From: an uncultured Mollicutes bacterium
Lineage (GTDB): Bacteria; Bacillota_I; Bacilli_A; RFN20; CAG-826
NCBI GenBank assembly: GCA_900540385.1
Contig: UQFY01000011.1
Span: 6,043-70,042 of the forward strand
Direction of reading: 5' to 3'
Length of the DNA stretch: 64,000 nucleotides
Part shown: piece after piece, positions 1 to 64,000 of the stretch
Numbering within the stretch: position 1 is the stretch's first letter
Layout of the letters: every line of letters begins with the position of its first letter
The notes under the pieces: model-generated
The model's database searches: none
What the model saw: the letters and a program-made list of their open reading frames with translations, nothing else
What the model was told of the DNA's origin: nothing
Position numbers and translations under genes: made by a program

Positions 1-1
1 A

Positions 2-418
2 AGACTGGAATATCTTTCGAAATATTTCCAAACCGACATCTATCGCGTCTTCCTTTCTACCATTCGACTTTATCAAGAAGAAGGAGGGGAGATTCTAGAT
101 ATTGCTTCGCCTCTTCTAAAAGAAAGCACAGCCATAGAAGAAGATAGGATCTCACATTCTAAAAACGTGACCGCCTCGCTTGTTCAATTTTCCTCTCTTT
201 GGCTAATGAGCTTACTGGTAATGGGAATTCTTCGTTTCGGTCTTTCGTCCTTTTATCAGATACTTATCAACCATATCGGCTTTATACTGCTTGTTCTGGC
301 ATATTTCTTAATCGCTTATATATCTTTCTTTCTCTTTGCTTTAGGCATTACCAAAGAAAAAATTCAATTTAAGGGGGTGAAAATCCATGGCTTCAAAAAG
401 AAAAAACAAGTTAATTGA
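2..418 (+). CDS. Tad/type II secretion system F-family membrane protein (TadB-like), C-terminal part; 5' end outside window
   Basis: Frame 2 is open from base 2 with no stop before the ORF-track Met at 167. C-terminal hydrophobic helices. Directly precedes and overlaps a GspF/TadC-like paralogue. Confidence 0.45.
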   Translation, partial: RLEYLSKYFQTDIYRVFLSTIRLYQEEGGEILDIASPLLKESTAIEEDRISHSKNVTASLVQFSSLWLMSLLVMGILRFGLSSFYQILINHIGFILLVLAYFLIAYISFFLFALGITKEKIQFKGVKIHGFKKKKQVN

Positions 419-1070
419 ACTGTATTTAGAAGCAAAACTGAATCCAAAAATAGAACTTATCACTTTGGGAATTGTCGATTTAGCTCTTCTTGCTATGGGC
501 ATTCTCCTTTATTGGAAGACAAAGCAGATCGTAGGTTTATTAGCAGTCGTGCTTCTTCTTTTAGGGGTGGACTATTACCTCTTAGGAAAGCCAAAACGAA
601 TCCTCGATAACAAAAAGAAAGAATTAGAAAACGAATTTGTGCATATTTTCGCCTATTTCGAAATCTTCGTAAAAAACGGAAGGCCAGTTTATAACGCATT
701 AGAAGATTGCCTTCGTTATGCAAGTAAGGAATTGTCTGAAAAGATACGTGCTTTATTAAATGATATCGATCATGACAAAAGCGTAACCCCTTATATGAAA
801 TTTGCCGAAAACTTCACCAATCTAGAAATACGTCAGGTTTTAGTATCCGTTTACAAAATGTCTATTGAAGGTGGAGGGGAAGAGTATCTCACTCAATTTG
901 ATACCCTCTTTCATTCCCTCTCTGTTTCAAAACGTCAACAAAACCTAGAGAACGAGAAAGCACGCTTTGGAAACTTCAACTTTCTTCCCTTGCTTGCTTC
1001 CGCTTTATCGATGGGGATTATCGCTGTTTCTGTCGTTATCTTGATGGAGGAATACGCAAATGTCATCTAA
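387..1070 (+). CDS. Type II secretion system F-family protein (TadC-like pilus assembly membrane protein)
   Basis: 227 aa. N-terminal double TM, a soluble helical domain and a C-terminal TM, as in TadB/TadC. GGGGGTG RBS 8 nt upstream of the ATG. Confidence 0.55.
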   Translation: MASKRKNKLIELYLEAKLNPKIELITLGIVDLALLAMGILLYWKTKQIVGLLAVVLLLLGVDYYLLGKPKRILDNKKKELENEFVHIFAYFEIFVKNGRPVYNALEDCLRYASKELSEKIRALLNDIDHDKSVTPYMKFAENFTNLEIRQVLVSVYKMSIEGGGEEYLTQFDTLFHSLSVSKRQQNLENEKARFGNFNFLPLLASALSMGIIAVSVVILMEEYANVI

Positions 1071-1404
1071 TATCAGTTTCCTTTTATCGTTAGCGTTCGT
1101 TTTATCGATGTTTGCTTATGCCGGTGACCTTTGCCATATGCAAATGGTTTATGCGCAATTAGATAGTTTGGCCATTTCTGCTGGAAAACTAATTAGCAGA
1201 AACTGGAGTATAAACGAAGACGTTATCAAACTTGTCTCGAATGATAACGCTCATATTGTCTCTCTAAACAAGGAGAGCTACATACCAGGGGAAGGTGACG
1301 CTTTTCTTTTCCAAATATGGAAAGAATATAAGTCTCTCGCCTTCTCTAGTGAGACAAAACAAATATGTATCAATCGATCCGTGGTTCTCGGATATAAAGG
1401 TTGA
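1060..1404 (+). CDS. Hypothetical membrane-anchored protein, possibly TadE-like pilus-associated
   Basis: 114 aa with one N-terminal hydrophobic helix. Overlaps the upstream tadC-like stop and is translationally coupled. Sits between tadC-like and pilin-like genes. Confidence 0.4.
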   Translation: MSSNISFLLSLAFVLSMFAYAGDLCHMQMVYAQLDSLAISAGKLISRNWSINEDVIKLVSNDNAHIVSLNKESYIPGEGDAFLFQIWKEYKSLAFSSETKQICINRSVVLGYKG

Positions 1405-1424
1405 AAAGAAAGGAGGAAAAAACA

Positions 1425-1610
1425 ATGAGTGAATTAAAAGGACAATTATTGGCCATGATTCTTACTTTAGCTGCATTTGGAACAATTGCCGCAGTCTTAA
1501 TCCCAACATTCCAAAAGAGCGCGAAAGAAGTGGATAGAGAAATCACTATCACCGATTCTAACTCGATTAGCAATGTTAAAGGCTCTTCAGCTAATATGTT
1601 TGAAATCTAA
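1425..1610 (+). CDS. Putative Flp/type IV-like prepilin
   Basis: Starts MSELKG then QLLAMILTLAAFGTIAAVLIP: a short charged leader ending in Gly followed by a hydrophobic helix. AGGAGG RBS 8 nt upstream of ATG 1425; the ORF-track TTG at 1401 is less likely. Confidence 0.45.
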   Translation: MSELKGQLLAMILTLAAFGTIAAVLIPTFQKSAKEVDREITITDSNSISNVKGSSANMFEI

Positions 1611-1684
1611 GAAATGAAATCGTTTCTTTGATTGCCTCATCATAAAAAGTCCTTATAATAATGAAAGTTAAGAGGTCATTAACG

Positions 1685-1921
1685 ATGAGCGCAAACCAAT
1701 TAGACGAAATTAGAAAACAATTCTGTGAAAAACTTCACCTTGATTCCATCGACGATAGCAAACCAATGAAAGATCTTGGTTTGGATAGCCTTGATGTTGT
1801 CGAGATGTGCTTAGATTTGGAAGATAAATATGGCTTCCAATTCACCACAGAAGAGCTTGCTTCATTCAAGACTGTCGGTGATTTATTCGATCTCATCGAT
1901 AAAAAGCTTGAAAGCAAATAA
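1685..1921 (+). CDS. acpP: Acyl carrier protein
   Basis: LGLDSLDVVE phosphopantetheine-attachment motif in a 78-aa acidic protein. AGAGG RBS before ATG 1685. A TATAAT at 1654-1659 makes the ATG at 1661 unlikely. Confidence 0.85.
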   Translation: MSANQLDEIRKQFCEKLHLDSIDDSKPMKDLGLDSLDVVEMCLDLEDKYGFQFTTEELASFKTVGDLFDLIDKKLESK

Positions 1922-1938
1922 TTATTTCGTTTCTTAAA

Positions 1939-1963
1939 GGCGCTTCGTTTGAAGCGCTTTTTC
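1939..1963 (+). terminator. Rho-independent terminator of acpP
   Basis: GGCGCTTC-GTTT-GAAGCGCT hairpin followed by a T-run. Confidence 0.7.
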
Positions 1964-2166
1964 TGTAGTTAAGACGACATAATTCAACTTTTAGATGATG
2001 ATTTCGGATAGGAAGTAGGAATCTTGTTCAAACCATATGCAAATGAAGATTTCTTTAGGAAAAATCTAAGTTTTTCTTTAGAAGAACAAAAAAGAAAATA
2101 TTGCTTGCAAAGAATATGGGTAATTAGTAATATATTTCGTGCGCGGTAACTCGCGTGTAATGATGC

Positions 2167-2241
2167 GCTCACTTAGCTCAATGGCAGAGCAATCGGCTGT
2201 TAACCGATTTGTTGTAGGTTCGAGCCCTATAGTGAGCGCCA
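2167..2241 (+). tRNA. tRNA-Asn (GTT)
   Basis: Hand-folded cloverleaf. Acceptor GCTCACT/AGTGAGC, D arm GCTC-AATGGCA-GAGC, anticodon loop CTGTTAA, T arm GTAGG-TTCGAGC-CCTAT, encoded CCA. Confidence 0.9.
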
Positions 2242-2247
2242 TTTTAT

Positions 2248-2324
2248 GGCCTGTTGGAGAAGAGGCTTAACTCATATCCCTTTCAAGGATACATTCATGG
2301 GTTCGAATCCCGTACAGGTCACCA
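2248..2324 (+). tRNA. tRNA-Glu (TTC)
   Basis: Begins GGCCTGTTGG. Anticodon stem TATCC/GGATA with loop CTTTCAA, T loop GGTTCGAATCC, 3' ACAGGTCACCA. Close to the Firmicute tRNA-Glu pattern. Confidence 0.9.
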
Positions 2325-2334
2325 ACAAGAAAAT

Positions 2335-2361
2335 AACGGCACTGGAAAATGCCGTTTTTTA
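2335..2361 (+). terminator. Rho-independent terminator after the tRNA pair
   Basis: AACGGCA-CTGGAAAA-TGCCGTT followed by T6. Confidence 0.75.
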
Positions 2362-2406
2362 TATTTTTAGGGAGATCTAAAGTTTCAATAGAGTATGTTT
2401 TTATTT

Positions 2407-2700
2407 TTAAAACTCATTTTTTAAGCGATAATATTTAGTTTTTGTAATTCCTAATTGTTGAATGGCTACTTTTGGGGTCGTTTCCTTGTTTTCAACCTTT
2501 GCTAAAAGTTCAAGAAATAATAATTTATCGGTTTTAATAGGCTTTCTTCCTTTATAGAGATGTTCTTTTTTGGCCACATCGATTCCCTTCATTTGTTTTT
2601 CTTTATCTTGCTTATATGAGCGGGTATGTCTTCATTTTTTGCGAACGAACAAATCTTCCTTCTGATTGGTTTAATAGCCCAATGGCTCCTTTTTCTAATA
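2407..2700 (-). pseudogene. Serine recombinase (resolvase/invertase) remnant: intact C-terminal HTH, decayed catalytic domain
   Basis: The 61-aa ORF reads KGIDVAKKEHLYKGRKP...VAIQQLGITKTKYYRL, which is the resolvase linker plus HTH_7-type helix. In the same frame a TGA lies 13 codons upstream of its Met. No N-terminal Ser catalytic domain ORF is left. Confidence 0.55.
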
Positions 2701-2872
2701 GTGATTGACATTGGTATAATGAAGCCTCAAATACGGATGGTCGGCATTGGCACTATATTGATGGCAAACCAACAATCTGGACAAAGCAACGTTTCTTTCT
2801 AAAACGTTTTTGTCTATTTCCTTTTTCTTTTCGTTTCTTCTATAATTTTCGTTGTTTTTTTGGAGGAAAATT

Positions 2873-3466
2873 ATGAGCAGTAACACAAAAACAAATAAGA
2901 CTCCTTTGGCACATATCTTCTTTTTAATCGCTGGGATTCTTCTTGTTGTCTATTATCTTTTGAGTGAAGGAATGCCTTCTTTAGGCAATAACATCGTTTC
3001 TTTGATGAAATTCATTGTGGAATTATTCATCCTTATTCTTTTGATTGGTTTCTATTTTTATTTCTTGTTTGGCGGAAAGGGATGCGAAGGTACGATTAAA
3101 TCCATTGCTCCGGCCTTATTGGTCCTTATTGTCGTTGGCGCTTATTCAATGAATTTCGGAAGTTCTGAAGCGTCCTCTGTTATTTCTGGCATTGCCAAAA
3201 TGTTCTATGTCTTAATGATCGCCTGCGGTTTCACCTTCTTATTTGTCCATAACAAAGTATTAGGCTTAACCTTTGCTTATGCGAGTGTTGTATACGCATG
3301 TTTTGTCTCAGTTTCCTATACGGTCGTCGTGATTATGGATCTTGTGAATGGTGGAAGTTTCTCTACTAGTAAACTCTTTGAAACCATTTGCTATGCAACA
3401 TCACTTTGCTTACTTTTTGCTGGTGCCTATAAAGCAAACAAAAACAAAGCGCTTACTCTAAACTAA
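2873..3466 (+). CDS. Hypothetical polytopic membrane protein
   Basis: About 6 predicted hydrophobic helices. GGAGGA RBS before ATG 2873. Confidence 0.6.
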   Translation: MSSNTKTNKTPLAHIFFLIAGILLVVYYLLSEGMPSLGNNIVSLMKFIVELFILILLIGFYFYFLFGGKGCEGTIKSIAPALLVLIVVGAYSMNFGSSEASSVISGIAKMFYVLMIACGFTFLFVHNKVLGLTFAYASVVYACFVSVSYTVVVIMDLVNGGSFSTSKLFETICYATSLCLLFAGAYKANKNKALTLN

Positions 3467-3481
3467 TTGTTACCTAAAATG

Positions 3482-3513
3482 AAAAGCGTTCCCCAACCGA
3501 GGGAACGCTTTTT
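3482..3513. terminator. Bidirectional terminator between convergent genes
   Basis: AAAGCGTTCCC-CAACCGA-GGGAACGCTTT, flanked by an A-run on the left and a T-run on the right. Confidence 0.75.
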
Positions 3514-3526
3514 CCTTAATGATGAA

Positions 3527-4126
3527 TTAAACCTTAAGCGTGTACTTCAACGTATACACGCCATTTCTAGACATACCAGCGTCTTCAATAAAAATCTTCA
3601 GCAAATAAGAGGTTGCATCCGTATTTAATTCGTAACGCATATCCAAAGACCAAACAGCTCCATCCTTTAAATATCCGTTTTCTAATTCTGCATCTCTCAC
3701 GTAATAGAATTTATAAAGAGAAGAAGGGTTTGTGTCGTGATAATCCTCTAAATCTGTCTTGGGAAGAATGTAATACCAAGTTGTATCTTCACTTAAAGCA
3801 TGAAGATGGGTGATTCCAAATTGTCCTTCATAATTTGTTTTAAAATAATCCAAGTATGTTTGGGCGTTTTGTTTCATGATTTCTTCACTTGGACAAGTTT
3901 GGTGGAAAGAATAGCCATTGTTGAACCAATGAAGGTCGCTACTCATATCGCCTGTTAAACCTGTTGGAGCGGCTAACCCCTCTAAGCCAACGGCTTTTAA
4001 TTCCTCGTTTGTAAACCAAGCAGAGGAATCGTGCGTTTCATTTGATCCAACAATTGTTTCTTCTCCGCAAGAAGCTAACATAAATAAAGAAGATAATAGT
4101 AATGGTAAGAGAACTTTCTTTTTCAT
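3527..4126 (-). CDS. Hypothetical lipoprotein
   Basis: MKKKVLLPLLLSSLFMLASCGEE gives a signal peptide with lipobox LASC. Start set at the internal Met at 4126. Confidence 0.7.
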   Translation of the reverse strand: MKKKVLLPLLLSSLFMLASCGEETIVGSNETHDSSAWFTNEELKAVGLEGLAAPTGLTGDMSSDLHWFNNGYSFHQTCPSEEIMKQNAQTYLDYFKTNYEGQFGITHLHALSEDTTWYYILPKTDLEDYHDTNPSSLYKFYYVRDAELENGYLKDGAVWSLDMRYELNTDATSYLLKIFIEDAGMSRNGVYTLKYTLKV

Positions 4127-4334
4127 AGCCTTTAAAACCCAACTGGGTTCCCTCCTAGGTGAATGAACACCTTTTATATTTAAGACCATCAAGATATTTT
4201 TGTATATGAAATTAAAATAAGATAGTAAAAAGAGGAATCTTTTACTTCCTGTTTTGTTAATCGATTTGCCTCCATTTTTGATTGCTAAGCGATATTCGTT
4301 GCCTTAAACTATCCTCAAGAAATGTAAGAAAAGT

Positions 4335-4541
4335 ATGAAAAGTAAAACAAAAACAATAGGCACAGCCATCGTAGGAAAGAAAGGACAAATCGTCATTCCC
4401 TCGGAGATTCGTAACATGTTTGGAATTGAAGAAGGGGATACGCTTATCTTAATGGCGGATAAAAAAAGAGGCATTGCCATCGTTAAAGGTGACTTTGTTT
4501 CTTCTGTCTTGGAAAAAGAAGGAGTTCTTTCTAATGAGTGA
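4335..4541 (+). CDS. AbrB/MazE/SpoVT-family DNA-binding protein
   Basis: GQIVIPSEIRNMFGIEEGDTLIL is the swapped-hairpin SpoVT-AbrB signature. 68 aa. Overlaps the downstream ABC gene by 8 nt (ATGAGTGA). Confidence 0.75.
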   Translation: MKSKTKTIGTAIVGKKGQIVIPSEIRNMFGIEEGDTLILMADKKRGIAIVKGDFVSSVLEKEGVLSNE

Positions 4542-5406
4542 ATGTATTTTAGAACTAAAACATGTTGAAAAACATTACCCATCTTTTTCCTTAAAAGATG
4601 TCTCTTTCTCTCTTCATGAAGGAGAAATCATGGGCTTTATTGGAAGAAATGGCTCTGGGAAGACGACGACTATCAAAGCTATATCTGGCTTAATTGATAT
4701 CAATAAAGGGGACATTCTTTTTCAAGGGAAACCCGTATCCGAGAACGAAAAAGGAATGAAAAACGAAATTGGTCTCCTTTTTGGTGGAGTTGATTTCTAT
4801 CCTAACGCCAAGGTGAAAGACCTTACGAAAGTAAGTTCTCGTTTCTATCATTCTTGGGATCAAAGTCTTTATGAAAAATGGTTAAAATTCTTCGAAATTA
4901 ACGAAGAAAAGAAAATCAAAGAACTTTCCAATGGCATGAAAGTAAAATACGGTCTTTCTTTAGCCTTATCCCATCAAGTAAAGCTTCTTCTGCTTGATGA
5001 GCCTACAAGCGGGCTTGACCCTGTATCTCGTGACGAATTGCTGGATTGTTTTAGGGATATTGCTAAAAAGAAAAACATTGCCATTCTTTTTAGCACCCAC
5101 GTTATTTCTGACTTAGAAAAATGTGCAGATTCCATAACCTATATCCGTAAAGGTGAGATTCTTTCTTCAAAAAACGTCTCCTCTTTTAAAGAAGACTATC
5201 TCTATGTAAAAGGGAAAGAAGAGGATCTTAGCGAGGAGAAAATCCTTAAAATGGAGCATCTTCGTAAAAAAGATGACTTCTTTGAAGGAATTATCGAAAA
5301 GAAAGATGAAACACTCTTTTCCCTTGAAGAAAAACGTCTTCCATCGTTAGAAGAAATCATGATTGCCAAAGAAAGGACTGATGAAAATGAAGAATCTCCT
5401 TTATAA
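4534..5406 (+). CDS. ABC transporter ATP-binding protein
   Basis: Walker A GRNGSGKTT, signature LSNGMK, Walker B LLLLDEPTSGLD, H-loop STH. Confidence 0.9.
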   Translation: MSECILELKHVEKHYPSFSLKDVSFSLHEGEIMGFIGRNGSGKTTTIKAISGLIDINKGDILFQGKPVSENEKGMKNEIGLLFGGVDFYPNAKVKDLTKVSSRFYHSWDQSLYEKWLKFFEINEEKKIKELSNGMKVKYGLSLALSHQVKLLLLDEPTSGLDPVSRDELLDCFRDIAKKKNIAILFSTHVISDLEKCADSITYIRKGEILSSKNVSSFKEDYLYVKGKEEDLSEEKILKMEHLRKKDDFFEGIIEKKDETLFSLEEKRLPSLEEIMIAKERTDENEESPL

Positions 5407-6049
5407 AGAACTGAAACTCTGTGTGCCTCTCCAAACCTGGATTTTTATATTTTTATCCATCACCATCATGATTCCTTCCTGGCCTAGCTTGATTTCTTTC
5501 TTTTATCCTTTAGCGGGAATTACCGTGGTTTTTACCCTCTCTAACGCCAATCGTGATTTGTTATACACCTCGATTTTACCTTTAAGGAAAAAGGATGTGG
5601 TCAAAGGGAAAGTCCTCCTTATTTCTTCCTTAGAAATTATTAGCATGCTTGTTTCCCTTCCTTTTGGTTTCTTAAAGCTCTTTCTTCAAAAGGGCTTACC
5701 AGAAGAGCAAATCTATCCTGAACTCGGATTTAATCTTGCTTTATATGGCTTCGTCTTCCTTGTCTTTGGTGTCTTTAATTTGATTTGTTTCCCATGGTAC
5801 TACAAGAAGCCTGAAGCCAAAGTCACCTTGCCATTTCTTATTTCTGATTTGGTTACCATTCTTTTAATTAGCTTTATTATGGCCGTTTTCATTCTTTTCC
5901 CAGAATTTGCTAACTACGTGAATTCATATGAGCTGCCGAATCTTTTAACCCAGATTGCCATTCTATTGGGTGGTTTACTTAGCTTCTTAGGCTTTACCTT
6001 CTTGGCTAATCATCTTGCTCAAAGGAACTTTCAAAAGGTAGATATTTAG
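5381..6049 (+). CDS. ABC-2-type membrane permease partner
   Basis: About 6 TM helices. Starts inside the 3' end of the ATPase gene. Typical three-gene AbrB/ATPase/ABC-2 unit. Confidence 0.6.
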   Translation: MKMKNLLYKELKLCVPLQTWIFIFLSITIMIPSWPSLISFFYPLAGITVVFTLSNANRDLLYTSILPLRKKDVVKGKVLLISSLEIISMLVSLPFGFLKLFLQKGLPEEQIYPELGFNLALYGFVFLVFGVFNLICFPWYYKKPEAKVTLPFLISDLVTILLISFIMAVFILFPEFANYVNSYELPNLLTQIAILLGGLLSFLGFTFLANHLAQRNFQKVDI

Positions 6050-6077
6050 CAACCAACGAATTTAATTGTTACCCAAA

Positions 6078-6112
6078 AGAGTCTTAGAGAAACGTTGCTA
6101 AGTCTCTTTTTT
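6078..6112 (+). terminator. Probable terminator of the ABC-2 operon
   Basis: AGAGTCTTAG ... CTAAGTCTCT with one mismatch, followed by T6. Confidence 0.5.
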
Positions 6113-6310
6113 GAAAAAGTTTTCTTTTTAACAATCATCTCATTTTAAAATTTCGCTTTTTCATGCAGGGATGAACGAAACACACGATTTCAAGTCAATT
6201 AGTTCCCTACAAAAACGCACTTTTTATTGAACGCTTTTCTATAGAATAGGAAGAAAAGAAAGGTAACAAAAAAGAACAAGAATCATAAAGAATCTTTCTT
6301 TCTAAGCGCA

Positions 6311-6328
6311 TTGTTAACTTGTTAACTA
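6311..6328. promoter_or_regulatory. Tandem GTTAAC motif (TTGTTAAC TTGTTAAC), candidate LacI-family autoregulatory operator
   Basis: Near-palindrome GTTAAC-TT-GTTAAC about 20 nt upstream of the lacI-family ATG. Shares the AGTTAAC/GTTAACT half-site with the palindrome at 7439-7458. Confidence 0.35.
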
Positions 6329-6346
6329 ACGTCTATACTAAAACTA

Positions 6347-7393
6347 ATGAAAAAACCAAGCATCTATGACATTGCTAAGAAAGTAGGGGTATCTGCTGCT
6401 ACCGTATCCTACGTATTGAATGGCAAAGAAGGAAAGGTTTCTCTCCCAACAAAGAAAAAGATTTATCAAGCTATGGATGAACTCGGCTACACCCGTGATC
6501 ATGCGGCTGTATCTTTGTCCACCGGCAAAAGCCATTTGATTGGTCTAACCTTCCCATATCTTTCCCCATCGGAGGCTTTTTTGAATAACCCATTCTACGC
6601 TGAATTTCTTGGTTTCTTTGAAGAAACCCTTCAAAAGAATGGATACGATGTTATCTTAGGTTCCTCTATCTCGCCCTTAGATTTAGAAAAATGGTATAAA
6701 TCTCGCGCATTAGATGGAATTATGGTTCTTGGATCACTTAGCAAGGAAATCGAAAAAGAACTTCTTAAACTCAATGCGAAGGTCGCTCTTGCAGACGTAT
6801 ATGAAGAGTATGAAGCACCTTTTCCAAACATTCGTATCAATGATGAAAATGGTGAGTATCGGGCAACGAATCATTTAATTTCGCTAGGACATCATAAAAT
6901 CGGCTACTTGGGTGGCCCATCCTCTTCCATTGTTAACCGTAAACGTTATTGGGGCTATGAAAGAGCCATGATTGAACATGATTACCCTATCCCTAAGGAT
7001 TGTATCTTTCATTCTTTGACAACCTTAGAAGGCGGATACCAAATTGGTGATACGATTAAAGAAAAACTATCTAATATGACAGCAATTGTAGTGGATGCGG
7101 ATATCGTTGCAATTGGCCTTGTTCGTCGTCTTTTAGAACTTGGCGTAAAACTGCCTGAAGAACTCTCCATCATCGGCTTCGACGATATTCAGCCGGCGCA
7201 ATATATCTATCCAACTCTTAGTACGGTTCATCAAGACATTAAAGAAAAGGCGATTCTTTCTGCGAAAACGATTTTAGAAGAAATCAAAAAGCCTTCTTCA
7301 AATAAAAAAACATACGTCATGGAGCCTCGTATTGTAAGCCGTTCCTCTTGTTTGAAAATAGATGAAAAGAAAGCCCTTACAGAAATGATTTAA
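6347..7393 (+). CDS. LacI-family transcriptional regulator
   Basis: N-terminal HTH PSIYDIAKKVGVSAATVSYVLNG followed by a periplasmic-binding-fold sugar sensor domain. Confidence 0.9.
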   Translation: MKKPSIYDIAKKVGVSAATVSYVLNGKEGKVSLPTKKKIYQAMDELGYTRDHAAVSLSTGKSHLIGLTFPYLSPSEAFLNNPFYAEFLGFFEETLQKNGYDVILGSSISPLDLEKWYKSRALDGIMVLGSLSKEIEKELLKLNAKVALADVYEEYEAPFPNIRINDENGEYRATNHLISLGHHKIGYLGGPSSSIVNRKRYWGYERAMIEHDYPIPKDCIFHSLTTLEGGYQIGDTIKEKLSNMTAIVVDADIVAIGLVRRLLELGVKLPEELSIIGFDDIQPAQYIYPTLSTVHQDIKEKAILSAKTILEEIKKPSSNKKTYVMEPRIVSRSSCLKIDEKKALTEMI

Positions 7394-7408
7394 GTTAACA
7401 TTTTTCGT

Positions 7409-7428
7409 TATATCTCTATAGAGATATA
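7409..7428. terminator. Perfect 20-bp palindrome TATATCTCTATAGAGATATA: weak terminator of the regulator gene or a second operator
   Basis: Perfect dyad 16 nt after the lacI-family stop, followed by TTTT. Confidence 0.4.
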
Positions 7429-7438
7429 TTTTAAAGAA

Positions 7439-7458
7439 ATAGTTAACCGATTAACTAT
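7439..7458. promoter_or_regulatory. Candidate LacI-family operator ATAGTTAACCGATTAACTAT
   Basis: 20-bp dyad (one mismatched pair) with a central CG, as in LacI/GalR operators. Lies 55 nt upstream of the first structural gene. Confidence 0.5.
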
Positions 7459-7512
7459 TTTTCTTTTCTATTCTATTTTTTGGTGAAATAATAATGTCAG
7501 TGAGGAATAAAA

Positions 7513-10182
7513 ATGATGAAAAGAACATCTATCTATCATTCTAAAAAAGTAACCGCTTACAATCTGCTTTCGATTCTTTTTTTGCTTACTTCGTGTGGTG
7601 GAGATGTTACGAAATCTTCTTCCTCAATAGATTCAACCGAACCCGTAAAGGATTATTTCAATTCCGAAAACTTTGTGACGCCTGAAAAGGAAGTTACAAC
7701 AAGCAAGCTTGTGACCTATGAAGGTCCAAAAATGATGGAATCTTCTAAGAAAGTCTCCGTTAAGGTAAATGGCGAAGACTTGTTTGTGTATGAAACAAGA
7801 GTCAATCACGATCGTTCTTTCTCTTGGACAGCTCCTGAAACGTATACGCAGGCTGTTATATTTGATTTTGAGGGTAAGGTTCATCTTGATGTAACCATTC
7901 AAGAAACTCTTATTTCTTCGGCAATTCTTCGTCCACAAGTCTATGGAATTCATCCAACTTTTCAAGAACACACTATTTCTTTTGATTTAACTTCATCGGG
8001 TAACTATGTTTTGGAATATAACGATAATTCAGATGAAGCAATTCAAATTTTCGCCAATCCAATCGAAAAAGAAACCATCACGGAAGAGACCGCTAAAAAC
8101 GATCCTAACATGATCTATGTTGGTCCGGGTGTTTACGATGCGGGTGCTTTCCCAATCAAAGACAATACGACCGTTTATTTGGCTGGCGGATCTTTTGTGT
8201 ATGGCCAATTCTCTGCTGAAGGGGCAAACAACGTTACGATCAAAGGAAGAGGCGTTGTCTCTGGCGCTATCTATTCTCGAAAGAGCGATGGCGACTATAC
8301 AATTCCTGTAGTTATGCGAAAGGTAAAACACCTTACTATAGAAGATGTTGCCTTCTTTGATCCTGCAGGATGGACCCTTCATTTATGGAAATGTGAAGAC
8401 GTTCATATCAACAACGTTAAAATCATTACTGCTAGAAGCAATGGCGATGGTATTTCCATCCAATCTTGCAAGGATGTGGAAGTCTCTGGCGGCTATGTCC
8501 GTTCTTGGGATGACGCTCTTGTCGTCAAAAATTCTGATTTAGGCTCTACATCTAATATCAACATTCATGATGTCGTGCTTTGGTCAGATTTAGCCCAATG
8601 CATGGAAATCGGGTATGAAACCTATGGACCAACGATGGATGGTATCACCTTCCAAGACATCACTGTTGTGCATGCGATGCATAAGGCTGTTATTTCTCTT
8701 CATAACTCCGACCAAGCAAAAATTACAAACGTTACTTATAAAAATATTACGGTGGAAGATTGCCAAACACTCGGCGATGATCGTAATGACAATGAAAATG
8801 ACTTTTTGATTGATTTCACGATTGCTTATAACGCTGATTGGACGAAAAGCAAAGAAAAACGCGGCATCGTCGAGGGCGTCAACATTGAAAATGTGAAAGT
8901 ATATGAAAAAGCACCATCTGTCGTTGCAAGAATGAGAGGAGAGGATGATGTCTCTTCCATTCGAAACGTGAAGATTAAAGGACTAGAAATCGCTGGCAAA
9001 CAAATCACATCTGGAGAAGACCTCGGATTAACAACCAACGATTATGTGAAAAACGTTACTTTTGAGACTTCAGAAAAGGTCCTTGGAGCTTCCATTCATT
9101 TGCCTTATAAACTCTCCTTGGCCAACGAAAATATTTCGAAAACGACCAAAACCAATATTGTTCAAGAAGGTCTCATCGTTCCTTCCTTTGCAAGAATGAC
9201 TGGGGAAGCCTCTTTTGTCGGAGTGAAAGCCTCCGGAGAAGGAAATGCTTCTTCTTCTCATGGGGCTGGAAGCAAAACTTCAACACCTGGAGATGATGGA
9301 ACAGGCAGCTTTTTAGGAAACTCTTCGAAAGCTGAATACGCTTTTGATGGAAAGAAAGACACGCTCTATATTTCTGGAGAATGGAAAAACCAAGAAAATG
9401 AATTTGCAACCCTTACCTACGATTTAGAAAACATCACTAATATCGGTCTGATTCGTTTATTCGGTGATCCAACAAACGAATATTCCTATATCTATTCCCT
9501 CCAAGTTTGGGCGAAGAAAGTCAAAAAGAATTCTGACGGAACGTCGACTATAGCTACGAAATACACTCGTTTAATGGCAGGAAAGGAATACAAGATGACT
9601 CCGGCCAATAACAATTACTTCGATATCAATGTCCCTACCCAGGACTACGCTGGCATTCAACTTCGTTTCAACCGCACAGAAACTTTATTATCCCCAAAAC
9701 ATTACGCAATATCTGAAATCGAATTCTATCCACCTTCCTTAACTTTTGGTAAACCAATCGTCGATAGCACAGAACATAACGATGTCTATCCGGTGGGGAA
9801 TACTGTTGATGGAGATCCAACAGGCACAAGCTATTACGAAAGTAAAACTCTTCCGGCCTTAATTGTTATCGATTTAAAGGATGTTTACAAATTAAACAAA
9901 ATCGTTCTCTCCCTTCCTCCTATTCTTACTTGGGCGGAAAGACATCAAAAGATTGAAATATCTGTTTCTGATAGCAATGTATCCTACACCGAGAAAAAGC
10001 CTGAATTCACCATTGTTAAAGAAGCAACCGATTACCTCTTTAATCCACAAACAGGTAATCGTGTGATACTTGAAATGAACGATGTTTCCTGCCGATTCTT
10101 AAAAATAGTTATTCTCTCCAATGACGCTGCTGGCGGATATGGTGGCCAACTTTCCGAAATTAGCGCATATGGAGTTAAATAA
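7513..10182 (+). CDS. Surface lipoprotein: right-handed beta-helix glycoside-hydrolase-like domain (GH28/clan GH-N-like D...DD) plus two C-terminal F5/8 type C (discoidin/CBM32-like) domains
   Basis: Lipobox LLTSCGG. RSNGDGISIQSCKDVEVSGGYVRSWDDALVVKN has an Asp then Asp-Asp 21-22 residues later, as in GH28. Two discoidin-like modules, ending AISEIEFY and LSEISAYG. Confidence 0.7.
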   Translation: MMKRTSIYHSKKVTAYNLLSILFLLTSCGGDVTKSSSSIDSTEPVKDYFNSENFVTPEKEVTTSKLVTYEGPKMMESSKKVSVKVNGEDLFVYETRVNHDRSFSWTAPETYTQAVIFDFEGKVHLDVTIQETLISSAILRPQVYGIHPTFQEHTISFDLTSSGNYVLEYNDNSDEAIQIFANPIEKETITEETAKNDPNMIYVGPGVYDAGAFPIKDNTTVYLAGGSFVYGQFSAEGANNVTIKGRGVVSGAIYSRKSDGDYTIPVVMRKVKHLTIEDVAFFDPAGWTLHLWKCEDVHINNVKIITARSNGDGISIQSCKDVEVSGGYVRSWDDALVVKNSDLGSTSNINIHDVVLWSDLAQCMEIGYETYGPTMDGITFQDITVVHAMHKAVISLHNSDQAKITNVTYKNITVEDCQTLGDDRNDNENDFLIDFTIAYNADWTKSKEKRGIVEGVNIENVKVYEKAPSVVARMRGEDDVSSIRNVKIKGLEIAGKQITSGEDLGLTTNDYVKNVTFETSEKVLGASIHLPYKLSLANENISKTTKTNIVQEGLIVPSFARMTGEASFVGVKASGEGNASSSHGAGSKTSTPGDDGTGSFLGNSSKAEYAFDGKKDTLYISGEWKNQENEFATLTYDLENITNIGLIRLFGDPTNEYSYIYSLQVWAKKVKKNSDGTSTIATKYTRLMAGKEYKMTPANNNYFDINVPTQDYAGIQLRFNRTETLLSPKHYAISEIEFYPPSLTFGKPIVDSTEHNDVYPVGNTVDGDPTGTSYYESKTLPALIVIDLKDVYKLNKIVLSLPPILTWAERHQKIEISVSDSNVSYTEKKPEFTIVKEATDYLFNPQTGNRVILEMNDVSCRFLKIVILSNDAAGGYGGQLSEISAYGVK

Positions 10183-10212
10183 AAATAAAAATCTTTCAGA
10201 AAGGAATGAAAT

Positions 10213-12843
10213 ATGAAAGGTAAAAAATTACTTTTTGGGATGTTGCCTTTAAGCGCAGCAATGATTCTTGCTGCTTGTAATCCATCCGTCCCAGCCTCAT
10301 CTTCTAGCAATCCTGCTAGTGAAGAAACGCCAAGCTCGGAGATCGTCACTCCTACACCAACAAGCTCTGAAACATCAAAAGAAGAAGTCACTCATCGTGA
10401 AGGACTCAATAAAACTCTTGCTGAAGGAGCCGTCACTCGCGATTATGACGAAAGATTCGACAAAACCATCGAAGATTTCTCCGGCGAAAGTCTAAATGGT
10501 GTCAGCGATGCTACAAGACATAACGCCTTCCTTCGTGAAGTCGTTGACTCAAATTTGCCTGATTTCCAAAATTCTCCTGATGCTGCCATCTTTAAAATGG
10601 CTGCTGGAGCATTGGATGGAGACAAGACTCTTTTAGGTTCTTCCATCGTTCATCTCTCTATGCGCGTTACGGAAGGGAAACTTCCTTTAAAGGACTTAGT
10701 TTTTGCCATCCGTCCAAGCGATGATAATTCAGCCCACGTTTTTGAAATTAACCTCGCCGAAGCAGTTAACGAAGATGGCGATAAGAATCCTGAACTTACA
10801 AACGAATTCCAAGATATTACCATCGACGTTGGAAACTCTATTGATGATGCAACAACCACCTTCCCAGGAACGGCTTTAAAAGTCTTAGAAAATGCGGTTG
10901 GTTTCCACCTTTATGTAAAGAAAGAGGCGGAAGTGTCTGCTGTTATCGAGATGGAAAAAGTCTCCACCAAGAAAGGTGATACGGAAACCGTCTTCGATAC
11001 TTTTGATCGTCCAAATCTTTCGAAGAGCGATATGGTCTATTGGGGACCTACGGATAATCCAAACTCTGTCTTTGTTAGAAAAGGCCTTCTTATTGGGAAA
11101 GATAAGAAATATACGACTCCAACCCTCACGGAAGAACAAAGAAAGAGCCATGTTGTTTTCTCTGTTCTTGGCGATATGAGCCAAAGCAAGGTCTCTGTTG
11201 CTTATGATGATGCCGAAAACACCACAAAAACGTTACCTTTTGCGGAATTAAAAGCCCAAGAAGACAAAGCGGTGGTGAACGCTATCGATGGTGCCTATAC
11301 CAATTTGGCAATTGACCTTAGCAAGTTTGCTGGACCGGAAGGCGCCAACGTGAAAACCATCACTTTAGAGAATGCAGGTGATAATGAACTTCAGCTCAGC
11401 AATGTCTTTATGACCTCTTTCGAAATGCCAGATTTGGTTAAGAAATATCCAACCTTCAACACAAAGACCGCAGTCACCTTTGATAACTTCAATCGTGAAT
11501 ATGCCAAAATGCCTTCTGGCGCTGATGGTTATACGGCCTCGACAACTGACGAAAGAAACGTTTCTGCTGGCATTAATGGCATGACCTCTTGGTCAAATGC
11601 AGATAATATCAGCATGACAGGTGGAACGTTAAATCTCCCTGCAACCGAGGGTTATAATGAGGTTTCCATCGATTCTAGCCATGTTTTACCTGGTGCACAA
11701 TATATCGTTTTCTCCATCAAAGCGGATGATGATGCGGATTTGAATAGCTTCCGTTTCGCAATGGGCGGGAAAACCGTTTGGTTTAACGCTGCTTTAGCTA
11801 TGGAAGGCGTGAAGACCTACAAAGATCCAGTTTATGAAACTCCATATACCACCGAAGATGGCTTTAAATGGTATGTCGTTGATTTAAAACAACACGAAAT
11901 CAATTCTACTGGCAGTATTGAAATCTATTACACCGGTGCAAAAGATATCAAACTTGACAGTGTCTTCTTAGCCAATGGCTTTAGTGCTGTCCATGGTAGA
12001 AAAGGGGATTTAGATCTTGCTAATCTCAATGAAGCTGAATTAGATTTGGCTGGTTATCATTATATTGGTGGAGTTGGCCCATCCGTCAATGCAAGATATG
12101 GCGCTGTCACAATGAAAGGCGATGGAACTGCAACTTTAGCAACATTCCGCGCTTCTTATAATGACGATGACGCGAAGTGGATCAAAGATTCTGCAATTGA
12201 CGTGTATACCGAAGATGGCCGTAAAGTCACAAAAGACGAAGTCATTCCTGACACCTACGCGACCTATTATGTTGATTTAGAATCCGTTAGCTATGCCAAA
12301 ACTGGAACGGGTTGGTTCAAAGCCCATATCGGTGGTGAAGGGGCAACCGGGAAAATTAACATTAAAGAAATCTTCATGGCCTCTCAAGGGTATGCAAAAG
12401 ATCTTGGAAGCAAAGAAATCGTCTCTAATGGTTCATATGTGGGTGAAGTTGTAAGCGAATCTCTCCCATTTGATGCCTCAATGATGATTCTTCATGTCAC
12501 TGGAGATGAAGGAACAACTTTGAAAGACTGGAGATTCACCTTAGAAAAAGACGGCAAAGTCGATGAGGCTTGGCCAAGCGGAAATCCAGGGCTCTTAAAA
12601 GTCATGTGGGGTGACGCTTTCGATTTCGAAAATACGGCTATTGGAAGTGGTTTAGATCTTATCGTTGATTTAAGCGCCCTTCCGAAGGAAAAGCAGTCAA
12701 CTGCTGGAAAACTCCTTAAATACCACATCGGTGGAGGAGTTGGAGCGAATGGCAAGAAGATTCAAATTGAAACGAAACTTGTTGCTAAAGAAACCCCATC
12801 CAATATGGCTTTGGCAGACTACAGCCAACTTTGGACGAAATAA
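10213..12843 (+). CDS. Large surface lipoprotein of unknown function (candidate glycan-binding component)
   Basis: Lipobox ILAACNPS followed by an S/T/P/E-rich linker. 876 aa with no motif I can assign. Embedded in the carbohydrate operon. Confidence 0.65.
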   Translation: MKGKKLLFGMLPLSAAMILAACNPSVPASSSSNPASEETPSSEIVTPTPTSSETSKEEVTHREGLNKTLAEGAVTRDYDERFDKTIEDFSGESLNGVSDATRHNAFLREVVDSNLPDFQNSPDAAIFKMAAGALDGDKTLLGSSIVHLSMRVTEGKLPLKDLVFAIRPSDDNSAHVFEINLAEAVNEDGDKNPELTNEFQDITIDVGNSIDDATTTFPGTALKVLENAVGFHLYVKKEAEVSAVIEMEKVSTKKGDTETVFDTFDRPNLSKSDMVYWGPTDNPNSVFVRKGLLIGKDKKYTTPTLTEEQRKSHVVFSVLGDMSQSKVSVAYDDAENTTKTLPFAELKAQEDKAVVNAIDGAYTNLAIDLSKFAGPEGANVKTITLENAGDNELQLSNVFMTSFEMPDLVKKYPTFNTKTAVTFDNFNREYAKMPSGADGYTASTTDERNVSAGINGMTSWSNADNISMTGGTLNLPATEGYNEVSIDSSHVLPGAQYIVFSIKADDDADLNSFRFAMGGKTVWFNAALAMEGVKTYKDPVYETPYTTEDGFKWYVVDLKQHEINSTGSIEIYYTGAKDIKLDSVFLANGFSAVHGRKGDLDLANLNEAELDLAGYHYIGGVGPSVNARYGAVTMKGDGTATLATFRASYNDDDAKWIKDSAIDVYTEDGRKVTKDEVIPDTYATYYVDLESVSYAKTGTGWFKAHIGGEGATGKINIKEIFMASQGYAKDLGSKEIVSNGSYVGEVVSESLPFDASMMILHVTGDEGTTLKDWRFTLEKDGKVDEAWPSGNPGLLKVMWGDAFDFENTAIGSGLDLIVDLSALPKEKQSTAGKLLKYHIGGGVGANGKKIQIETKLVAKETPSNMALADYSQLWTK

Positions 12844-12862
12844 GTAAAATAGTAGAAGATTT

Positions 12863-12887
12863 GGAGAGAGGGCAAAACCCTCTCTCC
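12863..12887 (+). promoter_or_regulatory. Intercistronic perfect 10-bp GC-rich stem-loop (partial terminator or mRNA stabiliser) before the SBP gene
   Basis: GGAGAGAGGG-CAAAA-CCCTCTCTCC with no long U tract. Lies between the 876-aa lipoprotein gene and the solute-binding protein gene. Confidence 0.6.
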
Positions 12888-12904
12888 TTATGGAGGTTTA
12901 ACAT

Positions 12905-14320
12905 ATGAAAAAGAAAACTTGTGCTTTAGGAATCTTATTATCGTTGTCTGGAATTCTTTTTACTTCTTGTAAAGGAGATAACGGCAATAAGATCGAGTTG
13001 AAAATCGGTTTTTGGCCAGAAGAAGCCTCCACGGCTGATGTTGAGATGTACCAAGTTTGGAAAGAAAAATTTGAAAAAGACAACCCTCAATATGTAATTA
13101 AAGGAGATCCTTATACCTATAGTACAGAGACGGTTGGCAGCAAACAAATGATGGGTCAACTCCCTGATGTATGGCAAACCTGGTTCACTGAACCTCAAAA
13201 ACTCAAAGAAAAGAACATTATTCGTCCAATCAGCAAACTTCTAAAAGAAACGGGTTGGGATGAAAAAATGGATGAAGAGATGAAACAAACTCTTACTTTT
13301 GGTGATGACATCTACGGCATTCCAAGAGATGGATATGGTCTTGGACTTTTACTTAACAAACGTATTCTTGGAGAAAATGGCATCCTACCAGAAAAGAAAA
13401 AAGACGGAAAAACGTATTATTCTTTAACAAAAGATGATGGAACGCCAGCTTATCCAACGACTTGGGAAGAAGTTTACGATGTTTCATCGACGATTGCGGA
13501 GAACGATTCTGCAAAAGGCTTCATGATGTACTCCTCCAATAAGAACGGGGGTTGGGTTTTTAGCAATATGGTTTGGAATTTTGGTGGAACCCTCCAAAAG
13601 AAAGAAGGGAATAAAGTCCTTGCGAATTTAAATTCCAAAGAGGCCGTTTCTGCCCTTGAATGGATTCAAAAGATGAAGAAAGACGATCTTCTTCAGGAAA
13701 AAATCGCTTGTGTTTATAACGATTGGTATTCAAATATCAATGAAAAAGTAGCTATGGCGGTAGTTGGAAGCGACGTTCTTCAACAAGCCGCCCTTCAAGG
13801 CCATTGTGATATGAATGATCTTGCTTTTGTTCCAATGCCAGCAGGGGATGGAATTCATCATTATTCCTTATACGGTGGAACTCCATATGTTTTCACTAAA
13901 GGCATTTCTGATGAAAAAGTTAGAGGAATTTTGAAATTTTTTGACTATATTGGTCGTTCTCCAAGTGTTTCTTCCAATAATATGGAAGCGAAAAAAGAAG
14001 GATATGAGGTTGCTAAAAAGAAAGGCCAACCAATCCTCCCGAGCATTATGCCATGGAAAAATTCAGATTATTTAACGAAAGCTAAAGAACTTGAAGATCA
14101 ATACATCAACGTCAATATGGAGGATTATTCCCCTTTCTTTAACCACATCCAAGAAAACAAACATTCCGAAGAACCGTATAATGCGCAAGAAATGTATGAG
14201 GTCTTGGATACTGCTCTTCAAAGCATTTTCAATTCTCCTGAAACAAGTGATTGCGATTCTCTTTTGACAACCGCTAACTCTTCTTTCCAAAAGACTTTAG
14301 ATAAAAACGTCAACAAATAA
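12905..14320 (+). CDS. Sugar ABC transporter solute-binding lipoprotein (family 1)
   Basis: Lipobox LFTSCKG. Size and composition typical of SBP_bac_1. Followed by MalF/MalG-type permeases. Confidence 0.85.
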   Translation: MKKKTCALGILLSLSGILFTSCKGDNGNKIELKIGFWPEEASTADVEMYQVWKEKFEKDNPQYVIKGDPYTYSTETVGSKQMMGQLPDVWQTWFTEPQKLKEKNIIRPISKLLKETGWDEKMDEEMKQTLTFGDDIYGIPRDGYGLGLLLNKRILGENGILPEKKKDGKTYYSLTKDDGTPAYPTTWEEVYDVSSTIAENDSAKGFMMYSSNKNGGWVFSNMVWNFGGTLQKKEGNKVLANLNSKEAVSALEWIQKMKKDDLLQEKIACVYNDWYSNINEKVAMAVVGSDVLQQAALQGHCDMNDLAFVPMPAGDGIHHYSLYGGTPYVFTKGISDEKVRGILKFFDYIGRSPSVSSNNMEAKKEGYEVAKKKGQPILPSIMPWKNSDYLTKAKELEDQYINVNMEDYSPFFNHIQENKHSEEPYNAQEMYEVLDTALQSIFNSPETSDCDSLLTTANSSFQKTLDKNVNK

Positions 14321-14331
14321 AAAGGCAAATT

Positions 14332-15249
14332 ATGTTTAGAAAACCTACAATTGAACGCAAAAGGAACTGGAAAAGCGTCCTAAAGAGAAATGCTTTAGGA
14401 TGGGCTTTTATGATTCTCCCGCTTCTTTTGTTTACTTTTTTTGTTTGGTATCCGATGATAAGAAATTTCATTCTCGCTTTTCAAGATGGATATGAAGACG
14501 CTTCTTTTGTTGGTTTTCAGAATTTTATCGATGTATTTGAGGATCCCACATTCCTCTCTGCATTGAAAAACACCTTTCTTTATATCGGTTTCTCCTTGCT
14601 AATCGGATATTTGGTCCCTGTTATTTTAGGTTTTCTCCTATCCGAAGTAATTCACGCAAAAGGCTTCTTCCGAGTCGTTTTATATCTTCCTTGCATGATT
14701 TCTGGAATGGCAGTGGTCTTTCTTTTTAATTCCATGTATGGTGATGGATCAACCGATCTTTTCAACGTAATCATTATGAAAATGGGTTTTCAAGCCCATC
14801 CATGGAAAGGTTCCACGAATCTCGTTATTCCTCTTATCGTCCTTGCCATGACTTGGAAAGGGGCTGGAAGTACGGCTCTTATCTATCTTTCTGCTTTTCA
14901 AAGCATTGATGATTCGATGTATGAGGCGGCACGTATTGATGGAGCAAGTTCCGTTCAAAGATTTTCACGTATTACGATTCCTGCTTTAAGAGGGACTCTT
15001 CTTACCTTGTTTGTCTTACAAATTATCTCTGTTTTTCAAGTCTTCTATGAGCCTCTTGTCATTGGTCCTAAGGGAGGACCATTGGATGCGTCGATGTCTT
15101 TGATGTTACTTAGCTATTTATACGCTTTCGAGGATTTTGAATACGGAAAGAGCGCTGCTACTGCCTTAATTTTGGGCGGAATCATCATCCTTTTCACAAT
15201 TTTATATGCCCTTTTAGACAATTATTTAAAGAAAAAGGAGGGAAAATAA
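14332..15249 (+). CDS. Carbohydrate ABC transporter permease (MalF/UgpA-like)
   Basis: EAA loop EAARIDGASSVQRFSRITIPALRG. 6 TM helices. Confidence 0.9.
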   Translation: MFRKPTIERKRNWKSVLKRNALGWAFMILPLLLFTFFVWYPMIRNFILAFQDGYEDASFVGFQNFIDVFEDPTFLSALKNTFLYIGFSLLIGYLVPVILGFLLSEVIHAKGFFRVVLYLPCMISGMAVVFLFNSMYGDGSTDLFNVIIMKMGFQAHPWKGSTNLVIPLIVLAMTWKGAGSTALIYLSAFQSIDDSMYEAARIDGASSVQRFSRITIPALRGTLLTLFVLQIISVFQVFYEPLVIGPKGGPLDASMSLMLLSYLYAFEDFEYGKSAATALILGGIIILFTILYALLDNYLKKKEGK

Positions 15250-15250
15250 T

Positions 15251-16165
15251 ATGAAAAAATACGTTTTTCCTCGCTTAAAAGACAAAAGAAGTGGTTTTCT
15301 TAATTTTGCCGATTATCGTAACCCTGCCCATAAAGTTGGATATGCTTTTATCGTCTTTTTCCTTCTTCTTTTCTCTTTCATCGCCTTATTTCCAATTATT
15401 TATCTTTTAGCCTCTGCTTTAAAATCCGATGGGGAAATCAACTCTAGCATTTACACCTTTTGGCCAAAAGTATGGGATTTCGGTAGATTCGTCCGCATTT
15501 GGCAAACAATTGATTTCACCAAATATTATCTCAATACGTTTGTATACGTTATTGGGGCCGTCATTTGTGCCGTTCTCTTTAATTCTTTGCTTGCTTATGC
15601 AATCGCCATCATTAAACCATTCGGCTATAAGGTAATCGATAAATTCATCTTCCTCGGGTATATGATCCCGGCGACCTTAAACATCTTACCTCTTGCTAAA
15701 GAAATCGCTGATTTCGGGTTTCTTTCCAATCCAGATTCTTACCTTACTTTCTTGCCTTTGTGGCTTTCTTTTGGTGCTAACGCTTATTATTACATGCTTT
15801 TTAAAGATTATTTTTCTCGCCTTCCAAAATCTCTTATGGAAGCGGGAAGCATGGATGGAGCAGACCAACTACAAATTTTTAGAAGAGTAGTTCTTCCTTT
15901 AAGTAAACCAATGATTGGCATCGTGGCTATATTTTCGATGACCGCTTCCTATAGCGATTTCCTTCTTCCATATTTGGTTTTGCAAAGTAACAAACTAAAG
16001 ACCCTTATGGTCGGTATCTATAACATTGGCTCGGCTGGAGACATCCTAAAACCGGAAGATTTCTTGATGTTATTGGTCTTCTCTATCATCCCTCAATTAA
16101 TTATTTTCCTTATTTTCCAACGTCAAATTATGGGCGCTGGAGCGAATAAAGGAAGCAAGGAGTAG
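15251..16165 (+). CDS. Carbohydrate ABC transporter permease (MalG/UgpE-like)
   Basis: EAA loop EAGSMDGADQLQIFRRVVLPLSKP. 6 TM helices. Confidence 0.9.
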   Translation: MKKYVFPRLKDKRSGFLNFADYRNPAHKVGYAFIVFFLLLFSFIALFPIIYLLASALKSDGEINSSIYTFWPKVWDFGRFVRIWQTIDFTKYYLNTFVYVIGAVICAVLFNSLLAYAIAIIKPFGYKVIDKFIFLGYMIPATLNILPLAKEIADFGFLSNPDSYLTFLPLWLSFGANAYYYMLFKDYFSRLPKSLMEAGSMDGADQLQIFRRVVLPLSKPMIGIVAIFSMTASYSDFLLPYLVLQSNKLKTLMVGIYNIGSAGDILKPEDFLMLLVFSIIPQLIIFLIFQRQIMGAGANKGSKE

Positions 16166-16169
16166 TATT

Positions 16170-18434
16170 ATGGCTAAAGTAAGAACGAAATACTTAGAAA
16201 CAGAGCCTTTTTCCGTCAAAGAAATTGGGTTTCATAAAGAACGTAACCAAGTTAGCGAATCCATTTTCTCCTTAGGAAATGAATATAGTGGGGTTCGTGG
16301 TTTCTTTGAAGAAGGAATCTCTCTTCCATCCTTGATTGGAACCTATTACAACGGTATTATCGAAAACTCCTTAGAAGACACCCCAAGCGCCTATAAGGGG
16401 ATTGTGAAAAGAGGCCATTTCACGATCAACTCCACAAACTATCTTAAATGTGAGATTTACGCCAATGGGGAAAAGCTAGATTTAGCAAAAGTCTCTTTCT
16501 CTAATTTTGAAAGAACTCTTTCTTTTAAAAGTGGCCTTCTTGACCGCCGTTTTCTTTGGAAATTAAAAGACGGCACGGAAATCAAAGTCACCTTCCTCCG
16601 TCTTTTAGGCATGAAATCCCCCTTTGAAGCAATTCAAAGAATCTCCTTTGAAAGCAATCATGACGTCTCTCTTTCTCTTTCTTTATCCTTAAACGGCAAC
16701 ATTCTCCATTGGGGGAATCATTGTTATTGGGATAAAGGGGAAGTCATTAACGAAAATGAAGAATATGGTCTCTTTTTAAAAACGCCAACTACCCATCAAT
16801 CCTTATTAACTTTAATGAAGGTAGATTCGTCTTCTCTTCCAACCCACGCGGAAATGAAAGAAAAAGAAATTACCCTTTTCTATGAGATTCCTTTAAGAGC
16901 CAATAAGCAAGAAGAAGTCACCCGTTATGTGGTGAATATTGCGGATAAAGTGAGCGATAATCGTTTCTTAGAGAGAAAAGAAGAAGGGGAGAAAGAACTT
17001 TCTCTTCTAACGAAGAAAGGCTTCGAAGGCCTTTTAAAAGAAAACGAAGAATTCTTCCAAGACGCTTATCAAAAAAGCGATATCGAAATTGATGGGGATC
17101 CAGAGGATCAACAAGGTATCCGTTTTTGCTTGTTCAATCTTCAACAAGCCTATTGGGGTTTCTCGGAAGATAATAACATCGGGGCGAAAGGCTTAACAGG
17201 CGAGGCTTATTCTGGCCATGCCTTCTGGGATAGCGAAACATATTGCCTTCCTTATTATTTATTTACTAATAGAAAGGCTGCTAAAGACCTTCTTTTATTC
17301 CGTTATAACACTTTGAAAGAAGCGAAGGAAAGAGCAAAAGACCTCGATTGTGAAGGAGCGGCGTATCCTATTGCAACGCGTAATGGTAAAGAAGCGTGTA
17401 CGCTTTGGCAACATGCCTCCACCCAAATTCAGCCAACGACTGCGGTCGCATATGCGATATTCCATTACATGAATCTTTATCAAGATGTTGCTTTTATGAA
17501 CGAATATGGCTTAGAAATGTTGCTAGAAATCGACAAATTCCTTCTAACCCGTGGGCAATGGAACCAAACTCATAGCCATTTTGGCTATTATGGTGTGATG
17601 GGACCGGATGAATTCGAAGTCATGGTTAACCATAATATGTATACAAACATCATGGCTAAAAAGACTTTTGAATACACTTTAAAAGTGCTTTCGGATTCCC
17701 GCTTTGATTCTAAAAAGATCTTAGTAAAAACAAAATTTGATGAGAAACACATCCAAGAAATGAGAGAATGCATGGATAAAATGCTCATTCTTTATGATCC
17801 AAAAACTCATTTATATGAACAACATCAGAGTTTTTATGACCTCCCACACATTGACGTTGATAAGATTCCGGTAACGGATTTCCCTCTTTATTCTCATTGG
17901 AGCTACGATCGAATCTATCGTAATGACATGATTAAACAACCAGACGTCTTGATGTTCCTTTTCCTTTATAACCAGGATTTCTCCTATGAAGATAAAAAAG
18001 CCAACTATGAATATTACGAGCCTCGTTGTATTCATGAATCTTCCCTTTCTCCGTCGGTTCATAGCATTCTTGCTGAAGAGTTAGGAAAAGAAAAGGAAGC
18101 ACTTGATTTCTTTGGCTTTGCAACCCGACTTGACTTAGATGACTATAACCGTAATACCTCAGAAGGACTTCATATGACATCTATTGCCGCGGCATGGATG
18201 AATATCGTTTATGGCTATTTAGGACTTCGTTCCGATAAAGAGGAACTCTCCGTTAACCCATCCTTGCCTAGTAGATGGAAACATTATTCCGTTAAAATCA
18301 CCTATCACGGTTCTTTATTGCGTTTCGATGTTTATCCTAAGAAACTTCTTATTCATAACGAAGGAAAGCCTGTTGAAGTGAACCTTTATCATAAGAAAGT
18401 TCTTCTTGATGGTTTAATGGAGTTCTCTCGATGA
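16170..18434 (+). CDS. GH65 family alpha-glucoside phosphorylase (kojibiose/nigerose/maltose-phosphorylase type), copy 1
   Basis: GEAYSGHAFWDSETYCLPYY, catalytic-acid motif GPDEFE, phosphate-site HESSLSPS. 754 aa. Confidence 0.9.
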   Translation: MAKVRTKYLETEPFSVKEIGFHKERNQVSESIFSLGNEYSGVRGFFEEGISLPSLIGTYYNGIIENSLEDTPSAYKGIVKRGHFTINSTNYLKCEIYANGEKLDLAKVSFSNFERTLSFKSGLLDRRFLWKLKDGTEIKVTFLRLLGMKSPFEAIQRISFESNHDVSLSLSLSLNGNILHWGNHCYWDKGEVINENEEYGLFLKTPTTHQSLLTLMKVDSSSLPTHAEMKEKEITLFYEIPLRANKQEEVTRYVVNIADKVSDNRFLERKEEGEKELSLLTKKGFEGLLKENEEFFQDAYQKSDIEIDGDPEDQQGIRFCLFNLQQAYWGFSEDNNIGAKGLTGEAYSGHAFWDSETYCLPYYLFTNRKAAKDLLLFRYNTLKEAKERAKDLDCEGAAYPIATRNGKEACTLWQHASTQIQPTTAVAYAIFHYMNLYQDVAFMNEYGLEMLLEIDKFLLTRGQWNQTHSHFGYYGVMGPDEFEVMVNHNMYTNIMAKKTFEYTLKVLSDSRFDSKKILVKTKFDEKHIQEMRECMDKMLILYDPKTHLYEQHQSFYDLPHIDVDKIPVTDFPLYSHWSYDRIYRNDMIKQPDVLMFLFLYNQDFSYEDKKANYEYYEPRCIHESSLSPSVHSILAEELGKEKEALDFFGFATRLDLDDYNRNTSEGLHMTSIAAAWMNIVYGYLGLRSDKEELSVNPSLPSRWKHYSVKITYHGSLLRFDVYPKKLLIHNEGKPVEVNLYHKKVLLDGLMEFSR

Positions 18435-20560
18435 AAGATATCATTTCGTGTGACACATATAACAGAAATGAACGTATCCTTGAAGGAAATCGTTTTCTTA
18501 TTGGCAATGGCCATTTAGGGTATCGCGGTTCTTTAGAAGAGGAAAACAAGGAAGAGATGAAAGGCCTTAACCTTGTTGGAGTCTATGATAAATACGAGGA
18601 TAAGTGGAGAGAATCCATCAATATGCCTGATCCTCTTTTCTTAAGAACTTTCGTTGAAAATTCCGAAGAAGATATCAAAACAGCGGACTCATTATGCCAT
18701 AATATGTCTCTCCATTTGGAGAAAGGATACTTCTCTAGAAAGTCTTCCTTCCCGAATTATTGCATTTCAAGTGAACGTTTTCTTTCATTTGAAAGAGATA
18801 ATTTGCTTGCTTCAAAAATTGAAATCGAGGCGAAGCATTCTCATTCTTTTTTCTTCCATTATGGATTGGATTTGAACGTCTATGAAATAAATGGCCCCCA
18901 TTTTAAAGTGAAAAACGTTAAAGAATTACGTAATTGTCTCCTTTTTGAAGGTGTTACAAACGAAGGAAGACATCTTTTTGAGGCGGTTTCTTATCGCGTT
19001 CATCCTTTGAAAGGAAACTCAGAAACAACCTCTCCCCATTTAGAAAACCGTTCTATCTATGTTTCGAATTTCTCTTTAAAAGAAGGAGAAAAAGTACAAT
19101 TTGAAATCTATTCTCTTATCTTTGAAGAAGAAAAAGACTTCGAAAAAGAGATGGATAAAATTCTATCTTTAGGATACGAAGAGTTGAAAAACGAACACAC
19201 GTCCCTCTTCTTTTCGCTATATAAGAATGCGAAAGTCTCCTTAAAAGGTGATCCAAACGGAGAAATAGAAAGCAACTACTCCATCTATATGTTGCTTATT
19301 TTAGGCGATAGGAATCGATTCCGTTCTATTCCTGCTAGAGGGGTAAGCGGTCAAACCTATAAAGGCGCGATTTTTTGGGATACGGAGATTTTTCTTTTGC
19401 CATTCTTTTCTTTCCAAGAACCAGCAGTAGCCAGAAACCTATTGAAATATCGTATTCATACTTTAGAAGGAGCGAAAAAGAAAGCGAAAGAATTTGGATA
19501 CGAAGGTGCTTTCTTTGCTTGGGAAAGCCAAGATAATGGTCTTGAAGCCTGTTCAAAATATAACGTGACAGACTATAAGACGGGCAAGCCAATCCGCACC
19601 TACTTTAACGAAAAACAAATTCATATTAGTGCGGATATCGCCTATGCTTTCGAGAATTATGAAAAAATCACCGGTGATTCCTCTCTTCTATATGAAGGAG
19701 GCATGGAGCTTCTTCTTGAGATCTCGCGTTTCTTTTTATCTTACGCAACCTTTAGAAATGGAGAATATCATCTAGACGACGTCATTGGTCCAGATGAGTA
19801 TCATGAAAGAATCAACGACAACGCTTTTACCAACTACATGGTTCAACACGCTTTACGTTACACATTAAGGAAATTAGAGGAAAACCCTTCTTTCTTGGAC
19901 AAATACTCCTTGGATAAAATGAAAATAGAGGACTTCCTATCTAATTTCTATCTTCCGAAAGCAAATTCCTCAGGGGTTATCGAACAATTTGAAGGCTATT
20001 TCCAAAAAGAAGACTGTTCCGTGGATGAAGTTCGTTCTCGCCTTAAGGATCCTAAGCAATACTGGGGTGGAAAAGACGGGCCTGCTTCACCGACACAAAT
20101 TATTAAACAAGCAGATGTTGTCGCGATGCTCGTTCTCCTTAGCGATGAGTTCCCGCTTGCGATAAAGAAAGCAAACTACGATTATTATTTCCCTCGAACG
20201 GAACACGGTTCCTCCCTTTCTTCCAGTATGTATTCTTTATTAGCCACGGAAATCGGTGAAAAAGAATACGCTTATAAGATGTTCCGGAAATCCGCTTCCA
20301 TCGATTTATACGGCCCACAAAAGCTCTTTGCTGGGGGCGTTTATATTGGAGGCAGCCATCCTGCTAGCGAAGGAGGAGCGTATATGTCTCTTCTCTATGG
20401 CTTTTCAGGATTAAAAATCCATGGGAAAGAAATCAACGTCTCAAACAACTTGCCAAAAGAAATAAAGGAATTGAAGTATTCCATCTTCTTCCAAGGCGAA
20501 CGTTATCTAATTGATATTCAAGAAAATAAAAATACTATCAAGAAGGAGGTATCCAAATGA
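18431..20560 (+). CDS. GH65 family alpha-glucoside phosphorylase, copy 2 (divergent paralogue)
   Basis: GQTYKGAIFWDTEIFLLPFF, GPDEYHE, HGSSLSSS. ATGA overlap with copy 1. Confidence 0.9.
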   Translation: MKDIISCDTYNRNERILEGNRFLIGNGHLGYRGSLEEENKEEMKGLNLVGVYDKYEDKWRESINMPDPLFLRTFVENSEEDIKTADSLCHNMSLHLEKGYFSRKSSFPNYCISSERFLSFERDNLLASKIEIEAKHSHSFFFHYGLDLNVYEINGPHFKVKNVKELRNCLLFEGVTNEGRHLFEAVSYRVHPLKGNSETTSPHLENRSIYVSNFSLKEGEKVQFEIYSLIFEEEKDFEKEMDKILSLGYEELKNEHTSLFFSLYKNAKVSLKGDPNGEIESNYSIYMLLILGDRNRFRSIPARGVSGQTYKGAIFWDTEIFLLPFFSFQEPAVARNLLKYRIHTLEGAKKKAKEFGYEGAFFAWESQDNGLEACSKYNVTDYKTGKPIRTYFNEKQIHISADIAYAFENYEKITGDSSLLYEGGMELLLEISRFFLSYATFRNGEYHLDDVIGPDEYHERINDNAFTNYMVQHALRYTLRKLEENPSFLDKYSLDKMKIEDFLSNFYLPKANSSGVIEQFEGYFQKEDCSVDEVRSRLKDPKQYWGGKDGPASPTQIIKQADVVAMLVLLSDEFPLAIKKANYDYYFPRTEHGSSLSSSMYSLLATEIGEKEYAYKMFRKSASIDLYGPQKLFAGGVYIGGSHPASEGGAYMSLLYGFSGLKIHGKEINVSNNLPKEIKELKYSIFFQGERYLIDIQENKNTIKKEVSK

Positions 20561-22362
20561 AAAAAGGAATGATATTCGATTTAGATGGAGTCATTGTCTC
20601 TACTGACCATTACCATTATTTAGCGTGGAAAAATATGGCAGATAAAGAGGGTATTCCTTTTGATGAGGAAACAAACAATCGTCTTAGAGGAATCTCTCGC
20701 ATGGCTTCCTTGGAAATTATTCTTGAGAAAGCATCAAAGACCTACAGCCAGGAAGAAAAAGAAAAACTATGCGAAAAGAAAAACAATATTTACCGCGAAT
20801 CTTTGAATCAACTTACCCCAAAAGACGTCGATCCCGATACTCTAGCAACGCTCATTCAAATCAAAAACATGGGGATTAAAACAGCCATTGGTTCCTCTAG
20901 CAAGAACACCAAATTCATTCTTGAAAGAATTGGCTTATTAGACTTCTTCGATGAAATTGTTGACGGAACGATGATCTCTCATTCAAAGCCGGACCCAGAA
21001 GTCTTTCTTCTTGCAGCAAAGAAAATTGGGCTAGAACCAAAAGATTGTGGTGTAGTGGAAGATGCATACGCAGGGGTGGAAGCCGCAAAACGTGGAGGCT
21101 TCACTTCTTATGGCATTGGCGATGCTTCAACCTCTCCCAATACGGATTACCCATTAAAGAAGATGAGCGACCTTCTTATCTATTTAAACGAAAAAAAGGA
21201 AGACAAACCTAGAATTGCCATCGAACATTTATATAAGACTTATCCGAATGGATTTACAGCCACAAAAGACTTTAGCCTTACTATCAATGATGGGGAATTT
21301 GTGGTATTTGTTGGCCCTTCAGGCTGTGGAAAATCCACCGTCTTAAGAATGATTGCAGGCTTAGAAGATGTCACAAAAGGAAAAATTCTTCTCGATGGGG
21401 AGGATATCACGGATAAAGAAGCGAAAGACCGTGACATCGCAATGGTTTTCCAAAACTATGCTTTATACCCACATTTAAGTGTTTTTAAAAACATTGCTTT
21501 CCCACTTGAGGTGGAACGTGTTCCTTTAAAACATTTCTTTGACTTTAAATATCGTAAACAAAGAAAAGCAGACATTAAAAAGAAAGTAGAAGACGCAGCC
21601 TCTAAAATTGGCTTAAGCGACTACTTAGAAAGCAAACCAGCAAATCTTTCGGGTGGGCAAAGACAACGTGTGGCTTTAGGAAGAGCCATTGTCCGTGATC
21701 CAAAAGTCTTCCTTCTTGATGAACCTCTTTCCAATCTCGATGCCAAGATGCGTGTTCAAATGAGATCGGAAATCACCCGTCTTCATGACAAGCTAAAAAC
21801 TATTTTCATCTACGTCACACACGACCAAGTCGAAGCGATGACCATGGGCACAAAGATCGTTGTCTTAAAAGATGGAGTTATCCAACAAGTCGGCACACCA
21901 GAAGACATCTTCCTTAATCCAGTGAACCAATTTGTTGCAGGTTTTATTGGAACGCCTCAGATGAATTTCTTTAATGCCCGCATTCGAAAAGAAGGGAACC
22001 AGTATTACGCTTCTTTGGAAGGCAGACAAAAAGAACTCCTTCTTCCTAAGGAAAGAATGAAAAACTTCTCTGATCAATACCTTGATAAAGAAATGGTTTT
22101 AGGAATCCGTCCAGGAGCCATCTCCGTTAAAGGGGATTTAGATTATCAAGAACAAGGTTTCTTAGCCCACATCAACCTCTTTGAACAACTCGGAGAAGAA
22201 ACCCTCTTATATGTTACCTTCCCCGGAAAAAAGGAAGACCTTATCATTTCTACGACAGGTTTAGGTAGATTTCATAAAGAAATGGATGTTGGAATATCTT
22301 TCAACTTAGAACATGTATGTTTATTTTCCAAAGAAACAGGCGAATCTCTCTTAAAAAGATAG
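20557..22362 (+). CDS. Fusion protein: beta-phosphoglucomutase (HAD) N-terminal domain plus MsmK/UgpC/MalK-type sugar ABC ATPase
   Basis: N-terminus FDLDGVIVST (HAD motif I), SSSKN and EDAYAGVEAAK. From about residue 215: GPSGCGKST (Walker A), LSGGQRQR, FLLDEPLSNLD and a MalK-type C-terminal regulatory domain. One uninterrupted 601-aa ORF. Confidence 0.85.
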   Translation: MKKGMIFDLDGVIVSTDHYHYLAWKNMADKEGIPFDEETNNRLRGISRMASLEIILEKASKTYSQEEKEKLCEKKNNIYRESLNQLTPKDVDPDTLATLIQIKNMGIKTAIGSSSKNTKFILERIGLLDFFDEIVDGTMISHSKPDPEVFLLAAKKIGLEPKDCGVVEDAYAGVEAAKRGGFTSYGIGDASTSPNTDYPLKKMSDLLIYLNEKKEDKPRIAIEHLYKTYPNGFTATKDFSLTINDGEFVVFVGPSGCGKSTVLRMIAGLEDVTKGKILLDGEDITDKEAKDRDIAMVFQNYALYPHLSVFKNIAFPLEVERVPLKHFFDFKYRKQRKADIKKKVEDAASKIGLSDYLESKPANLSGGQRQRVALGRAIVRDPKVFLLDEPLSNLDAKMRVQMRSEITRLHDKLKTIFIYVTHDQVEAMTMGTKIVVLKDGVIQQVGTPEDIFLNPVNQFVAGFIGTPQMNFFNARIRKEGNQYYASLEGRQKELLLPKERMKNFSDQYLDKEMVLGIRPGAISVKGDLDYQEQGFLAHINLFEQLGEETLLYVTFPGKKEDLIISTTGLGRFHKEMDVGISFNLEHVCLFSKETGESLLKR

Positions 22363-24050
22363 GATTTTTCTTCCTCGGTTTATTTATGCTTTCATCTTGT
22401 AAGGAAAACCTTCCTTCTTTTTCGAGTCAAGTAAACACAAGTGACATTTCTTCTTTAGATTCAAAAGAAGACTTTGCCTCAAGCTTTCCTAAGGATGAGA
22501 ATGGTTTTAAGATTGTCGAAAAAGATTATTTTTCAAATAAAGAAGATCCCTCCTCTAAAGGCGAGACCAATCAGGTTAAATTTGGAGAAAAGATTGAGGG
22601 CGTGCCTATATATTCCTCTTTCAAACTCTTTCTTGCTGGAGAAGAAGTTCCGGTATATTCGGTTAAAATCAATCAAGATCAAACATGGAGCGCAGAGGCT
22701 AAAAACCGCGTTGCTACAGGAGTGGCCTCTTTTTCTCTTAAAGGGAAAGCAACATTAAAACTCCAATGTGCTTTTAATCCATTAAATGACGTTAAAATTC
22801 GTCCTTTAGGAAGAAATATTCCTTTTCAAATAGATTCTGCACGTTGGGTCATTTCTTTTGAAATTGATACCCCAGGGCAATATGTAATTGAAACGAGGTA
22901 CCGTACCCTTCATCTTTTCGTAAATGAATGGAAAGAGACGCCTCAAAACACAATTGTTTTTTCCTCTGGGCTTCACACGAAAGAAAATGATAATCGCATC
23001 AATTCTAACAACGAGATTATTTTACATAATGGGTCTCATATTTTCTTGGAAGAAGGCGCAATCGTTCGAGCAAAAATCAAAGCCTACGATGCTTATCATA
23101 TTTCTATTTCTGGTCCTGGTTTTATCGACGGCTCCCTTTTTGAAAGAAATGTGAGTAAAGGGATTGCGAATGTCCCTTTAGATATTTCATTTTGTAATGA
23201 TGTAACTTTGGAGGACTTTTTCGTTCTTGATCCCGCTGGATGGGCATTTAATCTATATTTTTCAAGTAATCTTCATCTTAAAAATACAAAAATCATCTCT
23301 TCTCGCTCAAATGGAGACGGAATATCCGTCCAATCTTGTAAGAACCTGGAGGCAGACTCTTGCTTTGTGAGAAGCTGGGATGATTCTTTGGTCGTGAAAA
23401 ACTACGTCAATTGGAGAACGAATCAAGAGGGGGAGACCTCTTCCATCCATTTTAAGAATTGCCTGATTATTACAGATCTCGCTCAATCAATGGAAATCGG
23501 TTACGAAACCATCGGAGAGAAAATGGAAGACATCTCTTTCGAAAATATCAGTGTTCTTCACGCTTATCACAAACCCGTATTTTCCATTCATAATGGGAAT
23601 AACGCTAAAATACGCAATGTAACTTATAAGAACATAACGGTAGAGGATCTTTCTATCGGAAAAGGAGATGGAACACCCTATCTTTTTGATTTTGACGTGT
23701 CGCATTCTTCTACTTGGTCCGATGCCCATAAAATCACTTCGCTGGGGGACATCGATGGAGTTCATGTTGAGAATATAAAAATCATTGCTGGAAGAGAGGC
23801 CCCTAAAATCAAAATTACAGGTTCCTTAGAAAAAAGAAACGGCTTTCCGAATGTTGCGCATAAGTTTTTTAATGTCACTTTCAAAGATGTTGATATATAT
23901 GGTAAAACGCTTGATTCATCTTATTCTTATTTAGAAACGGCTTATGCCGAGAACGTTCAATATCAAAAGACGGGGAAAGTAATTACCGGAGCGACTTATC
24001 CAAAGACAGATGTTTCCTCTTTTAGTAATAATATCATCCGTGTGAAATAA
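22317..24050 (+). CDS. Beta-helix glycoside-hydrolase-like lipoprotein, paralogue of 7513..10182 without discoidin domains
   Basis: Lipobox FMLSSCKEN. SRSNGDGISVQSCKNLEADSCFVRSWDDSLVVKNY and AQSMEIGYET match the first paralogue. The start at 22317 overlaps the upstream gene by 46 nt and is uncertain. Confidence 0.7.
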   Translation: MFIFQRNRRISLKKIGFFFLGLFMLSSCKENLPSFSSQVNTSDISSLDSKEDFASSFPKDENGFKIVEKDYFSNKEDPSSKGETNQVKFGEKIEGVPIYSSFKLFLAGEEVPVYSVKINQDQTWSAEAKNRVATGVASFSLKGKATLKLQCAFNPLNDVKIRPLGRNIPFQIDSARWVISFEIDTPGQYVIETRYRTLHLFVNEWKETPQNTIVFSSGLHTKENDNRINSNNEIILHNGSHIFLEEGAIVRAKIKAYDAYHISISGPGFIDGSLFERNVSKGIANVPLDISFCNDVTLEDFFVLDPAGWAFNLYFSSNLHLKNTKIISSRSNGDGISVQSCKNLEADSCFVRSWDDSLVVKNYVNWRTNQEGETSSIHFKNCLIITDLAQSMEIGYETIGEKMEDISFENISVLHAYHKPVFSIHNGNNAKIRNVTYKNITVEDLSIGKGDGTPYLFDFDVSHSSTWSDAHKITSLGDIDGVHVENIKIIAGREAPKIKITGSLEKRNGFPNVAHKFFNVTFKDVDIYGKTLDSSYSYLETAYAENVQYQKTGKVITGATYPKTDVSSFSNNIIRVK

Positions 24051-24052
24051 CG

Positions 24053-24120
24053 AACTTCAGTCAAAATGAAGTGAAGTATGAAGTAACAATGAAGTAATAC
24101 TTCACTCTTACTTCATTCTT
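24053..24120. repeat. Direct repeat DR-B copy 1 (59-bp core 24062-24120) with four TGAAGT and two inverted ACTTCA hexamers
   Basis: The 59-bp core matches 25625-25683 at 58 of 59 positions. Weaker similarity extends 9 bp leftwards. Starts just after the stop codon of the preceding gene. Confidence 0.9.
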
Positions 24121-24150
24121 TCGTTATAATATTGATGGGAGGTAAAGAAA

Positions 24151-25617
24151 ATGCTTTTTGAAGAACTAGTCCCCAATACAAATCTCGAAGATTATGAAGT
24201 GGAATTTAAAGGAATTATCAATGAAGGCTTTGATAATGAAACAAAGCAAAGAGTAGAGAATGGGTGGCTAAAAGAAATTGCTGCTTTTGCAAATACTTTT
24301 GGCGGAGTCCTCTATGTTGGTGTAGAAAACAAAACCCATAAAATCGTTGCCTTATCCCACGAATGCGCAGATAAAATCACCTTAATGGTTCAAAGATTAA
24401 TCCCTTTACACATCGAGCCTCCTATTCGCTATACAATCGAAAAAATACCGGTTCCAGAAGTTTCGCCAACTCGCTATGTTCTAGGGATACATGTAGAAAA
24501 AAGCAAATTTCCACCGGTTTCTCTTCACATTAATGGGACGAGTGTTATTTATGTAAGACACTTTGGAAAAACAAGCCCTGCAACAGGTGAAGAAATACGT
24601 AACCTAGTGTTATCTAGCGATTCTGTCTCCTATGACATTATGGAAACAGATGAATTTTTCCATAAAGAAGATTTTCAAATGCTGTTCTCTTTCTACAAGG
24701 AGCAGAACAACGGGAAAGAATTGACGGAAAAAGATTTATTTAACATTGGTTTTTTCACGCTTGATAAAAAATTAAAAAGAGGAGCCATTCTTTTCCGTGA
24801 TAATTGCAATGATTCAAGAACGTTAATCGAATGTTCTGCCTTCCCTGGCATCAGCAAAGGGGACAATCTTTTCCTTGCAAGCAAAAAAATACAAGGAAAC
24901 TTAATTGAAGAATACAAAGAAGCCATGGACTTTATTGAATCTCGTTCTATCAACGGCTTTGAAAAAACACCTAACGGAAGAAAAGATATCTTTTCCTTTC
25001 CAAAACGTTCCCTCTCAGAAGGAATTGCCAATGCCATCGGACATCGCAACTATTTTATTCAAGGTGGACAAATTGAAATCAATGTTTTTAAAGACCGCTT
25101 GGAGATTATTTCGCCAGGTTCTTTGCCCACCCATAAATGGTTGCAAAAAGAAACCAATCTAGCTCAAATTCCTCCACTTCGGAGAAATGAACTTATTTGC
25201 GCAGTCTTTACTCTTTGCAAAATCATGGATCATAAAGGCAGTGGTTTTGACAAAATTGAGCAAGAATACAAAGAATATGGACCGAAATTCGCACCCTTTG
25301 CGGATTCTGACGATTCCTTTTTCTCTTTAACTCTTCCCGATCTTACTCATCCTTCGGGCCTCGTATCAAGCAACGAAAAACCAGCCGTTTATACGATAAA
25401 TGGGGAAGAAACAGCTAAACAATTAGAAATACTTTCTTATTGTTGGAATGCTCCACATACCGCTTTAGAAATCGCTGAAATGCTTGGCATAAAGCCTTCT
25501 AATTATTTCCGAAAAGAAATCATCCAACCTTTAATGGAGAAAAACCTACTTTTGATGAGCAATTCGACTTATCCGGCCAAATATTATTCCAATCACAACA
25601 CCGTCTTCCCAAAATAA
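24151..25617 (+). CDS. AlbA_2 (Schlafen-like) / HATPase_c_4 / winged-helix putative transcriptional regulator (RecG-like misnomer family)
   Basis: EDYEVEFKG...LKEIAAFANTFGGVLYVGVEN (AlbA_2). GIANAIGHRNYFIQGGQIEINVFKDRLEIISPGSLP (HATPase_c_4). C-terminal wHTH-like region. Confidence 0.8.
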   Translation: MLFEELVPNTNLEDYEVEFKGIINEGFDNETKQRVENGWLKEIAAFANTFGGVLYVGVENKTHKIVALSHECADKITLMVQRLIPLHIEPPIRYTIEKIPVPEVSPTRYVLGIHVEKSKFPPVSLHINGTSVIYVRHFGKTSPATGEEIRNLVLSSDSVSYDIMETDEFFHKEDFQMLFSFYKEQNNGKELTEKDLFNIGFFTLDKKLKRGAILFRDNCNDSRTLIECSAFPGISKGDNLFLASKKIQGNLIEEYKEAMDFIESRSINGFEKTPNGRKDIFSFPKRSLSEGIANAIGHRNYFIQGGQIEINVFKDRLEIISPGSLPTHKWLQKETNLAQIPPLRRNELICAVFTLCKIMDHKGSGFDKIEQEYKEYGPKFAPFADSDDSFFSLTLPDLTHPSGLVSSNEKPAVYTINGEETAKQLEILSYCWNAPHTALEIAEMLGIKPSNYFRKEIIQPLMEKNLLLMSNSTYPAKYYSNHNTVFPK

Positions 25618-25683
25618 CTTCGCACAAAATGAAGTGAAGTGTGAAGTAACAATGAAGTAATACTTCACTCTTACTTCATTCTT
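25616..25683. repeat. Direct repeat DR-B copy 2
   Basis: See copy 1. Begins within the stop codon of the AlbA_2 gene and lies upstream of the giant lipoprotein gene. Confidence 0.9.
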
Positions 25684-25856
25684 AAAAAACCTTGAAAAAT
25701 AAGCATCTTTTTGGAATTTATATGCTTTCCTATTCCTCTAGAGTAGATTTATATAGATATCTTTATTAAAATTAGGCTATGTTCAAAAGAAAGAGAAACA
25801 GGCTTATCGATAAACGAAAACCTTTTTTCTTAATCTTTTATATATAGGAGATAAAT

Positions 25857-28800
25857 ATGAACAAAAAGAAGCTACTCGTTCTCTTACCTGCAGCTCTCCT
25901 TGCTCTCAGTGGATGCAATCCTAGCGAACCAGGACCATCATCCTCTGAAAAATCAAGTGAAGCTAGCCAAGTTGTCTCTTCAGAAGAGGCTAAAAAGACT
26001 TACCAAGTAACCATTACGCAAGTGGAACACGCTCACGTTGAAGCTGACAAAACGCAAGCGGAAGTGGGTGAAACGTTACTTTCACTATCACAACCGATGA
26101 AGACTATCACGTTTCTTCCTTCAAAGTGAACGGAAACGATGTCACTATTACCGGCAACAAAGCTACCGCTACAATGGTGGAAAATGGCTTAACTGTCACA
26201 ATTGCAGTGGAAGCAAACACTCATGACGTTACCATCCACTCTTCGGAAAATGGTACGGTAGTTGCCGATAAAACAACGGCAATCGTTGGCGATAGAGTTA
26301 CTTTCACCATCACACCAAATGATGACTTTGAACTGGATACTTTCAAAGTCAATGGTGAAGCAAAAGAAGTAACAAACAACACTTACGAAGCCACAATGGT
26401 CAAAGAAGGATTAACCGTTGATACGACCTTCAAAGCAATCAAACATGCCGTTACCATCAATAAAAATGCTGGTGGAACAGTCACCGCAGATAAATTAGAA
26501 GCGATCACCGGAGAAGACGTCACCTTAACCGTCACTCCAGATACGAACTATCATTTATCCGCATTATATGTTAACGGCAATTCTGTTTCTGTCGGAGAAA
26601 GTGGAACCGTCGTCGTTAAGATGGTTAAAACTGGATTAATCGTTTCTGGCGTCTTTGCTAAAAAGAGAGCGCCTATTACGGTTACTGACACAAAAGGCGG
26701 AACCATTCGTACATCGTCAACAACGGATGCCACTATTGGAGAAGAAATTGAAATTCAAGTCTATGCAGATGATGGCTATGAATTAGATAAACTCCTCGTC
26801 AATGGGGAAGAGACGGAGGTTGATTCCGAAGGGTTTGCCTATGTTACAATGGTCGAAGGCGGACTTACTATCACGGCAACCTGGAAAGAACTTGCTAAAG
26901 CAATCACCATTGCTCCATCCACAAACGGCACCGTTACTGCCAATAAAGAAAAAGCTGCTGTTGGAGAAAGCGTTACTTTCACTATCTCCCCAGCCGAAGG
27001 CTACCACCTCGAATCCTTTAAAGTAAATGGAGCTGAAGTGGAAGTCACTGGCAATAGCTATGTCGCCAATATGACTGAAGCAGGCCTTTCTATCGAAGCA
27101 ACCTTCTCTGATACTTACCGCGTTGCATCTATCTCTGAATCCTTAAAGACAACCATCAAAGGATTAGATACTGCTAAGGTTACTTTAACTGCTGATTCAA
27201 CAATTGATACCATCCCTCTTGCTAAGAAAGATACTATCATCGATTTAGGTGGAAAGACCTTAACGGTTACCTCGGCTGTTGCTATCTATGCCTTACCAGG
27301 AGAAGGTGGCACACACGTTCAAAATATCACCGTTAAAAACGGAACCATCAATGTCACGGGTGCTCTTGCAAACGGAAACATCATCAATGCTTCTGATGCT
27401 CTATCCTTCACTTTAGATGGTGTTACGCTTACCAACACGACTTTAACTTACACAGGTATCTATTGTTCTTCCTCTACAGACTTAGAAATTAAGAATTCTA
27501 CTTTGGATCTTAAAGCCATCTTCGGTATTGGAACGAATAACCTCGAAGGAAAGAATGCTAAGATCCTTATGGATAATTCCCATCTTACCGTCACCACCGA
27601 TGATAAAGATAATGCTGCCTTCTTAGGAAATGTCGAAGGCATCAACGTCACCTTCAAAAACTCCACACTCCAAGCTGATAGACAAGCTCTTATCGCTCGT
27701 ACTGGCACTTGGAAAGCCGATGCTACAACTTTCGAAACCACTGGTGCTTGGTTAACCGAAGCTACAAAAGCCAAGAATGATTCTTATCTTACTGGCGTTT
27801 GGAAAGCAGGAAACGAAGTTCCATCTGCTGCAGTCGTTATCGGTGATAATGTTGCAGACGCTTATAACGAAGACGTCAACTTTACTTTCGCCAATTCTTG
27901 TAAATTCGTTGCTCCAGCTGGAAACAAAGTCGTTTCTAGAGTTGATGGAACACATAACACAACCATCAACTTTGATGCCTTAACCTATGTCAACGCTTAC
28001 GATTCTATGGATAATGGCACAGGTGTTAACGTTGTGACTCCAAACGTTCTTACAAAAACCATCGCTGAGATGAATGCGTTAACCGAAACTGATGATAAGA
28101 ACTTATATGTTGTTAAAGGCGTTATCGAAAACGTTACTAATGAAAAGTATGGCAATTGTGTTATTAGAACCGTTGAAGGCGAAACATTAACAGTTTATGG
28201 TTCTTACACATCAGGAGTTACCTATCAAAAAAATGCACAAGGCTCTTACGAGATCGCCAAAAAGTCTTCCGTGCCAACTAAGCGTGTCTATGTTGGATAC
28301 GAAGTAACGATGATTGGCACCTTCTTGAAATACAACACCACAGCCGAGCTTATTGATGCCAAAGTCTTCGTTGGAGATATTTCTCAAGGCTATAAAGCAA
28401 GCATTTCTTCTAACGATGCTAGCTTTGGAACTGTCGCTTTAAGCAAAACAGAAAATTTGATCTATGGTGAAGAAATTACCGTAACCGCAACACCTGCGGA
28501 AGGCTACAAAGTCGCATCGGTCATGTTAGATGATGATTCTACAAATCAAAAAGACATCACTGCTGATATGAAATTTAATGCTTCTTTTAAAAACGAAGTT
28601 ATAGTCACTTTTGTTCACGAAGATGCAAAGGTCGCAAAAACATACAATGTTGCTTTCAAAAAAGAAAACCAACAATCGCCTTGTGATCAATACAATCAAA
28701 CCTGGAAAAATGTTTCTGAAAATCGCAGCTACACGATAGAGAATTGTAGCAACTACAAGAATGGTTGGGATTTCATCAAGGCCGGAAGAAAAGCTGATGC

Positions 28801-29116
28801 TTCGGTCGCTTCCATAACTACAGATGCTCCGTTTGCCGAAGCGATTGGTGTCGCCTCCATTACATTTAAAAAATTTAAGGGAAGTAATGTAAATTCCATT
28901 AAGGTGATTTCTTCTACTGATGCTAAGTTTGAAAATGTGATTGAAGAAGTTGGCATTACGGGAAAGGCTGATTCAACCATCAAAGCCACATTCACCAAAC
29001 CAACTGCAAACGCTTATTACAAATGGGTCTTGGATTTGAAATCTGACGGAGGCACTAAAAAGAGTAAAAACGGCTTCATTGAAATTGATTCTCTCTCATT
29101 CGTTGAAGCAATCTAA
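25857..29116 (+). pseudogene. Giant surface lipoprotein (divergent InlB B-repeat-like ~80-aa repeats + parallel beta-helix + OB-like module) split by a 1-nt frameshift at about 26072
   Basis: Lipobox LALSGCNPS. The repeat consensus VTI..GTV.ADK..A.VG..VTFTITP......FKVNG starts in ORF 25857-26129 and continues in the frame of ORF 26126-29116, which is open from 26072. One extra A in AAA 26071-26073 would read GENVTFTITTDEDY. Confidence 0.65.
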
Positions 29117-29141
29117 TTCTCACCCCGTCGTCCTTCTAATT

Positions 29142-29167
29142 AGCACGTCCTTGTGACGTGCTTTTTT
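29142..29167 (+). terminator. Rho-independent terminator of the giant lipoprotein gene
   Basis: AGCACGTC-CTTGT-GACGTGCT followed by T6. Confidence 0.8.
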
Positions 29168-29351
29168 AAAGGATGGACAACATTCCTGCATTACTGTAGA
29201 AATCAATCTTCCCTCTGTAAAATGCAGTTGGTAATAAGTGAAATAGATAACTATCTATAACATATTCAATCATTTTGTTTGTTTATTAATCTAAAAACTA
29301 TTTTTGTAACCCCTTTATCTTTAATAACCTATCTTTTATACTTATCTTAAG

Positions 29352-31163
29352 ATGAGTAAGACAGACTTAGAAATTCAATATGAACAAATTCAAGAAAAGA
29401 TAGATTCTCTTCCCAAAGGATATCTTTCCAAAAAGAAGATTAATGGCAAGGAAAGAATTTATCGTCAATGGAATGAGAATGGGAAAAAATATAGTAAATA
29501 CGTGCCAAATGAAGAAATATCATTGGTTTCAAAAGAAATAGAGATTCGAAAAAACTTAGAGAACATTCTTTCCTCTATTTCTTCTTACGCTTTAGAAATA
29601 AATTCCGCAAAAAAGAGAGTTTCTTCGAATAAGAAACATGGAATTTCCTATTTTGTTGGTAAGGATCTAAAAGGACTAATTGAAGATTATAGGGGTTACA
29701 AACATCGTTACGCTTTCAAGGAATTGGAACGTTTTCTTTATGATACAAAAACATTAGATAAGAAACGCCTTCTTATCCTTTATGGCTTAAGAAGGACAGG
29801 GAAAACGACCCTTATTATGCAAGCCCTTTTGAATATGAAAGAAGAGGACTTTAAAAAATCTGCTTTCATTGAATTAAATTCTCATTCTGAAATGGGTGAC
29901 CTTTATGAACTTTTAAAGAGCCTTAAAGAAAAAGGTTATCGCTACATCTTTTTAGATGAAGTAACAGATATGAAAGACTTCATTGATGGTTCAGCTTTTC
30001 TTTCAAACCTCTTTGCTTCGGAAAATATGAGAATCGTTCTTTCTGGGACGGATTCTTTAGGATTTATTTTTTCTAAAGAAGACTCCTTATATGACCGTTG
30101 CTATTTTTTACATATTTCCTTCATTCCATTTAAAGAATTCTCTTCGGTTTTGGGCATCAATGATATCGATTCCTACATCGAATATGGTGGCACGATGTCT
30201 CTATCAGGGATGATTTATTCTCAAAGAAAATCGTTAAGCAAAACAAATCCTTATGTCGATGCGGCTATTGCGGATAACATTCAACATTCTTTGGCCTATT
30301 ATAAAAATGGAACTTATTTTCGCGATCTATATGAATTATATGAACGAAAAGAACTCAAAAATGTCATCAATCGTGTTGTAGAGGATTCAAACCATCGCTT
30401 TGCTCTAGAGGTTTTAAATCAAGATTTCATATCCCATGATTTAGGCATATCACGAAACAACCTTCGAAAAGAAGATGATAAATATCACGTTCTTGATCGA
30501 ATTCAAAGAAATAAAGTGGAGGATGTCCTAAAAACATCTTTAGGCATCTTAAACAAAAAAGAACGCTCCATTTCTTTAAAAGAAGCTCACCGAGAGGAAA
30601 TCGAAACCTATTTAGAAGAGCTAGAAATCATTAACAAAGTAGATCTTCTCTCAGAGAATTCTTTAACACAAAGAAATGTCATCACGATTGCAGGGCTTCG
30701 CTATTCTCAAGCAAAGGAGTTGATCTTAAGCTTAAAGAAAGATAAAGCTTTTCAGTCTTTAGAAAGAGAAACGGAAGAATACGTTATTGAAAGAATCCTC
30801 AATGAAATCAAAGGAAGAATGCTTGAAGATATCCTTCTTTTGGAAACTTCTTTAGCAAATCCTTCTCTTCAAGTGAGCAAATTCCTATTCCATTCTGGTG
30901 AATTTGATATGGTTATTATCTACAGAGACCATTCTGAAATCTTTGAAATCAAACATAGTAAGGAAAGAAACATAAGCCAAGCGAAAAACCTTTTAGATGA
31001 CAAGAAATGCGTTCTTTTCGAAACAAAGTTCCCCAAAATAACAAGAAAAGTCGTTCTTTATCGAGGGGAAAGGGCAAAAGAAGGCGAAATTGAATACCAA
31101 AACCTGGAGAAATACCTTAATTCCCTATCTTTTGAAAACTATTTCTCCTTGGCCCCCCATTAA
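29352..31163 (+). CDS. AAA_14-type ATPase with DUF4143-like C-terminal domain and about 130-aa N-terminal extension
   Basis: Walker A GLRRTGKTT, Walker B IFLDEVTD. The C-terminal FDMVIIYRDHSEIFEIKHS resembles the restriction-endonuclease-like DUF4143 core. Confidence 0.7.
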   Translation: MSKTDLEIQYEQIQEKIDSLPKGYLSKKKINGKERIYRQWNENGKKYSKYVPNEEISLVSKEIEIRKNLENILSSISSYALEINSAKKRVSSNKKHGISYFVGKDLKGLIEDYRGYKHRYAFKELERFLYDTKTLDKKRLLILYGLRRTGKTTLIMQALLNMKEEDFKKSAFIELNSHSEMGDLYELLKSLKEKGYRYIFLDEVTDMKDFIDGSAFLSNLFASENMRIVLSGTDSLGFIFSKEDSLYDRCYFLHISFIPFKEFSSVLGINDIDSYIEYGGTMSLSGMIYSQRKSLSKTNPYVDAAIADNIQHSLAYYKNGTYFRDLYELYERKELKNVINRVVEDSNHRFALEVLNQDFISHDLGISRNNLRKEDDKYHVLDRIQRNKVEDVLKTSLGILNKKERSISLKEAHREEIETYLEELEIINKVDLLSENSLTQRNVITIAGLRYSQAKELILSLKKDKAFQSLERETEEYVIERILNEIKGRMLEDILLLETSLANPSLQVSKFLFHSGEFDMVIIYRDHSEIFEIKHSKERNISQAKNLLDDKKCVLFETKFPKITRKVVLYRGERAKEGEIEYQNLEKYLNSLSFENYFSLAPH

Positions 31164-31396
31164 TAACGAGCTTTTTGTATCTAGATACCCATCAAATTGT
31201 ATTCTTTGGGACAGCTTTCTTAAAACATTTCAAAATAACACGAAAAAACATCTCTAAATAAGGAGATACGATAAGAGAAAAAGAAAATGAAAATAAAATG
31301 CGAAACGATACTCAATTTTCTCCCTTTTAATGGTGTTTTTTCCTAAATTTCCATTAAAGAACTCGGCTTTATAAAAATCCGATATAATATTTTCAT

Positions 31397-32410
31397 ATGG
31401 AAAAGAAACTACAAATCCGTAACAGCGCAGTGGACTTTCTCGTTTTCACGAAAGACGTTCATCAAAATGGAATTGAAGTCAGAGTTTATAATAACGACGT
31501 TTGGCTTTCTCAAAAGGCTATAGCCCAACTTTTTGATGTTGACAGAAGTGCGGTGGTTAAGCATCTTCGAAATATCTTTGAGAGTGGAGAGCTAAATGAA
31601 AATTCAACTTGTGCCAAAATGGAACAAGTTGCAAATAATGGCAAAAAATACCAATATAAATATTATTCTTTAGCCGCTATTATTGCCGTTGGATATCGTA
31701 TCAATTCTCAAAGAGCAACGGAGTTTCGCCAATGGGCGACCAATATTCTAGACACCTTTACAAAACAAGGCTACGTACTAGATAAAGACAGACTAATAAA
31801 TGGGCAAATCTTCGATGAAGATTATTTTGAACATCTTCTTTCAGAAATTCAAGAAATTCGTGCCAGTGAGCGCCGTTTCTATCAAAAGATAACGGATATT
31901 TATGCGACGGCTGTGGATTATTCTCCTGAAAGCCAAACTACAAAAGATTTCTTTGCGACGATTCAAAACAAAATGCACTATGCCGTTCATAAGAGTACTG
32001 CGGCCGAAATGATTATGGCTCGTGCTGATCACACAAAAGAACATATGGGCCTTACTTCTTGGAAAAACGCGCCCAAAGGCAAGATTGTTAAAGCGGATGT
32101 TTCCGTTGCTAAAAACTACTTAACGAAAAATGAACTTCAGGACTTGAATGAAATTGTCACGATGTATTTGGATTATGCGACAAGACAAGCAAAGAAACAT
32201 ATTCCAATGACAATGGAAGATTGGGCAAAGAAATTAGATACGTTCTTGCAATTTAACGAGGAAGACATTTTGCAAAATAAAGGCAAGGTTACTATGGCTA
32301 TCGCGAAATCCTTTGCGGAAAGTGAATTTGAACAATATCGTCTTATTCAAGACCGTCTATATGAAAGTGATTTCGACCGTCTTATCTCAAGTTTAGACAA
32401 AAAGAAATAA
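31397..32410 (+). CDS. RhuM-family virulence/island-associated protein
   Basis: IEVRVYNNDVWLSQKAIAQLFDVDRSAVVKHLRNIFESGEL ... AVGYRINSQRATEFRQWAT is the characteristic RhuM N-terminal region. Confidence 0.85.
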   Translation: MEKKLQIRNSAVDFLVFTKDVHQNGIEVRVYNNDVWLSQKAIAQLFDVDRSAVVKHLRNIFESGELNENSTCAKMEQVANNGKKYQYKYYSLAAIIAVGYRINSQRATEFRQWATNILDTFTKQGYVLDKDRLINGQIFDEDYFEHLLSEIQEIRASERRFYQKITDIYATAVDYSPESQTTKDFFATIQNKMHYAVHKSTAAEMIMARADHTKEHMGLTSWKNAPKGKIVKADVSVAKNYLTKNELQDLNEIVTMYLDYATRQAKKHIPMTMEDWAKKLDTFLQFNEEDILQNKGKVTMAIAKSFAESEFEQYRLIQDRLYESDFDRLISSLDKKK

Positions 32411-32411
32411 G

Positions 32412-32813
32412 TTATATTTGCATCAAATCCCGGATTTTAAAGAAGATATCTTTATCGGCTGGACACCAAGATAAAAACTCTCCTTCTTCTTTATTAATCC
32501 ATTTTTCATCCGAATGGATTCCTTTTTCAATTGTTAAGTTTCCTTCGATAGGTGTTACAAGGAAGGCGTCCATATCCAAAATAAAAGATGGATATTCATA
32601 CACTTCATTTAGTAAGAATCTCTCTACTTTTATAGTGGTTTCAAGTTCCTCTTTGATTTCACGGATGATCGCCTCTTTAGGCGTTTCACCCTCTTCGATC
32701 TTTCCACCAGGAAATTCATAGAGACCTTTGAATTCTCCATAATCTCTTTGAGCGACAAAGATACGGTTATTTTTCTTGATGAGGGCACACACGACCCGAA
32801 TTCTCTTCTTCAT
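32412..32813 (-). CDS. Nudix hydrolase (MutT/NudG-like (d)NTP pyrophosphohydrolase)
   Basis: Nudix box GGKIEEGETPKEAIIREIKEELE. Its start overlaps the 3' end of the helicase reading frame by 47 nt. Confidence 0.85.
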   Translation of the reverse strand: MKKRIRVVCALIKKNNRIFVAQRDYGEFKGLYEFPGGKIEEGETPKEAIIREIKEELETTIKVERFLLNEVYEYPSFILDMDAFLVTPIEGNLTIEKGIHSDEKWINKEEGEFLSWCPADKDIFFKIRDLMQI

Positions 32814-35604
32814 CTTTTTCTATCCCGAAATCATCATAATACATAAGGGGGACCTTTTCTTCTAATTCGATGTCAAATAACAAGGTTTCTTTAGGATTAT
32901 CCGACACTCTTGGATTCTTTAGATACCCTCTTCCTAAATAATAGAAAGGCATTTCCGCTCCATCCTCTCTTTTGGCTTTTCTCACAAAGATATAGGAATA
33001 GGGGTCCTTTAATAAAGAAATGCCCTTTGAATTATTCATTCTTGTCCCTGTCTGAGATTCCCATTGTAAGAGAGATGGAGATAAGAAACGGTCCTTATAT
33101 TTCAAATGAGACAAGACTTGTTCATCTTTCTTTAAATCGATATAAATCACGCGCTCTTTATCTACCTTGAAAACACCCATCATCCGGAAAAGATTCTCAC
33201 TATTTAAAGCTAAAAGAGAGGAAAAAGACGTATATGGGTGGTAACGTTTTAATCTTCCCTCCACGTTATAGAACTCAATTTGGTAACGAGTTAAGCCATA
33301 CTCTAACAAAGAAATAAGCCAGTCTTTAAAAGAGTCTTTGCTCACTTCAAAATTCAAAGAGTAATAATCCCCTTCTTTTTTCACTAATGTGTGGTGATAA
33401 GAAGGTTTGGTGTAATAAAACTCATCTTGTAACACTTTTAAGGCATAAGAAAACGTATCTTCCTTAAAATGGTCCACATCCTTTAAAGAAGAATAAAGTT
33501 CCTCTTCCGTTTTCTTTCCATTTAATAATTCTTTGATAATGAGATATTCCTCAGGATGAACAAGGGGGAGATATTCATAGATTGTTTCGATCCATTCTCT
33601 TTCTTCTTTGGAGAAAAAAGGAACGTCTTCGCCCATTCTTTCTAAGAAGTCATAATAAGAAGGAAATTTCTTCGTGAAATGCAAAATATCCACGCCTGTT
33701 TCTTGATCTAAGAACACTTCATGTTTTGGATATTCATTCGGCCCCAATTTCAAATAACTCTTCAAATTCTGATAATCCGCTTTCAAGAAGGCAAGCGAAT
33801 TGAAATTCGTTTTCTCAATGGATTGCAAGATTTCTTCCTGGGCCTTTTCTTCGAAATGAATTTCTAGATTGGGTATTGCTAAAGAAGAGAAATTATCCCT
33901 TACCATATTCGCAAGAGCCAATTTGTCAGAAACTCCACTTTTGGAAAGACTTCCTAACGCTAAGGCAATCTGGACAGACCTCAAATAAGAATTGGCGATA
34001 AAATCCAAAACAATAAGATATTGCTTATTCTCGTATTTTCTTAATCCTCTCCCCAATTGTTGAATAAAAATGGTGGAAGATTCCGTAGGACGTAAGAAAA
34101 GAACCATATTGATGGATGGAACGTCGATTCCTTCATTTAAAATATCAACGGCAAAAACAAGTTCCAAAGGATCGTTCTTATCCTCTAATCTTTGAAAGAT
34201 ACGGATTCTTTCACCCAAAGAGGAAGAACCAGTTAAATAGGCAGTGGAATAACCAAGATTCATCATCTGCATGGCCATTTCCTTAGCGTGTTCGACATTT
34301 CGTCAGAAACCGATGCAACGTAACTTTCCTTCCGGACGATGTTTCTCGATTTCATCCCCAACAAAAGAGCAATGAAGAGAAGAAGATATAGATTGAATAA
34401 GAAGACGGTTACCTTCCACGCTTCCATCGCTAGCATAGCTAATCAAATCATCCTTGATGCCATAATAATGAAAAGGAACGATGAGATGATTTTCTAACGC
34501 GTCACGTAATCTCAAATCAAAAGGCACGTTATTGCCAAACATCTGATAGACATCTTCCCCGTCCATGCGGTCAGGTGTTGCGGTTAAACCAAGTAAAAAC
34601 GAAGGCTTAAAATACTCGATGATTTTTTGATACGTTGAGGCAGCCGCGTGATGAACTTCATCGATAATGATGTAATCGAATTCTTCGGGGGAGAATAATT
34701 CCAAATGTTTCGATAACATTTGGTTTGAAGCAAAGATAAAATCCTTATCGATTTCCGAATATTCCCCATTAAAAAGACCGTAGCTTCTTTCTTGTCCGAA
34801 TACTTTGCTAAAAGTGTTCAAAGCCTGTGTAAGAATCGTATCTTTATGAACGATAAATAGTAAACGTTTTGCTCCAAAAAATTTCGCATCAAAAGCGGCT
34901 AAGTAAGTCTTTCCTGAGCCCGTGGCCGCAATGACCATTGCTTTATTGATATTTCTATTCCTTGTGTTTTGAAGTTCTTTTAAAGCCTGTCTTTGCATGA
35001 AATTTGGTTTCAACGTTCCGTTTTCTTTGTCATAGGAATAATCCATATCCCAAGAAACAATCGCATAAGATAAGGCAATCTCATATTCCTTCACATTTTC
35101 TCTTGTTAAAGGCTTTACCTTATTCCAAAGATAATTGAATTCCTCAAGGATTTTTCGAACGAATTGGTATTCCTTAGAGGAGCTTATCCCAACATCCCAT
35201 TCCTTGTTTTTAAGCAAAGCAAAACGCGTGATATTAGAGGAACCTACGATGCTTTCGAAGGAAGAGTCCTCATATTCAAAAAGATAGCCCTTCGTATGGA
35301 AACCATCGTCATCAAAAGAATGATTCTCTAAGCGACATTCAAAATTCGGATATCTTCTTTGAAGTTCTAAAAAGGTTTCTAAAGAGGCAATATCGGTGAA
35401 ATTCTGATAGGTTGAGGTTAGAATTTTCCCTTTTGCACCCCGAGATAAGGCTTTCTCTAAATGGGGTAAAAGAAGAATCAATCCCGCTTTCTTAATAAAA
35501 GATACGGACCAAGAAAAAGAAGCGCATCGATCCAAACATTGAATGATTCTATTTAAGAAATTGGGTTCGCTTTGATTGGTGTAAAAGGAGGCTTCAAGCA
35601 TCAT
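32767..35604 (-). pseudogene. PLD-nuclease / SF2 helicase (ResIII + Helicase_C) / DUF3427 protein interrupted by one in-frame TGA (34303-34305)
   Basis: N-terminal ORF: HKD motif HTKGYLF...GSSNIT, Walker A ATGSGKT, DEVHH. C-terminal ORF: helicase motifs V-VI VDILNEGIDVP and QQLGRGLR plus a long DUF3427-like tail. The two ORFs are in the same frame and read ...RCIGF*RNVEHAKEMAMQ... Confidence 0.75.
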
Positions 35605-35695
35605 TCTTATCCTTGCTTTACAGAATAACCGTGCCGATCCTTTAGATCAAGCTAAATATAGAGATAGCCAAAGCTTTTCAACCGATTGAAAGGAT

Positions 35696-36235
35696 TTATT
35701 TGAAGAGCGAGTAAAAGTAAGTGGTCATTTCTATGGCGCTTTCTTTATGCTCGTGAATCACATAATCTTTTAAAAGGTCCACAAAAGCGCCAGAAAGGCA
35801 GTTTTCTAATATATCATCAGGAATATTTGGGTGTTTTATTTTAATAGAGGGCATTGCCACTCTCATAAGGTGATGAACTTCCTTTCCTAAGGTGGAATAG
35901 AAAAGATGGGAGGCACCGGAAGCAAAGATGGCGGATATTAGTTTCTCCTGTTCTTTGAAATGATAGAAGATATGCGCGGTCATTTCGCGATAATCATAGA
36001 GAGTGATATTCCCTTCCTTGGTGTGATTGGAAGAAAAAGCGTGATTAAAGATAGAAGTGCAGACGTTTCTTAAAACATCATCTTTCTTTTTATAATGAGC
36101 ATAGAAAGTGGATCGAGAAACCGTGCTTTCTAAAATAATGTCGCTAACAGAAATATCCGTATAGCTTTTCTTTTCTAATAGTCTTTCTAAGGCAGCTAAG
36201 ATCAATTCGTTCGTCTTTTCTTCTTTTTTGTTCAT
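35696..36235 (-). CDS. TetR/AcrR-family transcriptional regulator
   Basis: N-terminal HTH YTDISVSDIILESTVSRSTFYAHYKKKDDV. 179 aa. Confidence 0.85.
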   Translation of the reverse strand: MNKKEEKTNELILAALERLLEKKSYTDISVSDIILESTVSRSTFYAHYKKKDDVLRNVCTSIFNHAFSSNHTKEGNITLYDYREMTAHIFYHFKEQEKLISAIFASGASHLFYSTLGKEVHHLMRVAMPSIKIKHPNIPDDILENCLSGAFVDLLKDYVIHEHKESAIEMTTYFYSLFK

Positions 36236-36362
36236 CTTTTTATCCTCAAAATACGAATAAATATCGAATATTATGTTCTAATTATATAAAAAGAAACGAA
36301 CAAAATATTCTAAATTGTTCATCTTCATTCAAAAAAGATGAAAACATTGCTAGACTACCACA

Positions 36363-37439
36363 ATGGATATGCATAAAAGAGAGATACCATCACCATTTGA
36401 AACAAGCAAAAAGAAAGTTTTAAGCACTCTTTTTATTTTGCTTGGCGTAAGCATCCTTCTTTTTTGTCTTTCTTTCTTTATAACTCCAACGAACATGTCT
36501 ATTGATCGTTGTTTCTTTGGCTTATTTGGTAGAAGCGATGTCGCGGCAAACCGGATTATGCAGAGAATTATTCTCCCGAGGAATCTTGCCGCATTTCTCA
36601 TTGGTGGAGGGCTTTCTCTTTCTGGGCTTTTAATGCAAACCTCATTAAAGAATCCTATGGCTTCACCTGCGACACTAGGCGTTTCGAACGCGGCTGTATT
36701 TGGGGCTAACGTGATTATTCTTTGTTTGTATGGAACGAGTAGCAATTCTTTCGTCTCTGCGAGTGACTCTCCCTTTCAAACGTCGATGGTTGCTTTCCTA
36801 TTCTCTTTCCTTTGCATTCTTTTGGTTCTCTTTTTATCCTCATTTCATAAATTTCATCCAACGACCGTTGTTCTTGTTGGAATTGTTTTGGGCTCTTGTT
36901 TTCAAGCTTTGACAACTCTTTTGCAATATTTTGCAGATGATGTTGCTCTTTCCGCTATCGTGGGTTGGTCTTTTGGAAACTTAGAAAGAATCACGATGGG
37001 AGAGAATGGAATATTGGGCATTGTTTTATTCGTCTCTCTTTTATCCTTCTCTTTGCTTGGGTATCGCTTTAACGCCCTTGACGCAGGAGATGGCTTTGCT
37101 AAAAGTGTGGGGGTTCATACTTCCCTTCTACGTTTTATCTCTTTGCTTGTTGCCTCTCTTTTAGGGGCTTTATGCGTTTCTTTTTGCGGAATGATTGGTT
37201 TTGTGGGAATCATTGCCCCTCACATTATGAAAAGACTAATTGGAAGAGATCATCGTTTCCTTTTTCCAACTTCTTTCTTAGCCGGATCCTCTCTTCTTCT
37301 TGTTTGTGATATTTTTACGCGCTTGATTGGAAGAGGCACCTCTCTTCCAGTGGGTGCTATTACCGCTTTGATAGGGACACCATTGTTCTTAATCATTCTC
37401 TTCACGAAGAAAGGAGACAAATATGCTTTATCTAAATGA
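36363..37439 (+). CDS. FecCD-family iron-siderophore/cobalamin ABC permease
   Basis: ILPRNLAAFLIGGGLSLSGLLMQTSLKNPMASPATLGVSNAA is typical of FecCD. About 9-10 TM helices. Confidence 0.85.
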   Translation: MDMHKREIPSPFETSKKKVLSTLFILLGVSILLFCLSFFITPTNMSIDRCFFGLFGRSDVAANRIMQRIILPRNLAAFLIGGGLSLSGLLMQTSLKNPMASPATLGVSNAAVFGANVIILCLYGTSSNSFVSASDSPFQTSMVAFLFSFLCILLVLFLSSFHKFHPTTVVLVGIVLGSCFQALTTLLQYFADDVALSAIVGWSFGNLERITMGENGILGIVLFVSLLSFSLLGYRFNALDAGDGFAKSVGVHTSLLRFISLLVASLLGALCVSFCGMIGFVGIIAPHIMKRLIGRDHRFLFPTSFLAGSSLLLVCDIFTRLIGRGTSLPVGAITALIGTPLFLIILFTKKGDKYALSK

Positions 37440-38196
37440 CGTCTCCTTCGCTTATTCAAAACGCTCAGAACCCGTCTTAAAACATGTCTCTATTCAACTA
37501 GAGGAAGGAAAAGTAGGGGTTTTGCTAGGTCCTAATGGTGTCGGAAAGAGCACAATTATTAAGTTAATATGCGGACTTTTGAAGCTAAAAGAAGGTGAAA
37601 TTATTTTGGGTGATAAGAAGCTTAAAGAAATGAAGCTGTCCGAACGAAGCAAACTCATTTCCTCCGTTCCTCAAAATATTGAATTCTCTTCCTTAAGCGT
37701 TATGGATTCTATTCTTCTAGGGCGTCTCCCTTATTTCTATTCCTTCCCTTGCAAGTACGATAAAGAAGAAACCTTCAAAGTCATGGAGGAACTTCATATC
37801 CTTCCATTAAAGGATAGACCAGCAGATTCTCTTTCTGGGGGTGAGAAACAAATGGTCGCGATAGCTCGAGCCCTTGTTTCTAATCCGAAACTCCTTATCT
37901 TGGACGAACCAACAGCCAATCTTGACTTAAAGCATCAGGTTTTAATTTTGAAACTGCTTAAGAAGATTGCTAAAGAAAGAAAGTTGACAATCTTATTATC
38001 CTTGCATGATCTTTCCGAAGCATCCTTCCTCGGAGATACCCTCTTTTGGCTAAAGGAAGGGGAGCTTCTTTATCAAGGGGATAGCTCTTCGATTACGGAA
38101 GAAAGAATCTTTGAGACCTATGGCGTTAAAGCCAACTTAATTCAAAAAGATGATGAAACTTTCATCTCATTATTTTCAGGAGAAAAACAACAATGA
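37423..38196 (+). CDS. Iron/B12-type ABC transporter ATP-binding protein
   Basis: GPNGVGKST, LSGGEKQM, LILDEPTANLD. Confidence 0.9.
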   Translation: MLYLNDVSFAYSKRSEPVLKHVSIQLEEGKVGVLLGPNGVGKSTIIKLICGLLKLKEGEIILGDKKLKEMKLSERSKLISSVPQNIEFSSLSVMDSILLGRLPYFYSFPCKYDKEETFKVMEELHILPLKDRPADSLSGGEKQMVAIARALVSNPKLLILDEPTANLDLKHQVLILKLLKKIAKERKLTILLSLHDLSEASFLGDTLFWLKEGELLYQGDSSSITEERIFETYGVKANLIQKDDETFISLFSGEKQQ

Positions 38197-39374
38197 AAAA
38201 ACAATTCCTTTGGCTTCTTTTAGCCTCAAGTCTCATTTCTTGTGGAGGAGGACAAGAAAGTTCTAGCGAAACTTCTCAAGAAGAAATTCTCGTTAGTGAC
38301 GGTATCGGAAGAGAAAATAGTTACCTTCCAGGTTCCTATTCCCGTATCGCTTGCGTCGGTGCTGGCGCTCTTCGCTTATATTCCTATGTTGGTGAACTTA
38401 ATAAACTCGTTGGCGTAGAAGATATCGATAATCCAAGCAAAAGAGAAGAGAAAACCCATCCATTCGAAGGGGTTGCAAGGCCTTATTATGACGCTAACAA
38501 AGAAGCTTTTAGAAACCTTCCTTCCCTTGGAGTAGGAGGGCCGGTTGCTAATCAAAGTGGTCCTAACCTCACTCTTTTAACAAGCCTTGCTCCTGATTTA
38601 GTCATTTCTGATTTTGAAACAGTTGAACAAGCCAAAGCCATTGAAAATGCTACAGGTGCCAAAGTATTCACCATCCGTTATGGCAAGAAGGCCGTCTATG
38701 ATGAAACCATCGTTTCTGTTTTAACTTCCTTAGGCAAAGTTCTTGACCGTAATGAAAGAGCGAAAACCTTAACGGACTACATCTCTTCTTCCATTACGGA
38801 ATTAAAAATAATGACAAAAAACGTAAAGGAAGAAGATAAGCCTCTTACTTATGTTGGGGGAATTGGAAACTGGGGACAAAAAGATTATCTTGCCACCCAT
38901 AGTGGTTATCCAATGTTTGAAGTTGCCAATATTAAAAACGTCCTTTCAGAAGTTCCATTAAGCGCGGCTGGTCAACAAGATATCTCCAAAGCCACTTTTG
39001 AAGAGCTTGCCCCTAAAATGGACAAACTCATTTTAGACGCGGCGGGAATGAAACAAACCATTCAAGCCTATCACACGGATAAGCATGTTTTTGATAACGT
39101 CAAAGCAGTAACTTCAGGCGAAGTCTATCTTCAAATGCCATATAACGCCTATTATACAAATCTCGAAATCTCTCTTATGAATGGTTATTTTGATGCCTAT
39201 GCCGTCTATCCTGAGCTCTTCAAGGACTTTGATTTAGAAAAGAAATATTCGGAAATCTTAAAGACCTTTGTAGGAAAGGATACTTACAACGAAGAAAAGG
39301 GAATGTCCGGCTCTTATGGCGGATATCAAAAAATCAGTGATTTAAAGAAATTCTGCGAAGAGCATATTCAATAA
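38193..39374 (+). CDS. ABC substrate-binding lipoprotein (Peripla_BP_2-like, iron complex/cobalamin type)
   Basis: Lipobox SLISCGGG. ATGA overlap with the ATPase gene. Operon context with FecCD. Confidence 0.75.
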   Translation: MKKQFLWLLLASSLISCGGGQESSSETSQEEILVSDGIGRENSYLPGSYSRIACVGAGALRLYSYVGELNKLVGVEDIDNPSKREEKTHPFEGVARPYYDANKEAFRNLPSLGVGGPVANQSGPNLTLLTSLAPDLVISDFETVEQAKAIENATGAKVFTIRYGKKAVYDETIVSVLTSLGKVLDRNERAKTLTDYISSSITELKIMTKNVKEEDKPLTYVGGIGNWGQKDYLATHSGYPMFEVANIKNVLSEVPLSAAGQQDISKATFEELAPKMDKLILDAAGMKQTIQAYHTDKHVFDNVKAVTSGEVYLQMPYNAYYTNLEISLMNGYFDAYAVYPELFKDFDLEKKYSEILKTFVGKDTYNEEKGMSGSYGGYQKISDLKKFCEEHIQ

Positions 39375-39425
39375 ACCTCTCATTCTTTTTCTTCCAGAAA
39401 AACCTATAATATCCGAGGAGAATAT

Positions 39426-40037
39426 ATGTCGCATCCTTGGAAACATTTAAGGCTCATCACCTCACATCGCCATCTTGTTATTAAAAATGCCTTCCACATG
39501 GGCATTTTTTGGCATGCTTTGAAACATGATTTAAGCAAATATTCCTATACGGAATTTCATACTTCTGCCAAATATTACGCTGGGAATCACTCCCCGGTGT
39601 TCGAAGAGAGAATCCATAATCAGTATTTCTCACGTATTTGTCAACACCACACGAGAAGAAATCCTCATCATTGGGAATATTGGACGGATTTCTTTTGTGG
39701 AAGGATCCTGATGAAAACCATGCCATGGGTATACGCTACAGAATACGTATGTGATGTATTGAGTGCTTCCTATACCTATAATCCAAAAGAATTCACCCCC
39801 GAAAGTGGTCTTCGTTATTTTAATGCCCATAAAGATCGTTATTTTATGACGACGGCAAGCAAAGAATATATCACATGGTGCTTAGAAAAATATGCTCAAA
39901 CAGGTTGGAAAGAACTCAAAAAGAAAAACACTCAAAAGAAATATCAGGAAATTATTTCTTCTTATCCGGATGTCGAGCTTTTCGAGACAAACAAAGCCAG
40001 CTCTTCTTTGCCACCTTTGCTAAGCAAAAACAAGTGA
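39426..40037 (+). CDS. DUF5662-like protein (His-rich, often mis-annotated as catalase)
   Basis: WKHLRLITSHRHLVIKNAF...HDLSKYSYTEF...YYAGNHSP...HHTRRNPHHWEYW matches my recollection of the DUF5662 pattern. Confidence 0.5.
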   Translation: MSHPWKHLRLITSHRHLVIKNAFHMGIFWHALKHDLSKYSYTEFHTSAKYYAGNHSPVFEERIHNQYFSRICQHHTRRNPHHWEYWTDFFCGRILMKTMPWVYATEYVCDVLSASYTYNPKEFTPESGLRYFNAHKDRYFMTTASKEYITWCLEKYAQTGWKELKKKNTQKKYQEIISSYPDVELFETNKASSSLPPLLSKNK

Positions 40038-40053
40038 TATAAAATATTGAAGT

Positions 40054-40479
40054 ATGGCAATTCGAAACAAAATATTAATCATCGGAGCCGGAAGACTTGG
40101 CTCCATCATCGCCGATCGTGCCTCCTCAAGGGGAGAAAACGTCATCGTCTTGGACGAAAATGATTCGTCCTTCCGTAAATTAGATGAGGCGTTTACTGGT
40201 TTTAAAGTCACAGGTGACGCAACCGATATCGCCCTTTTAAAACAAGATTGTTATATCGATTCCGTCGAGGAAGTAGTCATCGTAACAGGAAATGACAATA
40301 CCAATCTTTTCTTAGCCCATTTATGCGCGATTATTTTTAAAATTCCTAAGGTATACGTACGTTTTGATGACCCAGATAAAGATATTCTTATCAATGGCGT
40401 TCCCAATGTGAAGGCTGTTTATCCATCGGATTTAAGCGCCAATAAATTCTTCCAAATCGAAGCGGAGGGCAACAAATAA
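40054..40479 (+). CDS. TrkA-N (NAD-binding) potassium-uptake regulatory subunit
   Basis: ILIIGAGRLGSIIA is a Rossmann GxGxxG, followed by VIVLDEN. 141 aa. Confidence 0.8.
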   Translation: MAIRNKILIIGAGRLGSIIADRASSRGENVIVLDENDSSFRKLDEAFTGFKVTGDATDIALLKQDCYIDSVEEVVIVTGNDNTNLFLAHLCAIIFKIPKVYVRFDDPDKDILINGVPNVKAVYPSDLSANKFFQIEAEGNK

Positions 40480-41399
40480 TGATTGTCGTTATTGCAAATG
40501 GTAACCTTGAAGCTGCCTACGTTATTGATTCTTTTAAAGAAGACAAACATAACAAAATCATCGTCATTAACTCCGATAAAGAAGTCGCGGAATATTTGAT
40601 GAAACGCCAACACGTTTCCGTTTATGTCGGAAACCCTTGGAGAATCTACGCTCTTGAAGAGGCAGGTGTTTACGACGCGGATCTATTTATTTCTCTTTCC
40701 GATAACGATACAGACAATTACGTATCTTGTATCCTTGCTAAGAAAGTCTTTAACGTTCGTAAATGCATCTGCGTCGTTAAAAACCCAGACAACGTTGAAA
40801 TCTATAAGAAACTCGGAATCGATTCCGTTATTTCTTCCACCTACCTTTTAACACAGAATATCAAAACAGAGTCTTTGGAAGGAAACCTCATCCGTTCGAT
40901 GAATTTAGATTCCAACAAGATTGTGATGGTGGAGGCGACCCTCTTATCCAAATACCGTATCTGCAATAAAGCCATTATGGATATTCATTTCCCTCCTTAT
41001 GCGAATATTGCTTATATCATGCGTGATAATGAATTCATCATCCCAAAAGGTAACGTTGTTTTAAAACCACGCGACACTCTTGTTATTGCCTGCGATAAAG
41101 CGGATGAAAATAGTTTAAAGAAATATCTCACCCAAAGAGCCTCGGCAAGAGATCTTCAAAAGAATATTGCTTCGCAGATTGAAAAATCCTTAGTGAAAAT
41201 CAAAAACACCGAAGTAAAAGAAGAAGCCCCTCTTCCTAAAGAAACGGAAGAAGCCCCTAAAGTAGTAGAGGAAGCCCCTCTTCCTCAGGAAGAAAAAGAG
41301 GAGGCCCCTGTCGCAAATAAGAGCGAAAAGAAGAAAGTAGCCCCTAAGAAAACAACAACAAAGAAAACTTCTTCAACCAACAAGAAGAAAACCATATGA
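40479..41399 (+). CDS. TrkA-like regulatory subunit (degenerate N domain + TrkA-C) with EEAP-repeat/Lys-rich C-terminal tail
   Basis: RCK-like fold without a glycine loop (MIVVIANGNLEAAY). TrkA-C-like GNVVLKPRDTLVIA. Tail is EEAPLPKETEEAPKVVEEAPLPQEEKEEAP followed by a K-rich stretch. Confidence 0.65.
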   Translation: MIVVIANGNLEAAYVIDSFKEDKHNKIIVINSDKEVAEYLMKRQHVSVYVGNPWRIYALEEAGVYDADLFISLSDNDTDNYVSCILAKKVFNVRKCICVVKNPDNVEIYKKLGIDSVISSTYLLTQNIKTESLEGNLIRSMNLDSNKIVMVEATLLSKYRICNKAIMDIHFPPYANIAYIMRDNEFIIPKGNVVLKPRDTLVIACDKADENSLKKYLTQRASARDLQKNIASQIEKSLVKIKNTEVKEEAPLPKETEEAPKVVEEAPLPQEEKEEAPVANKSEKKKVAPKKTTTKKTSSTNKKKTI

Positions 41400-43087
41400 A
41401 CAAAGTAAGAGAAGCAAAAGGAATTCGTTTGATTCTTGGCTATTTTGGCCTCTTCATGATTGTAGAAGGCCTAGTCACTATTTTTCCTTTGCTCATTTTA
41501 GCCTTCTATCCAAAAGAATGGGAATGTTATCTGGATTTTGTTATTCCAGGCGTTTCCTATATGTTTTTAGGTCTCTTTATCTATTTATGCACGACTGCCT
41601 TCCGGAAAAAGGGAAAACTCCAAAAGAACGAAGACTCTCTTTTGCTTGTTCTTCTTTGGCTTTCCGCTTTGCTTATTGGGGCAATACCATTTTATCTAAC
41701 GGCATTCCCAGAGTTTAATAATGGCAATGAAGCAATTAATTTAGGGATGTCCTTCACGGATTCTTTCTTTGAATCCACCTCTGGATATTCGGCGACAGGA
41801 TTAACCGTTTTCCCTAAAAAAGCCTTCTTAACGGGCGTTGATTCTTCGGAATATCAATGGGCCCATGTCTTTTTATTCCATCGAGCGGTTATGCAATTTG
41901 TTGGTGGGGTTGGTCTTGTTTTGCTTGTAGCTTCGGTTATTTCAAGCAAAAACAACTTCAAGCTTTTCTTTGCTGAAGGCCATAATGACCGCCTTCTCCC
42001 AAATTTAGGGAAGAACGCTAAACTCATTTTTGGTATTTATTTTGGCTGGATTGTAGTTGGAAGCCTTGCTCTTTGGATAGCGGGAATGACACCATTTGAT
42101 TCTTTCTGCCATGCGACCGCCGCTCTTGCCACAGGTGGTTTCTCTACACGTTATTCTTCCATTATGTTCTATTCCGAAGCGACGTATTCTTCTTTTACGA
42201 ATGGAAACCTTCTTTATACGGGAAACGCTTTAGCGATCGAGGGAATCACGGTTGTTTTAATGCTTGCAGGCGCAACGAATTTCGTTTTGCATACCTTCCT
42301 TCTTACAGGAAAAATAAAGAGCTTCTCAAAGGATGTGGAAATTAAAACAGCGACAGCTTTGATTATTTTCTCTACCATCCTGACTGCCGTTTTAACCTTT
42401 AGTGAGCATACTTATTATTATGAAGAAATGGAGAACATTTCTATTTGGTTATCCCTTCGTTACAATTTCTATAATATTGTCTCTTCGATTACCACAACCG
42501 GATTCACCAACTTCCCAAATCTTGCTTATCTAGGGCATTTCTCTATCTTTATCGGTTTGATTGTCATGTCTATTGGCGGAGGTATGGGTTCGACGGCAGG
42601 TGCTTTGAAACAATACCGTTTTGCCTTACTGTTTAAAGAATTCTCTTCCTCCTTTAAAAACCGTAACTCTTCTGATAGGTATCTTCATACCAATCCGATT
42701 ACGCGTTTGGGACAGACAAAAGAAGTGGATGAGGAAAGCGTTAAGGAAGCAACCGATTATGCCATTCTCTATATCAGTTTTATCTTGCTAGGGACGATTG
42801 GTTTGTTATGTCTTAAAAACATGAACCTGGAAGAAGCTGCATACGAATGGGGAACCTCTCTTTCTGGCACAGGCATTAGCATTATTGACTTTGCTTCCTA
42901 TAAGGCAAATAATGGAATTGTCCATTATAACGTCCTTCTTTGGCTACTTGATGTGGCAATGTTCTTAGGACGTTTGGAAATCTTGCCAGCCTTCTATGGC
43001 TTTAGGAGATTCTTTATCACCCCATTTGAAGAACTAGCCAAACATCATCAGAAAATGAAACACAAAAAACACGCATTGGAGGAATAA
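41396..43087 (+). CDS. TrkH/KtrB-family potassium transporter membrane subunit
   Basis: Multiple M1-P-M2 repeats with SGYSATGLTV, TGGFS and TTTGFTN selectivity-filter-like motifs. ATGA overlap with the upstream gene. Confidence 0.85.
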   Translation: MNKVREAKGIRLILGYFGLFMIVEGLVTIFPLLILAFYPKEWECYLDFVIPGVSYMFLGLFIYLCTTAFRKKGKLQKNEDSLLLVLLWLSALLIGAIPFYLTAFPEFNNGNEAINLGMSFTDSFFESTSGYSATGLTVFPKKAFLTGVDSSEYQWAHVFLFHRAVMQFVGGVGLVLLVASVISSKNNFKLFFAEGHNDRLLPNLGKNAKLIFGIYFGWIVVGSLALWIAGMTPFDSFCHATAALATGGFSTRYSSIMFYSEATYSSFTNGNLLYTGNALAIEGITVVLMLAGATNFVLHTFLLTGKIKSFSKDVEIKTATALIIFSTILTAVLTFSEHTYYYEEMENISIWLSLRYNFYNIVSSITTTGFTNFPNLAYLGHFSIFIGLIVMSIGGGMGSTAGALKQYRFALLFKEFSSSFKNRNSSDRYLHTNPITRLGQTKEVDEESVKEATDYAILYISFILLGTIGLLCLKNMNLEEAAYEWGTSLSGTGISIIDFASYKANNGIVHYNVLLWLLDVAMFLGRLEILPAFYGFRRFFITPFEELAKHHQKMKHKKHALEE

Positions 43088-43089
43088 AT

Positions 43090-43506
43090 ATGTTAATTGA
43101 TAACATCAAAAAGGCCAATATGATGGCCATGAAAGAAAAGAATCAGGCGAAAAGAAGTGCTTACTCTTCTGTTATCTCTCGTTACCAACTCTTAAAGAGC
43201 AATGATCCTAGCAAGGAAATTTCGGATACCGATGTCCTTTCTTTGATTCAAAAAATCGTGAAAGAACTTGATGAAGAATTAGATTCTTATCAAAAGGCCG
43301 GAAGAGAAGAAAGCGTCCAAGAAATCCAAAAACAAAAAGACGCTTTAAAAGAATTTGTCCCAGCCCAGCTTTCCGAAGAAGAGATCAAAACCATCATTCT
43401 TTCCTTACCAGATCGCTCTATCCCACTTGTAATGAAGCATTTTAGCATGAATTATCGTGGAAAAGTCGATATGTCCCTTGTAAACAAGGTTTTAAAAAGC
43501 TTATAA
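43090..43506 (+). CDS. yqeY: GatB/YqeY domain protein
   Basis: N-terminal IKKANMMAMKEKNQAKRSAYSSVIS and 138-aa length are typical of YqeY. Confidence 0.8.
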   Translation: MLIDNIKKANMMAMKEKNQAKRSAYSSVISRYQLLKSNDPSKEISDTDVLSLIQKIVKELDEELDSYQKAGREESVQEIQKQKDALKEFVPAQLSEEEIKTIILSLPDRSIPLVMKHFSMNYRGKVDMSLVNKVLKSL

Positions 43507-43561
43507 TACGTAAGCCCTTTAAGGGCATAACCCAAGAGCTTATTAGCGATAATAAGCCCCT

Positions 43562-43635
43562 AGGAGAATGGTTCAATGGTAGAACAGCGGTCTCCAAAAC
43601 CGTTAATGAGGGTTCGATTCCTTCTTCTCCTGCCA
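43562..43635 (+). tRNA. tRNA-Trp (CCA)
   Basis: AGGAGAA acceptor stem, D arm GTTCAATGGTAGAAC, anticodon loop CTCCAAA, T loop GGTTCGATTCC, 3' TTCTCCTGCCA. Confidence 0.9.
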
Positions 43636-43647
43636 TTTAGCAAATTC

Positions 43648-43677
43648 GCACTTTCCGCACCAAGGAGAGTGCTTTTT
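43648..43677 (+). terminator. Terminator after tRNA-Trp
   Basis: GCACTTTCC-GCACCAA-GGAGAGTGC followed by T5. Confidence 0.7.
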
Positions 43678-43766
43678 CTTTAAAAAATAGGGGATTTTGG
43701 CTCAAAAATGAGTCTTTTTCCGTTTTGTATCGCTTCAAATCGTACTAGTTAATCAGACCTGAAATT

Positions 43767-43823
43767 CTAATAGTGCGCTTTTCTACTATTAGAGCGCTTT
43801 TTCTCTATTAGTGCGCTTTTCCT
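43767..43823. repeat. Three tandem 19-bp direct repeats (CTAWTAGWGCGCTTTTYYT)
   Basis: Units at 43767-43785, 43786-43804 and 43805-43823: ctaatagtgcgcttttcta / ctattagagcgctttttct / ctattagtgcgcttttcct. Confidence 0.85.
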
Positions 43824-43859
43824 CTTGACTGGCTCTCTTTTTAGAGCGAGCAATTGATA

Positions 43860-44387
43860 ATGATGAAGAGATTCGTGTTTAGAAAAAGCTGGGACGGCTA
43901 CTTCGATTGGATAGCCAACATAAGCAAGGCGAGGAACATCATATCGTCTTATAGGGCAGCGGGCGAATGCATGAAAAAGGGCCCCGATCACATCTTTGCT
44001 TACCATGAGGCGATAAGGGTATACAACAATTACCTTGCGTTGAAATCGATGCTGAATGATAGGCAAGCCAATCATTTGGAGCTTAGGAGCAAGCACAAGA
44101 TACCCGAATGGGGATCGATATCCTCGGAAGAGCGAGACGAGATGTATGAGAAGTGGTTGCAGATTGAGTTCCCAAATGATTCCGTTCCTTTGGAATGCCA
44201 TACCGCCGAGGAGATAGGCGCCGCGATAAAAGAAGCCAGGGTAAACGATGGCAGATCTATGACCAAAGTCGCACAGTTGCTCGACATAAGTTTCAACACA
44301 TACAAATGCTATGAAAGCGGTAGGAGAATGATCCCTGCCAATACGCTTCTGATGTTAGAAAAGTTATACTGCGTCAAATTCTCTTAA
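43860..44387 (+). CDS. XRE-family HTH protein with unknown N-terminal domain (G+C-richer foreign codon usage)
   Basis: C-terminal IGAAIKEARVNDGRSMTKVAQLLDISFNTYKCYESGRRMIPANTLLMLEKLY is an HTH_3-like helix-turn-helix. Start is ambiguous (TTG 43854, ATG 43860 or 43863). Confidence 0.6.
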   Translation: MMKRFVFRKSWDGYFDWIANISKARNIISSYRAAGECMKKGPDHIFAYHEAIRVYNNYLALKSMLNDRQANHLELRSKHKIPEWGSISSEERDEMYEKWLQIEFPNDSVPLECHTAEEIGAAIKEARVNDGRSMTKVAQLLDISFNTYKCYESGRRMIPANTLLMLEKLYCVKFS

Positions 44388-44464
44388 ATTTTATAGATAG
44401 ACATATTGACATATTTAGATGACATAACTTGATTTTATGCACTTTTTTCAATATAATATAAAAT

Positions 44465-46120
44465 ATGAAACGCGGCGGAAAAAGAGAGGGTTCTGGAAGA
44501 AAACCAATTGTTGGGAAAGACATAAAGATAAAATTGCCTTTTGAAACAATTGATACTATTGAACGCCTTTATGGAGGCGATTCATTATCCGATAAAATTC
44601 GTGAATCCATTTCTTCGGGAATTAGATCAAGCTTGAATAACTATGGTGTTGTTTACACCCCATCTTTTTTATCTGAATTCGTTGCATGGCTTTGCAAAAG
44701 GTACTTTGACTCAAGTAAAGAGTCGCTTGTTATCTTTGATCCTGCTTGTGGCGAATGCTCCTTGCTTGAGGCTGCTTCAAAACAATTTACAGAAGGGAAG
44801 CGACAAATCAAACTCATAGGTAACGATGTCGACAATCATTACGTTCAAATTGCGAACAATGAAGGCATTACTTTTTTTAATTATGATGCATTGTTTCCAG
44901 ATGCCAAACTAAGACCGGAAAAGTTTTGGAAAAAGAAAACTGGCAATATTGATTTAATAATTGAAAACCCGCCTTGGTCAGGTGATAAGATCTATAAAAA
45001 AACAGAGTTACAAAAAAATAACTATGTCCTTGGAGAAGGGCAATATGATGCCTTTTCATTATTTATTGAAATGTCGCTTCGAATAGCTGATGAAGGTACG
45101 ATTTGTGCTTTTATTGTCCCTGATTCCATTTTCACTTCAGAAGACGATTCAACTCGCAAATACATCCTTAATCATTCAAACATTCTTGCTATAGCAAGAC
45201 TTGGCGAAAAACTTTTTCCGTCCGTCCATAGATCGACAGCTGTCGTTGTTTGTCAAAAAGGCAGAAAGATTGAACACAATGTCGAATGCTTTAGGCTTCT
45301 AACCGAAGATAAAAAGAACGTTTTAAATTCAAAGGATAATCTAATTAATTTGTTTGAAAAAAAGTTGCACATTGTGCCAGAAAAGAGGTTTGTTGACAGT
45401 GGTTATGTTTTTGATATTGACACAACAGACAACGATGTTTCTGTTTTATCAAAAATTAAGAAAGGATCTAGTTCTCTATCGGAAAAATTCACATTTGGGA
45501 GAGGGGTTGAAATCTCAAAAAAGGGAAACCAAGTCAAGTGCCCACATTGTGGAATAATTCAGCCGTTCTTAGGTTCTTCTAAAACTAAAAAATGTCAACG
45601 ATGCGGCGAAGAATTTGATGTTCAAGACAACATTTTTGAAATGATGATTGATAATAAAAAAAGCGGTTTTTCACCAATTTTGGTTGGAGAGAATATTCAA
45701 CGTTATTACATTAAAGGGCACAAATATGTACTTCCAAAAATGGAAGGCATTAACTACAAAGAGGATGATCTCTACAAGGGAGCAAAGATTTTAGTTAGGA
45801 AAACTGGACTAGGTATAAAAGCATCTTATGATGGCGGCGATCATGAAACATTTGATTCTAAACAAGGGTATCGCTATGTGGAGGCTCACCATTTGATTCC
45901 AATGAAAGCACAAAAGGACTTTCCAAATATAAATCTCGATAGAACTGAAAATATCGTTGCTCTTTGCCCGACGTGTCATCGAGCGGTTCATCTTGGGACA
46001 AAGGAAGAAAAAATGAAACATCTTAAACCACTATATGACGAAAGAATGCCTTTGTTGCAACAGATTTATCCTGATTTTAGTTTGACGTTTGAAGATTTAA
46101 TTAGGGAATACTATCGATAG
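44465..46120 (+). CDS. RHH-like N-terminus + gamma-class N6-adenine DNA methyltransferase (Eco57I/TaqI-like) + Zn-ribbon + C-terminal HNH nuclease, single polypeptide
   Basis: GGKREGSGRKP...IKLPFETIDTIERL (RHH-like). VYTP; motif I FDPACGECS; motif IV ENPPWSG. CPHCG...CQRCG. HNH region VEAHHLIPM...NIVALCPTCHRAVH. Confidence 0.8.
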   Translation: MKRGGKREGSGRKPIVGKDIKIKLPFETIDTIERLYGGDSLSDKIRESISSGIRSSLNNYGVVYTPSFLSEFVAWLCKRYFDSSKESLVIFDPACGECSLLEAASKQFTEGKRQIKLIGNDVDNHYVQIANNEGITFFNYDALFPDAKLRPEKFWKKKTGNIDLIIENPPWSGDKIYKKTELQKNNYVLGEGQYDAFSLFIEMSLRIADEGTICAFIVPDSIFTSEDDSTRKYILNHSNILAIARLGEKLFPSVHRSTAVVVCQKGRKIEHNVECFRLLTEDKKNVLNSKDNLINLFEKKLHIVPEKRFVDSGYVFDIDTTDNDVSVLSKIKKGSSSLSEKFTFGRGVEISKKGNQVKCPHCGIIQPFLGSSKTKKCQRCGEEFDVQDNIFEMMIDNKKSGFSPILVGENIQRYYIKGHKYVLPKMEGINYKEDDLYKGAKILVRKTGLGIKASYDGGDHETFDSKQGYRYVEAHHLIPMKAQKDFPNINLDRTENIVALCPTCHRAVHLGTKEEKMKHLKPLYDERMPLLQQIYPDFSLTFEDLIREYYR

Positions 46121-46221
46121 ACATCAAACAACAAGATTGATACTCCATATGGAGTATTTTTCTTTTTTGCAATTTTTTTAATTTTTTTCCGGACAAAAGA
46201 CCATTTTGTGAAAAGGTATAT

Positions 46222-46608
46222 ATGGGAGGAACTCTCGGAAAGGAAATCAAAACGATGAATGAAGAAGAAAGAAAAATGAGGATCTTCGCGATCCATAAAG
46301 ACAAGAAGGGCGAGCAAGCGATGGTGGACATCACCGATTTGGTCGAGGCAAGGAAAATCGAGTTGGAGAAGCAGAAGGAGTTGGAGAGGCCGATCCGCTA
46401 CTGCAGGAACTGTGGGAAGAGGATGGAGTACGGCTATTTCTATTGCTCCAAGGAATGCTGCGACGAGTATAGGAAGAAAAACAGGAAGAAGGAGAAGGAT
46501 GAGGAAAGAGTTTGCCCGGTATGCGGAAAGACTTTCATGGTAGAGAAATGGAGGAAGCAAGTCTGCTGCTCCAAATCATGCGCGAACAGGCATAAGAAAA
46601 TGGGGTAG
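46222..46608 (+). CDS. Small basic protein with two FCS/TRASH-like zinc-ribbon motifs
   Basis: CRNCGKRMEYGYFYCSKECC and CPVCGKTF...VCCSKSC. AAG/GAG/AGG-rich codon usage unlike the host genes. The antisense ORF 46111-46560 is a mirror artefact. Confidence 0.55.
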   Translation: MGGTLGKEIKTMNEEERKMRIFAIHKDKKGEQAMVDITDLVEARKIELEKQKELERPIRYCRNCGKRMEYGYFYCSKECCDEYRKKNRKKEKDEERVCPVCGKTFMVEKWRKQVCCSKSCANRHKKMG

Positions 46609-46663
46609 TGTCATTTTTGAAAAAGAGTGTCATTTCCAAAAAAGAGTGTCATTGTATCATTTC
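46607..46663. repeat. Three direct AGTGTCATT-containing repeats with 19-bp period
   Basis: AGTGTCATT starts at 46607, 46626 and 46645. Units 1 and 2 also share the AAAAAG tail. Confidence 0.8.
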
Positions 46664-46667
46664 TATA

Positions 46668-48341
46668 CGAGGCGGGACCCCGGACAAAAAGTTGGACCAT
46701 CCGAATGGTTACATAAATGTATACTAATGATCAAAAAATACATGCAATTGAGATTGTTAAGAAGTGCAAAGGTATTATTAATAATTGTTAGGGTATCCTG
46801 ATAGCAGAGATACTTTAAAGCTGTGGTATAAAAATTTCCAAGAAGATAATAATAAAATCACAAAAACTCCGCGTTATAGCGATAAGGAAATTGATAAGGC
46901 AGTTTCCTATTATTTGGAGTGCAAAAACATTCAAAAAACTATTGATGATTTAGGCTACCCAGACTCAAGAATGACGTTATGGAGATGGATTAAATCACAG
47001 GACATCAATATTTCTAATAAACGTGGTAGAGTTTCGTCGCTTGACGAAGAGGCAAAATCATCAATCATCTTAGAATATCTAAATTCCGATGAAACTATGC
47101 TAAAATTCTCATTAGAAAAAGGCATTGCTACCTCTACATTAAAAGGATGGCTTGATGCCTATAATCCAAAAAAGGAGGAAGTCTCTATGCCGAAAGAAGA
47201 AAGCAATAATGTCGATGAAACAGTTATTCCTCCTCGCAGTGATCAAGAAGAAATAGACGAACTTAAAAAGGAAATTGCTAAATTAAAAGCGGAAAAGATA
47301 GAAGCAAATCGTAAGACCAAAGAAGCTGAAGCAGAGCTCAAATTAGCAAAAGCCAAATTAGCGGAAACTCAACTAGAATATGACATCTTAGAAAAGGCGG
47401 CAGAACCATTAAAAAAAGTTAATGGCATTAATATCAAAACTCTTAAAAACAAGGAGAAGGCCATCGTTATTAATGCCTTAAGAAGTAAGTATAAGTTAGC
47501 AGAGCTGCTTAAATCTCTAGAGATGGCCAAATCATCATATGAATATCAAGTAAAAGCTCTTAACCATGATAAATATCAAGAGTTAAGACCTATAATCAAA
47601 CAAATATTCGATGATAGTTATCAAGCATATGGTTCAGAAAGAATATATGGTGAATTAAAAAATCAAGGAATCACAGTTTCTGAAAAAGTTATTAGAAGAT
47701 TAATGAAAGAAGAAAATATCCATCCATTTGTTCCTAGAATGAAGAAATATTCTTCTTATCAAGGAGAAATATCTCCAGAAGTTACTGATTTATATAAGCA
47801 CGACTTTAAAGCGGATGGACCATATAAGAAGCTAGTAACAGATATTACTGAATTCTCACTTAGAGATGGTAAAGTATATCTATCTCCAATGATTGATTTA
47901 TACGATGGATGTCAATTAATTGGAAGATAGGATATTCTCCAAATAAAGAATTAACTAACTCCATGTTAATAGAACTACATAACATCATTCCTAGCGATGC
48001 TAAACCCATCATCCATAGTGACAGAGGTTGCCATTATCGAATCCCTGATTGGATTAATCTCATGGAAGAATATGGTTATACAAGATCAATGTCCAGAAAG
48101 GGATGTTCCCCGGATAATGCAGCGTGTGAAGGATTCTTCGGAATAATGAAAAGAGAATTCTTCCATAATCATGATTGGGGTAATGCGACAAGGGAAGAAT
48201 TCATAAAAGAATTAGACAAGTACTTAACTTGGTTTAAAATAAAGAGAATAAAGGAAAGGTTAGGATATTTAAGTCCAACAGAATATCGTTCTAGAGCAAG
48301 TCTCTAAAATGGTACGAAAAAATGTCCGGACTCCCGGCTTG
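46668..48341 (+). mobile_element. IS3-family insertion sequence (degenerate copy)
   Basis: Imperfect terminal inverted repeats share the core GGGA..CCGGACA (left about 46668-46686, right about 48323-48341, roughly 15 of 19 matches). Encodes HTH/leucine-zipper OrfA-like and rve (DDE) OrfB-like sequence. Confidence 0.65.
46717..48307 (+). pseudogene. IS3-family transposase, reading frame broken at about 46786 and about 47908
   Basis: MYTNDQKIHAIEIVKK... (ATG 46717) stops at TAG and continues in another frame as LGYPDSRDTL. Coiled coil EIDELKKEIAKLKAEK. rve motifs HSDRGCHY and SMSRKGCSPDNAACEGFFG lie in a third segment after IDLYDG. An A7 run sits at 47411-47417. Confidence 0.7.
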
Positions 48342-48357
48342 CCATATTGAAACAACA

Positions 48358-48388
48358 GGATTGATACCAAAAATATCAGTCCTTTTTT
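48358..48388 (+). terminator. Orphan terminator-like hairpin right of the IS
   Basis: GGATTGATA-CCAAAAA-TATCAGTCC followed by T6. No intact gene lies upstream of it. Confidence 0.45.
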
Positions 48389-48553
48389 CATTTTATAGGG
48401 CTGTTTCGCTTATTTTAGACATAAATCGCTTATTATCAGCGTCAAGTTTATATAGGGCCTCATCTTATTTTTTGATACATGGAGGAACGAAAAAATATAA
48501 ATTGCTATAAATCATATTAGAAGTAAAAATAAATAGTGATAGTAGGAGAAAAT

Positions 48554-49021
48554 ATGGAACAAAAGAATTTGATGGTAAGAAAAGCGACCCCAAAGGACAT
48601 GGGCCTTCTTTATGAAATGATTAATGGTTTGGCAACATATGAGAAACGTCCAGAAGACATGACAGGGTCAATTAAGATGCTGAAATATTTTCTTTTCGAA
48701 AAGAAAATTGCCACTGCGGTTATAGCTGAAATAGATAATAAACCTATCGGTTATGCCATTTATTATCCAACGTTTGCTTCTTTTGCAGCCAAAATGAATG
48801 CCTATATAGAAGACCTATTCATAAAGCTCGAATATCGAGGCAAAGGCTTTGGAAAAGAGCTCTTTCACAAACTTTTAGAAATGATAAAAGAAGAGGGCTA
48901 TTCGAAATTAGAATGGAGTTGCCTAGATTGGAATACTCCTTCCATCGAATTCTATAAAAAGCTTGGTGCAAAAGAAGAAACAGGAAGAGTCTATTTTGAA
49001 TACGATCCGAAGAACGATTGA
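48554..49021 (+). CDS. GNAT-family N-acetyltransferase
   Basis: The acetyl-CoA-binding region YRGKGFGKELF has the Q/RxxGxG/A-like motif. AGGAG RBS before ATG 48554. Confidence 0.85.
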   Translation: MEQKNLMVRKATPKDMGLLYEMINGLATYEKRPEDMTGSIKMLKYFLFEKKIATAVIAEIDNKPIGYAIYYPTFASFAAKMNAYIEDLFIKLEYRGKGFGKELFHKLLEMIKEEGYSKLEWSCLDWNTPSIEFYKKLGAKEETGRVYFEYDPKND

Positions 49022-49329
49022 AATTGGCCCATTGCCACTTACCAAGATGGGAAAGGCCTATCTTTCTTAAATGGGATATATTTATCTAAACGTTGCTAGA
49101 GACATAAACCTGTTTTCCTCGGGGGGAAAAGTAACTTACATAAAAAACTAAAGTGGTAACACATTAAAGGAGAAAGCCCATCCTATAAAACCTTCTTCAA
49201 AGGGCGAATATTGTCGCATTGTTTGATATGTAGGAGAAAAATTTGAAAAGTTCTTATTACCTCTTAGTTATCTTTTCTTTCGCTAATTCCCCAAAATGAT
49301 ACAATCTAATAAAGTTTTGGGGCGTTTAT

Positions 49330-50442
49330 ATGGAAAAAAGATTCTTAACAGCCGTATTGGTTACGACATTTTTGCTTAATGGATGCTTTACGGACAACGG
49401 AATTTACTCTTCTTTTCAAGATGTTACAGGCGTTACGATTTCAGACATTAATGAATTTAAGATTAGTGAAAATGTAACTGCTTCCTTTGCCTGGCAATAC
49501 CAATATGATGACTATACGTTTTTAAATACGAAATATGTGAAAGTTAATTTCAATATTAAAAACGAGCTACTTGATAAACCCTTATCCGATGGTGGAGGGG
49601 CAATATGTTTACATTTCATGACCGACGTTCTTTTAGAAACGTATCCTGTTCAACATTACTCCTTCGATATGTATATTGGTCAAAAAGACCATTATTTATA
49701 TTATGGTTCGACTATGGAAAACTCCGTTGAAGCCTATCGTTCTTTTAGCAAAATACCCGACAAATACATAACCATGATAAAGGATAGAACAAATAAAGAT
49801 GGGGAATATCGTCTTAAAGTAAGTGGTGATGTAACGATCTCACCAGATTTACCTAAAACGGCCCATTATCCTGAGAATCATCCGTTCCGTTTCAAAGTAG
49901 GGCATGTTCTTGACGCTACACTTTATGTCTACTTAAATAACGAATTACTTAAGCCCTTTAAGGAAGATCCAACTCTTGATGGCTATTCTTACTATGAATT
50001 TAAAATGCCCGCTTTAGATTCGGCCTTAGCAATTACCACGAATCGTTTTTATCTAAATAAAACATATTCTTTCGTAGAGGTGTTTCCTTATCTACGTTCC
50101 GTCACGAAAGAATCTTTAAAAGGGGTGCGTATTGAAACTGGTTATTTTGGTGTTAATCCAGAAGGCAGGAAACCGACTATCAAATATAGCGAAGATAAGA
50201 GAGACATCGAATACAATCTCGACATCCTAAACAATCAACCCCTTCTTAAATATGATGAAAATCAACCGGTAGATGGTGGAAATTATCGGAAAGTAACCTA
50301 CATCCTTTTTAACGAGAGTGAATACGAGATTGAAATTGAAAACAACCATGTCGTTTATAGAGACTTCTCCTCTTATCAAATGTTTCGATTTGCTTCTACC
50401 ATAACGAAAATGCCTGATATTTTTTATCCTCAAAGCAATTAA
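49330..50442 (+). CDS. Hypothetical lipoprotein
   Basis: Signal peptide with lipobox FLLNGCFTD. 370 aa. Confidence 0.65.
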   Translation: MEKRFLTAVLVTTFLLNGCFTDNGIYSSFQDVTGVTISDINEFKISENVTASFAWQYQYDDYTFLNTKYVKVNFNIKNELLDKPLSDGGGAICLHFMTDVLLETYPVQHYSFDMYIGQKDHYLYYGSTMENSVEAYRSFSKIPDKYITMIKDRTNKDGEYRLKVSGDVTISPDLPKTAHYPENHPFRFKVGHVLDATLYVYLNNELLKPFKEDPTLDGYSYYEFKMPALDSALAITTNRFYLNKTYSFVEVFPYLRSVTKESLKGVRIETGYFGVNPEGRKPTIKYSEDKRDIEYNLDILNNQPLLKYDENQPVDGGNYRKVTYILFNESEYEIEIENNHVVYRDFSSYQMFRFASTITKMPDIFYPQSN

Positions 50443-50598
50443 ACTTGCTATCCTAAAACCATCATCCTTAGAAAGAAATGAGTTCTATTTATCAAACAAA
50501 TAACTGAGAATTATAATAAAGAAGACAAAAACACACGCTTTCTTTTATGGAAATATATTCGTATATCAAAGAAAGCCAAGATAATAAAAGGGGGATTT

Positions 50599-50793
50599 AT
50601 GATTCAAAAACTTACGTTAAAGGATGCACATTATCACATCATTGGTTATGTAGAAATCAAAGAAAATGGTGATAAAACTTTGAAAGATTCTCATTACCAC
50701 ATCAAAGGCTATTACATTGCAAGTAACGATGTCACAAAGGATGAGCATTATCATATCGTTGCTCATGGGGATGTTTTAACCTCCCTCTTATAA
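50599..50793 (+). CDS. 64-aa protein with three KD.HYHI repeats
   Basis: LKDAHYHIIGY / LKDSHYHIKGY / TKDEHYHIVAH spaced about 20 aa apart. GGGGG RBS-like sequence upstream. Confidence 0.45.
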   Translation: MIQKLTLKDAHYHIIGYVEIKENGDKTLKDSHYHIKGYYIASNDVTKDEHYHIVAHGDVLTSLL

Positions 50794-50869
50794 TCTTTTT
50801 AAACAAAGCTATTCATTCCTTTGAGTGAGGAGAGAATTGCTTGGTGAATTATTCTATTAAAATTGAGAT

Positions 50870-51265
50870 ATGAACGAAGAACTTGAGCAATACATCGCTA
50901 AACACCAAAAGAACCGTGAAAAATCGGAATCTTTTGTAGACTATTTATACGAATTGATGGAAAAACATCAGATAGAAAATCCTTCTGATGTTTATAAGAA
51001 AGCCTTCCTTTCTCGCCAACTATACTCTTCGATCATTTCCGCTAAATCTAGCCCATCATTAAACACCTGTATCAAACTCGCTTTAGCCATGCATTTAGAC
51101 AATCATGAATGCAAATATCTTTTGAAAAAGGCTGGATATACTCTTTCTTCCTCTAGCAGATTTTCTTTAACCATCCGTTTTGCGATAGAAAACCATATTT
51201 ATGACATCTATGAGGTTAATAAACTTCTTATAGATGCAGGATACGAAGATTCTTTGCTCCTTTAA
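50870..51265 (+). CDS. Putative HTH-type regulator (short Clostridia-type family)
   Basis: DVYKKAFLSRQLYSSIISAKSSPSLNTCIKLALAMHLDNHECKYLLKKAGYTLS resembles the XRE-like single-domain proteins common in Firmicutes. Confidence 0.45.
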   Translation: MNEELEQYIAKHQKNREKSESFVDYLYELMEKHQIENPSDVYKKAFLSRQLYSSIISAKSSPSLNTCIKLALAMHLDNHECKYLLKKAGYTLSSSSRFSLTIRFAIENHIYDIYEVNKLLIDAGYEDSLLL

Positions 51266-51340
51266 GAAATGTCAAATCCCATTTGACCATTTATCCTCTC
51301 TTTTTCTTTATCCTTTTCTTGCATTGGGAGGAAAAAGAAA

Positions 51341-51955
51341 ATGCAAGAAATCATCGAACATTATAGAGCCTTCAACCTTGCTAAAAAGATTATGGAAAAA
51401 GCTCATAAAAACCAAACAAGGGTGAGTGGAGAACCTTATGAATTACACCCTATTAGATGTTTTAATAACTACGCGGCTTTCATTGGATATCTGGATGAAC
51501 CCGAAACAAAATGCTATCGGTTAGAAGAAGATGGAATCCCTTTCTTTGGCGTAGTGGAAGTGGCTCTTCTTCATGATGTTATTGAAGATACGCCTTTTAC
51601 TATCGAAAAGATTGAAAAACTCTTCCAAGAGGAGGGATTATCTAGCTATTTCCATAAACGTATCAAGGATGCCTTAGAAAGAATCACCCATGATAAAACG
51701 ATGGATTACCCATCTTATATTGAAATATGCATGGGTAATCCTATCTCTGCTCTTTGTAAAATGTTGGATCTTCAAGATAACCTCACCGTTTTATCTTTGT
51801 CCAAACTTGATTCAAAAAATTATAAACGTGCCGAGAACTATCTAAAATATATCTATCAAATCAACAATGAATATCACTTCATTGAAAGAACCCATAAATA
51901 TCGCCAAGAACATTACCAAAAAAAGAGTAGAAACAAACGATCTTCTTCCATATAA
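51341..51955 (+). CDS. HD-domain protein, RelA/SpoT-type (p)ppGpp hydrolase-like (small alarmone hydrolase candidate)
   Basis: KAHKNQTRVSGEPYELHPIRC ... VALLHDVIEDT are the HD_4 signature residues. Confidence 0.7.
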   Translation: MQEIIEHYRAFNLAKKIMEKAHKNQTRVSGEPYELHPIRCFNNYAAFIGYLDEPETKCYRLEEDGIPFFGVVEVALLHDVIEDTPFTIEKIEKLFQEEGLSSYFHKRIKDALERITHDKTMDYPSYIEICMGNPISALCKMLDLQDNLTVLSLSKLDSKNYKRAENYLKYIYQINNEYHFIERTHKYRQEHYQKKSRNKRSSSI

Positions 51956-51956
51956 T

Positions 51957-52083
51957 TCTTCTGCCATAAAGAGAAGACGAGGGACAGGCCCTACGACTCT
52001 TCAGCAACCTGCATTCGTAAGGTGCTAAATCCTGAACGATGGGAAATAAACAATTATCTCTCATCGTGAAGATGGGAGTTTTT
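51957..52083 (+). promoter_or_regulatory. SAM-I (S-box) riboswitch with intrinsic terminator
   Basis: Conserved cores AGAGAAGACGAGGGACAGGCCC, CAGCAACC and GGTGCTAAATCC. P1 is CCAT/ATGG. Terminator CTCTCATC-GTGAA-GATGGGAG plus T5 (52058-52083). The 3' P1 strand GATGGGAA can alternatively pair with CTCTCATC as an antiterminator. Confidence 0.85.
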
Positions 52084-52111
52084 CTTTCTCTTGTGGCTAG
52101 GAGAAAGAAAA

Positions 52112-52771
52112 ATGAAAATCTTATTACATCTTCCTCACGTCTCATTAGACGTACCAAATTATTTTTATAAGGGGCTAATCATCCCTAAGCCTCTTTTCCG
52201 GAAATACAATCTAGAAATGAGTGATTTAGGGGTGGAATATCTTTTGAAAGATCTTCCAGGAGTAAAGATAATACCTCCTTATTCGCGCTTATTTTGTGAT
52301 GTAGAACGTTTTCGTGACGATAAGAAAGAAAGGATGGCTCAATATGGGGAGGGTCTTTTATATACAAAGATGTATGATGGCATTCTATTTCATAAGCACG
52401 ATGAAATCTATCGAAAGAAAGTCCTTACTTATTACGATACGTACCATCAAAAACTAGATGAAATTACCAAAGGCCTCCTTTCTTTTGACGATGAACTCTT
52501 AATACTAGATTGCCATTCTTTCTCTGATAAGATGGCCTCGTATTTCTTTAAACCTCCTTTTCCAGATATCTGTATCGGAATAGAAAAAGACTTCTTTGAT
52601 CAAGAAATATTGCATCGCATCATTGAAGCAATCAAAAAGAGGGGATACACCTATCAAATAAACTATCCCTATCAAGGAAGTCTTGTCCCAAACTGTATCT
52701 ATAATAAGAAAGTTATTTATAAAAAAGTCGTATCCATCATGTTAGAAATCAACAAACGTATCTATCTTTAA
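52112..52771 (+). CDS. N-formylglutamate amidohydrolase (FGase) family protein
   Basis: MKILLHLPHVSLDVP, SRLFCDVERFRDD and LDCHSF are typical of Firmicute FGase-family proteins. GGAGAAAG RBS. Confidence 0.7.
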   Translation: MKILLHLPHVSLDVPNYFYKGLIIPKPLFRKYNLEMSDLGVEYLLKDLPGVKIIPPYSRLFCDVERFRDDKKERMAQYGEGLLYTKMYDGILFHKHDEIYRKKVLTYYDTYHQKLDEITKGLLSFDDELLILDCHSFSDKMASYFFKPPFPDICIGIEKDFFDQEILHRIIEAIKKRGYTYQINYPYQGSLVPNCIYNKKVIYKKVVSIMLEINKRIYL

Positions 52772-52780
52772 TTCCTAATG

Positions 52781-52821
52781 AACTGTTACAAATTCAAAAT
52801 TATTTTAAGTTTGTAACAGGT
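52781..52821. repeat. Direct repeat DR-E copy 1 (41 bp, contains a 10-bp inverted repeat)
   Basis: AACTGTTACAAATTCAAAATTATTTTAAGTTTGTAACAGGT is identical to 54128-54168. Internal arms are CTGTTACAAA/TTTGTAACAG with a 17-nt spacer. Confidence 0.95.
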
Positions 52822-52905
52822 CGTGATAAAATGAAATTGTCTCTTAAGAAGGAAAAAATCTTGTTCTCATATTTCCAAAAGCGTTAAAAAAAGAAAGGAT
52901 GCCTT

Positions 52906-54129
52906 ATGTATATTCTAAGAAAACAATATCTAGAAGAAATTAGAAAATATTATGATTCCAACTTGATTAAGGTTTTAACAGGCATTAGACGTGTGGGCAA
53001 GAGCGTTCTTTTAGAACAAATACGTGAAGAATTGAAAAAAGATCGCAATTTGGATGAGGAACATATTATTTGCGTCAATTTCGAAGATATTTCTTTTTCT
53101 TCCATTAAAAATGCCTATCAACTAAATGACTATATTTCTGCTTGCATTAAAGATGAGAGGAAATACTATATTTTTCTCGATGAAATCCAACATGTAAAAG
53201 AATTTGAAAAAGTTCTTGCCTCCTTGAAGGCAACGAAAAACGTTTCTATTTTTGTTACTGGCAGCAATTCAAAGCTTCTTTCTGGAAGACTGGCTTCCCT
53301 TTTAGTCGGACGTTGCAAGGAATTCAAAATTCAGCCATTCACATACAAAGAATTCTTGGACTTTTATCAAGAAAATCAGCTTCCTCTCCCTACAAAGCCT
53401 CTCAATAATTACATCCGCTATGGGGGAATGCCACAAAGATTGGATTATTTTTTAGAAAAAGACATCGTTGCTTATTTGTCTGATCTTTTTAATGGCATCG
53501 TGGAGAAAGATATTTGTTCAAGTAAATCGAGAATCGACAAAGAAACATTCTTGAACATTGCCAAATATATCATCTCCAACTCTGCAAAGGATTTTTCTCC
53601 TGATAACATCGTTGATTATTACAACATGAACAATTCCGATAAAATACAACGCGTCACGCTTTATCGCTATTTAGAAAAGATGGAGCACGCTTGCCTTATT
53701 CAGCGAGTGAAACGTTATGATATCGCTTCAAAAAGAACTCTAAAATCGATAGAAAAGCGATTCGCCATGGACACAGGGCTTATTTTAGCGTGTAGTAATT
53801 CAAATCGAATTTTTCCTTCTAGAGCACTAGAAAACCTTGTTTATAACGAACTTATTTATAGAGGATATGAAGTAAAAATAGGAAAGACATATAAAGGTGA
53901 AATTGATTTCGTCACGATGAAAGAAAACAAAAAATGTTTCATTCAAGTCGCTTATCTTCTTTCTGATGAAGAAACCATCATCAGGGAATTCTCTCCTTAT
54001 AATTCTGTACGTGATCCCTCTCCGAAATACGTCATGAGTTTGGATGAGTTTGATATGTCACAAAACGGAATAACACATATCAATATCGAAGATTGGCTGC
54101 TTGGAAAAGTAGACTTGTTCCTTTCTTAA
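52906..54129 (+). CDS. AAA_14 ATPase with DUF4143 domain
   Basis: Walker A GIRRVGKSV, Walker B IFLDEIQHV. VTGSNSKLLSG, then C-terminal EIDFV...FIQV, a restriction-endonuclease-like core. Confidence 0.85.
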   Translation: MYILRKQYLEEIRKYYDSNLIKVLTGIRRVGKSVLLEQIREELKKDRNLDEEHIICVNFEDISFSSIKNAYQLNDYISACIKDERKYYIFLDEIQHVKEFEKVLASLKATKNVSIFVTGSNSKLLSGRLASLLVGRCKEFKIQPFTYKEFLDFYQENQLPLPTKPLNNYIRYGGMPQRLDYFLEKDIVAYLSDLFNGIVEKDICSSKSRIDKETFLNIAKYIISNSAKDFSPDNIVDYYNMNNSDKIQRVTLYRYLEKMEHACLIQRVKRYDIASKRTLKSIEKRFAMDTGLILACSNSNRIFPSRALENLVYNELIYRGYEVKIGKTYKGEIDFVTMKENKKCFIQVAYLLSDEETIIREFSPYNSVRDPSPKYVMSLDEFDMSQNGITHINIEDWLLGKVDLFLS

Positions 54130-54168
54130 CTGTTACAAATTCAAAATTATTTTAAGTTTGTAACAGGT
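54128..54168. repeat. Direct repeat DR-E copy 2
   Basis: Perfect 41-bp copy. Overlaps the TAA stop of the AAA_14 gene. Confidence 0.95.
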
Positions 54169-54199
54169 GACCATCATTTTGAAGAATTATAATAAGCAT

Positions 54200-54925
54200 A
54201 TGAATCAATTAAAAAAGATTAAAAGCTGGATACATAAAGATACCCGTATTGTCTTCTTGGGAGGAGCAGGGGTTTCTACTGCAAGCGGAATTCCAGACTT
54301 CCGTTCTCCGACAGGGTTATATAAAATCCAAAACAAATATGGTCTTCCTGCAGAAAGAATGCTCTCCCATTCTTATTTCTTTGAACATACGGACACTTTC
54401 TATGATTTCTATTGGAACTTCATGGTCTTTCCTAATGCAAAACCAAATAAAGCCCATATCGCTTTAGCAAACTACGAAAAAAGAGGGGGCCATATCGAAA
54501 TATTGACCCAAAATATTGATGGCCTTCATCAAGAAGCGGGTTCTAGACGCGTCTATGAACTCCATGGTTCCACCAAGCGTTATTTCTGCTTAGATTGTGG
54601 GAAAGAATACACTCTTGATCAAATTCCCCAAAAGAAAGAGATCCCGCATTGTTTGTGTGGAGGAATTCTGAAACCGGACGTGGTTCTTTATGAAGAGCCC
54701 TTAAACGAAACCATTCTTTATCAATCCGTGAACGCTTTACGTTATTCTGATTTATTAATCGTTGGAGGAACCTCTTTAAATGTCTATCCTGCCGCCGGAC
54801 TTATCTATGAATTCGGTGGAAAACATAAGGTTCTTATCAACAAAGAAAGAACCCCTCTAGATTCCTTCTTCGATGAAGTCATACATGAAGATATTGGAGA
54901 TGTTTTAGAATATCTTCTTTCTTGA
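54200..54925 (+). CDS. cobB: NAD-dependent protein deacylase, Sir2 family
   Basis: GAGVSTASGIPDFRS, QNIDGLH, Zn-binding CLDCG...CLCGG, GTSLNVYPAA. The start is uncertain (ATG 54200, or GTG 54167 inside DR-E). Confidence 0.85.
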   Translation: MNQLKKIKSWIHKDTRIVFLGGAGVSTASGIPDFRSPTGLYKIQNKYGLPAERMLSHSYFFEHTDTFYDFYWNFMVFPNAKPNKAHIALANYEKRGGHIEILTQNIDGLHQEAGSRRVYELHGSTKRYFCLDCGKEYTLDQIPQKKEIPHCLCGGILKPDVVLYEEPLNETILYQSVNALRYSDLLIVGGTSLNVYPAAGLIYEFGGKHKVLINKERTPLDSFFDEVIHEDIGDVLEYLLS

Positions 54926-54949
54926 AATTTGTTTGAATTCTCTAACCTT

Positions 54950-54981
54950 TTCTAAAAGAAAATCCATAGTTTCCTATGGGC
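54950..54981 (-). terminator. Terminator of the 835-aa lipoprotein gene
   Basis: CCATAG-GAAA-CTATGG hairpin on the minus strand, followed by ATTTTCTTTT. Confidence 0.5.
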
Positions 54982-54999
54982 TTCTACCGAAAGAAATAC

Positions 55000-57507
55000 T
55001 TAAGCTGCCTTATGGCAAACAAAGGTGAACTTAGGCGTAGATTGATATGTGTTTGTACCGAAATAGATATCGCAATAAGTTCCTTTATAACATTCCTTAT
55101 TGGAGGAATCTAATCCCTTGGTATAACCACATTTTAAGAGATAGGCCGCATATTTGTTGGCGTAGATTTGACGATCAGAGCTTGTTCCGCAACTCTTATC
55201 CAAACTAATCTCTAAAGTCACGCCATCAATTGGACCATAACTAAATGGATAAGAAGAATCGGTGTAATCAAGAGCAAGATATGGTACGGAATCGGCTGCA
55301 GTTTTTGCATCCGCATCAGACATTCCGAGTTTTTCTTTGAAAACCTTTAACAATTGATAGTTATAGAAACTTGCATAACCCGTTTCCCATGTTAACCAAG
55401 AAGAATTCGCTTTTAATGGAGAGAAATCGATGAAATCCTTATCGGAGAAATAGAATTTATCATTCTCCACGCTGATAGATTGATAGTTAAAGGAGAGTTT
55501 ACGGTATCCGCCATTATTCGGAGACCAATATTCATAGGTAGAAACCTTACCATCTTCCCCTAAGGTGATGTAGGTATCGTAATCTTTTGCATCATCGTCA
55601 TCTTTAGGGAACATCGTTAAGCCAACGCCATCGACAAAAGGTTTCACCGCATATTTGTTCTCAGAGACTTTGGTGAATAATTCAGGATGAGTGCTAAAAG
55701 ACATGAAATCAGAGAGAGTTTTGCCCTTTTGAACATCACCAGAACGAACCGCTCTACCTTCAAAATGATCCGAAGGATCTTCCGTTTCGGCATTTTTATA
55801 AATTAGTTTATAGCTGATGCTAAATGGCTGGACGCCATCTTCCGTCTTTAAATATCCGTAGCTTTCTTTTCCAGAGAATTCTGGGACATAGAAAGAATAA
55901 TCCCCGGTATGGTAATAATCACCGATATCACGATTGGTGATGGTGTTATTATTGGAATTATTGATTTCATGCGCTTGCCAAACGTTATTATCGTTTTGGA
56001 AATAAGAGAAAGCAGTGCTTAATTTTTGATAATCCTCTTCTTCGGAGTTAACGGCATACTTTTCTAAAGAAATAGCGGTAGGTGTTTCGAGATTGGTTAC
56101 GAATTCGTAATGATGCCCATCGGTATAGGTATAGCCTAATCCGTGGAAAGATAAGGCGTTATTCTCATATGTAAGATCTAAGGAACGAATATTTCCGAAG
56201 GTAACATAGTTATAGTCGCAAAGGGATTCAATTATGCCATCGGCTCCTGGACCAAAATAATGGTAGGAACCATCATCTGTTTTTCTACAGGCTAAAGGAT
56301 CGAAATACTCCTTTAAGAAACGATAGGATAAATCTTCCCAAAGGTAAGAAGTACGTTTGCTAGCAATTTCATTATTCCCGTTAATATAGACTTCTTCGGC
56401 ATAACCTGAAGCACTCTTACGGAGATATTGGCAATCATCGATAGCCCCACGGACATTATCATAACGGTTATGAATCTTTTTCTCGTTTTCGTTTGCTTCC
56501 AAAGAAACACTTGCTTTCCAAGAGGAAACGCCTTCGCTAGAAATCTTATTCATTTCCGTTTTGGCTTTAATCTTATTATCAAGCGCCAACTTCGAAGCCT
56601 CTTCAGGCAAAGACTCCGTTGGTAAAGAGAAAGAAGAGATAAAATCTTCTAATTCTTGGTTCACTGTTTCGCCAACTTTCGTGAGGAATCCTTTTGCAAG
56701 AGGGACAATTCTCGTATTCTCATCATCGTTTGCATCTTCCCAAGTATAAAGTTGGATAATAACGGACTTATCTTCTCTCACGCCAAAACGAACTTCGGCA
56801 ATTCTTCCGGTTATGGAAGCATTTTTATACCCAAGCAAGGTCCCGCAAGCAACGATGAAGGCTTGCTTATCGGAATAAATGCCATGTTCCGCGTCATAAG
56901 AAACGAACTCTTCGGTTACACGGTTTTCTGGATTTGCTAAAGAACCAAGAAGGTTCATGCGGTATAAGAAATCGTCTTCATTTGCAGGCGTTCTATAAGA
57001 AGCCCCATCAAGACGGTGGGCATTTGTAATCTTAATCGAGGAGCCTTCCTTATCGTATTCGTAATAAATGTCATTAGGGAATTCCGTTTGGTTATAGCTC
57101 TTTAAAAGAAGGTAACCCGTATTGGCATAATTTCTTGTGATGTATTTACGAGTGACTGTATCTTTTAAAGTAGAAGTCACATTTCCTTCCGTATCATACA
57201 TCTCGTATTCAACGGTATAGTTTCCGGAATTGGCAGCAGCCATAAGCGTGCTATAGATGTAAGCTTTATCACCAGAATTTGTATCGATTGGAGGAACGTA
57301 TTGAGAAGATTCGGAGCTTCCTTTTTGAGAATTGCTGCTAGAACTTTCGCTAGAAGAATCTTTTCTAGAATCGTTACTAGAAGAAGGGGCAATGGAAGAA
57401 ACGTTTTCTTCCGAAGGAATTGTATCATTACTGCTTTCATTCGTGCTTACGCAAGAAAGTAACATTCCTACGCTTAAGCACAACGGCATAAAATATCTTT
57501 TTTTCAT
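55000..57507 (-). CDS. Large hypothetical surface lipoprotein
   Basis: Lipobox GMLLSCVST followed by a long Ser-rich linker. 835 aa with no recognisable catalytic motif. Confidence 0.7.
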   Translation of the reverse strand: MKKRYFMPLCLSVGMLLSCVSTNESSNDTIPSEENVSSIAPSSSNDSRKDSSSESSSSNSQKGSSESSQYVPPIDTNSGDKAYIYSTLMAAANSGNYTVEYEMYDTEGNVTSTLKDTVTRKYITRNYANTGYLLLKSYNQTEFPNDIYYEYDKEGSSIKITNAHRLDGASYRTPANEDDFLYRMNLLGSLANPENRVTEEFVSYDAEHGIYSDKQAFIVACGTLLGYKNASITGRIAEVRFGVREDKSVIIQLYTWEDANDDENTRIVPLAKGFLTKVGETVNQELEDFISSFSLPTESLPEEASKLALDNKIKAKTEMNKISSEGVSSWKASVSLEANENEKKIHNRYDNVRGAIDDCQYLRKSASGYAEEVYINGNNEIASKRTSYLWEDLSYRFLKEYFDPLACRKTDDGSYHYFGPGADGIIESLCDYNYVTFGNIRSLDLTYENNALSFHGLGYTYTDGHHYEFVTNLETPTAISLEKYAVNSEEEDYQKLSTAFSYFQNDNNVWQAHEINNSNNNTITNRDIGDYYHTGDYSFYVPEFSGKESYGYLKTEDGVQPFSISYKLIYKNAETEDPSDHFEGRAVRSGDVQKGKTLSDFMSFSTHPELFTKVSENKYAVKPFVDGVGLTMFPKDDDDAKDYDTYITLGEDGKVSTYEYWSPNNGGYRKLSFNYQSISVENDKFYFSDKDFIDFSPLKANSSWLTWETGYASFYNYQLLKVFKEKLGMSDADAKTAADSVPYLALDYTDSSYPFSYGPIDGVTLEISLDKSCGTSSDRQIYANKYAAYLLKCGYTKGLDSSNKECYKGTYCDIYFGTNTYQSTPKFTFVCHKAA

Positions 57508-57611
57508 TTTTTAACCTCAGGATGACTACATAAATTTATCATTTTTTTAATTTCTTGAAAGAAAAAAATAATTCATTAGAATAAAGAAGTTATCGCTTTT
57601 GGAGGATAATT

Positions 57612-59198
57612 ATGCCTAAGTCTAAAAAATATTTATCATTGCTTATCTTGCCTTTTTTATTTTCTTGTGGGGAAAAGCCAAATGTTTCATCAAGCGAACC
57701 TGCTTCTTCAGAAACGCCAAGTGTTTCTAGCGAAATACCTACAAAGGATGTTTTTTCTTCCTTTATAGAGAAAGGAAAAACCAATATCGGGGTTTTTGAG
57801 ATTCGCTCCACAGGATTCAGCTCGCCTATTTCTACTTATTCTTTCTATGGCGAAAAAGCTCAACTTCAACAATATAGTGATGATTTCAAAGAGTATTACA
57901 AAGAAGGATATAATGCGGACCTTCTTGATGGAGGGATCTTAATCAATGGGGAACAGGGTGCATTCACTTACCGTATTGAAAATAACCAAGTGATGTTAGA
58001 AAGCCCTGTGGGATACGCAACTAATCTCATTGATTTAAAATCCTATGGCCCCGCATTATTAGCGAATGCCTCTCTTTATGAAGAAACGGATTCTTCTTTT
58101 GCTTATACTTCAAAAAAGAATAAAGACGGAAGCTTAGCTGCAGCCAAATATTGGGCGGCTGTTGCTGGTATTAATTCAACATTTGAGCAATATATGGACG
58201 GTTTCTCTCTTATTTTGGATGAGAATCTTGAAAATATCGTCACCATCATGCATTTCCAAATAAATGACCAACAGATGACTTATCAAATCAGACTTACGCA
58301 TTTAGGGGATACAAGCCTTCTTCCTCCAAGTGTGCTTACTTCTTATCTTTCTTCCCCAAAAGTAGTGCCAGCCCCTACGACTTGGACAGAAGAAAGCAAA
58401 GCCTATATCCACGCTAATAAGCCAGTGGAAAATCTTCTTCCTTTCCCAGAAGGAACGACTGCTCAATATTCTGAAAGCTATACAAGCGATGGCATTATTA
58501 TCGTGAATTATGGCGTGAATCTTGTAAGTAGCTACGGCAAACAACTTCTAGCAAAAGGCTTCAAAAAGAGAATGAGCTTAAATACGGAATATCTTCTTGA
58601 ACTTACCCCAGAAGAAGGAGACACCTCTTTCTTATATTCTGCCGCAAAAGTAACGATGAAGTACGCATCCAACGCGACCATGATCTTGATTGAATTAAGC
58701 ACAGATTATCAAAATTTCAACCAAGCCAATGAAGAGCTTTCCCTTTGGAATAACGGAACATATAACAAAGAGTATGACTTAGGGTTAAACTACGCCACTC
58801 TTCCTGAATCGAATAAAGTAACCCGCGTTCATTCTTACGATATGACGTTGGCCATTAAAGAAAAACTCGCTTCGAGTGGCTACGCTAACGATATTCTCTA
58901 TTATTGGCTCGCCGAAGTTGATATTTCTTCTAAAGAAGACGCAATCGCCTATGCCAATAGCCTTTTTGAAGCCCAAAAGAAGAACGGTTTCTTCCTTGAT
59001 GAGAAGACGACCTTAGAGAAAGATGGCTATCTCTATGTGTATAAAGTAAATTCCAAACATAGCACTGAAGCAGTTCTTCGTGTCGTCTTAGATAGAGATG
59101 ATATGGGCGAATATTCTGGAACCATTGTTCTTCAAGCGATTGTTGGTAATTATCAATTGCTCGATCAAATGCTAAAAGAAAACCCATACGAAAAATAA
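57612..59198 (+). CDS. Hypothetical surface lipoprotein
   Basis: Lipobox PFLFSCGEK followed by an S/E/P linker. GGAGG RBS. Divergent from the 835-aa lipoprotein gene. Confidence 0.7.
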   Translation: MPKSKKYLSLLILPFLFSCGEKPNVSSSEPASSETPSVSSEIPTKDVFSSFIEKGKTNIGVFEIRSTGFSSPISTYSFYGEKAQLQQYSDDFKEYYKEGYNADLLDGGILINGEQGAFTYRIENNQVMLESPVGYATNLIDLKSYGPALLANASLYEETDSSFAYTSKKNKDGSLAAAKYWAAVAGINSTFEQYMDGFSLILDENLENIVTIMHFQINDQQMTYQIRLTHLGDTSLLPPSVLTSYLSSPKVVPAPTTWTEESKAYIHANKPVENLLPFPEGTTAQYSESYTSDGIIIVNYGVNLVSSYGKQLLAKGFKKRMSLNTEYLLELTPEEGDTSFLYSAAKVTMKYASNATMILIELSTDYQNFNQANEELSLWNNGTYNKEYDLGLNYATLPESNKVTRVHSYDMTLAIKEKLASSGYANDILYYWLAEVDISSKEDAIAYANSLFEAQKKNGFFLDEKTTLEKDGYLYVYKVNSKHSTEAVLRVVLDRDDMGEYSGTIVLQAIVGNYQLLDQMLKENPYEK

Positions 59199-59203
59199 AA
59201 AAT

Positions 59204-59227
59204 AAAAGGCCCTTCGGGGCTTTTTTT
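59204..59227. terminator. Bidirectional terminator
   Basis: AAAAGGCCC-TTCG-GGGCTTTTT between convergent genes. Confidence 0.75.
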
Positions 59228-60617
59228 AATCCAGTATGTTTCCGATCTGTTCCAATCTTTTTCGGAATATCCTCGGTCGAAGAAGAAAATAAGCGACAGT
59301 GGATACCAAAGAAGCAAGGATATCGGCGATAGGCTCGGCATAAAAGACAAGGAAAGCGTTCTTTGAAAGAATTGGAAGCAGGATCGTTAAAGGCAAAAGA
59401 AGAATAAACTTCCGGTTCAAGGAAAGCCAAATCGAATACTTCGCCTGTCCCATGCCGGTAAGCCCATCAACAAACACATATTGCAAAGCCAAAGGAATAA
59501 CCCCATACATATAAATAGAAATGGTTTGATTCGATATCGTGATGGCTCTTTCATTAGGCGTAGAGGAGGAAAGAGAGATGAAAAGCCTAGCAAAAGGCTT
59601 GCCAAGGAAGAAAGATAAACCAACGCAAAGGGTGCAAAAAGCAAGAGCAAATCCTACAAGCTGCCATTCCGCTTTCTTAATCAAATCCATTTTTCTTGCC
59701 CCATAACAATAGGCAAGTAAAGGCTGAGTTCCGCTTGATATTCCTAATAAAGGACCGGTAACCAAAGAGAAGAAGGCCTGCGTAATGGTCGCAACCTCAA
59801 TATAGAAATCCCCATCTCCTCCCCCAAAGTTTTTAAGGCAAGTGTTCAAACAAATAAAAACAACAGAATCCGTCGCCATGATAATAAAGGGAGAAAAACC
59901 TAGTTTAAAAATCTTTTTGACGATTTTCTTTTCGAGCTTTTGAAAAGAAAGGCGGATGTCCGTCACTTTTAAAAGAAGGATAAGAACAAAAACAAAAGAG
60001 AGGAATTGAGAGATGAGGGTTGCTAACGCCGCTCCGGAAACACCCATCTTAAAAACATAGATAAACAAAGGATCCAATCCGATATTTGCCACGCATCCTA
60101 GCATTGTAACAAGCATCGCTAAAGTGGATTTCCCTTGAGCAATGACAAATTGATTCAATCCCAAAGTAAGGATAGAAAAGAAAGTCCCAGCTAAATAAAT
60201 CATGAAATAAGAATAAGCATAAGGAAATGAAGCTTCGGACGCCCCAAATAGATAAAGAAGCGGCCTTCCTAATGGATAAAAAACAACGACAATAAGAAGA
60301 CTCATAATCAAAAGAAGAATAAAAGAATTAGATAGAATCTTTTTCGCGTTTTCTTCATTCTTTTCACCTAAAGACATGGAGAAAATAGGCGCTCCTCCAA
60401 AACCAATCCAATAGGCAAAGGAAGTAATAAAGGTTGTAATAGGGGCAACAACCCCAATTCCAATCAAAGCAATCTCACCTTCTATAGGAATATTGCCAAT
60501 AAAAATACGGTCAACAATGCTATAAAGAACGCTCACAAACTGGGCTAACATGCTTGGAAGAGCCAAAGATAAGATATTTTTGAAGGTGCGCTTGTCACCT
60601 AAATCTAATTTCTGCAT
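59226..60617 (-). CDS. MATE-family efflux transporter
   Basis: N-terminal ILSLALPSMLAQFVSVLYSIVDRIFIG. 12 TM helices. 463 aa. Confidence 0.85.
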   Translation of the reverse strand: MQKLDLGDKRTFKNILSLALPSMLAQFVSVLYSIVDRIFIGNIPIEGEIALIGIGVVAPITTFITSFAYWIGFGGAPIFSMSLGEKNEENAKKILSNSFILLLIMSLLIVVVFYPLGRPLLYLFGASEASFPYAYSYFMIYLAGTFFSILTLGLNQFVIAQGKSTLAMLVTMLGCVANIGLDPLFIYVFKMGVSGAALATLISQFLSFVFVLILLLKVTDIRLSFQKLEKKIVKKIFKLGFSPFIIMATDSVVFICLNTCLKNFGGGDGDFYIEVATITQAFFSLVTGPLLGISSGTQPLLAYCYGARKMDLIKKAEWQLVGFALAFCTLCVGLSFFLGKPFARLFISLSSSTPNERAITISNQTISIYMYGVIPLALQYVFVDGLTGMGQAKYSIWLSLNRKFILLLPLTILLPILSKNAFLVFYAEPIADILASLVSTVAYFLLRPRIFRKRLEQIGNILD

Positions 60618-60662
60618 ACTAAAAATTTAGAACAAAAGAGAACGAATATATCAATAAAACGC

Positions 60663-61940
60663 TTACAATTCAGGATTATCTTGGTGAGAGATCTCTTCGG
60701 CTTGTTTGGCTAAAATCTTGATTTCTTGCGATTGTTTCTTTGCTAATTCGATTTCTAAGGCAATGGAAACAAACAAACCGAATAGAATAACGAAATAGTA
60801 GGTGTAACCTCTCCATAAAAGAGAGATGGTTTGAGAGGTGGCCCATACAGTTTCACTCGTAAACAAATTTCCACCTAAGCCAATAACAGACAAAGAAGCT
60901 AAAACAACCGCAAAGGCATAATCAATACCTCCGGTTGTGCCAGGCGTAGGAACCCAAACCACAGCCGTAATGGCAAAGGAAGTTCCAAACATAACCAAGA
61001 TATAGACAAAGAAAGGATTCACGTTACTTAATTCGACACCAACCGCTAAAAGTAAGAAGAAAGGAATCGAATAATAAGCCAAATCGGCTAACATACGATA
61101 AAGCAAAGAGAGCAAGAAGGCTTTCTTATGGGTGAAGATTTCTTTAAAAGCAGTTTGTGTCTTATCGCAATAATTCTCAAAAGCCTCAATCTTGCTAGGA
61201 AGAAACTTGCGGAACATCTTCCATTTGGAAATCTTCGTAAGCAAAGAGACTAAAAGGTTACGCACTCTTTTAGATAACCCCAAAAGCAGCATAATAACCA
61301 AAGTTAGAATGTTATTGAAATAACCAATGGCAACGATAATCGTGAAAACGGTTGGATTTAGCCAGCTAGTTAAGCCAGTGATGCCACCTTGTGAAAGACC
61401 CTTAATATAAAAAGGGAAGAAAAAGAGAGCGATAATAGCATAAATATTGGAAGCAACGACATGAACCACAAAAGTAGCAAGGATTGAACCAGTTGCTTTC
61501 GACATATCGGCTCCGCATTCTTTCATCAGATAAACTTCCATTGGCTGTCCACCGAAAGCGAATGGGGTAACGTTGTTATAGAATTGCTCAATCGTGGCAA
61601 TCTCGAATAATCTTCTTTTGCCAACCACCCTATCAATGCCGTTCGATTTACTAAAAGCAATCAAAGAAAGAGGCCATAAAAATAAGAAAATGATTAATAA
61701 GAGAAAAGCGACAAACAACCATACCCAGTGATGATTCTGACCAATGGAAAGGAAAACCTGCTTGATTTCCTCTAAATCGGTGAAATTAGTGATCAATAAA
61801 ACAACGGCGACTGTCAATGCGAGAATCATGATTCCGCCCATAATCGCGGAATTTCTCGTCTTCTTGTCTTTTTTCCTATTGATTTCTTGCAAGTTTTTCT
61901 TTATTTCCTGCAGTTCTTCTTTTTTCACTTCGTTTGGCAT
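60663..61940 (-). CDS. Lysylphosphatidylglycerol-synthase-TM-domain (flippase-like, UPF0104) membrane protein
   Basis: NNVTPFAFGGQPMEVYLMKECG is the family hallmark. Multi-pass membrane protein. Confidence 0.75.
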   Translation of the reverse strand: MPNEVKKEELQEIKKNLQEINRKKDKKTRNSAIMGGIMILALTVAVVLLITNFTDLEEIKQVFLSIGQNHHWVWLFVAFLLLIIFLFLWPLSLIAFSKSNGIDRVVGKRRLFEIATIEQFYNNVTPFAFGGQPMEVYLMKECGADMSKATGSILATFVVHVVASNIYAIIALFFFPFYIKGLSQGGITGLTSWLNPTVFTIIVAIGYFNNILTLVIMLLLGLSKRVRNLLVSLLTKISKWKMFRKFLPSKIEAFENYCDKTQTAFKEIFTHKKAFLLSLLYRMLADLAYYSIPFFLLLAVGVELSNVNPFFVYILVMFGTSFAITAVVWVPTPGTTGGIDYAFAVVLASLSVIGLGGNLFTSETVWATSQTISLLWRGYTYYFVILFGLFVSIALEIELAKKQSQEIKILAKQAEEISHQDNPEL

Positions 61941-62007
61941 AGATGTCAGTTTCCCCTGAACACCTTATTCTAGCATATTTATATGACTATTTTTCTATAA
62001 AAAATAC

Positions 62008-62037
62008 TTGAATATAAAAAATACAAAACAATATAAT
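62008..62037 (+). promoter_or_regulatory. Sigma-70-type promoter candidate for the 62057-63830 operon
   Basis: TTGAAT, an 18-nt spacer, then TATAAT, about 20 nt before the AGGAGG RBS. Confidence 0.45.
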
Positions 62038-62056
62038 ATGTACAAGGAGGTACGAA

Positions 62057-62428
62057 ATGAAAATAACCTGGTTTAACTTAAAACTAGCGGAAGGACAAGC
62101 TAGTTTGAATAAAAACTCCATCACGCTGAATAAAATAGCTATGTCACCCTTTGAGGGAGCATATCGCGTCAAAGTGGGAATGGATGAAAAGAACAACATC
62201 ATCATCCAACCTCTTAGCAAAGACTACATTTCGCATATGGATTTGAATGAAAATGATTATCTAGGAATTCAAATCACAAAGTCTTATGCTAGAATTAATT
62301 CAATTGAATTAATGAGTTTGCTCTCCTCGTGCTTAAAATTGAATCTTGGTAAGGAAGCCATTAAATATCCAACCAAATACAATGAAAATGAGGATCATCT
62401 TGTAATCTTAACGGGGAAAGGAGAATAA
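62057..62428 (+). CDS. Hypothetical protein
   Basis: 123 aa. Strong AGGAGG RBS. First gene of the NfeD/SPFH operon. No motif recognised. Confidence 0.5.
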   Translation: MKITWFNLKLAEGQASLNKNSITLNKIAMSPFEGAYRVKVGMDEKNNIIIQPLSKDYISHMDLNENDYLGIQITKSYARINSIELMSLLSSCLKLNLGKEAIKYPTKYNENEDHLVILTGKGE

Positions 62429-62430
62429 AT

Positions 62431-62883
62431 ATGGAACAGTGGATGTGGATTATTTGGCTTACGATCTTTGTTGTTTCTTTAATCATTGAAGCCATCGGAA
62501 CAGATTTAGTGAGCATTTGGTTTGCTTTCGGCGCTCTTGTTTCCTTAATCATTAGCTTTACCGCTTGCCCATGGTGGGTGGAATTAATCGTCTTTATCAC
62601 CGTCTCTGCGTCGACGTTATTAATTCTTCGTCCGCTTGCCCATAAATGGATGAGAAGAGGCATAACAAAGACCAATGTCGATGAAATCATTAATTCTAAA
62701 GGTGTCATGACAGCAAAATATGACCTTTTGCATCATGGTGAAGTGAAAATCAATGGCGTGATTTGGACAGCCATTGGTCAAAATGAAAAAGATGTGTTAA
62801 ATGTTGGGGATGTTGTAAGTGTCGTTGGCATCTCTGGCAACAAATTAATTGTTAAGAAATTTACCAAGGAAGGAGAAAATTAA
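62431..62883 (+). CDS. NfeD-family membrane protein
   Basis: Three N-terminal TM helices plus a C-terminal OB-like GEVKINGVIWTAIG...GDVVSVVGISGNKLIVK. Confidence 0.8.
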   Translation: MEQWMWIIWLTIFVVSLIIEAIGTDLVSIWFAFGALVSLIISFTACPWWVELIVFITVSASTLLILRPLAHKWMRRGITKTNVDEIINSKGVMTAKYDLLHHGEVKINGVIWTAIGQNEKDVLNVGDVVSVVGISGNKLIVKKFTKEGEN

Positions 62884-62885
62884 CT

Positions 62886-63830
62886 ATGCCTGGATTTGTC
62901 ATTGCAATTATTGTTATCTGTATTGTTCTTTTTATCGCTTTAGTTGTCGTTCTATCTTCGATTCGTGTGATTCGTCAAACGGAAAAAGCCATCGTTGAAA
63001 GAATGGGCGCCTATCATGCGACATGGGGTGTTGGCATTCATTTCTTGCTTCCGTTTGTGGATAGAATTGCCCATAAAATCTCTATGAAAGAGCAAGTGAA
63101 GGATTTCGAGCCTCAGTCGGTTATCACCAAAGATAACGTCACGATGCAAATCGATACTGTTATCTTCTTCCAAGTTACCGACCCAAAGCTTTATGCCTAT
63201 GGTGTTGATAACCCAATCGCTGCTATCGAATATCTTTCTGCTACAACTTTAAGAAACATCATCGGTGAACTTGATTTAGACGGAACTCTTACTTCCCGTG
63301 ACATCATCAATGAGAAAATGAGAAAGATTCTTGATGAAGCAACCGACCCATGGGGTATTAAAGTCAACCGTGTTGAAGTGAAGAACATTCTCCCTCCAAG
63401 AGACATCCGTGAGGCCATGGAAAGACAAATGAGAGCGGAACGTGAAAAGAGAGAAAAGATCCTTCTTGCCGAAGGTGAGAAACAATCCGCCATTCTTATT
63501 GCTCAAGGTAAGAAAGAATCCGAAATCTTAAATGCGGATGCCGAAAAGCAAGCAACCATCCTCCGTTCGGAAGGTGAAGCGGAAAAGACCCGTCAAATGA
63601 AAGCTGCTGAAGCGGATGCCATCAAGATGGTTCGTCAAGCCGAAGCGGATGGCTTAGAAATGCTTAAGAAAGCCGAATGCGACAATAACGTCTTAACTCT
63701 TAAATATCTTGAAGCCCTTGCGAAAGTTGCCGATGGAAAAGCCACAAAGATCGTTCTTCCAAGCAACTTAACCAATATTGCAAGCTTAGCAACCACTATC
63801 AAAGAAGTGGTTACCGATCCAAAAGAATAA
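62886..63830 (+). CDS. SPFH/band-7 (stomatin-like) protein
   Basis: N-terminal TM helix. IRVIRQTEKAIVERMG...TKDNVTMQIDTVIFFQV...LRNIIG, then a coiled-coil tail. Confidence 0.9.
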   Translation: MPGFVIAIIVICIVLFIALVVVLSSIRVIRQTEKAIVERMGAYHATWGVGIHFLLPFVDRIAHKISMKEQVKDFEPQSVITKDNVTMQIDTVIFFQVTDPKLYAYGVDNPIAAIEYLSATTLRNIIGELDLDGTLTSRDIINEKMRKILDEATDPWGIKVNRVEVKNILPPRDIREAMERQMRAEREKREKILLAEGEKQSAILIAQGKKESEILNADAEKQATILRSEGEAEKTRQMKAAEADAIKMVRQAEADGLEMLKKAECDNNVLTLKYLEALAKVADGKATKIVLPSNLTNIASLATTIKEVVTDPKE

Positions 63831-63848
63831 GCATCAAAATTATTCTCT

Positions 63849-63874
63849 AGAAGGCCTAATAAGCCTTCTTTTTT
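63849..63874 (+). terminator. Rho-independent terminator of the SPFH operon
   Basis: AGAAGGC-CTAATAA-GCCTTCT followed by T6. Confidence 0.75.
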
Positions 63875-64000
63875 CTTCCTTTATTTATCTAGAAACAACC
63901 TTTTCCTTTCAATTTTCTTGCATTCTTTATACGATATGGCTATTATTGTTAGGCTGTTTGAAAGAACAGTCCATATCGCGAGGTAGAGCAGGGGTAGCTT

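Follow-up and report, generated by a model that had tools for sequence, protein, structure and literature searches.

A SAM-I riboswitch cassette in front of a divergent FGase-like amidohydrolase gene in a probable methionine auxotroph

In the window, i.e., the whole 64,000-nt stretch of DNA that was analysed, an S-box leader precedes a gene for an FGase-like (N-formylglutamate amidohydrolase-like) protein, and leader, own promoter and gene together form a self-contained cassette. We consider it very likely that the leader controls this gene as an OFF switch. The complete account that we favour, i.e., a cassette with two OFF layers whose amidohydrolase is made at low SAM and acts on an N-acyl compound of methionine or SAM supply, is put forward tentatively.

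S-box regulons, whose leaders include those of Bacillus subtilis yitJ and metI, are regarded as dependable pointers to the genes of methionine and SAM metabolism. An earlier note on this DNA had placed the pairing of S-box and FGase-like gene outside the usual regulons. This agrees with the searchable papers, in which the combination of S-box or SAM riboswitch with formylglutamate or FGase returned nothing relevant. The coordinates of all features are collected in Table 1.

Table 1. Features of the cassette (positions within the window)
Feature	Position	Strand	Remark
Sigma-70-type promoter: -35 TAGAAA, 17-nt spacer, -10 TATAAT	51928..51956	+	10/12 consensus matches
SAM-I (S-box) aptamer, Rfam boundaries	51961..52078	+	RF00162 match, 62.8 bits
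Antiterminator helix A:B (ACGAUGGGA ... UCUCAUCGU)	52036..52067	+	read by Rfam as P4; covariation
Intrinsic terminator: helix B:C (CUCUCAUC-GUGAA-GAUGGGAG) and U-rich tail (52079-52092)	52058..52092	+	
Element D (UUUCUCUUGUGGC)	52085..52097	+	pairing partner: aptamer 5' end or SD region
Shine-Dalgarno (SD) AGGAG	52099..52103	+	read from sequence, 8 nt before the ATG
219-aa FGase-fold metal-amidohydrolase, divergent mobile subfamily	52112..52771	+	PF05013, 108.5 bits

Results

Aptamer and class assignment

The covariance-model search against Rfam returns SAM-I (RF00162) with a full-length match to model positions 1-108 that clearly exceeds the gathering score (62.8 vs. 44.4 bits, E 3.2e-12), which confirms the S-box aptamer that the earlier note had described. 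Judged by this match, the S-box upstream of the FGase-like gene is a genuine member of the SAM-I family, and its aptamer would be expected to bind SAM. The SAM-I/IV class (RF01725), which is defined by an extra pseudoknot, belongs to the same clan. The class is set by score here, i.e., the window leader scores best as SAM-I, while SAM-I/IV is the best model for three related leaders (L006, L022 and the viral L180).

P1, P2 and P3 of the window leader align to RF00162, where P1 is a short CCAU/AUGG helix and J1/2 reads AAAGAG. The stretch aligned as P4 is helix A:B, which covaries yet competes with the terminator. The 3' strand of P1 was assessed by a covariation analysis of 27 related leaders with 500 shuffles as null. 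P1 closed by strand A obtains a covariation score of 0.206, which is reached by 0/500 shuffles. Closed by strand C, as in the Rfam alignment of the window, the score is 0.105 and is reached by 484/500 shuffles; strand C was thus rejected as the P1 3' strand for want of covariation support. In most related leaders, Rfam places the aptamer end at strand A. Under the covariation-supported reading, the aptamer proper would end at about 52044 and be devoid of P4.

Expression platform

Both helices of the expression platform are conserved as pairings. For A:B, 89.8% of the cells are paired, with compensatory changes at 8/9 pairs and a score that 0/500 shuffles reach. For B:C, 97.7% of the cells are paired within the related leaders, with compensatory changes at 7/8 pairs. 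Site prediction also flagged a terminator-like site at B:C, and alignment A2 shows hardly any variation in the U-run. That is, A:B and B:C are mutually exclusive, both show compensatory changes and a U-run follows, which substantiates the terminator/antiterminator switch that had been proposed.

Element D finds its partner in the P1 5' strand and J1/2 (GCCAUAAAGAGAAG, at 51963-51976). The respective duplex reaches -21 kcal/mol in the window (z -5.9). Pairing of D with the aptamer 5' end is found with p<=0.01 in 21/27 leaders, again with compensatory changes, and is replicated in 11/11 independent metagenome leaders. In the minimum-free-energy fold of the window leader, the SD is buried together with D in a 16-bp hairpin. 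The median probability of an unpaired SD among the related leaders rises from 0.01 with a blocked 5' segment to 0.40 with a free one (Wilcoxon p about 1e-5). For the window leader, this probability is 0.01 in both states, i.e., the D:SD hairpin is the predicted equilibrium winner even without SAM, such that the translational layer depends on a kinetic argument. Given these pairings, we regard a D-based second, translational OFF layer as fairly probable. In this leader, one extra conserved element seems to add SD sequestration to transcription termination.

Promoter and transcription unit

The promoter overlaps the 3' end of the upstream HD gene. The -10 box keeps a fixed register in most related leaders, its end lying exactly 7 nt 5' of the P1 5' strand, and at least 9/12 consensus positions are matched in 20/26 leaders. 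Translation of the FGase-like gene likely begins with the ATG at 52112, while the TTG given in the ORF list, at 52091, lies upstream in the same frame; the stop is at 52769-52771. Since the distance between U-run and ATG is only about 20 nt and P1 is directly preceded by a conserved promoter, the gene can be transcribed only through the leader. The gap between aptamer and ORF, given earlier as 28 nt, has to be corrected to 33 nt if the Rfam boundary of the aptamer and the ATG are taken as its limits. Downstream, the next gene begins after 135 nt, past a 10-bp hairpin (52783-52819), and the FGase-like gene is the sole evident gene of the unit, as had been stated.

Linkage of leader and gene

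An S-box precedes the FGase-like gene at 27/80 genome loci. When restricted to those relative genomes that have any S-box, the linkage is found in 26/33, and in 13 of these 26 it is the only S-box. Of the metagenome loci, 14/20 of the closest and 16/40 in total are linked. The S-box linkage of orthologues, for which the earlier note had proposed a comparative survey, is thus recurrent. About half of the distant homologues are without any riboswitch. Within the host family, the FGase-like gene is found in 3/120 species, all three S-box-linked, and in none of the 4 congeners. Neither other riboswitch classes nor a methionine T-box were found at 20 unlinked genome loci, and the 40 metagenome loci hold no riboswitch class other than SAM-I. 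Taken over all loci, the SAM riboswitches belonged to the SAM-I and SAM-I/IV classes only.

Other S-boxes of the same genomes control metK (17 loci), from which we conclude that the sensor is an ordinary one. Apart from metK, no S-box cargo is nearly as frequent as the FGase-like gene across a large group of gut bacteria with small genomes. The same leader type also drives NERD, Fic, AAA-protease, AAA_5, HD_4 and DUF5677 genes as well as many unknown ORFs, and QueT and EamA transporters are among the S-box cargo, too.

The FGase-like protein

The protein covers the whole PF05013 FGase profile (positions 2-219). Its structure is predicted with a pLDDT of 93.7, and the model superimposes on solved FGase-fold proteins (TM 0.78 to 2q7s, 0.71 to 2odf) at a sequence identity of 16-19%. 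H6, H9, D63, E65, H135, S136 and E212 are invariant, and the conserved His, Glu and Asp positions would suit a metal site. The fold also resembles, though weakly, that of peptidoglycan amidases and poly-gamma-glutamate hydrolases. At E<=1e-30, the subfamily comprises 569 sequence clusters.

The fold, the PF05013 domain and the putative metal-site residues are shared with HutG, from which the window protein differs by its length (219 vs. about 260-290 aa) and by a score far below the threshold of the HutG equivalog (TIGR02017, 40.2 bits vs. a cut-off of 278.75). Furthermore, no match to PF01175 or PF00221, i.e., HutU or HutH, is present in the 94.6%-complete host genome. A HutG identity was rejected on these grounds. 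PF05013 holds more than one amide specificity, e.g., the gamma-glutamyl-glycine amidohydrolase of ethanolamine utilisation (PMC9397018, Table 2). The likeness to that enzyme is one of family membership, and none of its ethanolamine-utilisation partner genes is nearby.

The PHROG search with the FGase-like protein gave no match. Within PADLOC-DB 2.0, the sole hit is KwaB with 21.7 bits, which we took as noise and rejected as an identity. That is, no model of a known anti-phage system in this database credibly matches the protein.

Host genome and gene neighbourhood

No MetE, MetH/YitJ or MetQ-type protein was found in the host genome (94.6% complete), while MetK is kept; lacking the former, the host is probably a methionine auxotroph. 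Its own metK has no riboswitch upstream. A methionine or sulfur gene adjoins the FGase-like gene at none of the loci examined.

Upstream of the cassette, we find a 204-aa HD protein (51341-51955) that resembles RelA/SpoT-type hydrolases and a 131-aa protein (50870-51265) with a weak HTH match only. Both had been described as such in the earlier note and this description stands. Their dismissal as unrelated needs to be qualified for the HD gene, which may not be wholly unrelated given that an HD_4-Sel1 protein is S-box cargo in another genome (L106).

Bacterial copies of the FGase-like gene neighbour R-M, PDC-S01, XRE, SIR2, integrase, relaxase and AIPR/Z1 genes, where the neighbouring ATPase matches the candidate family PDC-S01 with 421.6 bits (PADLOC-DB 2.0). 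We class the FGase-like gene as an accessory gene that is rare, moves horizontally and resides in islands of mobile or defence type; an FGase-CorA fusion exists as well. No conserved gene neighbours were found in Firmicutes-type loci. Synteny was observed in Saccharibacteria only (aspS-FGase, DsbA-like, CBS, VIT1, MscS) and is uninformative. Plasmid homologues are distant (about 25% identical, Rhodococcus). A homology of the NERD protein to the PDDEXK_4-like neighbour of a distant FGase relative was considered and rejected, as BLASTP returned no match.

Phage relatives

A GNAT-like (GNAT-fold) partner lies beside the FGase-like gene on 18/20 viral contigs. On 3 of these GNAT-paired contigs (L181, L169, L168), a SAM-lyase-like protein is added in three different arrangements, either fused to or adjoining the GNAT-like partner. 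The fusion on L181 contains a PF23780 domain (44.8 bits), and its stop is followed after 5 nt by the start of the FGase-like gene. On the viral contig L180, a SAM-I/IV riboswitch stands directly before the FGase-like gene. The GNAT partner is also present in some bacteria, but neither it nor a SAM lyase was found in the host genome or at any S-box-linked locus. The gene beside the homologue of Vibrio phage vB_VmeM-32 is a different one from the GNAT-like partner. With an identity of only 28-37%, the phage relatives may have another function.

The pairing with a putative GNAT-fold acyltransferase suggests an N-acylated substrate. The phage SAM lyases concerned are those of the T3 SAMase / Svi3-3 family (PF23780; PMC7877911); SAM-lyase-like proteins occur on the three viral contigs and not in the window. 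A functional connection between amidohydrolase and SAM lyase may exist, as far as gene adjacency, its only basis, can indicate one.

Discussion

Our favoured explanation reads as follows. Transcription would start at about the P1 5' strand. When SAM is bound, the apparently P4-less aptamer would keep strand A within P1, such that B pairs with C, the terminator forms and RNA polymerase stops in the U-run. At low SAM, A would pair with B to form the antiterminator, and RNA polymerase would read through. In the read-through RNA, D would pair with the free aptamer 5' end and leave the SD open; if the 5' end were locked in the SAM-bound aptamer, D would instead bury the SD, which constitutes the second, translational OFF layer. 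The amidohydrolase would hence be produced under SAM scarcity only. It might then remove an N-acyl group of formyl or acetyl type from an amino compound of methionine or SAM supply, e.g., N-formyl- or N-acetyl-methionine, and the deacylation would restore methionine and in turn SAM in a probable methionine auxotroph. An N-acyl-methionine-type substrate is possible but doubtful.

Compared to other members of SAM-I (RF00162), the leader shows a core above the curated threshold, the classical OFF logic with exclusive antiterminator and terminator followed by a U-run, and metK under S-box control in the same genomes. It differs by the missing P4 according to the covariation reading, i.e., the "P4" of Rfam is the antiterminator, by a short P1 and the J1/2 sequence AAAGAG, by the post-terminator element D, which would add SD sequestration, and by a cargo outside the known methionine, cysteine and SAM genes, within a leader type that is mobile and has many unrelated cargoes. 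Against the favoured explanation stand the lack of an adjoining met gene, the rarity of the gene, its island context, the heterogeneous cargo of the leader and the distant homologues without riboswitch. A rare, patchy gene among R-M and mobile genes is odd for a nutrient-salvage enzyme, and the context argues for a less simple role than a housekeeping salvage step.

A role in the conflict of host with phage or mobile element would fit this context, and is in our view rather unlikely. Here, the P4-less S-box cassette would serve as a portable low-SAM sensor. A fall of SAM, e.g., caused by a phage SAM lyase, would derepress accessory genes such as the hydrolase and the NERD gene, and the hydrolase would process a compound of a SAM-lyase/GNAT pathway, e.g., an N-acylated homoserine (lactone) or methionine derivative, rather than serve nutrition. 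The GNAT-fold partners and SAM-lyase-like proteins of the viral contigs, the SAM-I/IV riboswitch directly before the viral gene on L180, the islands around the bacterial copies, the FGase-CorA fusion and the NERD, Fic, AAA_5, HD_4 and DUF5677 genes behind the same leader all point this way, as does the use of SAM lyases as phage counter-defence enzymes (PMC7877911). However, no credible PADLOC family (KwaB being the only hit) and no PHROG match was obtained, GNAT partner and SAM lyase are absent from the host genome and all S-box-linked loci, and the phage relatives are distant enough to possibly have another function. The island neighbourhood is circumstantial and comes without a baseline, and no paper that links SAM riboswitches to phage defence was found in the literature searched. 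A more specific form, in which the mobile cassette would sense a collapse of SAM and switch on accessory genes against a SAM lyase or other methyl-donor attack by phage or plasmid and in which the hydrolase would act on an N-acylated SAM-degradation product, is less likely still.

It is also unlikely, slightly more so than a conflict role in general, that the leader marks a general low-methionine stress cassette. In that case, SAM would be a proxy for amino-acid supply in reduced auxotrophs and the leader would have been copied before assorted accessory genes. The amide cleaved would be unrelated to methionine or SAM, e.g., a peptide, a peptidoglycan-type or gamma-glutamyl amide, an acetyl-polyamine or a vitamin conjugate. 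The heterogeneous cargo behind one leader type, with QueT and EamA transporters included, is in accordance with such a cassette, and so are the weak fold neighbours and the gamma-glutamyl-glycine amidohydrolase within PF05013. On the other hand, the FGase-like gene is by far the top cargo besides metK and is S-box-linked in many lineages, and the independent association with phage SAM lyases points specifically to SAM.

That the protein is an ordinary HutG from the histidine-utilisation pathway, or that it provides formate to one-carbon metabolism, is highly improbable: the PF05013 domain and the name N-formylglutamate amidohydrolase given to relatives in the sources are outweighed by the equivalog score, the low identity to solved FGase-fold proteins and a genome without urocanase and histidine ammonia-lyase, and formate supply would meet no MetE or MetH to turn one-carbon units into methionine. 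The probability that the leader is a chance neighbour or relic without regulatory role for the gene is close to nil, despite the riboswitch-free half of the distant homologues, given that the linkage recurs (27 genome and 16 metagenome loci), the helices covary, the promoter register is conserved and no room is left between terminator and ATG for the leader-independent promoter that had been raised as an alternative. The earlier note had also considered that the leader might be left over from a deleted met gene, which the recurrent linkage among orthologues contradicts.

The leader described here appears to be a pared-down, P4-less SAM-I aptamer, portable with its own promoter, and the commonest cargo besides metK of the S-box regulons in these bacteria is an uncharacterised enzyme subfamily. 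Two independent lines tie this enzyme to SAM, namely the bacterial riboswitch and the SAM-lyase neighbours in phages. If the sensor of SAM collapse were true, both sides of the conflict would encode the same enzyme, and the leader would be the first riboswitch to act as infection sensor of a conflict system, with a new SAM-lyase metabolite as substrate. For the enzyme, possible outcomes are an orphan activity such as the deacylation of N-formyl- or N-acetyl-methionine, or the discovery of a metabolite new to phage SAM degradation.

The SAM-I leader and its predicted OFF switch

The earlier note had placed an S-box (SAM-I riboswitch, RF00162) aptamer with a terminator/antiterminator switch in front of an FGase-family ORF. 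Both parts are borne out. The window holds a single SAM-I match in Rfam, well above the gathering score, and the 219-aa product of the next ORF covers the entire PF05013 (FGase) profile with 108.5 bits. The mechanical ORF list starts this ORF at TTG 52091, in the orientation of the aptamer. An in-frame ATG at 52112, preceded by AGGAG (52099-52103), leads us to take 52112-52771 as the gene. Respective coordinates are compiled in the table.

Features of the FGase-like cassette and its downstream neighbours (window positions)
Feature	Position	Strand	Description
Promoter TAGAAA-17-TATAAT	51928-51956	+	-35/-10 consensus, fixed register before P1
SAM-I (S-box) aptamer	51961-52078	+	Rfam, 62.8 bits (gathering score 44.4), E 3.2e-12, full model length
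Segment A	52036-52044	+	ACGAUGGGA, recurrent in related leaders
Segment B	52058-52067	+	CUCUCAUCGU, recurrent in related leaders
Segment C	52071-52078	+	GAUGGGAG, recurrent in related leaders
U-run	52079-52092	+	near-invariant, directly after C
Element D	52085-52097	+	UUUCUCUUGUGGC, 3' of U-run start, conserved
FGase-like gene	52112-52771	+	
AAA_14/DUF4143 ATPase	52906-54129	+	PADLOC candidate PDC-S01, 421.6 bits; downstream of FGase-like gene
CobB-type SIR2 deacylase	54167-54925	+	NF001752, 303 bits; downstream of FGase-like gene
835-aa ORF	55000-57507	-	no Pfam or PADLOC match

The switch was assessed in an alignment (A2) of 27 related leaders, each taken from the 5' end of the aptamer up to the start codon. 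Here, the antiterminator A:B is paired in 89.8% of the cells with compensatory changes in 8/9 pairs, and the terminator B:C in 97.7% with such changes in 7/8 pairs. The covariation score of either helix is matched by 0/500 shuffles, and slid controls drop to about 40-50% paired. In the Rfam alignment of the window, A:B appears as P4 and C as the P1 3' strand; in most related leaders, Rfam places the aptamer end at A. Closing P1 by A yields a covariation score of 0.206 (reached by 0/500 shuffles). C as the P1 3' strand is not favoured by covariation (score 0.105, reached by 484/500 shuffles).

The consistent reading of the alignment is a P4-less SAM-I aptamer combined with a classical OFF switch, where SAM binding is expected from family membership. 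That is, with SAM, A would be held in P1, B would pair C and transcription would terminate; without SAM, A would pair B and permit read-through. We consider this control logic well supported.

Element D and the cassette promoter

Element D is complementary to the aptamer 5' end (P1 5' strand and J1/2, GCCAUAAAGAGAAG). The predicted duplex has -21 kcal/mol in the window (z -5.9) and is better than all or nearly all shuffles in 21/27 leaders (p<=0.01). Compensatory pairings include CCAUAUAGAG with CUUUAUAUGG, GAGCAC with GUGCUC and, among leaders of another type, ACAUUAUCAAG with CUUGAUAAUGU. Since D was found on genome leaders, 11 metagenome leaders served for a re-test, and every one shows the pairing (p<=0.023). 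As an alternative to the 5' end, D is predicted to pair the Shine-Dalgarno sequence (SD). When the 5' segment was made unavailable in folding as a mimic of the SAM-bound aptamer, the median unpaired probability of the SD was 0.01 vs. 0.40 with the whole leader free (Wilcoxon p ~1e-5). These values point to a second OFF layer at the translational level, which may act via D on read-through RNA. For the window's own leader, a 16-bp D:SD hairpin is predicted to win in both states, so that its ON state would need D to meet the free 5' end first, i.e., before the SD is transcribed.

In most leaders, the -10 box ends exactly 7 nt 5' of the P1 5' strand, often with a 17-nt spacer to a good -35, and 20/26 leaders match at least 9/12 promoter consensus positions. 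The earlier note had also considered transcription from a promoter independent of the leader. Only about 20 nt lie between U-run and ATG, which leaves no promoter of the gene's own downstream of the switch. Promoter, leader and gene are thus a cassette. Its promoter lies within the coding stretch of a 204-aa HD protein of RelA/SpoT hydrolase type (51341-51955, +) that ends 5 nt 5' of the aptamer; an HD_4-Sel1 protein is S-box cargo in another genome (L106). Just past the FGase-like stop, there is a perfect 10-bp inverted repeat (52783-52819, +; CTGTTACAAA ... TTTGTAACAG, 17-nt loop) without U-tail.

Conservation of the linkage and other S-box cargo

For the survey of S-box-linked FGase-family genes called for beforehand, we compiled 80 loci of FGase-like relatives from one-genome-per-species collections and searched the genomes with RF00162. 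In 27/80 loci, the FGase-like gene has an S-box upstream on its own strand. Only 33/79 genomes contain any S-box; in 26 of these 33 it precedes the FGase-like gene, and in 13 genomes this is the sole S-box found. Unlinked loci stem mostly from Saccharibacteria and other lineages without any S-box, and no other Rfam riboswitch or T-box was found in 20 of them. Among metagenome loci, a SAM-I aptamer is upstream in 14/20 of the closest and 2/20 of the next 20. Given recurrence in 27/80 genome and 14/20 closest metagenome loci, a relic leader or chance neighbour is essentially excluded. Other S-boxes of the same genomes control metK (17 loci), so as a SAM sensor it behaves in the ordinary way. Downstream of two distant FGase-like genes on metagenome contigs, ending at 750 and 2145, we observed a ROOL RNA (L210 1436-1986, 296 bits) and a T-box leader (L204 2366-2542, 121 bits), respectively, both probably unrelated to these genes.

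The S-box leaders form two lineages: metK leaders are of the classical CUUAUCAAGA type, and the window's is of the CCAUAAAGAG P4-less type. The latter precedes very different cargo (loci L084-L158), i.e., besides the FGase-like gene, EamA and QueT-type transporters, priA-fmt, a soluble AAA-M41 protease, an AAA_5 ATPase, a pentapeptide-repeat protein, Sel1 proteins, HD_4-Sel1, DUF5677, a Fic gene placed further downstream and many ORFs without Pfam hit. Two genomes with the S-box directly 5' of the priA-fmt operon (primosomal helicase and Met-tRNA formyltransferase; L095, L099) carry S-box/FGase-like cassettes too. At three loci (L030 2993-3247, L073 3703-3969, L125), the first ORF after the S-box is small (about 85-89 aa) with N-termini alike by eye; beyond it follow FGase-like genes in two and Fic in one.

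The window's own genome (1.71 Mb, 94.6% complete) has only two S-boxes. The second (G000:C7:64580-64678, i.e., L002 1501-1599; L111) scores 47.9 bits and lies ahead of the gene for a 333-aa NERD-domain protein. It has a related leader with the A/B/C/D design and the same U-run/anti-SD and SD sequences, but with ACAUAUCAAGAG at the 5' end. A PDC-S01-type AAA_14/DUF4143 ATPase lies just upstream, and the same pair is found in a 95%-identical relative (L084).

The enzyme, its host and viral relatives

The FGase-like protein reaches 40.2 bits with the HutG equivalog model (cut-off 278.75), and neither urocanase nor histidine ammonia-lyase was found in the 94.6%-complete genome, which rules out the HutG role in histidine utilisation; HutG identity is essentially excluded. 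Its AlphaFold model (18 relatives in the input) is confident (pLDDT 93.7). Clear structural relatives are only the structural-genomics FGase-fold entries 2q7s (TM 0.78) and 2odf (TM 0.71), at 16-19% identity; weak matches beyond these are peptidoglycan amidases and poly-gamma-glutamate hydrolases. His6, His9, Asp63, Glu65, His135, Ser136 and Glu212 are invariant across relatives.

MetE, a MetH/YitJ-type domain and a MetQ-type binding protein were likewise not found in this genome, and MetK is present, with no Rfam element before metK. The host is therefore probably a methionine auxotroph, in which the SAM level would report methionine supply.

FGase-like relatives (28-37% identity) also occur on 20 viral contigs (IMG/VR, L163-L182), several of 150-360 kb, and in the cultured Vibrio phage vB_VmeM-32 (30% identity). 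A conserved partner gene adjoins them in 18/20 contigs. Every top structural match of the partner model (pLDDT 83) is a GNAT acetyltransferase, with modest TM-scores and Foldseek probabilities of about 0.7-1.0 (>=0.9 in most rows). A SAM-lyase-like protein is additionally encoded on three contigs. On L181, an S-adenosylmethionine-lyase domain (PF23780, 44.8 bits, cut-off 28) precedes the partner within one fusion protein, and the FGase-like gene begins 5 nt past the stop of the fusion. Homologues of this lyase region lie between FGase-like gene and partner in L169 (E 3e-22) and 1.3 kb downstream in L168 (E 4e-37). Phage SAM lyases convert SAM to methylthioadenosine and homoserine lactone as counter-defence (PMC7877911; PMC12255297). 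In viral contig L180, a SAM-I/IV riboswitch (3904-4008) directly precedes the FGase-like gene. A few bacterial loci likewise have the GNAT-like partner ahead of their FGase-like genes; neither partner nor SAM lyase was found in the own genome or any S-box-linked locus.

Distribution and candidate roles

Of 120 other species of the same family, only 3 have a homologue (about 44% identity each; none among 4 congeners), and an S-box lies upstream of all three; the closest homologues (57-68%) are in other lineages. Neighbours at Firmicutes-type loci are nearly all unique. Among 90 flanking proteins, AAA_14/DUF4143 (the PDC-S01 family), XRE-type HTH, SIR2, Macro, ADP-ribosylglycohydrolase and restriction-modification proteins recur, and no methionine gene was found. 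Individual contexts hold a MobA/MobL relaxase with a HATPase_c_3-Z1-DUF4420-AIPR cluster; a phage-type integrase with NUDIX, PHP and three radical-SAM genes; or KAP NTPase, DUF2971 and Fic. Further ones show serine recombinases, an integrase with SIR2, or nuclease-like (PDDEXK_4) and Ogt neighbours. One 805-aa protein (P0229, L183 640-3057) fuses an FGase-like to a CorA-type membrane domain; some type III CRISPR systems use CorA-family proteins as effectors that SAM-AMP activates (PMC12255297).

Patchy distribution, neighbours, the heterogeneous cargo of the P4-less leader type and the second S-box before the NERD-domain gene complicate a simple salvage reading. Ranked second, as the main rival, is that the enzyme serves in conflicts involving phages or mobile elements, with low SAM as the trigger. 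We consider it rather unlikely, as no known defence family matches the enzyme and the island context comes without a baseline. Ranked third is a general starvation cassette whose hydrolase would act on an unrelated amide.

Within the literature searched, we found no paper that combines an S-box or SAM riboswitch with the FGase family, or a SAM riboswitch with phage defence. What this analysis newly adds is a quantified linkage, the P4-less antiterminator/terminator architecture derived from covariation, element D, a promoter in fixed register, two leader lineages whose cargo is heterogeneous, the probable auxotrophy of the host and the phage GNAT-like/SAM-lyase association. The latter is a second link of the enzyme to SAM, independent of the riboswitch, such that its tie to SAM physiology rests on two independent associations. 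Furthermore, an acyltransferase as the partner hints at an N-acylated substrate. The reading we rank first is that the enzyme, in a host auxotrophic for methionine, would remove the acyl group from an N-acyl compound related to methionine or SAM; release of methionine from a conjugated form would fit the probable auxotrophy of the host.

What the first reader, a model, noticed from the sequence alone, without database searches (positions are those of the whole stretch)
52781..54168. AAA_14/DUF4143 ATPase gene flanked by perfect 41-bp direct repeats containing a 10-17-10 inverted repeat
AACTGTTACAAATTCAAAATTATTTTAAGTTTGTAACAGGT occurs twice, 1347 bp apart. One copy follows the FGase-family gene and the other overlaps the ATPase stop codon. 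The internal CTGTTACAAA/TTTGTAACAG arms around an AT-rich spacer resemble a recombinase core site more than a terminator, as there is no U tract. Perfect identity implies a recent event. This is too long for a classical target-site duplication and no recombinase is encoded inside. The same gene-plus-repeat architecture recurs at 24053-25683 with another orphan ATPase-type gene, which hints at an undescribed cassette-like insertion mechanism for these widespread orphan genes.
Basis: seen in the sequence. Interest (0 to 1): 0.7.

Follow-up and report, generated by a model that had tools for sequence, protein, structure and literature searches.

The report
Palindrome-bracketed single-gene defence-like cassettes
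Two orphan, defence-type genes in this window are each bracketed by two copies of their own palindromic promoter element. Close relatives that lack one of these genes keep exactly one copy, so the genes behave as precise gain/loss cassettes of a kind I could not find described.

Summary
The 41-mer occurs exactly twice, 1347 bp apart, and the second copy starts inside the ATPase stop codon. It is not a local curiosity. In at least 25 unrelated gene neighbourhoods, 65-98 % identical homologues of this AAA_14/DUF4143 gene (PADLOC candidate PDC-S01) carry a homologous ~45-55 bp palindrome about 80 nt upstream of the ATG. In about 21 of these neighbourhoods a second copy starts at the stop codon. 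The arms covary (13 of 17 pairs). The copies of one locus resemble each other most.

Closely related genomes have FGase followed directly by Sir2, with exactly one palindrome between them, so the gene plus one repeat is a clean presence/absence unit.

The Schlafen-type gene at 24 kb shows the same architecture with an unrelated repeat, also in two other contexts.

"Recent event" is not supported. The arrangement is shared by lineages with synonymous divergence up to about 0.25.

No recombinase lies in the 64 kb, and the repeat is neither a dispersed intergenic repeat nor a known RNA family.

Most likely these are compact autonomous gene modules whose promoter palindrome is duplicated at the 3' end, and recombination between the copies deletes or re-inserts the gene. 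The enzyme and the direction of the event are unresolved.

The parts
52774..52828 (+). Upstream palindrome U of the ATPase module. The exact 41-mer is 52781-52821.
   Evidence: Exact repeat. Covariance-model hit of 57.6 bits. Invariant in 8 occupied lineages. In homologues the same element lies about 80 nt before the ATG and overlaps the -35 position.
52822..52905 (+). Promoter / 5' leader of the ATPase gene. A putative extended -10 (TGATAAAAT) is at 52824-52832 and an AGGA ribosome-binding site precedes the ATG.
   Evidence: Read from the sequence and by homology to the conserved 'TGnTAnAAT - GAGGTG - ATG' layout in 25 loci. No canonical -35/-10 pair was found by the scan in this locus, so this part is inferred.
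52906..54129 (+). AAA_14 / DUF4143 ATPase gene (407 aa), matching PADLOC candidate defence family PDC-S01.
   Evidence: Pfam AAA_14 3.8e-33 and DUF4143 1.7e-14. PADLOC PDC-S01 7.7e-127. The model shows an AAA+ core, a helical region and a C-terminal alpha/beta domain. DUF4143 is listed as a PD-(D/E)XK family (PMC3424549).
54121..54175 (+). Downstream palindrome D of the ATPase module. The exact 41-mer is 54128-54168 and starts in the TAA stop codon.
   Evidence: Exact repeat. Covariance-model hit of 59.9 bits. It has 1-2 substitutions in L139, L140 and L156. Empty alleles keep one copy joined to this right flank.
52781..54127 (+). The 1347-bp presence/absence unit (one repeat plus leader plus gene). 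It is absent from the empty alleles L196, L197 and L198.
   Evidence: FGase-Sir2 spacers of 96-98 nt hold a single palindrome. Occupied L156 and empty L198 share the same right-flank haplotype.
24053..24120 (+). Upstream repeat of the second module: TGAAGTAA iterons plus their inverse, forming a hairpin. It overlaps a promoter-like site, TTCACT-18-TATAAT, at 24101-24130.
24151..25617 (+). SLFN_AlbA_2 / HATPase_c_4 gene (488 aa), the cargo of the second module.
   Evidence: Pfam. Homologues at 77 % and 64 % identity in unrelated contexts carry 53/53 and 68/68 identical flanking repeats of the same element.
25616..25683 (+). Downstream repeat of the second module, 94 % identical to the upstream one. 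It starts in the TAA stop codon.

Best explanation
The two 41-mers are the upstream (U) and downstream (D) copies of a ~45-55 bp palindrome. The palindrome is an integral part of a compact, self-contained gene module: palindrome, about 18 nt, extended -10, RBS, 407-aa ORF, TAA/palindrome.

U sits over the -35 region of the gene's own promoter and is the constrained copy. I infer that it is a promoter-linked operator and/or an insulating hairpin against read-through. D is the same sequence in direct orientation, abutting the stop codon.

Because the module is bracketed by direct repeats, recombination between the copies removes exactly one repeat plus the gene and leaves a solo palindrome. The reverse reaction, between a one-palindrome circle and a solo palindrome, can put the gene back. 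This gives a clean presence/absence polymorphism within a population.

The recombination is most likely homology-driven (RecA, or slippage at hairpins) rather than catalysed by one dedicated recombinase. Two unrelated gene families with unrelated repeats, and many lineage-specific repeat variants, all behave the same way.

Shown: the architecture, its covariation, its co-travel with the gene, and the empty site holding one copy.
Inferred: promoter/operator function, the recombination mechanism, and the direction of the event (gain or loss).
For: (1) Architecture. It is conserved in at least 25 unrelated neighbourhoods. U lies at about -80 from the ATG and D at 0-3 nt from the stop, with a spacing of about 1300 bp.

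(2) Selection on symmetry. 87.8 % of cells are paired, 13 of 17 pairs show compensatory changes, and 0 of 500 shuffles reach this.

(3) The element occurs only with this gene. A covariance model finds 2 copies in the 64-kb window. In 240 kb of other loci it finds only U or D positions, the solo copies in the empty sites, and a second upstream copy in L183 and L184.

(4) U and D of one locus co-evolve. The locus's own D is the best match to its own U in 10 of 22 loci. Near-identical pairs are direct, not inverted. A 46 %-identical homologue has a different palindrome at both positions.

(5) Empty alleles. L198, L196 and L197 have FGase, one palindrome, then Sir2. L198 is 95-98 % identical to the window 1-2 kb upstream, so it belongs to the same population. 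It shares its right-flank haplotype with occupied L156.

(6) The cassette coalesces later than its flanks. For example, L140-L156 has ATPase dS 0.24 against Sir2 0.80, and W-L097 has ATPase 0.18 against FGase 0.32. W-L140 has FGase 0.11 and ATPase 0.12 against Sir2 0.44. The empty allele lies inside the flank diversity of occupied ones.

(7) U is more constrained than D. U has 0 of 41 variable sites, D has 4-5 of 41, and neighbouring non-coding DNA has 12 of 94. D is degenerate or undetectable in 7 of about 28 contexts.

(8) The same rule holds for the SLFN-type gene, with an unrelated repeat, in 3 contexts. Many Logan contigs for both families are exactly unit-length, as expected if repeats of at least 31 bp bound them.

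(9) No recombinase or transposase lies in the window apart from a broken IS3 gene 5 kb away.
Against: - Only one polymorphic site was found, and gain cannot be told from loss. The one informative loop position (T in U; A in D of L139/L156 and in the solo copies) fits both directions.
- Homology-driven recombination cannot explain how the module colonised 25 new sites with a complete palindrome at both ends.
- D is still far more conserved than synonymous sites, and its register with the stop codon is fixed, so D may itself be functional.
- L183 and L184 carry two upstream copies and no D. Other orphan genes in L143 have tandem palindromes upstream. Both observations fit a 'two binding sites are needed' model.
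- No circle junction or promoter mapping is available.
- In this locus no canonical promoter was predicted after U.
Confidence: 0.5

Rival explanations
1. Two-operator autoregulation. Both palindromes are functional binding sites for the module's own oligomeric ATPase, through a winged-helix region. One site lies over the promoter and one at the gene's end, giving looping or a roadblock. The repeats are kept alike by selection and gene conversion. The empty alleles are incidental deletions between direct repeats, and no mobility function exists.
For: - U overlaps the -35 region in nearly all loci.
- Palindrome variants track protein lineages, including a completely different palindrome in a 46 % homologue.
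- L183 and L184 have two upstream copies instead of U plus D.
- Neighbouring orphan genes (an AAA_14 paralogue and Fic) carry two tandem palindromes upstream.
- The second family is called a 'predicted HTH transcriptional regulator' by one source, and its repeat consists of iterons.
- D is well below neutral divergence.
Against: - D is degenerate or lost in about a quarter of contexts, while U never is.
- U/D identity ranges from 100 % down to about 60 %, like decay after duplication.
- The exact abutment of D to the stop codon is not needed for looping.
- Arm centres are about 26 bp apart, not an integral number of helical turns.
- There is a modest excess of top-strand G-T over A-C mismatches, 16 to 6, which hints at a single-strand hairpin.
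- No DNA-binding data exist.
Confidence: 0.22
2. True site-specific cassette. The palindrome is an att-like site cut by an enzyme. The enzyme is either the cassette's own nuclease-ATPase (PD-(D/E)XK domain; Schlafen nuclease domain in the second family) or a trans-acting serine, tyrosine or Xer recombinase. Either would give excision as a circle and integration elsewhere.
For: - The unit is precise, and the empty site holds one copy.
- Homology between loci starts exactly at the left edge of U.
- The size and dyad symmetry (about 45-55 bp) resemble large-serine-recombinase att sites. Such recombinase genes adjoin the cassette in L162/L189, L195 and L171, and small ones adjoin distant homologues on plasmids.
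- PDC genes were defined by being 'embedded' inside other defence operons (bioRxiv 10.1101/2024.01.29.577857).
- A complete palindrome at both ends in 25 contexts needs a mechanism that duplicates the element.
Against: - No recombinase lies in the 64-kb window.
- Repeat sequences differ between lineages and families, which excludes one shared site-specific enzyme.
- No near-identical cassettes were seen in different contexts, and none in viral contigs.
- No solo landing sites were found elsewhere.
- Plasmid homologues next to small recombinases lack the repeats.
- The catalytic competence of the DUF4143 domain is untested.
Confidence: 0.15
3. Plain transcriptional punctuation. Both copies are intrinsic, partly bidirectional terminators that insulate a potentially toxic gene, and gene conversion keeps them similar.
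For: - Both fold stably, with z of about -5.
- 14 of 26 upstream copies are followed by a T-rich tract and 12 of 26 are preceded by an A-rich tract.
- Top-strand G-T wobble is in excess.
Against: - The copy where the gene's own terminator should be (D) has a T tract in only 2 of 13 cases.
- Neither copy in the window passes the terminator scan.
- Terminators need structure, not matching sequence, so co-evolution of U and D sequence and lineage-specific arm changes are unexplained.
- No Rfam family matches.
Confidence: 0.08

Closest known systems
Integron gene cassettes with attC sites
   Same: A compact ORF is bounded by structured, imperfectly conserved palindromes. The downstream site abuts or overlaps the stop codon. 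Excision between two sites leaves one site. Site sequence varies while symmetry is kept. The cassettes encode no recombinase.
   Different: - No IntI or attI is present in the window.
- The arms do not carry the RYYYAAC / GTTRRRY core sites.
- The palindrome is near-perfect, without extrahelical bases.
- Each module has its own promoter.
- Both flanking copies are the gene's own element, rather than the neighbour's attC.
- The host is a low-GC Bacillota-like genome.
dif / pdif modules (Xer-dependent small gene modules of Acinetobacter plasmids)
   Same: Single-gene or few-gene modules are bracketed by short recombination sites and have no recombinase inside. They occur in many contexts.
   Different: pdif sites are 28 bp (11-6-11) with a conserved XerD arm and usually alternate in orientation. 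Here the element is 45-55 bp, in direct orientation, and specific to the gene lineage. An Acinetobacter plasmid homologue of the ATPase had no XerD-arm match within 5 kb.
LTR / solo-LTR logic (direct repeats identical at birth, decaying, recombining to a solo copy)
   Same: U/D identity ranges from 100 % down to about 60 %. A solo copy lies at the empty site. The repeat contains the promoter.
   Different: There is no reverse transcriptase or integrase. The element is a 45-bp palindrome, not a long repeat. How the duplication arises is unknown.
IS200/IS605-type elements, PATEs and REP/RAYT hairpins
   Same: Hairpins lie at both ends in direct orientation, with no target-site duplication and no terminal inverted repeats.
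   Different: No Y1 (HUH) transposase is in the window. The hairpin is not dispersed (2 copies in 64 kb, always with the gene). U functions in a promoter context. No conserved cleavage tetranucleotides were identified.
Promoter operator plus auxiliary downstream operator (lac O1/O2, gal OE/OI)
   Same: There are two copies of one palindromic site, one at the promoter and one downstream.
   Different: The second site lies 1.3 kb away, exactly at the stop codon. It decays in many lineages. Binding has not been shown.

Membership tests
Integron gene cassette | attC with inverse core RYYYAAC at the 5' end and core GTTRRRY at the 3' end | tested here: not met
   The arms are CTGTTACAAA / TTTGTAACAG. 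GTTACAA and TTGTAAC each break the consensus, and GTT precedes AAC, which is the reverse order.
Integron gene cassette | Imperfect hairpin with extrahelical bases and an unpaired central spacer | tested here: not met
   The palindrome is near-perfect. There are 17 modelled pairs, 87.8 % paired, and no conserved bulge.
Integron gene cassette | IntI tyrosine recombinase and attI nearby | tested here: not met
   Pfam scan of all 49 ORFs of at least 120 aa in the window found no integrase. The rest of the genome was not available.
dif / pdif module | 28-bp XerC-6-XerD sites flanking the module | tested here: not met
   The element has 10-14-bp arms around a 13-17-nt centre. No TTATGTTAANT match with up to 1 mismatch was found around an Acinetobacter plasmid homologue.
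IS200/IS605 or PATE | Y1 HUH transposase (in cis or in the genome), and many dispersed copies of the hairpin | tested here: not met
   No such gene is in the window. The hairpin is found only at U and D positions and at the two empty sites. The genome-wide state is not testable here.
Intrinsic terminator | Stable stem followed immediately by a U tract | tested here: inconclusive
   In the window neither copy has a T tract. In homologues 14 of 26 U copies have a T-rich tail, but only 2 of 13 D copies do.
PADLOC PDC-S01 (candidate defence gene) | Match to the PDC-S01 profile; ATPase fused to a PD-(D/E)XK-family domain | tested here: met
   PDLC04787 at E = 7.7e-127 over 400 of 412 positions. Pfam AAA_14 plus DUF4143. 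A defence function has not been validated experimentally (PMC12988326).
Large-serine-recombinase att site | Cognate large serine recombinase adjacent; a 40-50 bp imperfect palindrome around a central dinucleotide | tested here: inconclusive
   The size and symmetry fit. A recombinase gene is adjacent in 3-4 of about 25 contexts, but none is in the window.
Known RNA family (Rfam) | Match at gathering score | tested here: not met
   Only tRNAs and a SAM riboswitch were found in the window. Nothing meaningful was found at either repeat, even at E up to 1.

The most novel reading that the evidence does not exclude
These are self-mobilising or self-excising single-gene elements of a new kind. The encoded nuclease-ATPase (AAA+ plus PD-(D/E)XK here; a Schlafen-type nuclease domain plus an HATPase-like domain, with a C-terminal wHTH inferred from relatives, in the second family) recognises its own lineage-specific palindrome. 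It cuts the palindrome, for example as an extruded cruciform, which would give hairpin-capped ends that unfold into a full palindrome at each end. The gene can then leave as a circle and insert at new sites. This would explain how the very abundant 'embedded' single-gene defence candidates such as PDC-S01 get into operons.
Probability: 0.12. Interest if true: 0.92.

Novelty: new variant of a known kind. Interest (0 to 1): 0.7.

Why it matters
PDC-S01 is reported as one of the most common candidate defence genes in prokaryotes: fourth most common overall, and the most frequent single locus in rumen genomes (PMC12988326, PMC13356809). It has no known mechanism. It was defined by being found 'embedded' inside other defence operons, and how it gets there is unexplained (bioRxiv 10.1101/2024.01.29.577857).

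This work adds three things:
- One subfamily, and an unrelated Schlafen-type family, are built as promoter-to-stop modules bracketed by two copies of their own co-evolving palindrome.
- Such a module is a clean presence/absence unit within a population.
- The palindrome is a defined cis element that can be tested for binding, cleavage, looping or excision.

This makes two questions directly testable: what these orphan ATPases recognise, and how single defence-type genes are gained and lost. The full-text searches I ran (DUF4143, COG1373, PDC-S01, guilt-by-embedding) turned up no description of this architecture.

Tried and rejected
- **Arm-pattern scan of genome contigs.** Only L042 and L097 were true relatives, and both were next to the ATPase.
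- **Same-species contigs for an empty site.** Logan contigs (k = 31) simply break inside the 41-mer, so they say nothing about occupancy.
- **Phage carriage.** No relative was found in viral contigs.
- **Integron attC, pdif, IS200/IS605, Rfam families.** The defining features are not met (see the membership table).
- **Plasmid homologues (34-50 % identity).** They have no U/D repeats, so the architecture is confined to the clade at 65 % identity or more, plus one 46 % homologue.
- **PDB sequence search.** No hit. The fold search gave only generic AAA+ matches (RFC, Orc1/Cdc6, MuB, Avs4) from a mediocre model with pLDDT 65.5.
- **Composition.** The cassette GC content (0.33-0.37) does not differ from the flanks.
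- **Empty alleles of the second module.** The look-up of the GH28-like upstream protein found nothing on record.
- **Gain versus loss from the loop polymorphism.** It is compatible with both directions.
- **Recombination break exactly at U.** For L097 the break lies inside FGase, not at U. For L156 the drop in identity begins roughly 100-150 nt before D, so it cannot be pinned to the repeat.
Full report
**Observation**

The 41-mer is present exactly twice, at 52781-52821 and 54128-54168, both on the + strand. No further match with up to 3 mismatches exists, and none is expected by chance.

Copy 1 lies 9 nt after the stop of an FGase-family gene (52112-52771), which is itself preceded by a SAM riboswitch at 51961-52078. 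Copy 2 begins inside the TAA of a 407-aa AAA_14/DUF4143 gene (52906-54129). A Sir2-family gene starts 31 nt after copy 2 (54200-54925).

The 10-17-10 inverted repeat is real, but the 'spacer' pairs with itself. The element is therefore one long AT-rich palindrome (-13.2 kcal/mol, z = -5).

A 68-nt repeat, 94 % identical, lies at 24053-24120 and 25616-25683. It brackets a SLFN_AlbA_2/HATPase_c_4 gene whose TAA again overlaps the start of the repeat. Among 49 ORFs of the window, only these two genes have such an upstream/downstream repeat.

**The repeat belongs to the gene family, not to the site**

The ATPase has thousands of homologues, including a large set at about 65-71 % identity, nearly all 407 aa long. 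I obtained their DNA context from look-ups and one metagenome scan.

By blastn of the flanks and blastp of the flanking ORFs, they lie in at least 25 unrelated neighbourhoods. Nearly all have the same layout:
- a homologous palindrome about 80 nt before the ATG, with arms like (A)TGTGT[TC]A[CT]AAA / TTT[GA]T[GA]ACACAT and a centre like TTCAAAATTATTTTGAA;
- then about 18 nt;
- an extended -10 (TGnTAnAAT);
- GAGGTG, then ATG.

In about 21 of these contexts a second copy starts 0-3 nt from the TAA.

An ungapped alignment of 39 copies shows 87.8 % pairing. 13 of 17 pairs have compensatory changes, for example TGTCACAAA/TTTGTGACA, CGTTACAAA/TTTGTAACG, TGTTACTAA/TTAGTAACA and TGATACAAA/TTTGTATCA. 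No shuffle out of 500, and no slid register, reaches this.

A covariance model built from the alignment finds only the two copies in the window. In 240 kb of other loci it finds only these positions:
- U or D positions;
- the solo copies described below;
- a second upstream copy in L183 and L184, which lack D.

So this is not a dispersed intergenic repeat. It is also not a known RNA family.

Homology between loci begins exactly at the left edge of U.

**U and D co-evolve**

Within a locus, U and D are more alike than across loci. The locus's own D is the best match to its own U in 10 of 22 loci. Where they are nearly identical they are clearly direct rather than inverted: matching positions out of 45, direct versus inverted orientation, are W 42 vs 35, L175 43 vs 38 and L191 44 vs 31.

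Identity ranges from 100 % (W) through 44/45 (L175) and 54/57 (L191) down to about 60 %. In 7 contexts D is degenerate or undetectable, whereas U is always present and well formed.

A homologue at only 46 % identity (L193) carries a different palindrome, TGCTCATGAATTTT/AAAATTCATGAGCA. It too lies both upstream and at the stop.

**Presence/absence**

Lineages close to the window all carry FGase-U-ATPase-D-Sir2, with 0-2 differences between U and D. These are L097, L139-L142, L155 and L156, with ATPase 94-99.8 % nt identity and dS up to about 0.25. The event is therefore not recent.

Contigs found through FGase proteins that are 89 % and 82 % identical (L198; L196 and L197) have FGase followed directly by Sir2. 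The spacer is 96-98 nt and contains exactly one palindrome. In L198 it differs from the 41-mer at one position.

L198 is 95-98 % identical to the window 1-2 kb upstream, so it belongs to the same species-level population. It shares its right-flank haplotype with the occupied L156. The alleles therefore differ by precisely one repeat plus the gene.

Synonymous divergence shows that the cassette coalesces later than its flanks:

| Pair | FGase dS | ATPase dS | Sir2 dS |
|---|---|---|---|
| L140-L156 | not computed | 0.24 | 0.80 |
| W-L097 | 0.32 | 0.18 | not available |
| W-L140 | 0.11 | 0.12 | 0.44 |

The empty allele lies inside the flank diversity of the occupied alleles: FGase dS 0.31-0.40 and Sir2 dS 0.42-0.46.

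Whether L198 and L196 never had the gene or lost it cannot be decided. The one informative loop position (T in all U copies; A in the D of L139 and L156 and in both solo copies) fits a crossover in the left half of the palindrome in either direction.

**Constraint**

In the eight occupied lineages, U has 0 of 41 variable sites. D has 4-5 of 41, and the adjacent non-coding DNA has 12 of 94. U is the constrained copy. D evolves like ordinary leader DNA, although all of these are well below dS.

Mismatches in the stems favour top-strand G-T (16) over A-C (6). This is a modest hint of a single-strand hairpin.

About half of the U copies have an A tract before and a T tract after, which looks like a bidirectional terminator. 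D copies rarely do. Neither copy in the window passes a terminator scan.

**The second family**

Homologues of the Schlafen-type gene at 77 % and 64 % identity lie in unrelated contexts (L199 after a MerR gene, L201 after dapB). They are flanked by 53/53 and 68/68 identical direct repeats of a homologous element, made of TGAAGTAA iterons and their inverse. The upstream copy overlaps a promoter-like site. The downstream copy starts 4-8 nt after the stop.

In both families, many Logan contigs have exactly the length expected for a segment bounded by repeats of at least 31 bp: about 1.32-1.37 kb and about 1.57 kb.

**What the proteins are**

The ATPase matches PADLOC's candidate PDC-S01 (E = 7.7e-127). 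DUF4143 is listed among the PD-(D/E)XK families (PMC3424549).

The structure model is mediocre (pLDDT 65.5). It shows an AAA+ core resembling RFC, Orc1 and MuB, then a helical region, then a C-terminal alpha/beta domain.

PDC-S01 is very abundant and has not been validated experimentally. It was found through genes 'embedded' in BREX, DISARM and type I RM loci.

Neighbours of the cassette elsewhere include:
- type I HsdS, Abi_alpha, Fic and SLFN-type genes;
- large serine recombinases, in 3-4 contexts.

The window itself has no recombinase or transposase except a broken IS3-type gene at 46.8-48.3 kb.

**Interpretation**

The best-supported reading (about 0.5) is a compact autonomous gene module. 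Its promoter-linked palindrome is present a second time at the 3' end. Recombination between the direct copies removes exactly the gene plus one copy, and in reverse can restore it.

I favour homology-driven recombination because unrelated repeats in two families, and many lineage-specific variants, behave alike. This argues against one shared site-specific enzyme.

Weak points:
- Only one polymorphic site was found.
- The direction of the event is unresolved.
- There is no explanation of how a complete palindrome comes to stand at both ends in 25 new sites.
- There are signs that two copies may be functionally required (L183, L184 and the tandem palindromes of neighbouring orphan genes).

Rivals:
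- Two-operator autoregulation (0.22).
- A true site-specific or self-catalysed cassette (0.15).
- Plain terminators (0.08).

**Comparison with known systems**

The unit works like an integron cassette, a dif module or an LTR/solo-LTR pair. It fails the defining tests of each: no attC core sites or IntI, no Xer sites, no Y1 transposase and no dispersed copies.

I therefore file it as a new variant of the 'site-bracketed gene cassette' kind, and not as a member of any of those families.

Noticed in passing
window 51961-52078: A SAM riboswitch (62.8 bits) lies directly upstream of the FGase-family (N-formylglutamate amidohydrolase-like) gene at 52112-52771. This is an unusual gene to be under SAM control.
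   Followed up: no
window 46785-48307: A broken IS3-type transposase (HTH_21, then rve_2 in a second frame). It is present in some samples of the species (L015) and replaced in another (L014) by a gene whose Pfam hit is GTP_EFTU_D3, so it is polymorphic.
   Followed up: partly
window 29352-35604: A defence-like island. It holds a second AAA_14 gene (603 aa, no DUF4143, no flanking repeats), RhuM, a NUDIX gene, and a helicase split into DUF3427/Helicase_C and PLDc_2/ResIII ORFs.
   Followed up: partly
window 44465-46120: A fused N6_Mtase/Eco57I-type methylase with a TaqI_C-like specificity domain and a C-terminal HNH nuclease (type IIG-like), just after tRNA-Trp.
   Followed up: no
window 54169-54199 versus L156 4262-4309 and L198 3590-3634: In the window lineage the spacer between D and Sir2 is 15 nt shorter than in L156, L198 and L196. 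The deletion removes the TTGATA -35 box of the Sir2 promoter, so Sir2 may depend here on read-through from the ATPase gene.
   Followed up: partly
L097 (GTDB record CAVGNR010000001.1): A 180-kb contig labelled 'Escherichia coli isolate ... cleanbin' carries this low-GC FGase-ATPase locus at about 93-95 % identity. The bin label is evidently wrong.
   Followed up: no
L189 4270-4620, L195 4270-4780, L173, L161, L165: Five loci with different upstream contexts share a conserved ~120-400 nt segment beyond D. The segment contains short hairpins and has no Rfam match. It leads to a small ORF and, in L189, L162 and L195, to a large serine recombinase. The cassette may sit at the end of a larger integrative element there.
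   Followed up: partly
L143 2475-2555 and 5310-5394: In an array of orphan genes (SLFN-type, three AAA_14 paralogues, Fic), the 393-aa AAA_14 paralogue and the Fic gene each have two tandem copies of their own palindrome just upstream (TGAAAACTTT.../...AAAGTTTTCA and TATCGTTC.../...GAACGATA).
   Followed up: no
L171 2671-2749 / 5341-5419; L185 193-291 / 2143-2241: Longer direct repeats (79 nt at 84 % identity; 99 nt at 78 %) bracket larger segments that include the ATPase cassette.
   Followed up: no
window beyond 54925 versus L140, L141, L156: Downstream of Sir2 the 835-aa gene with no Pfam hit (55000-57507, minus strand) is replaced by unrelated genes in L140, L141 and L156. This is a second gene-content polymorphism next to the cassette.
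   Followed up: no
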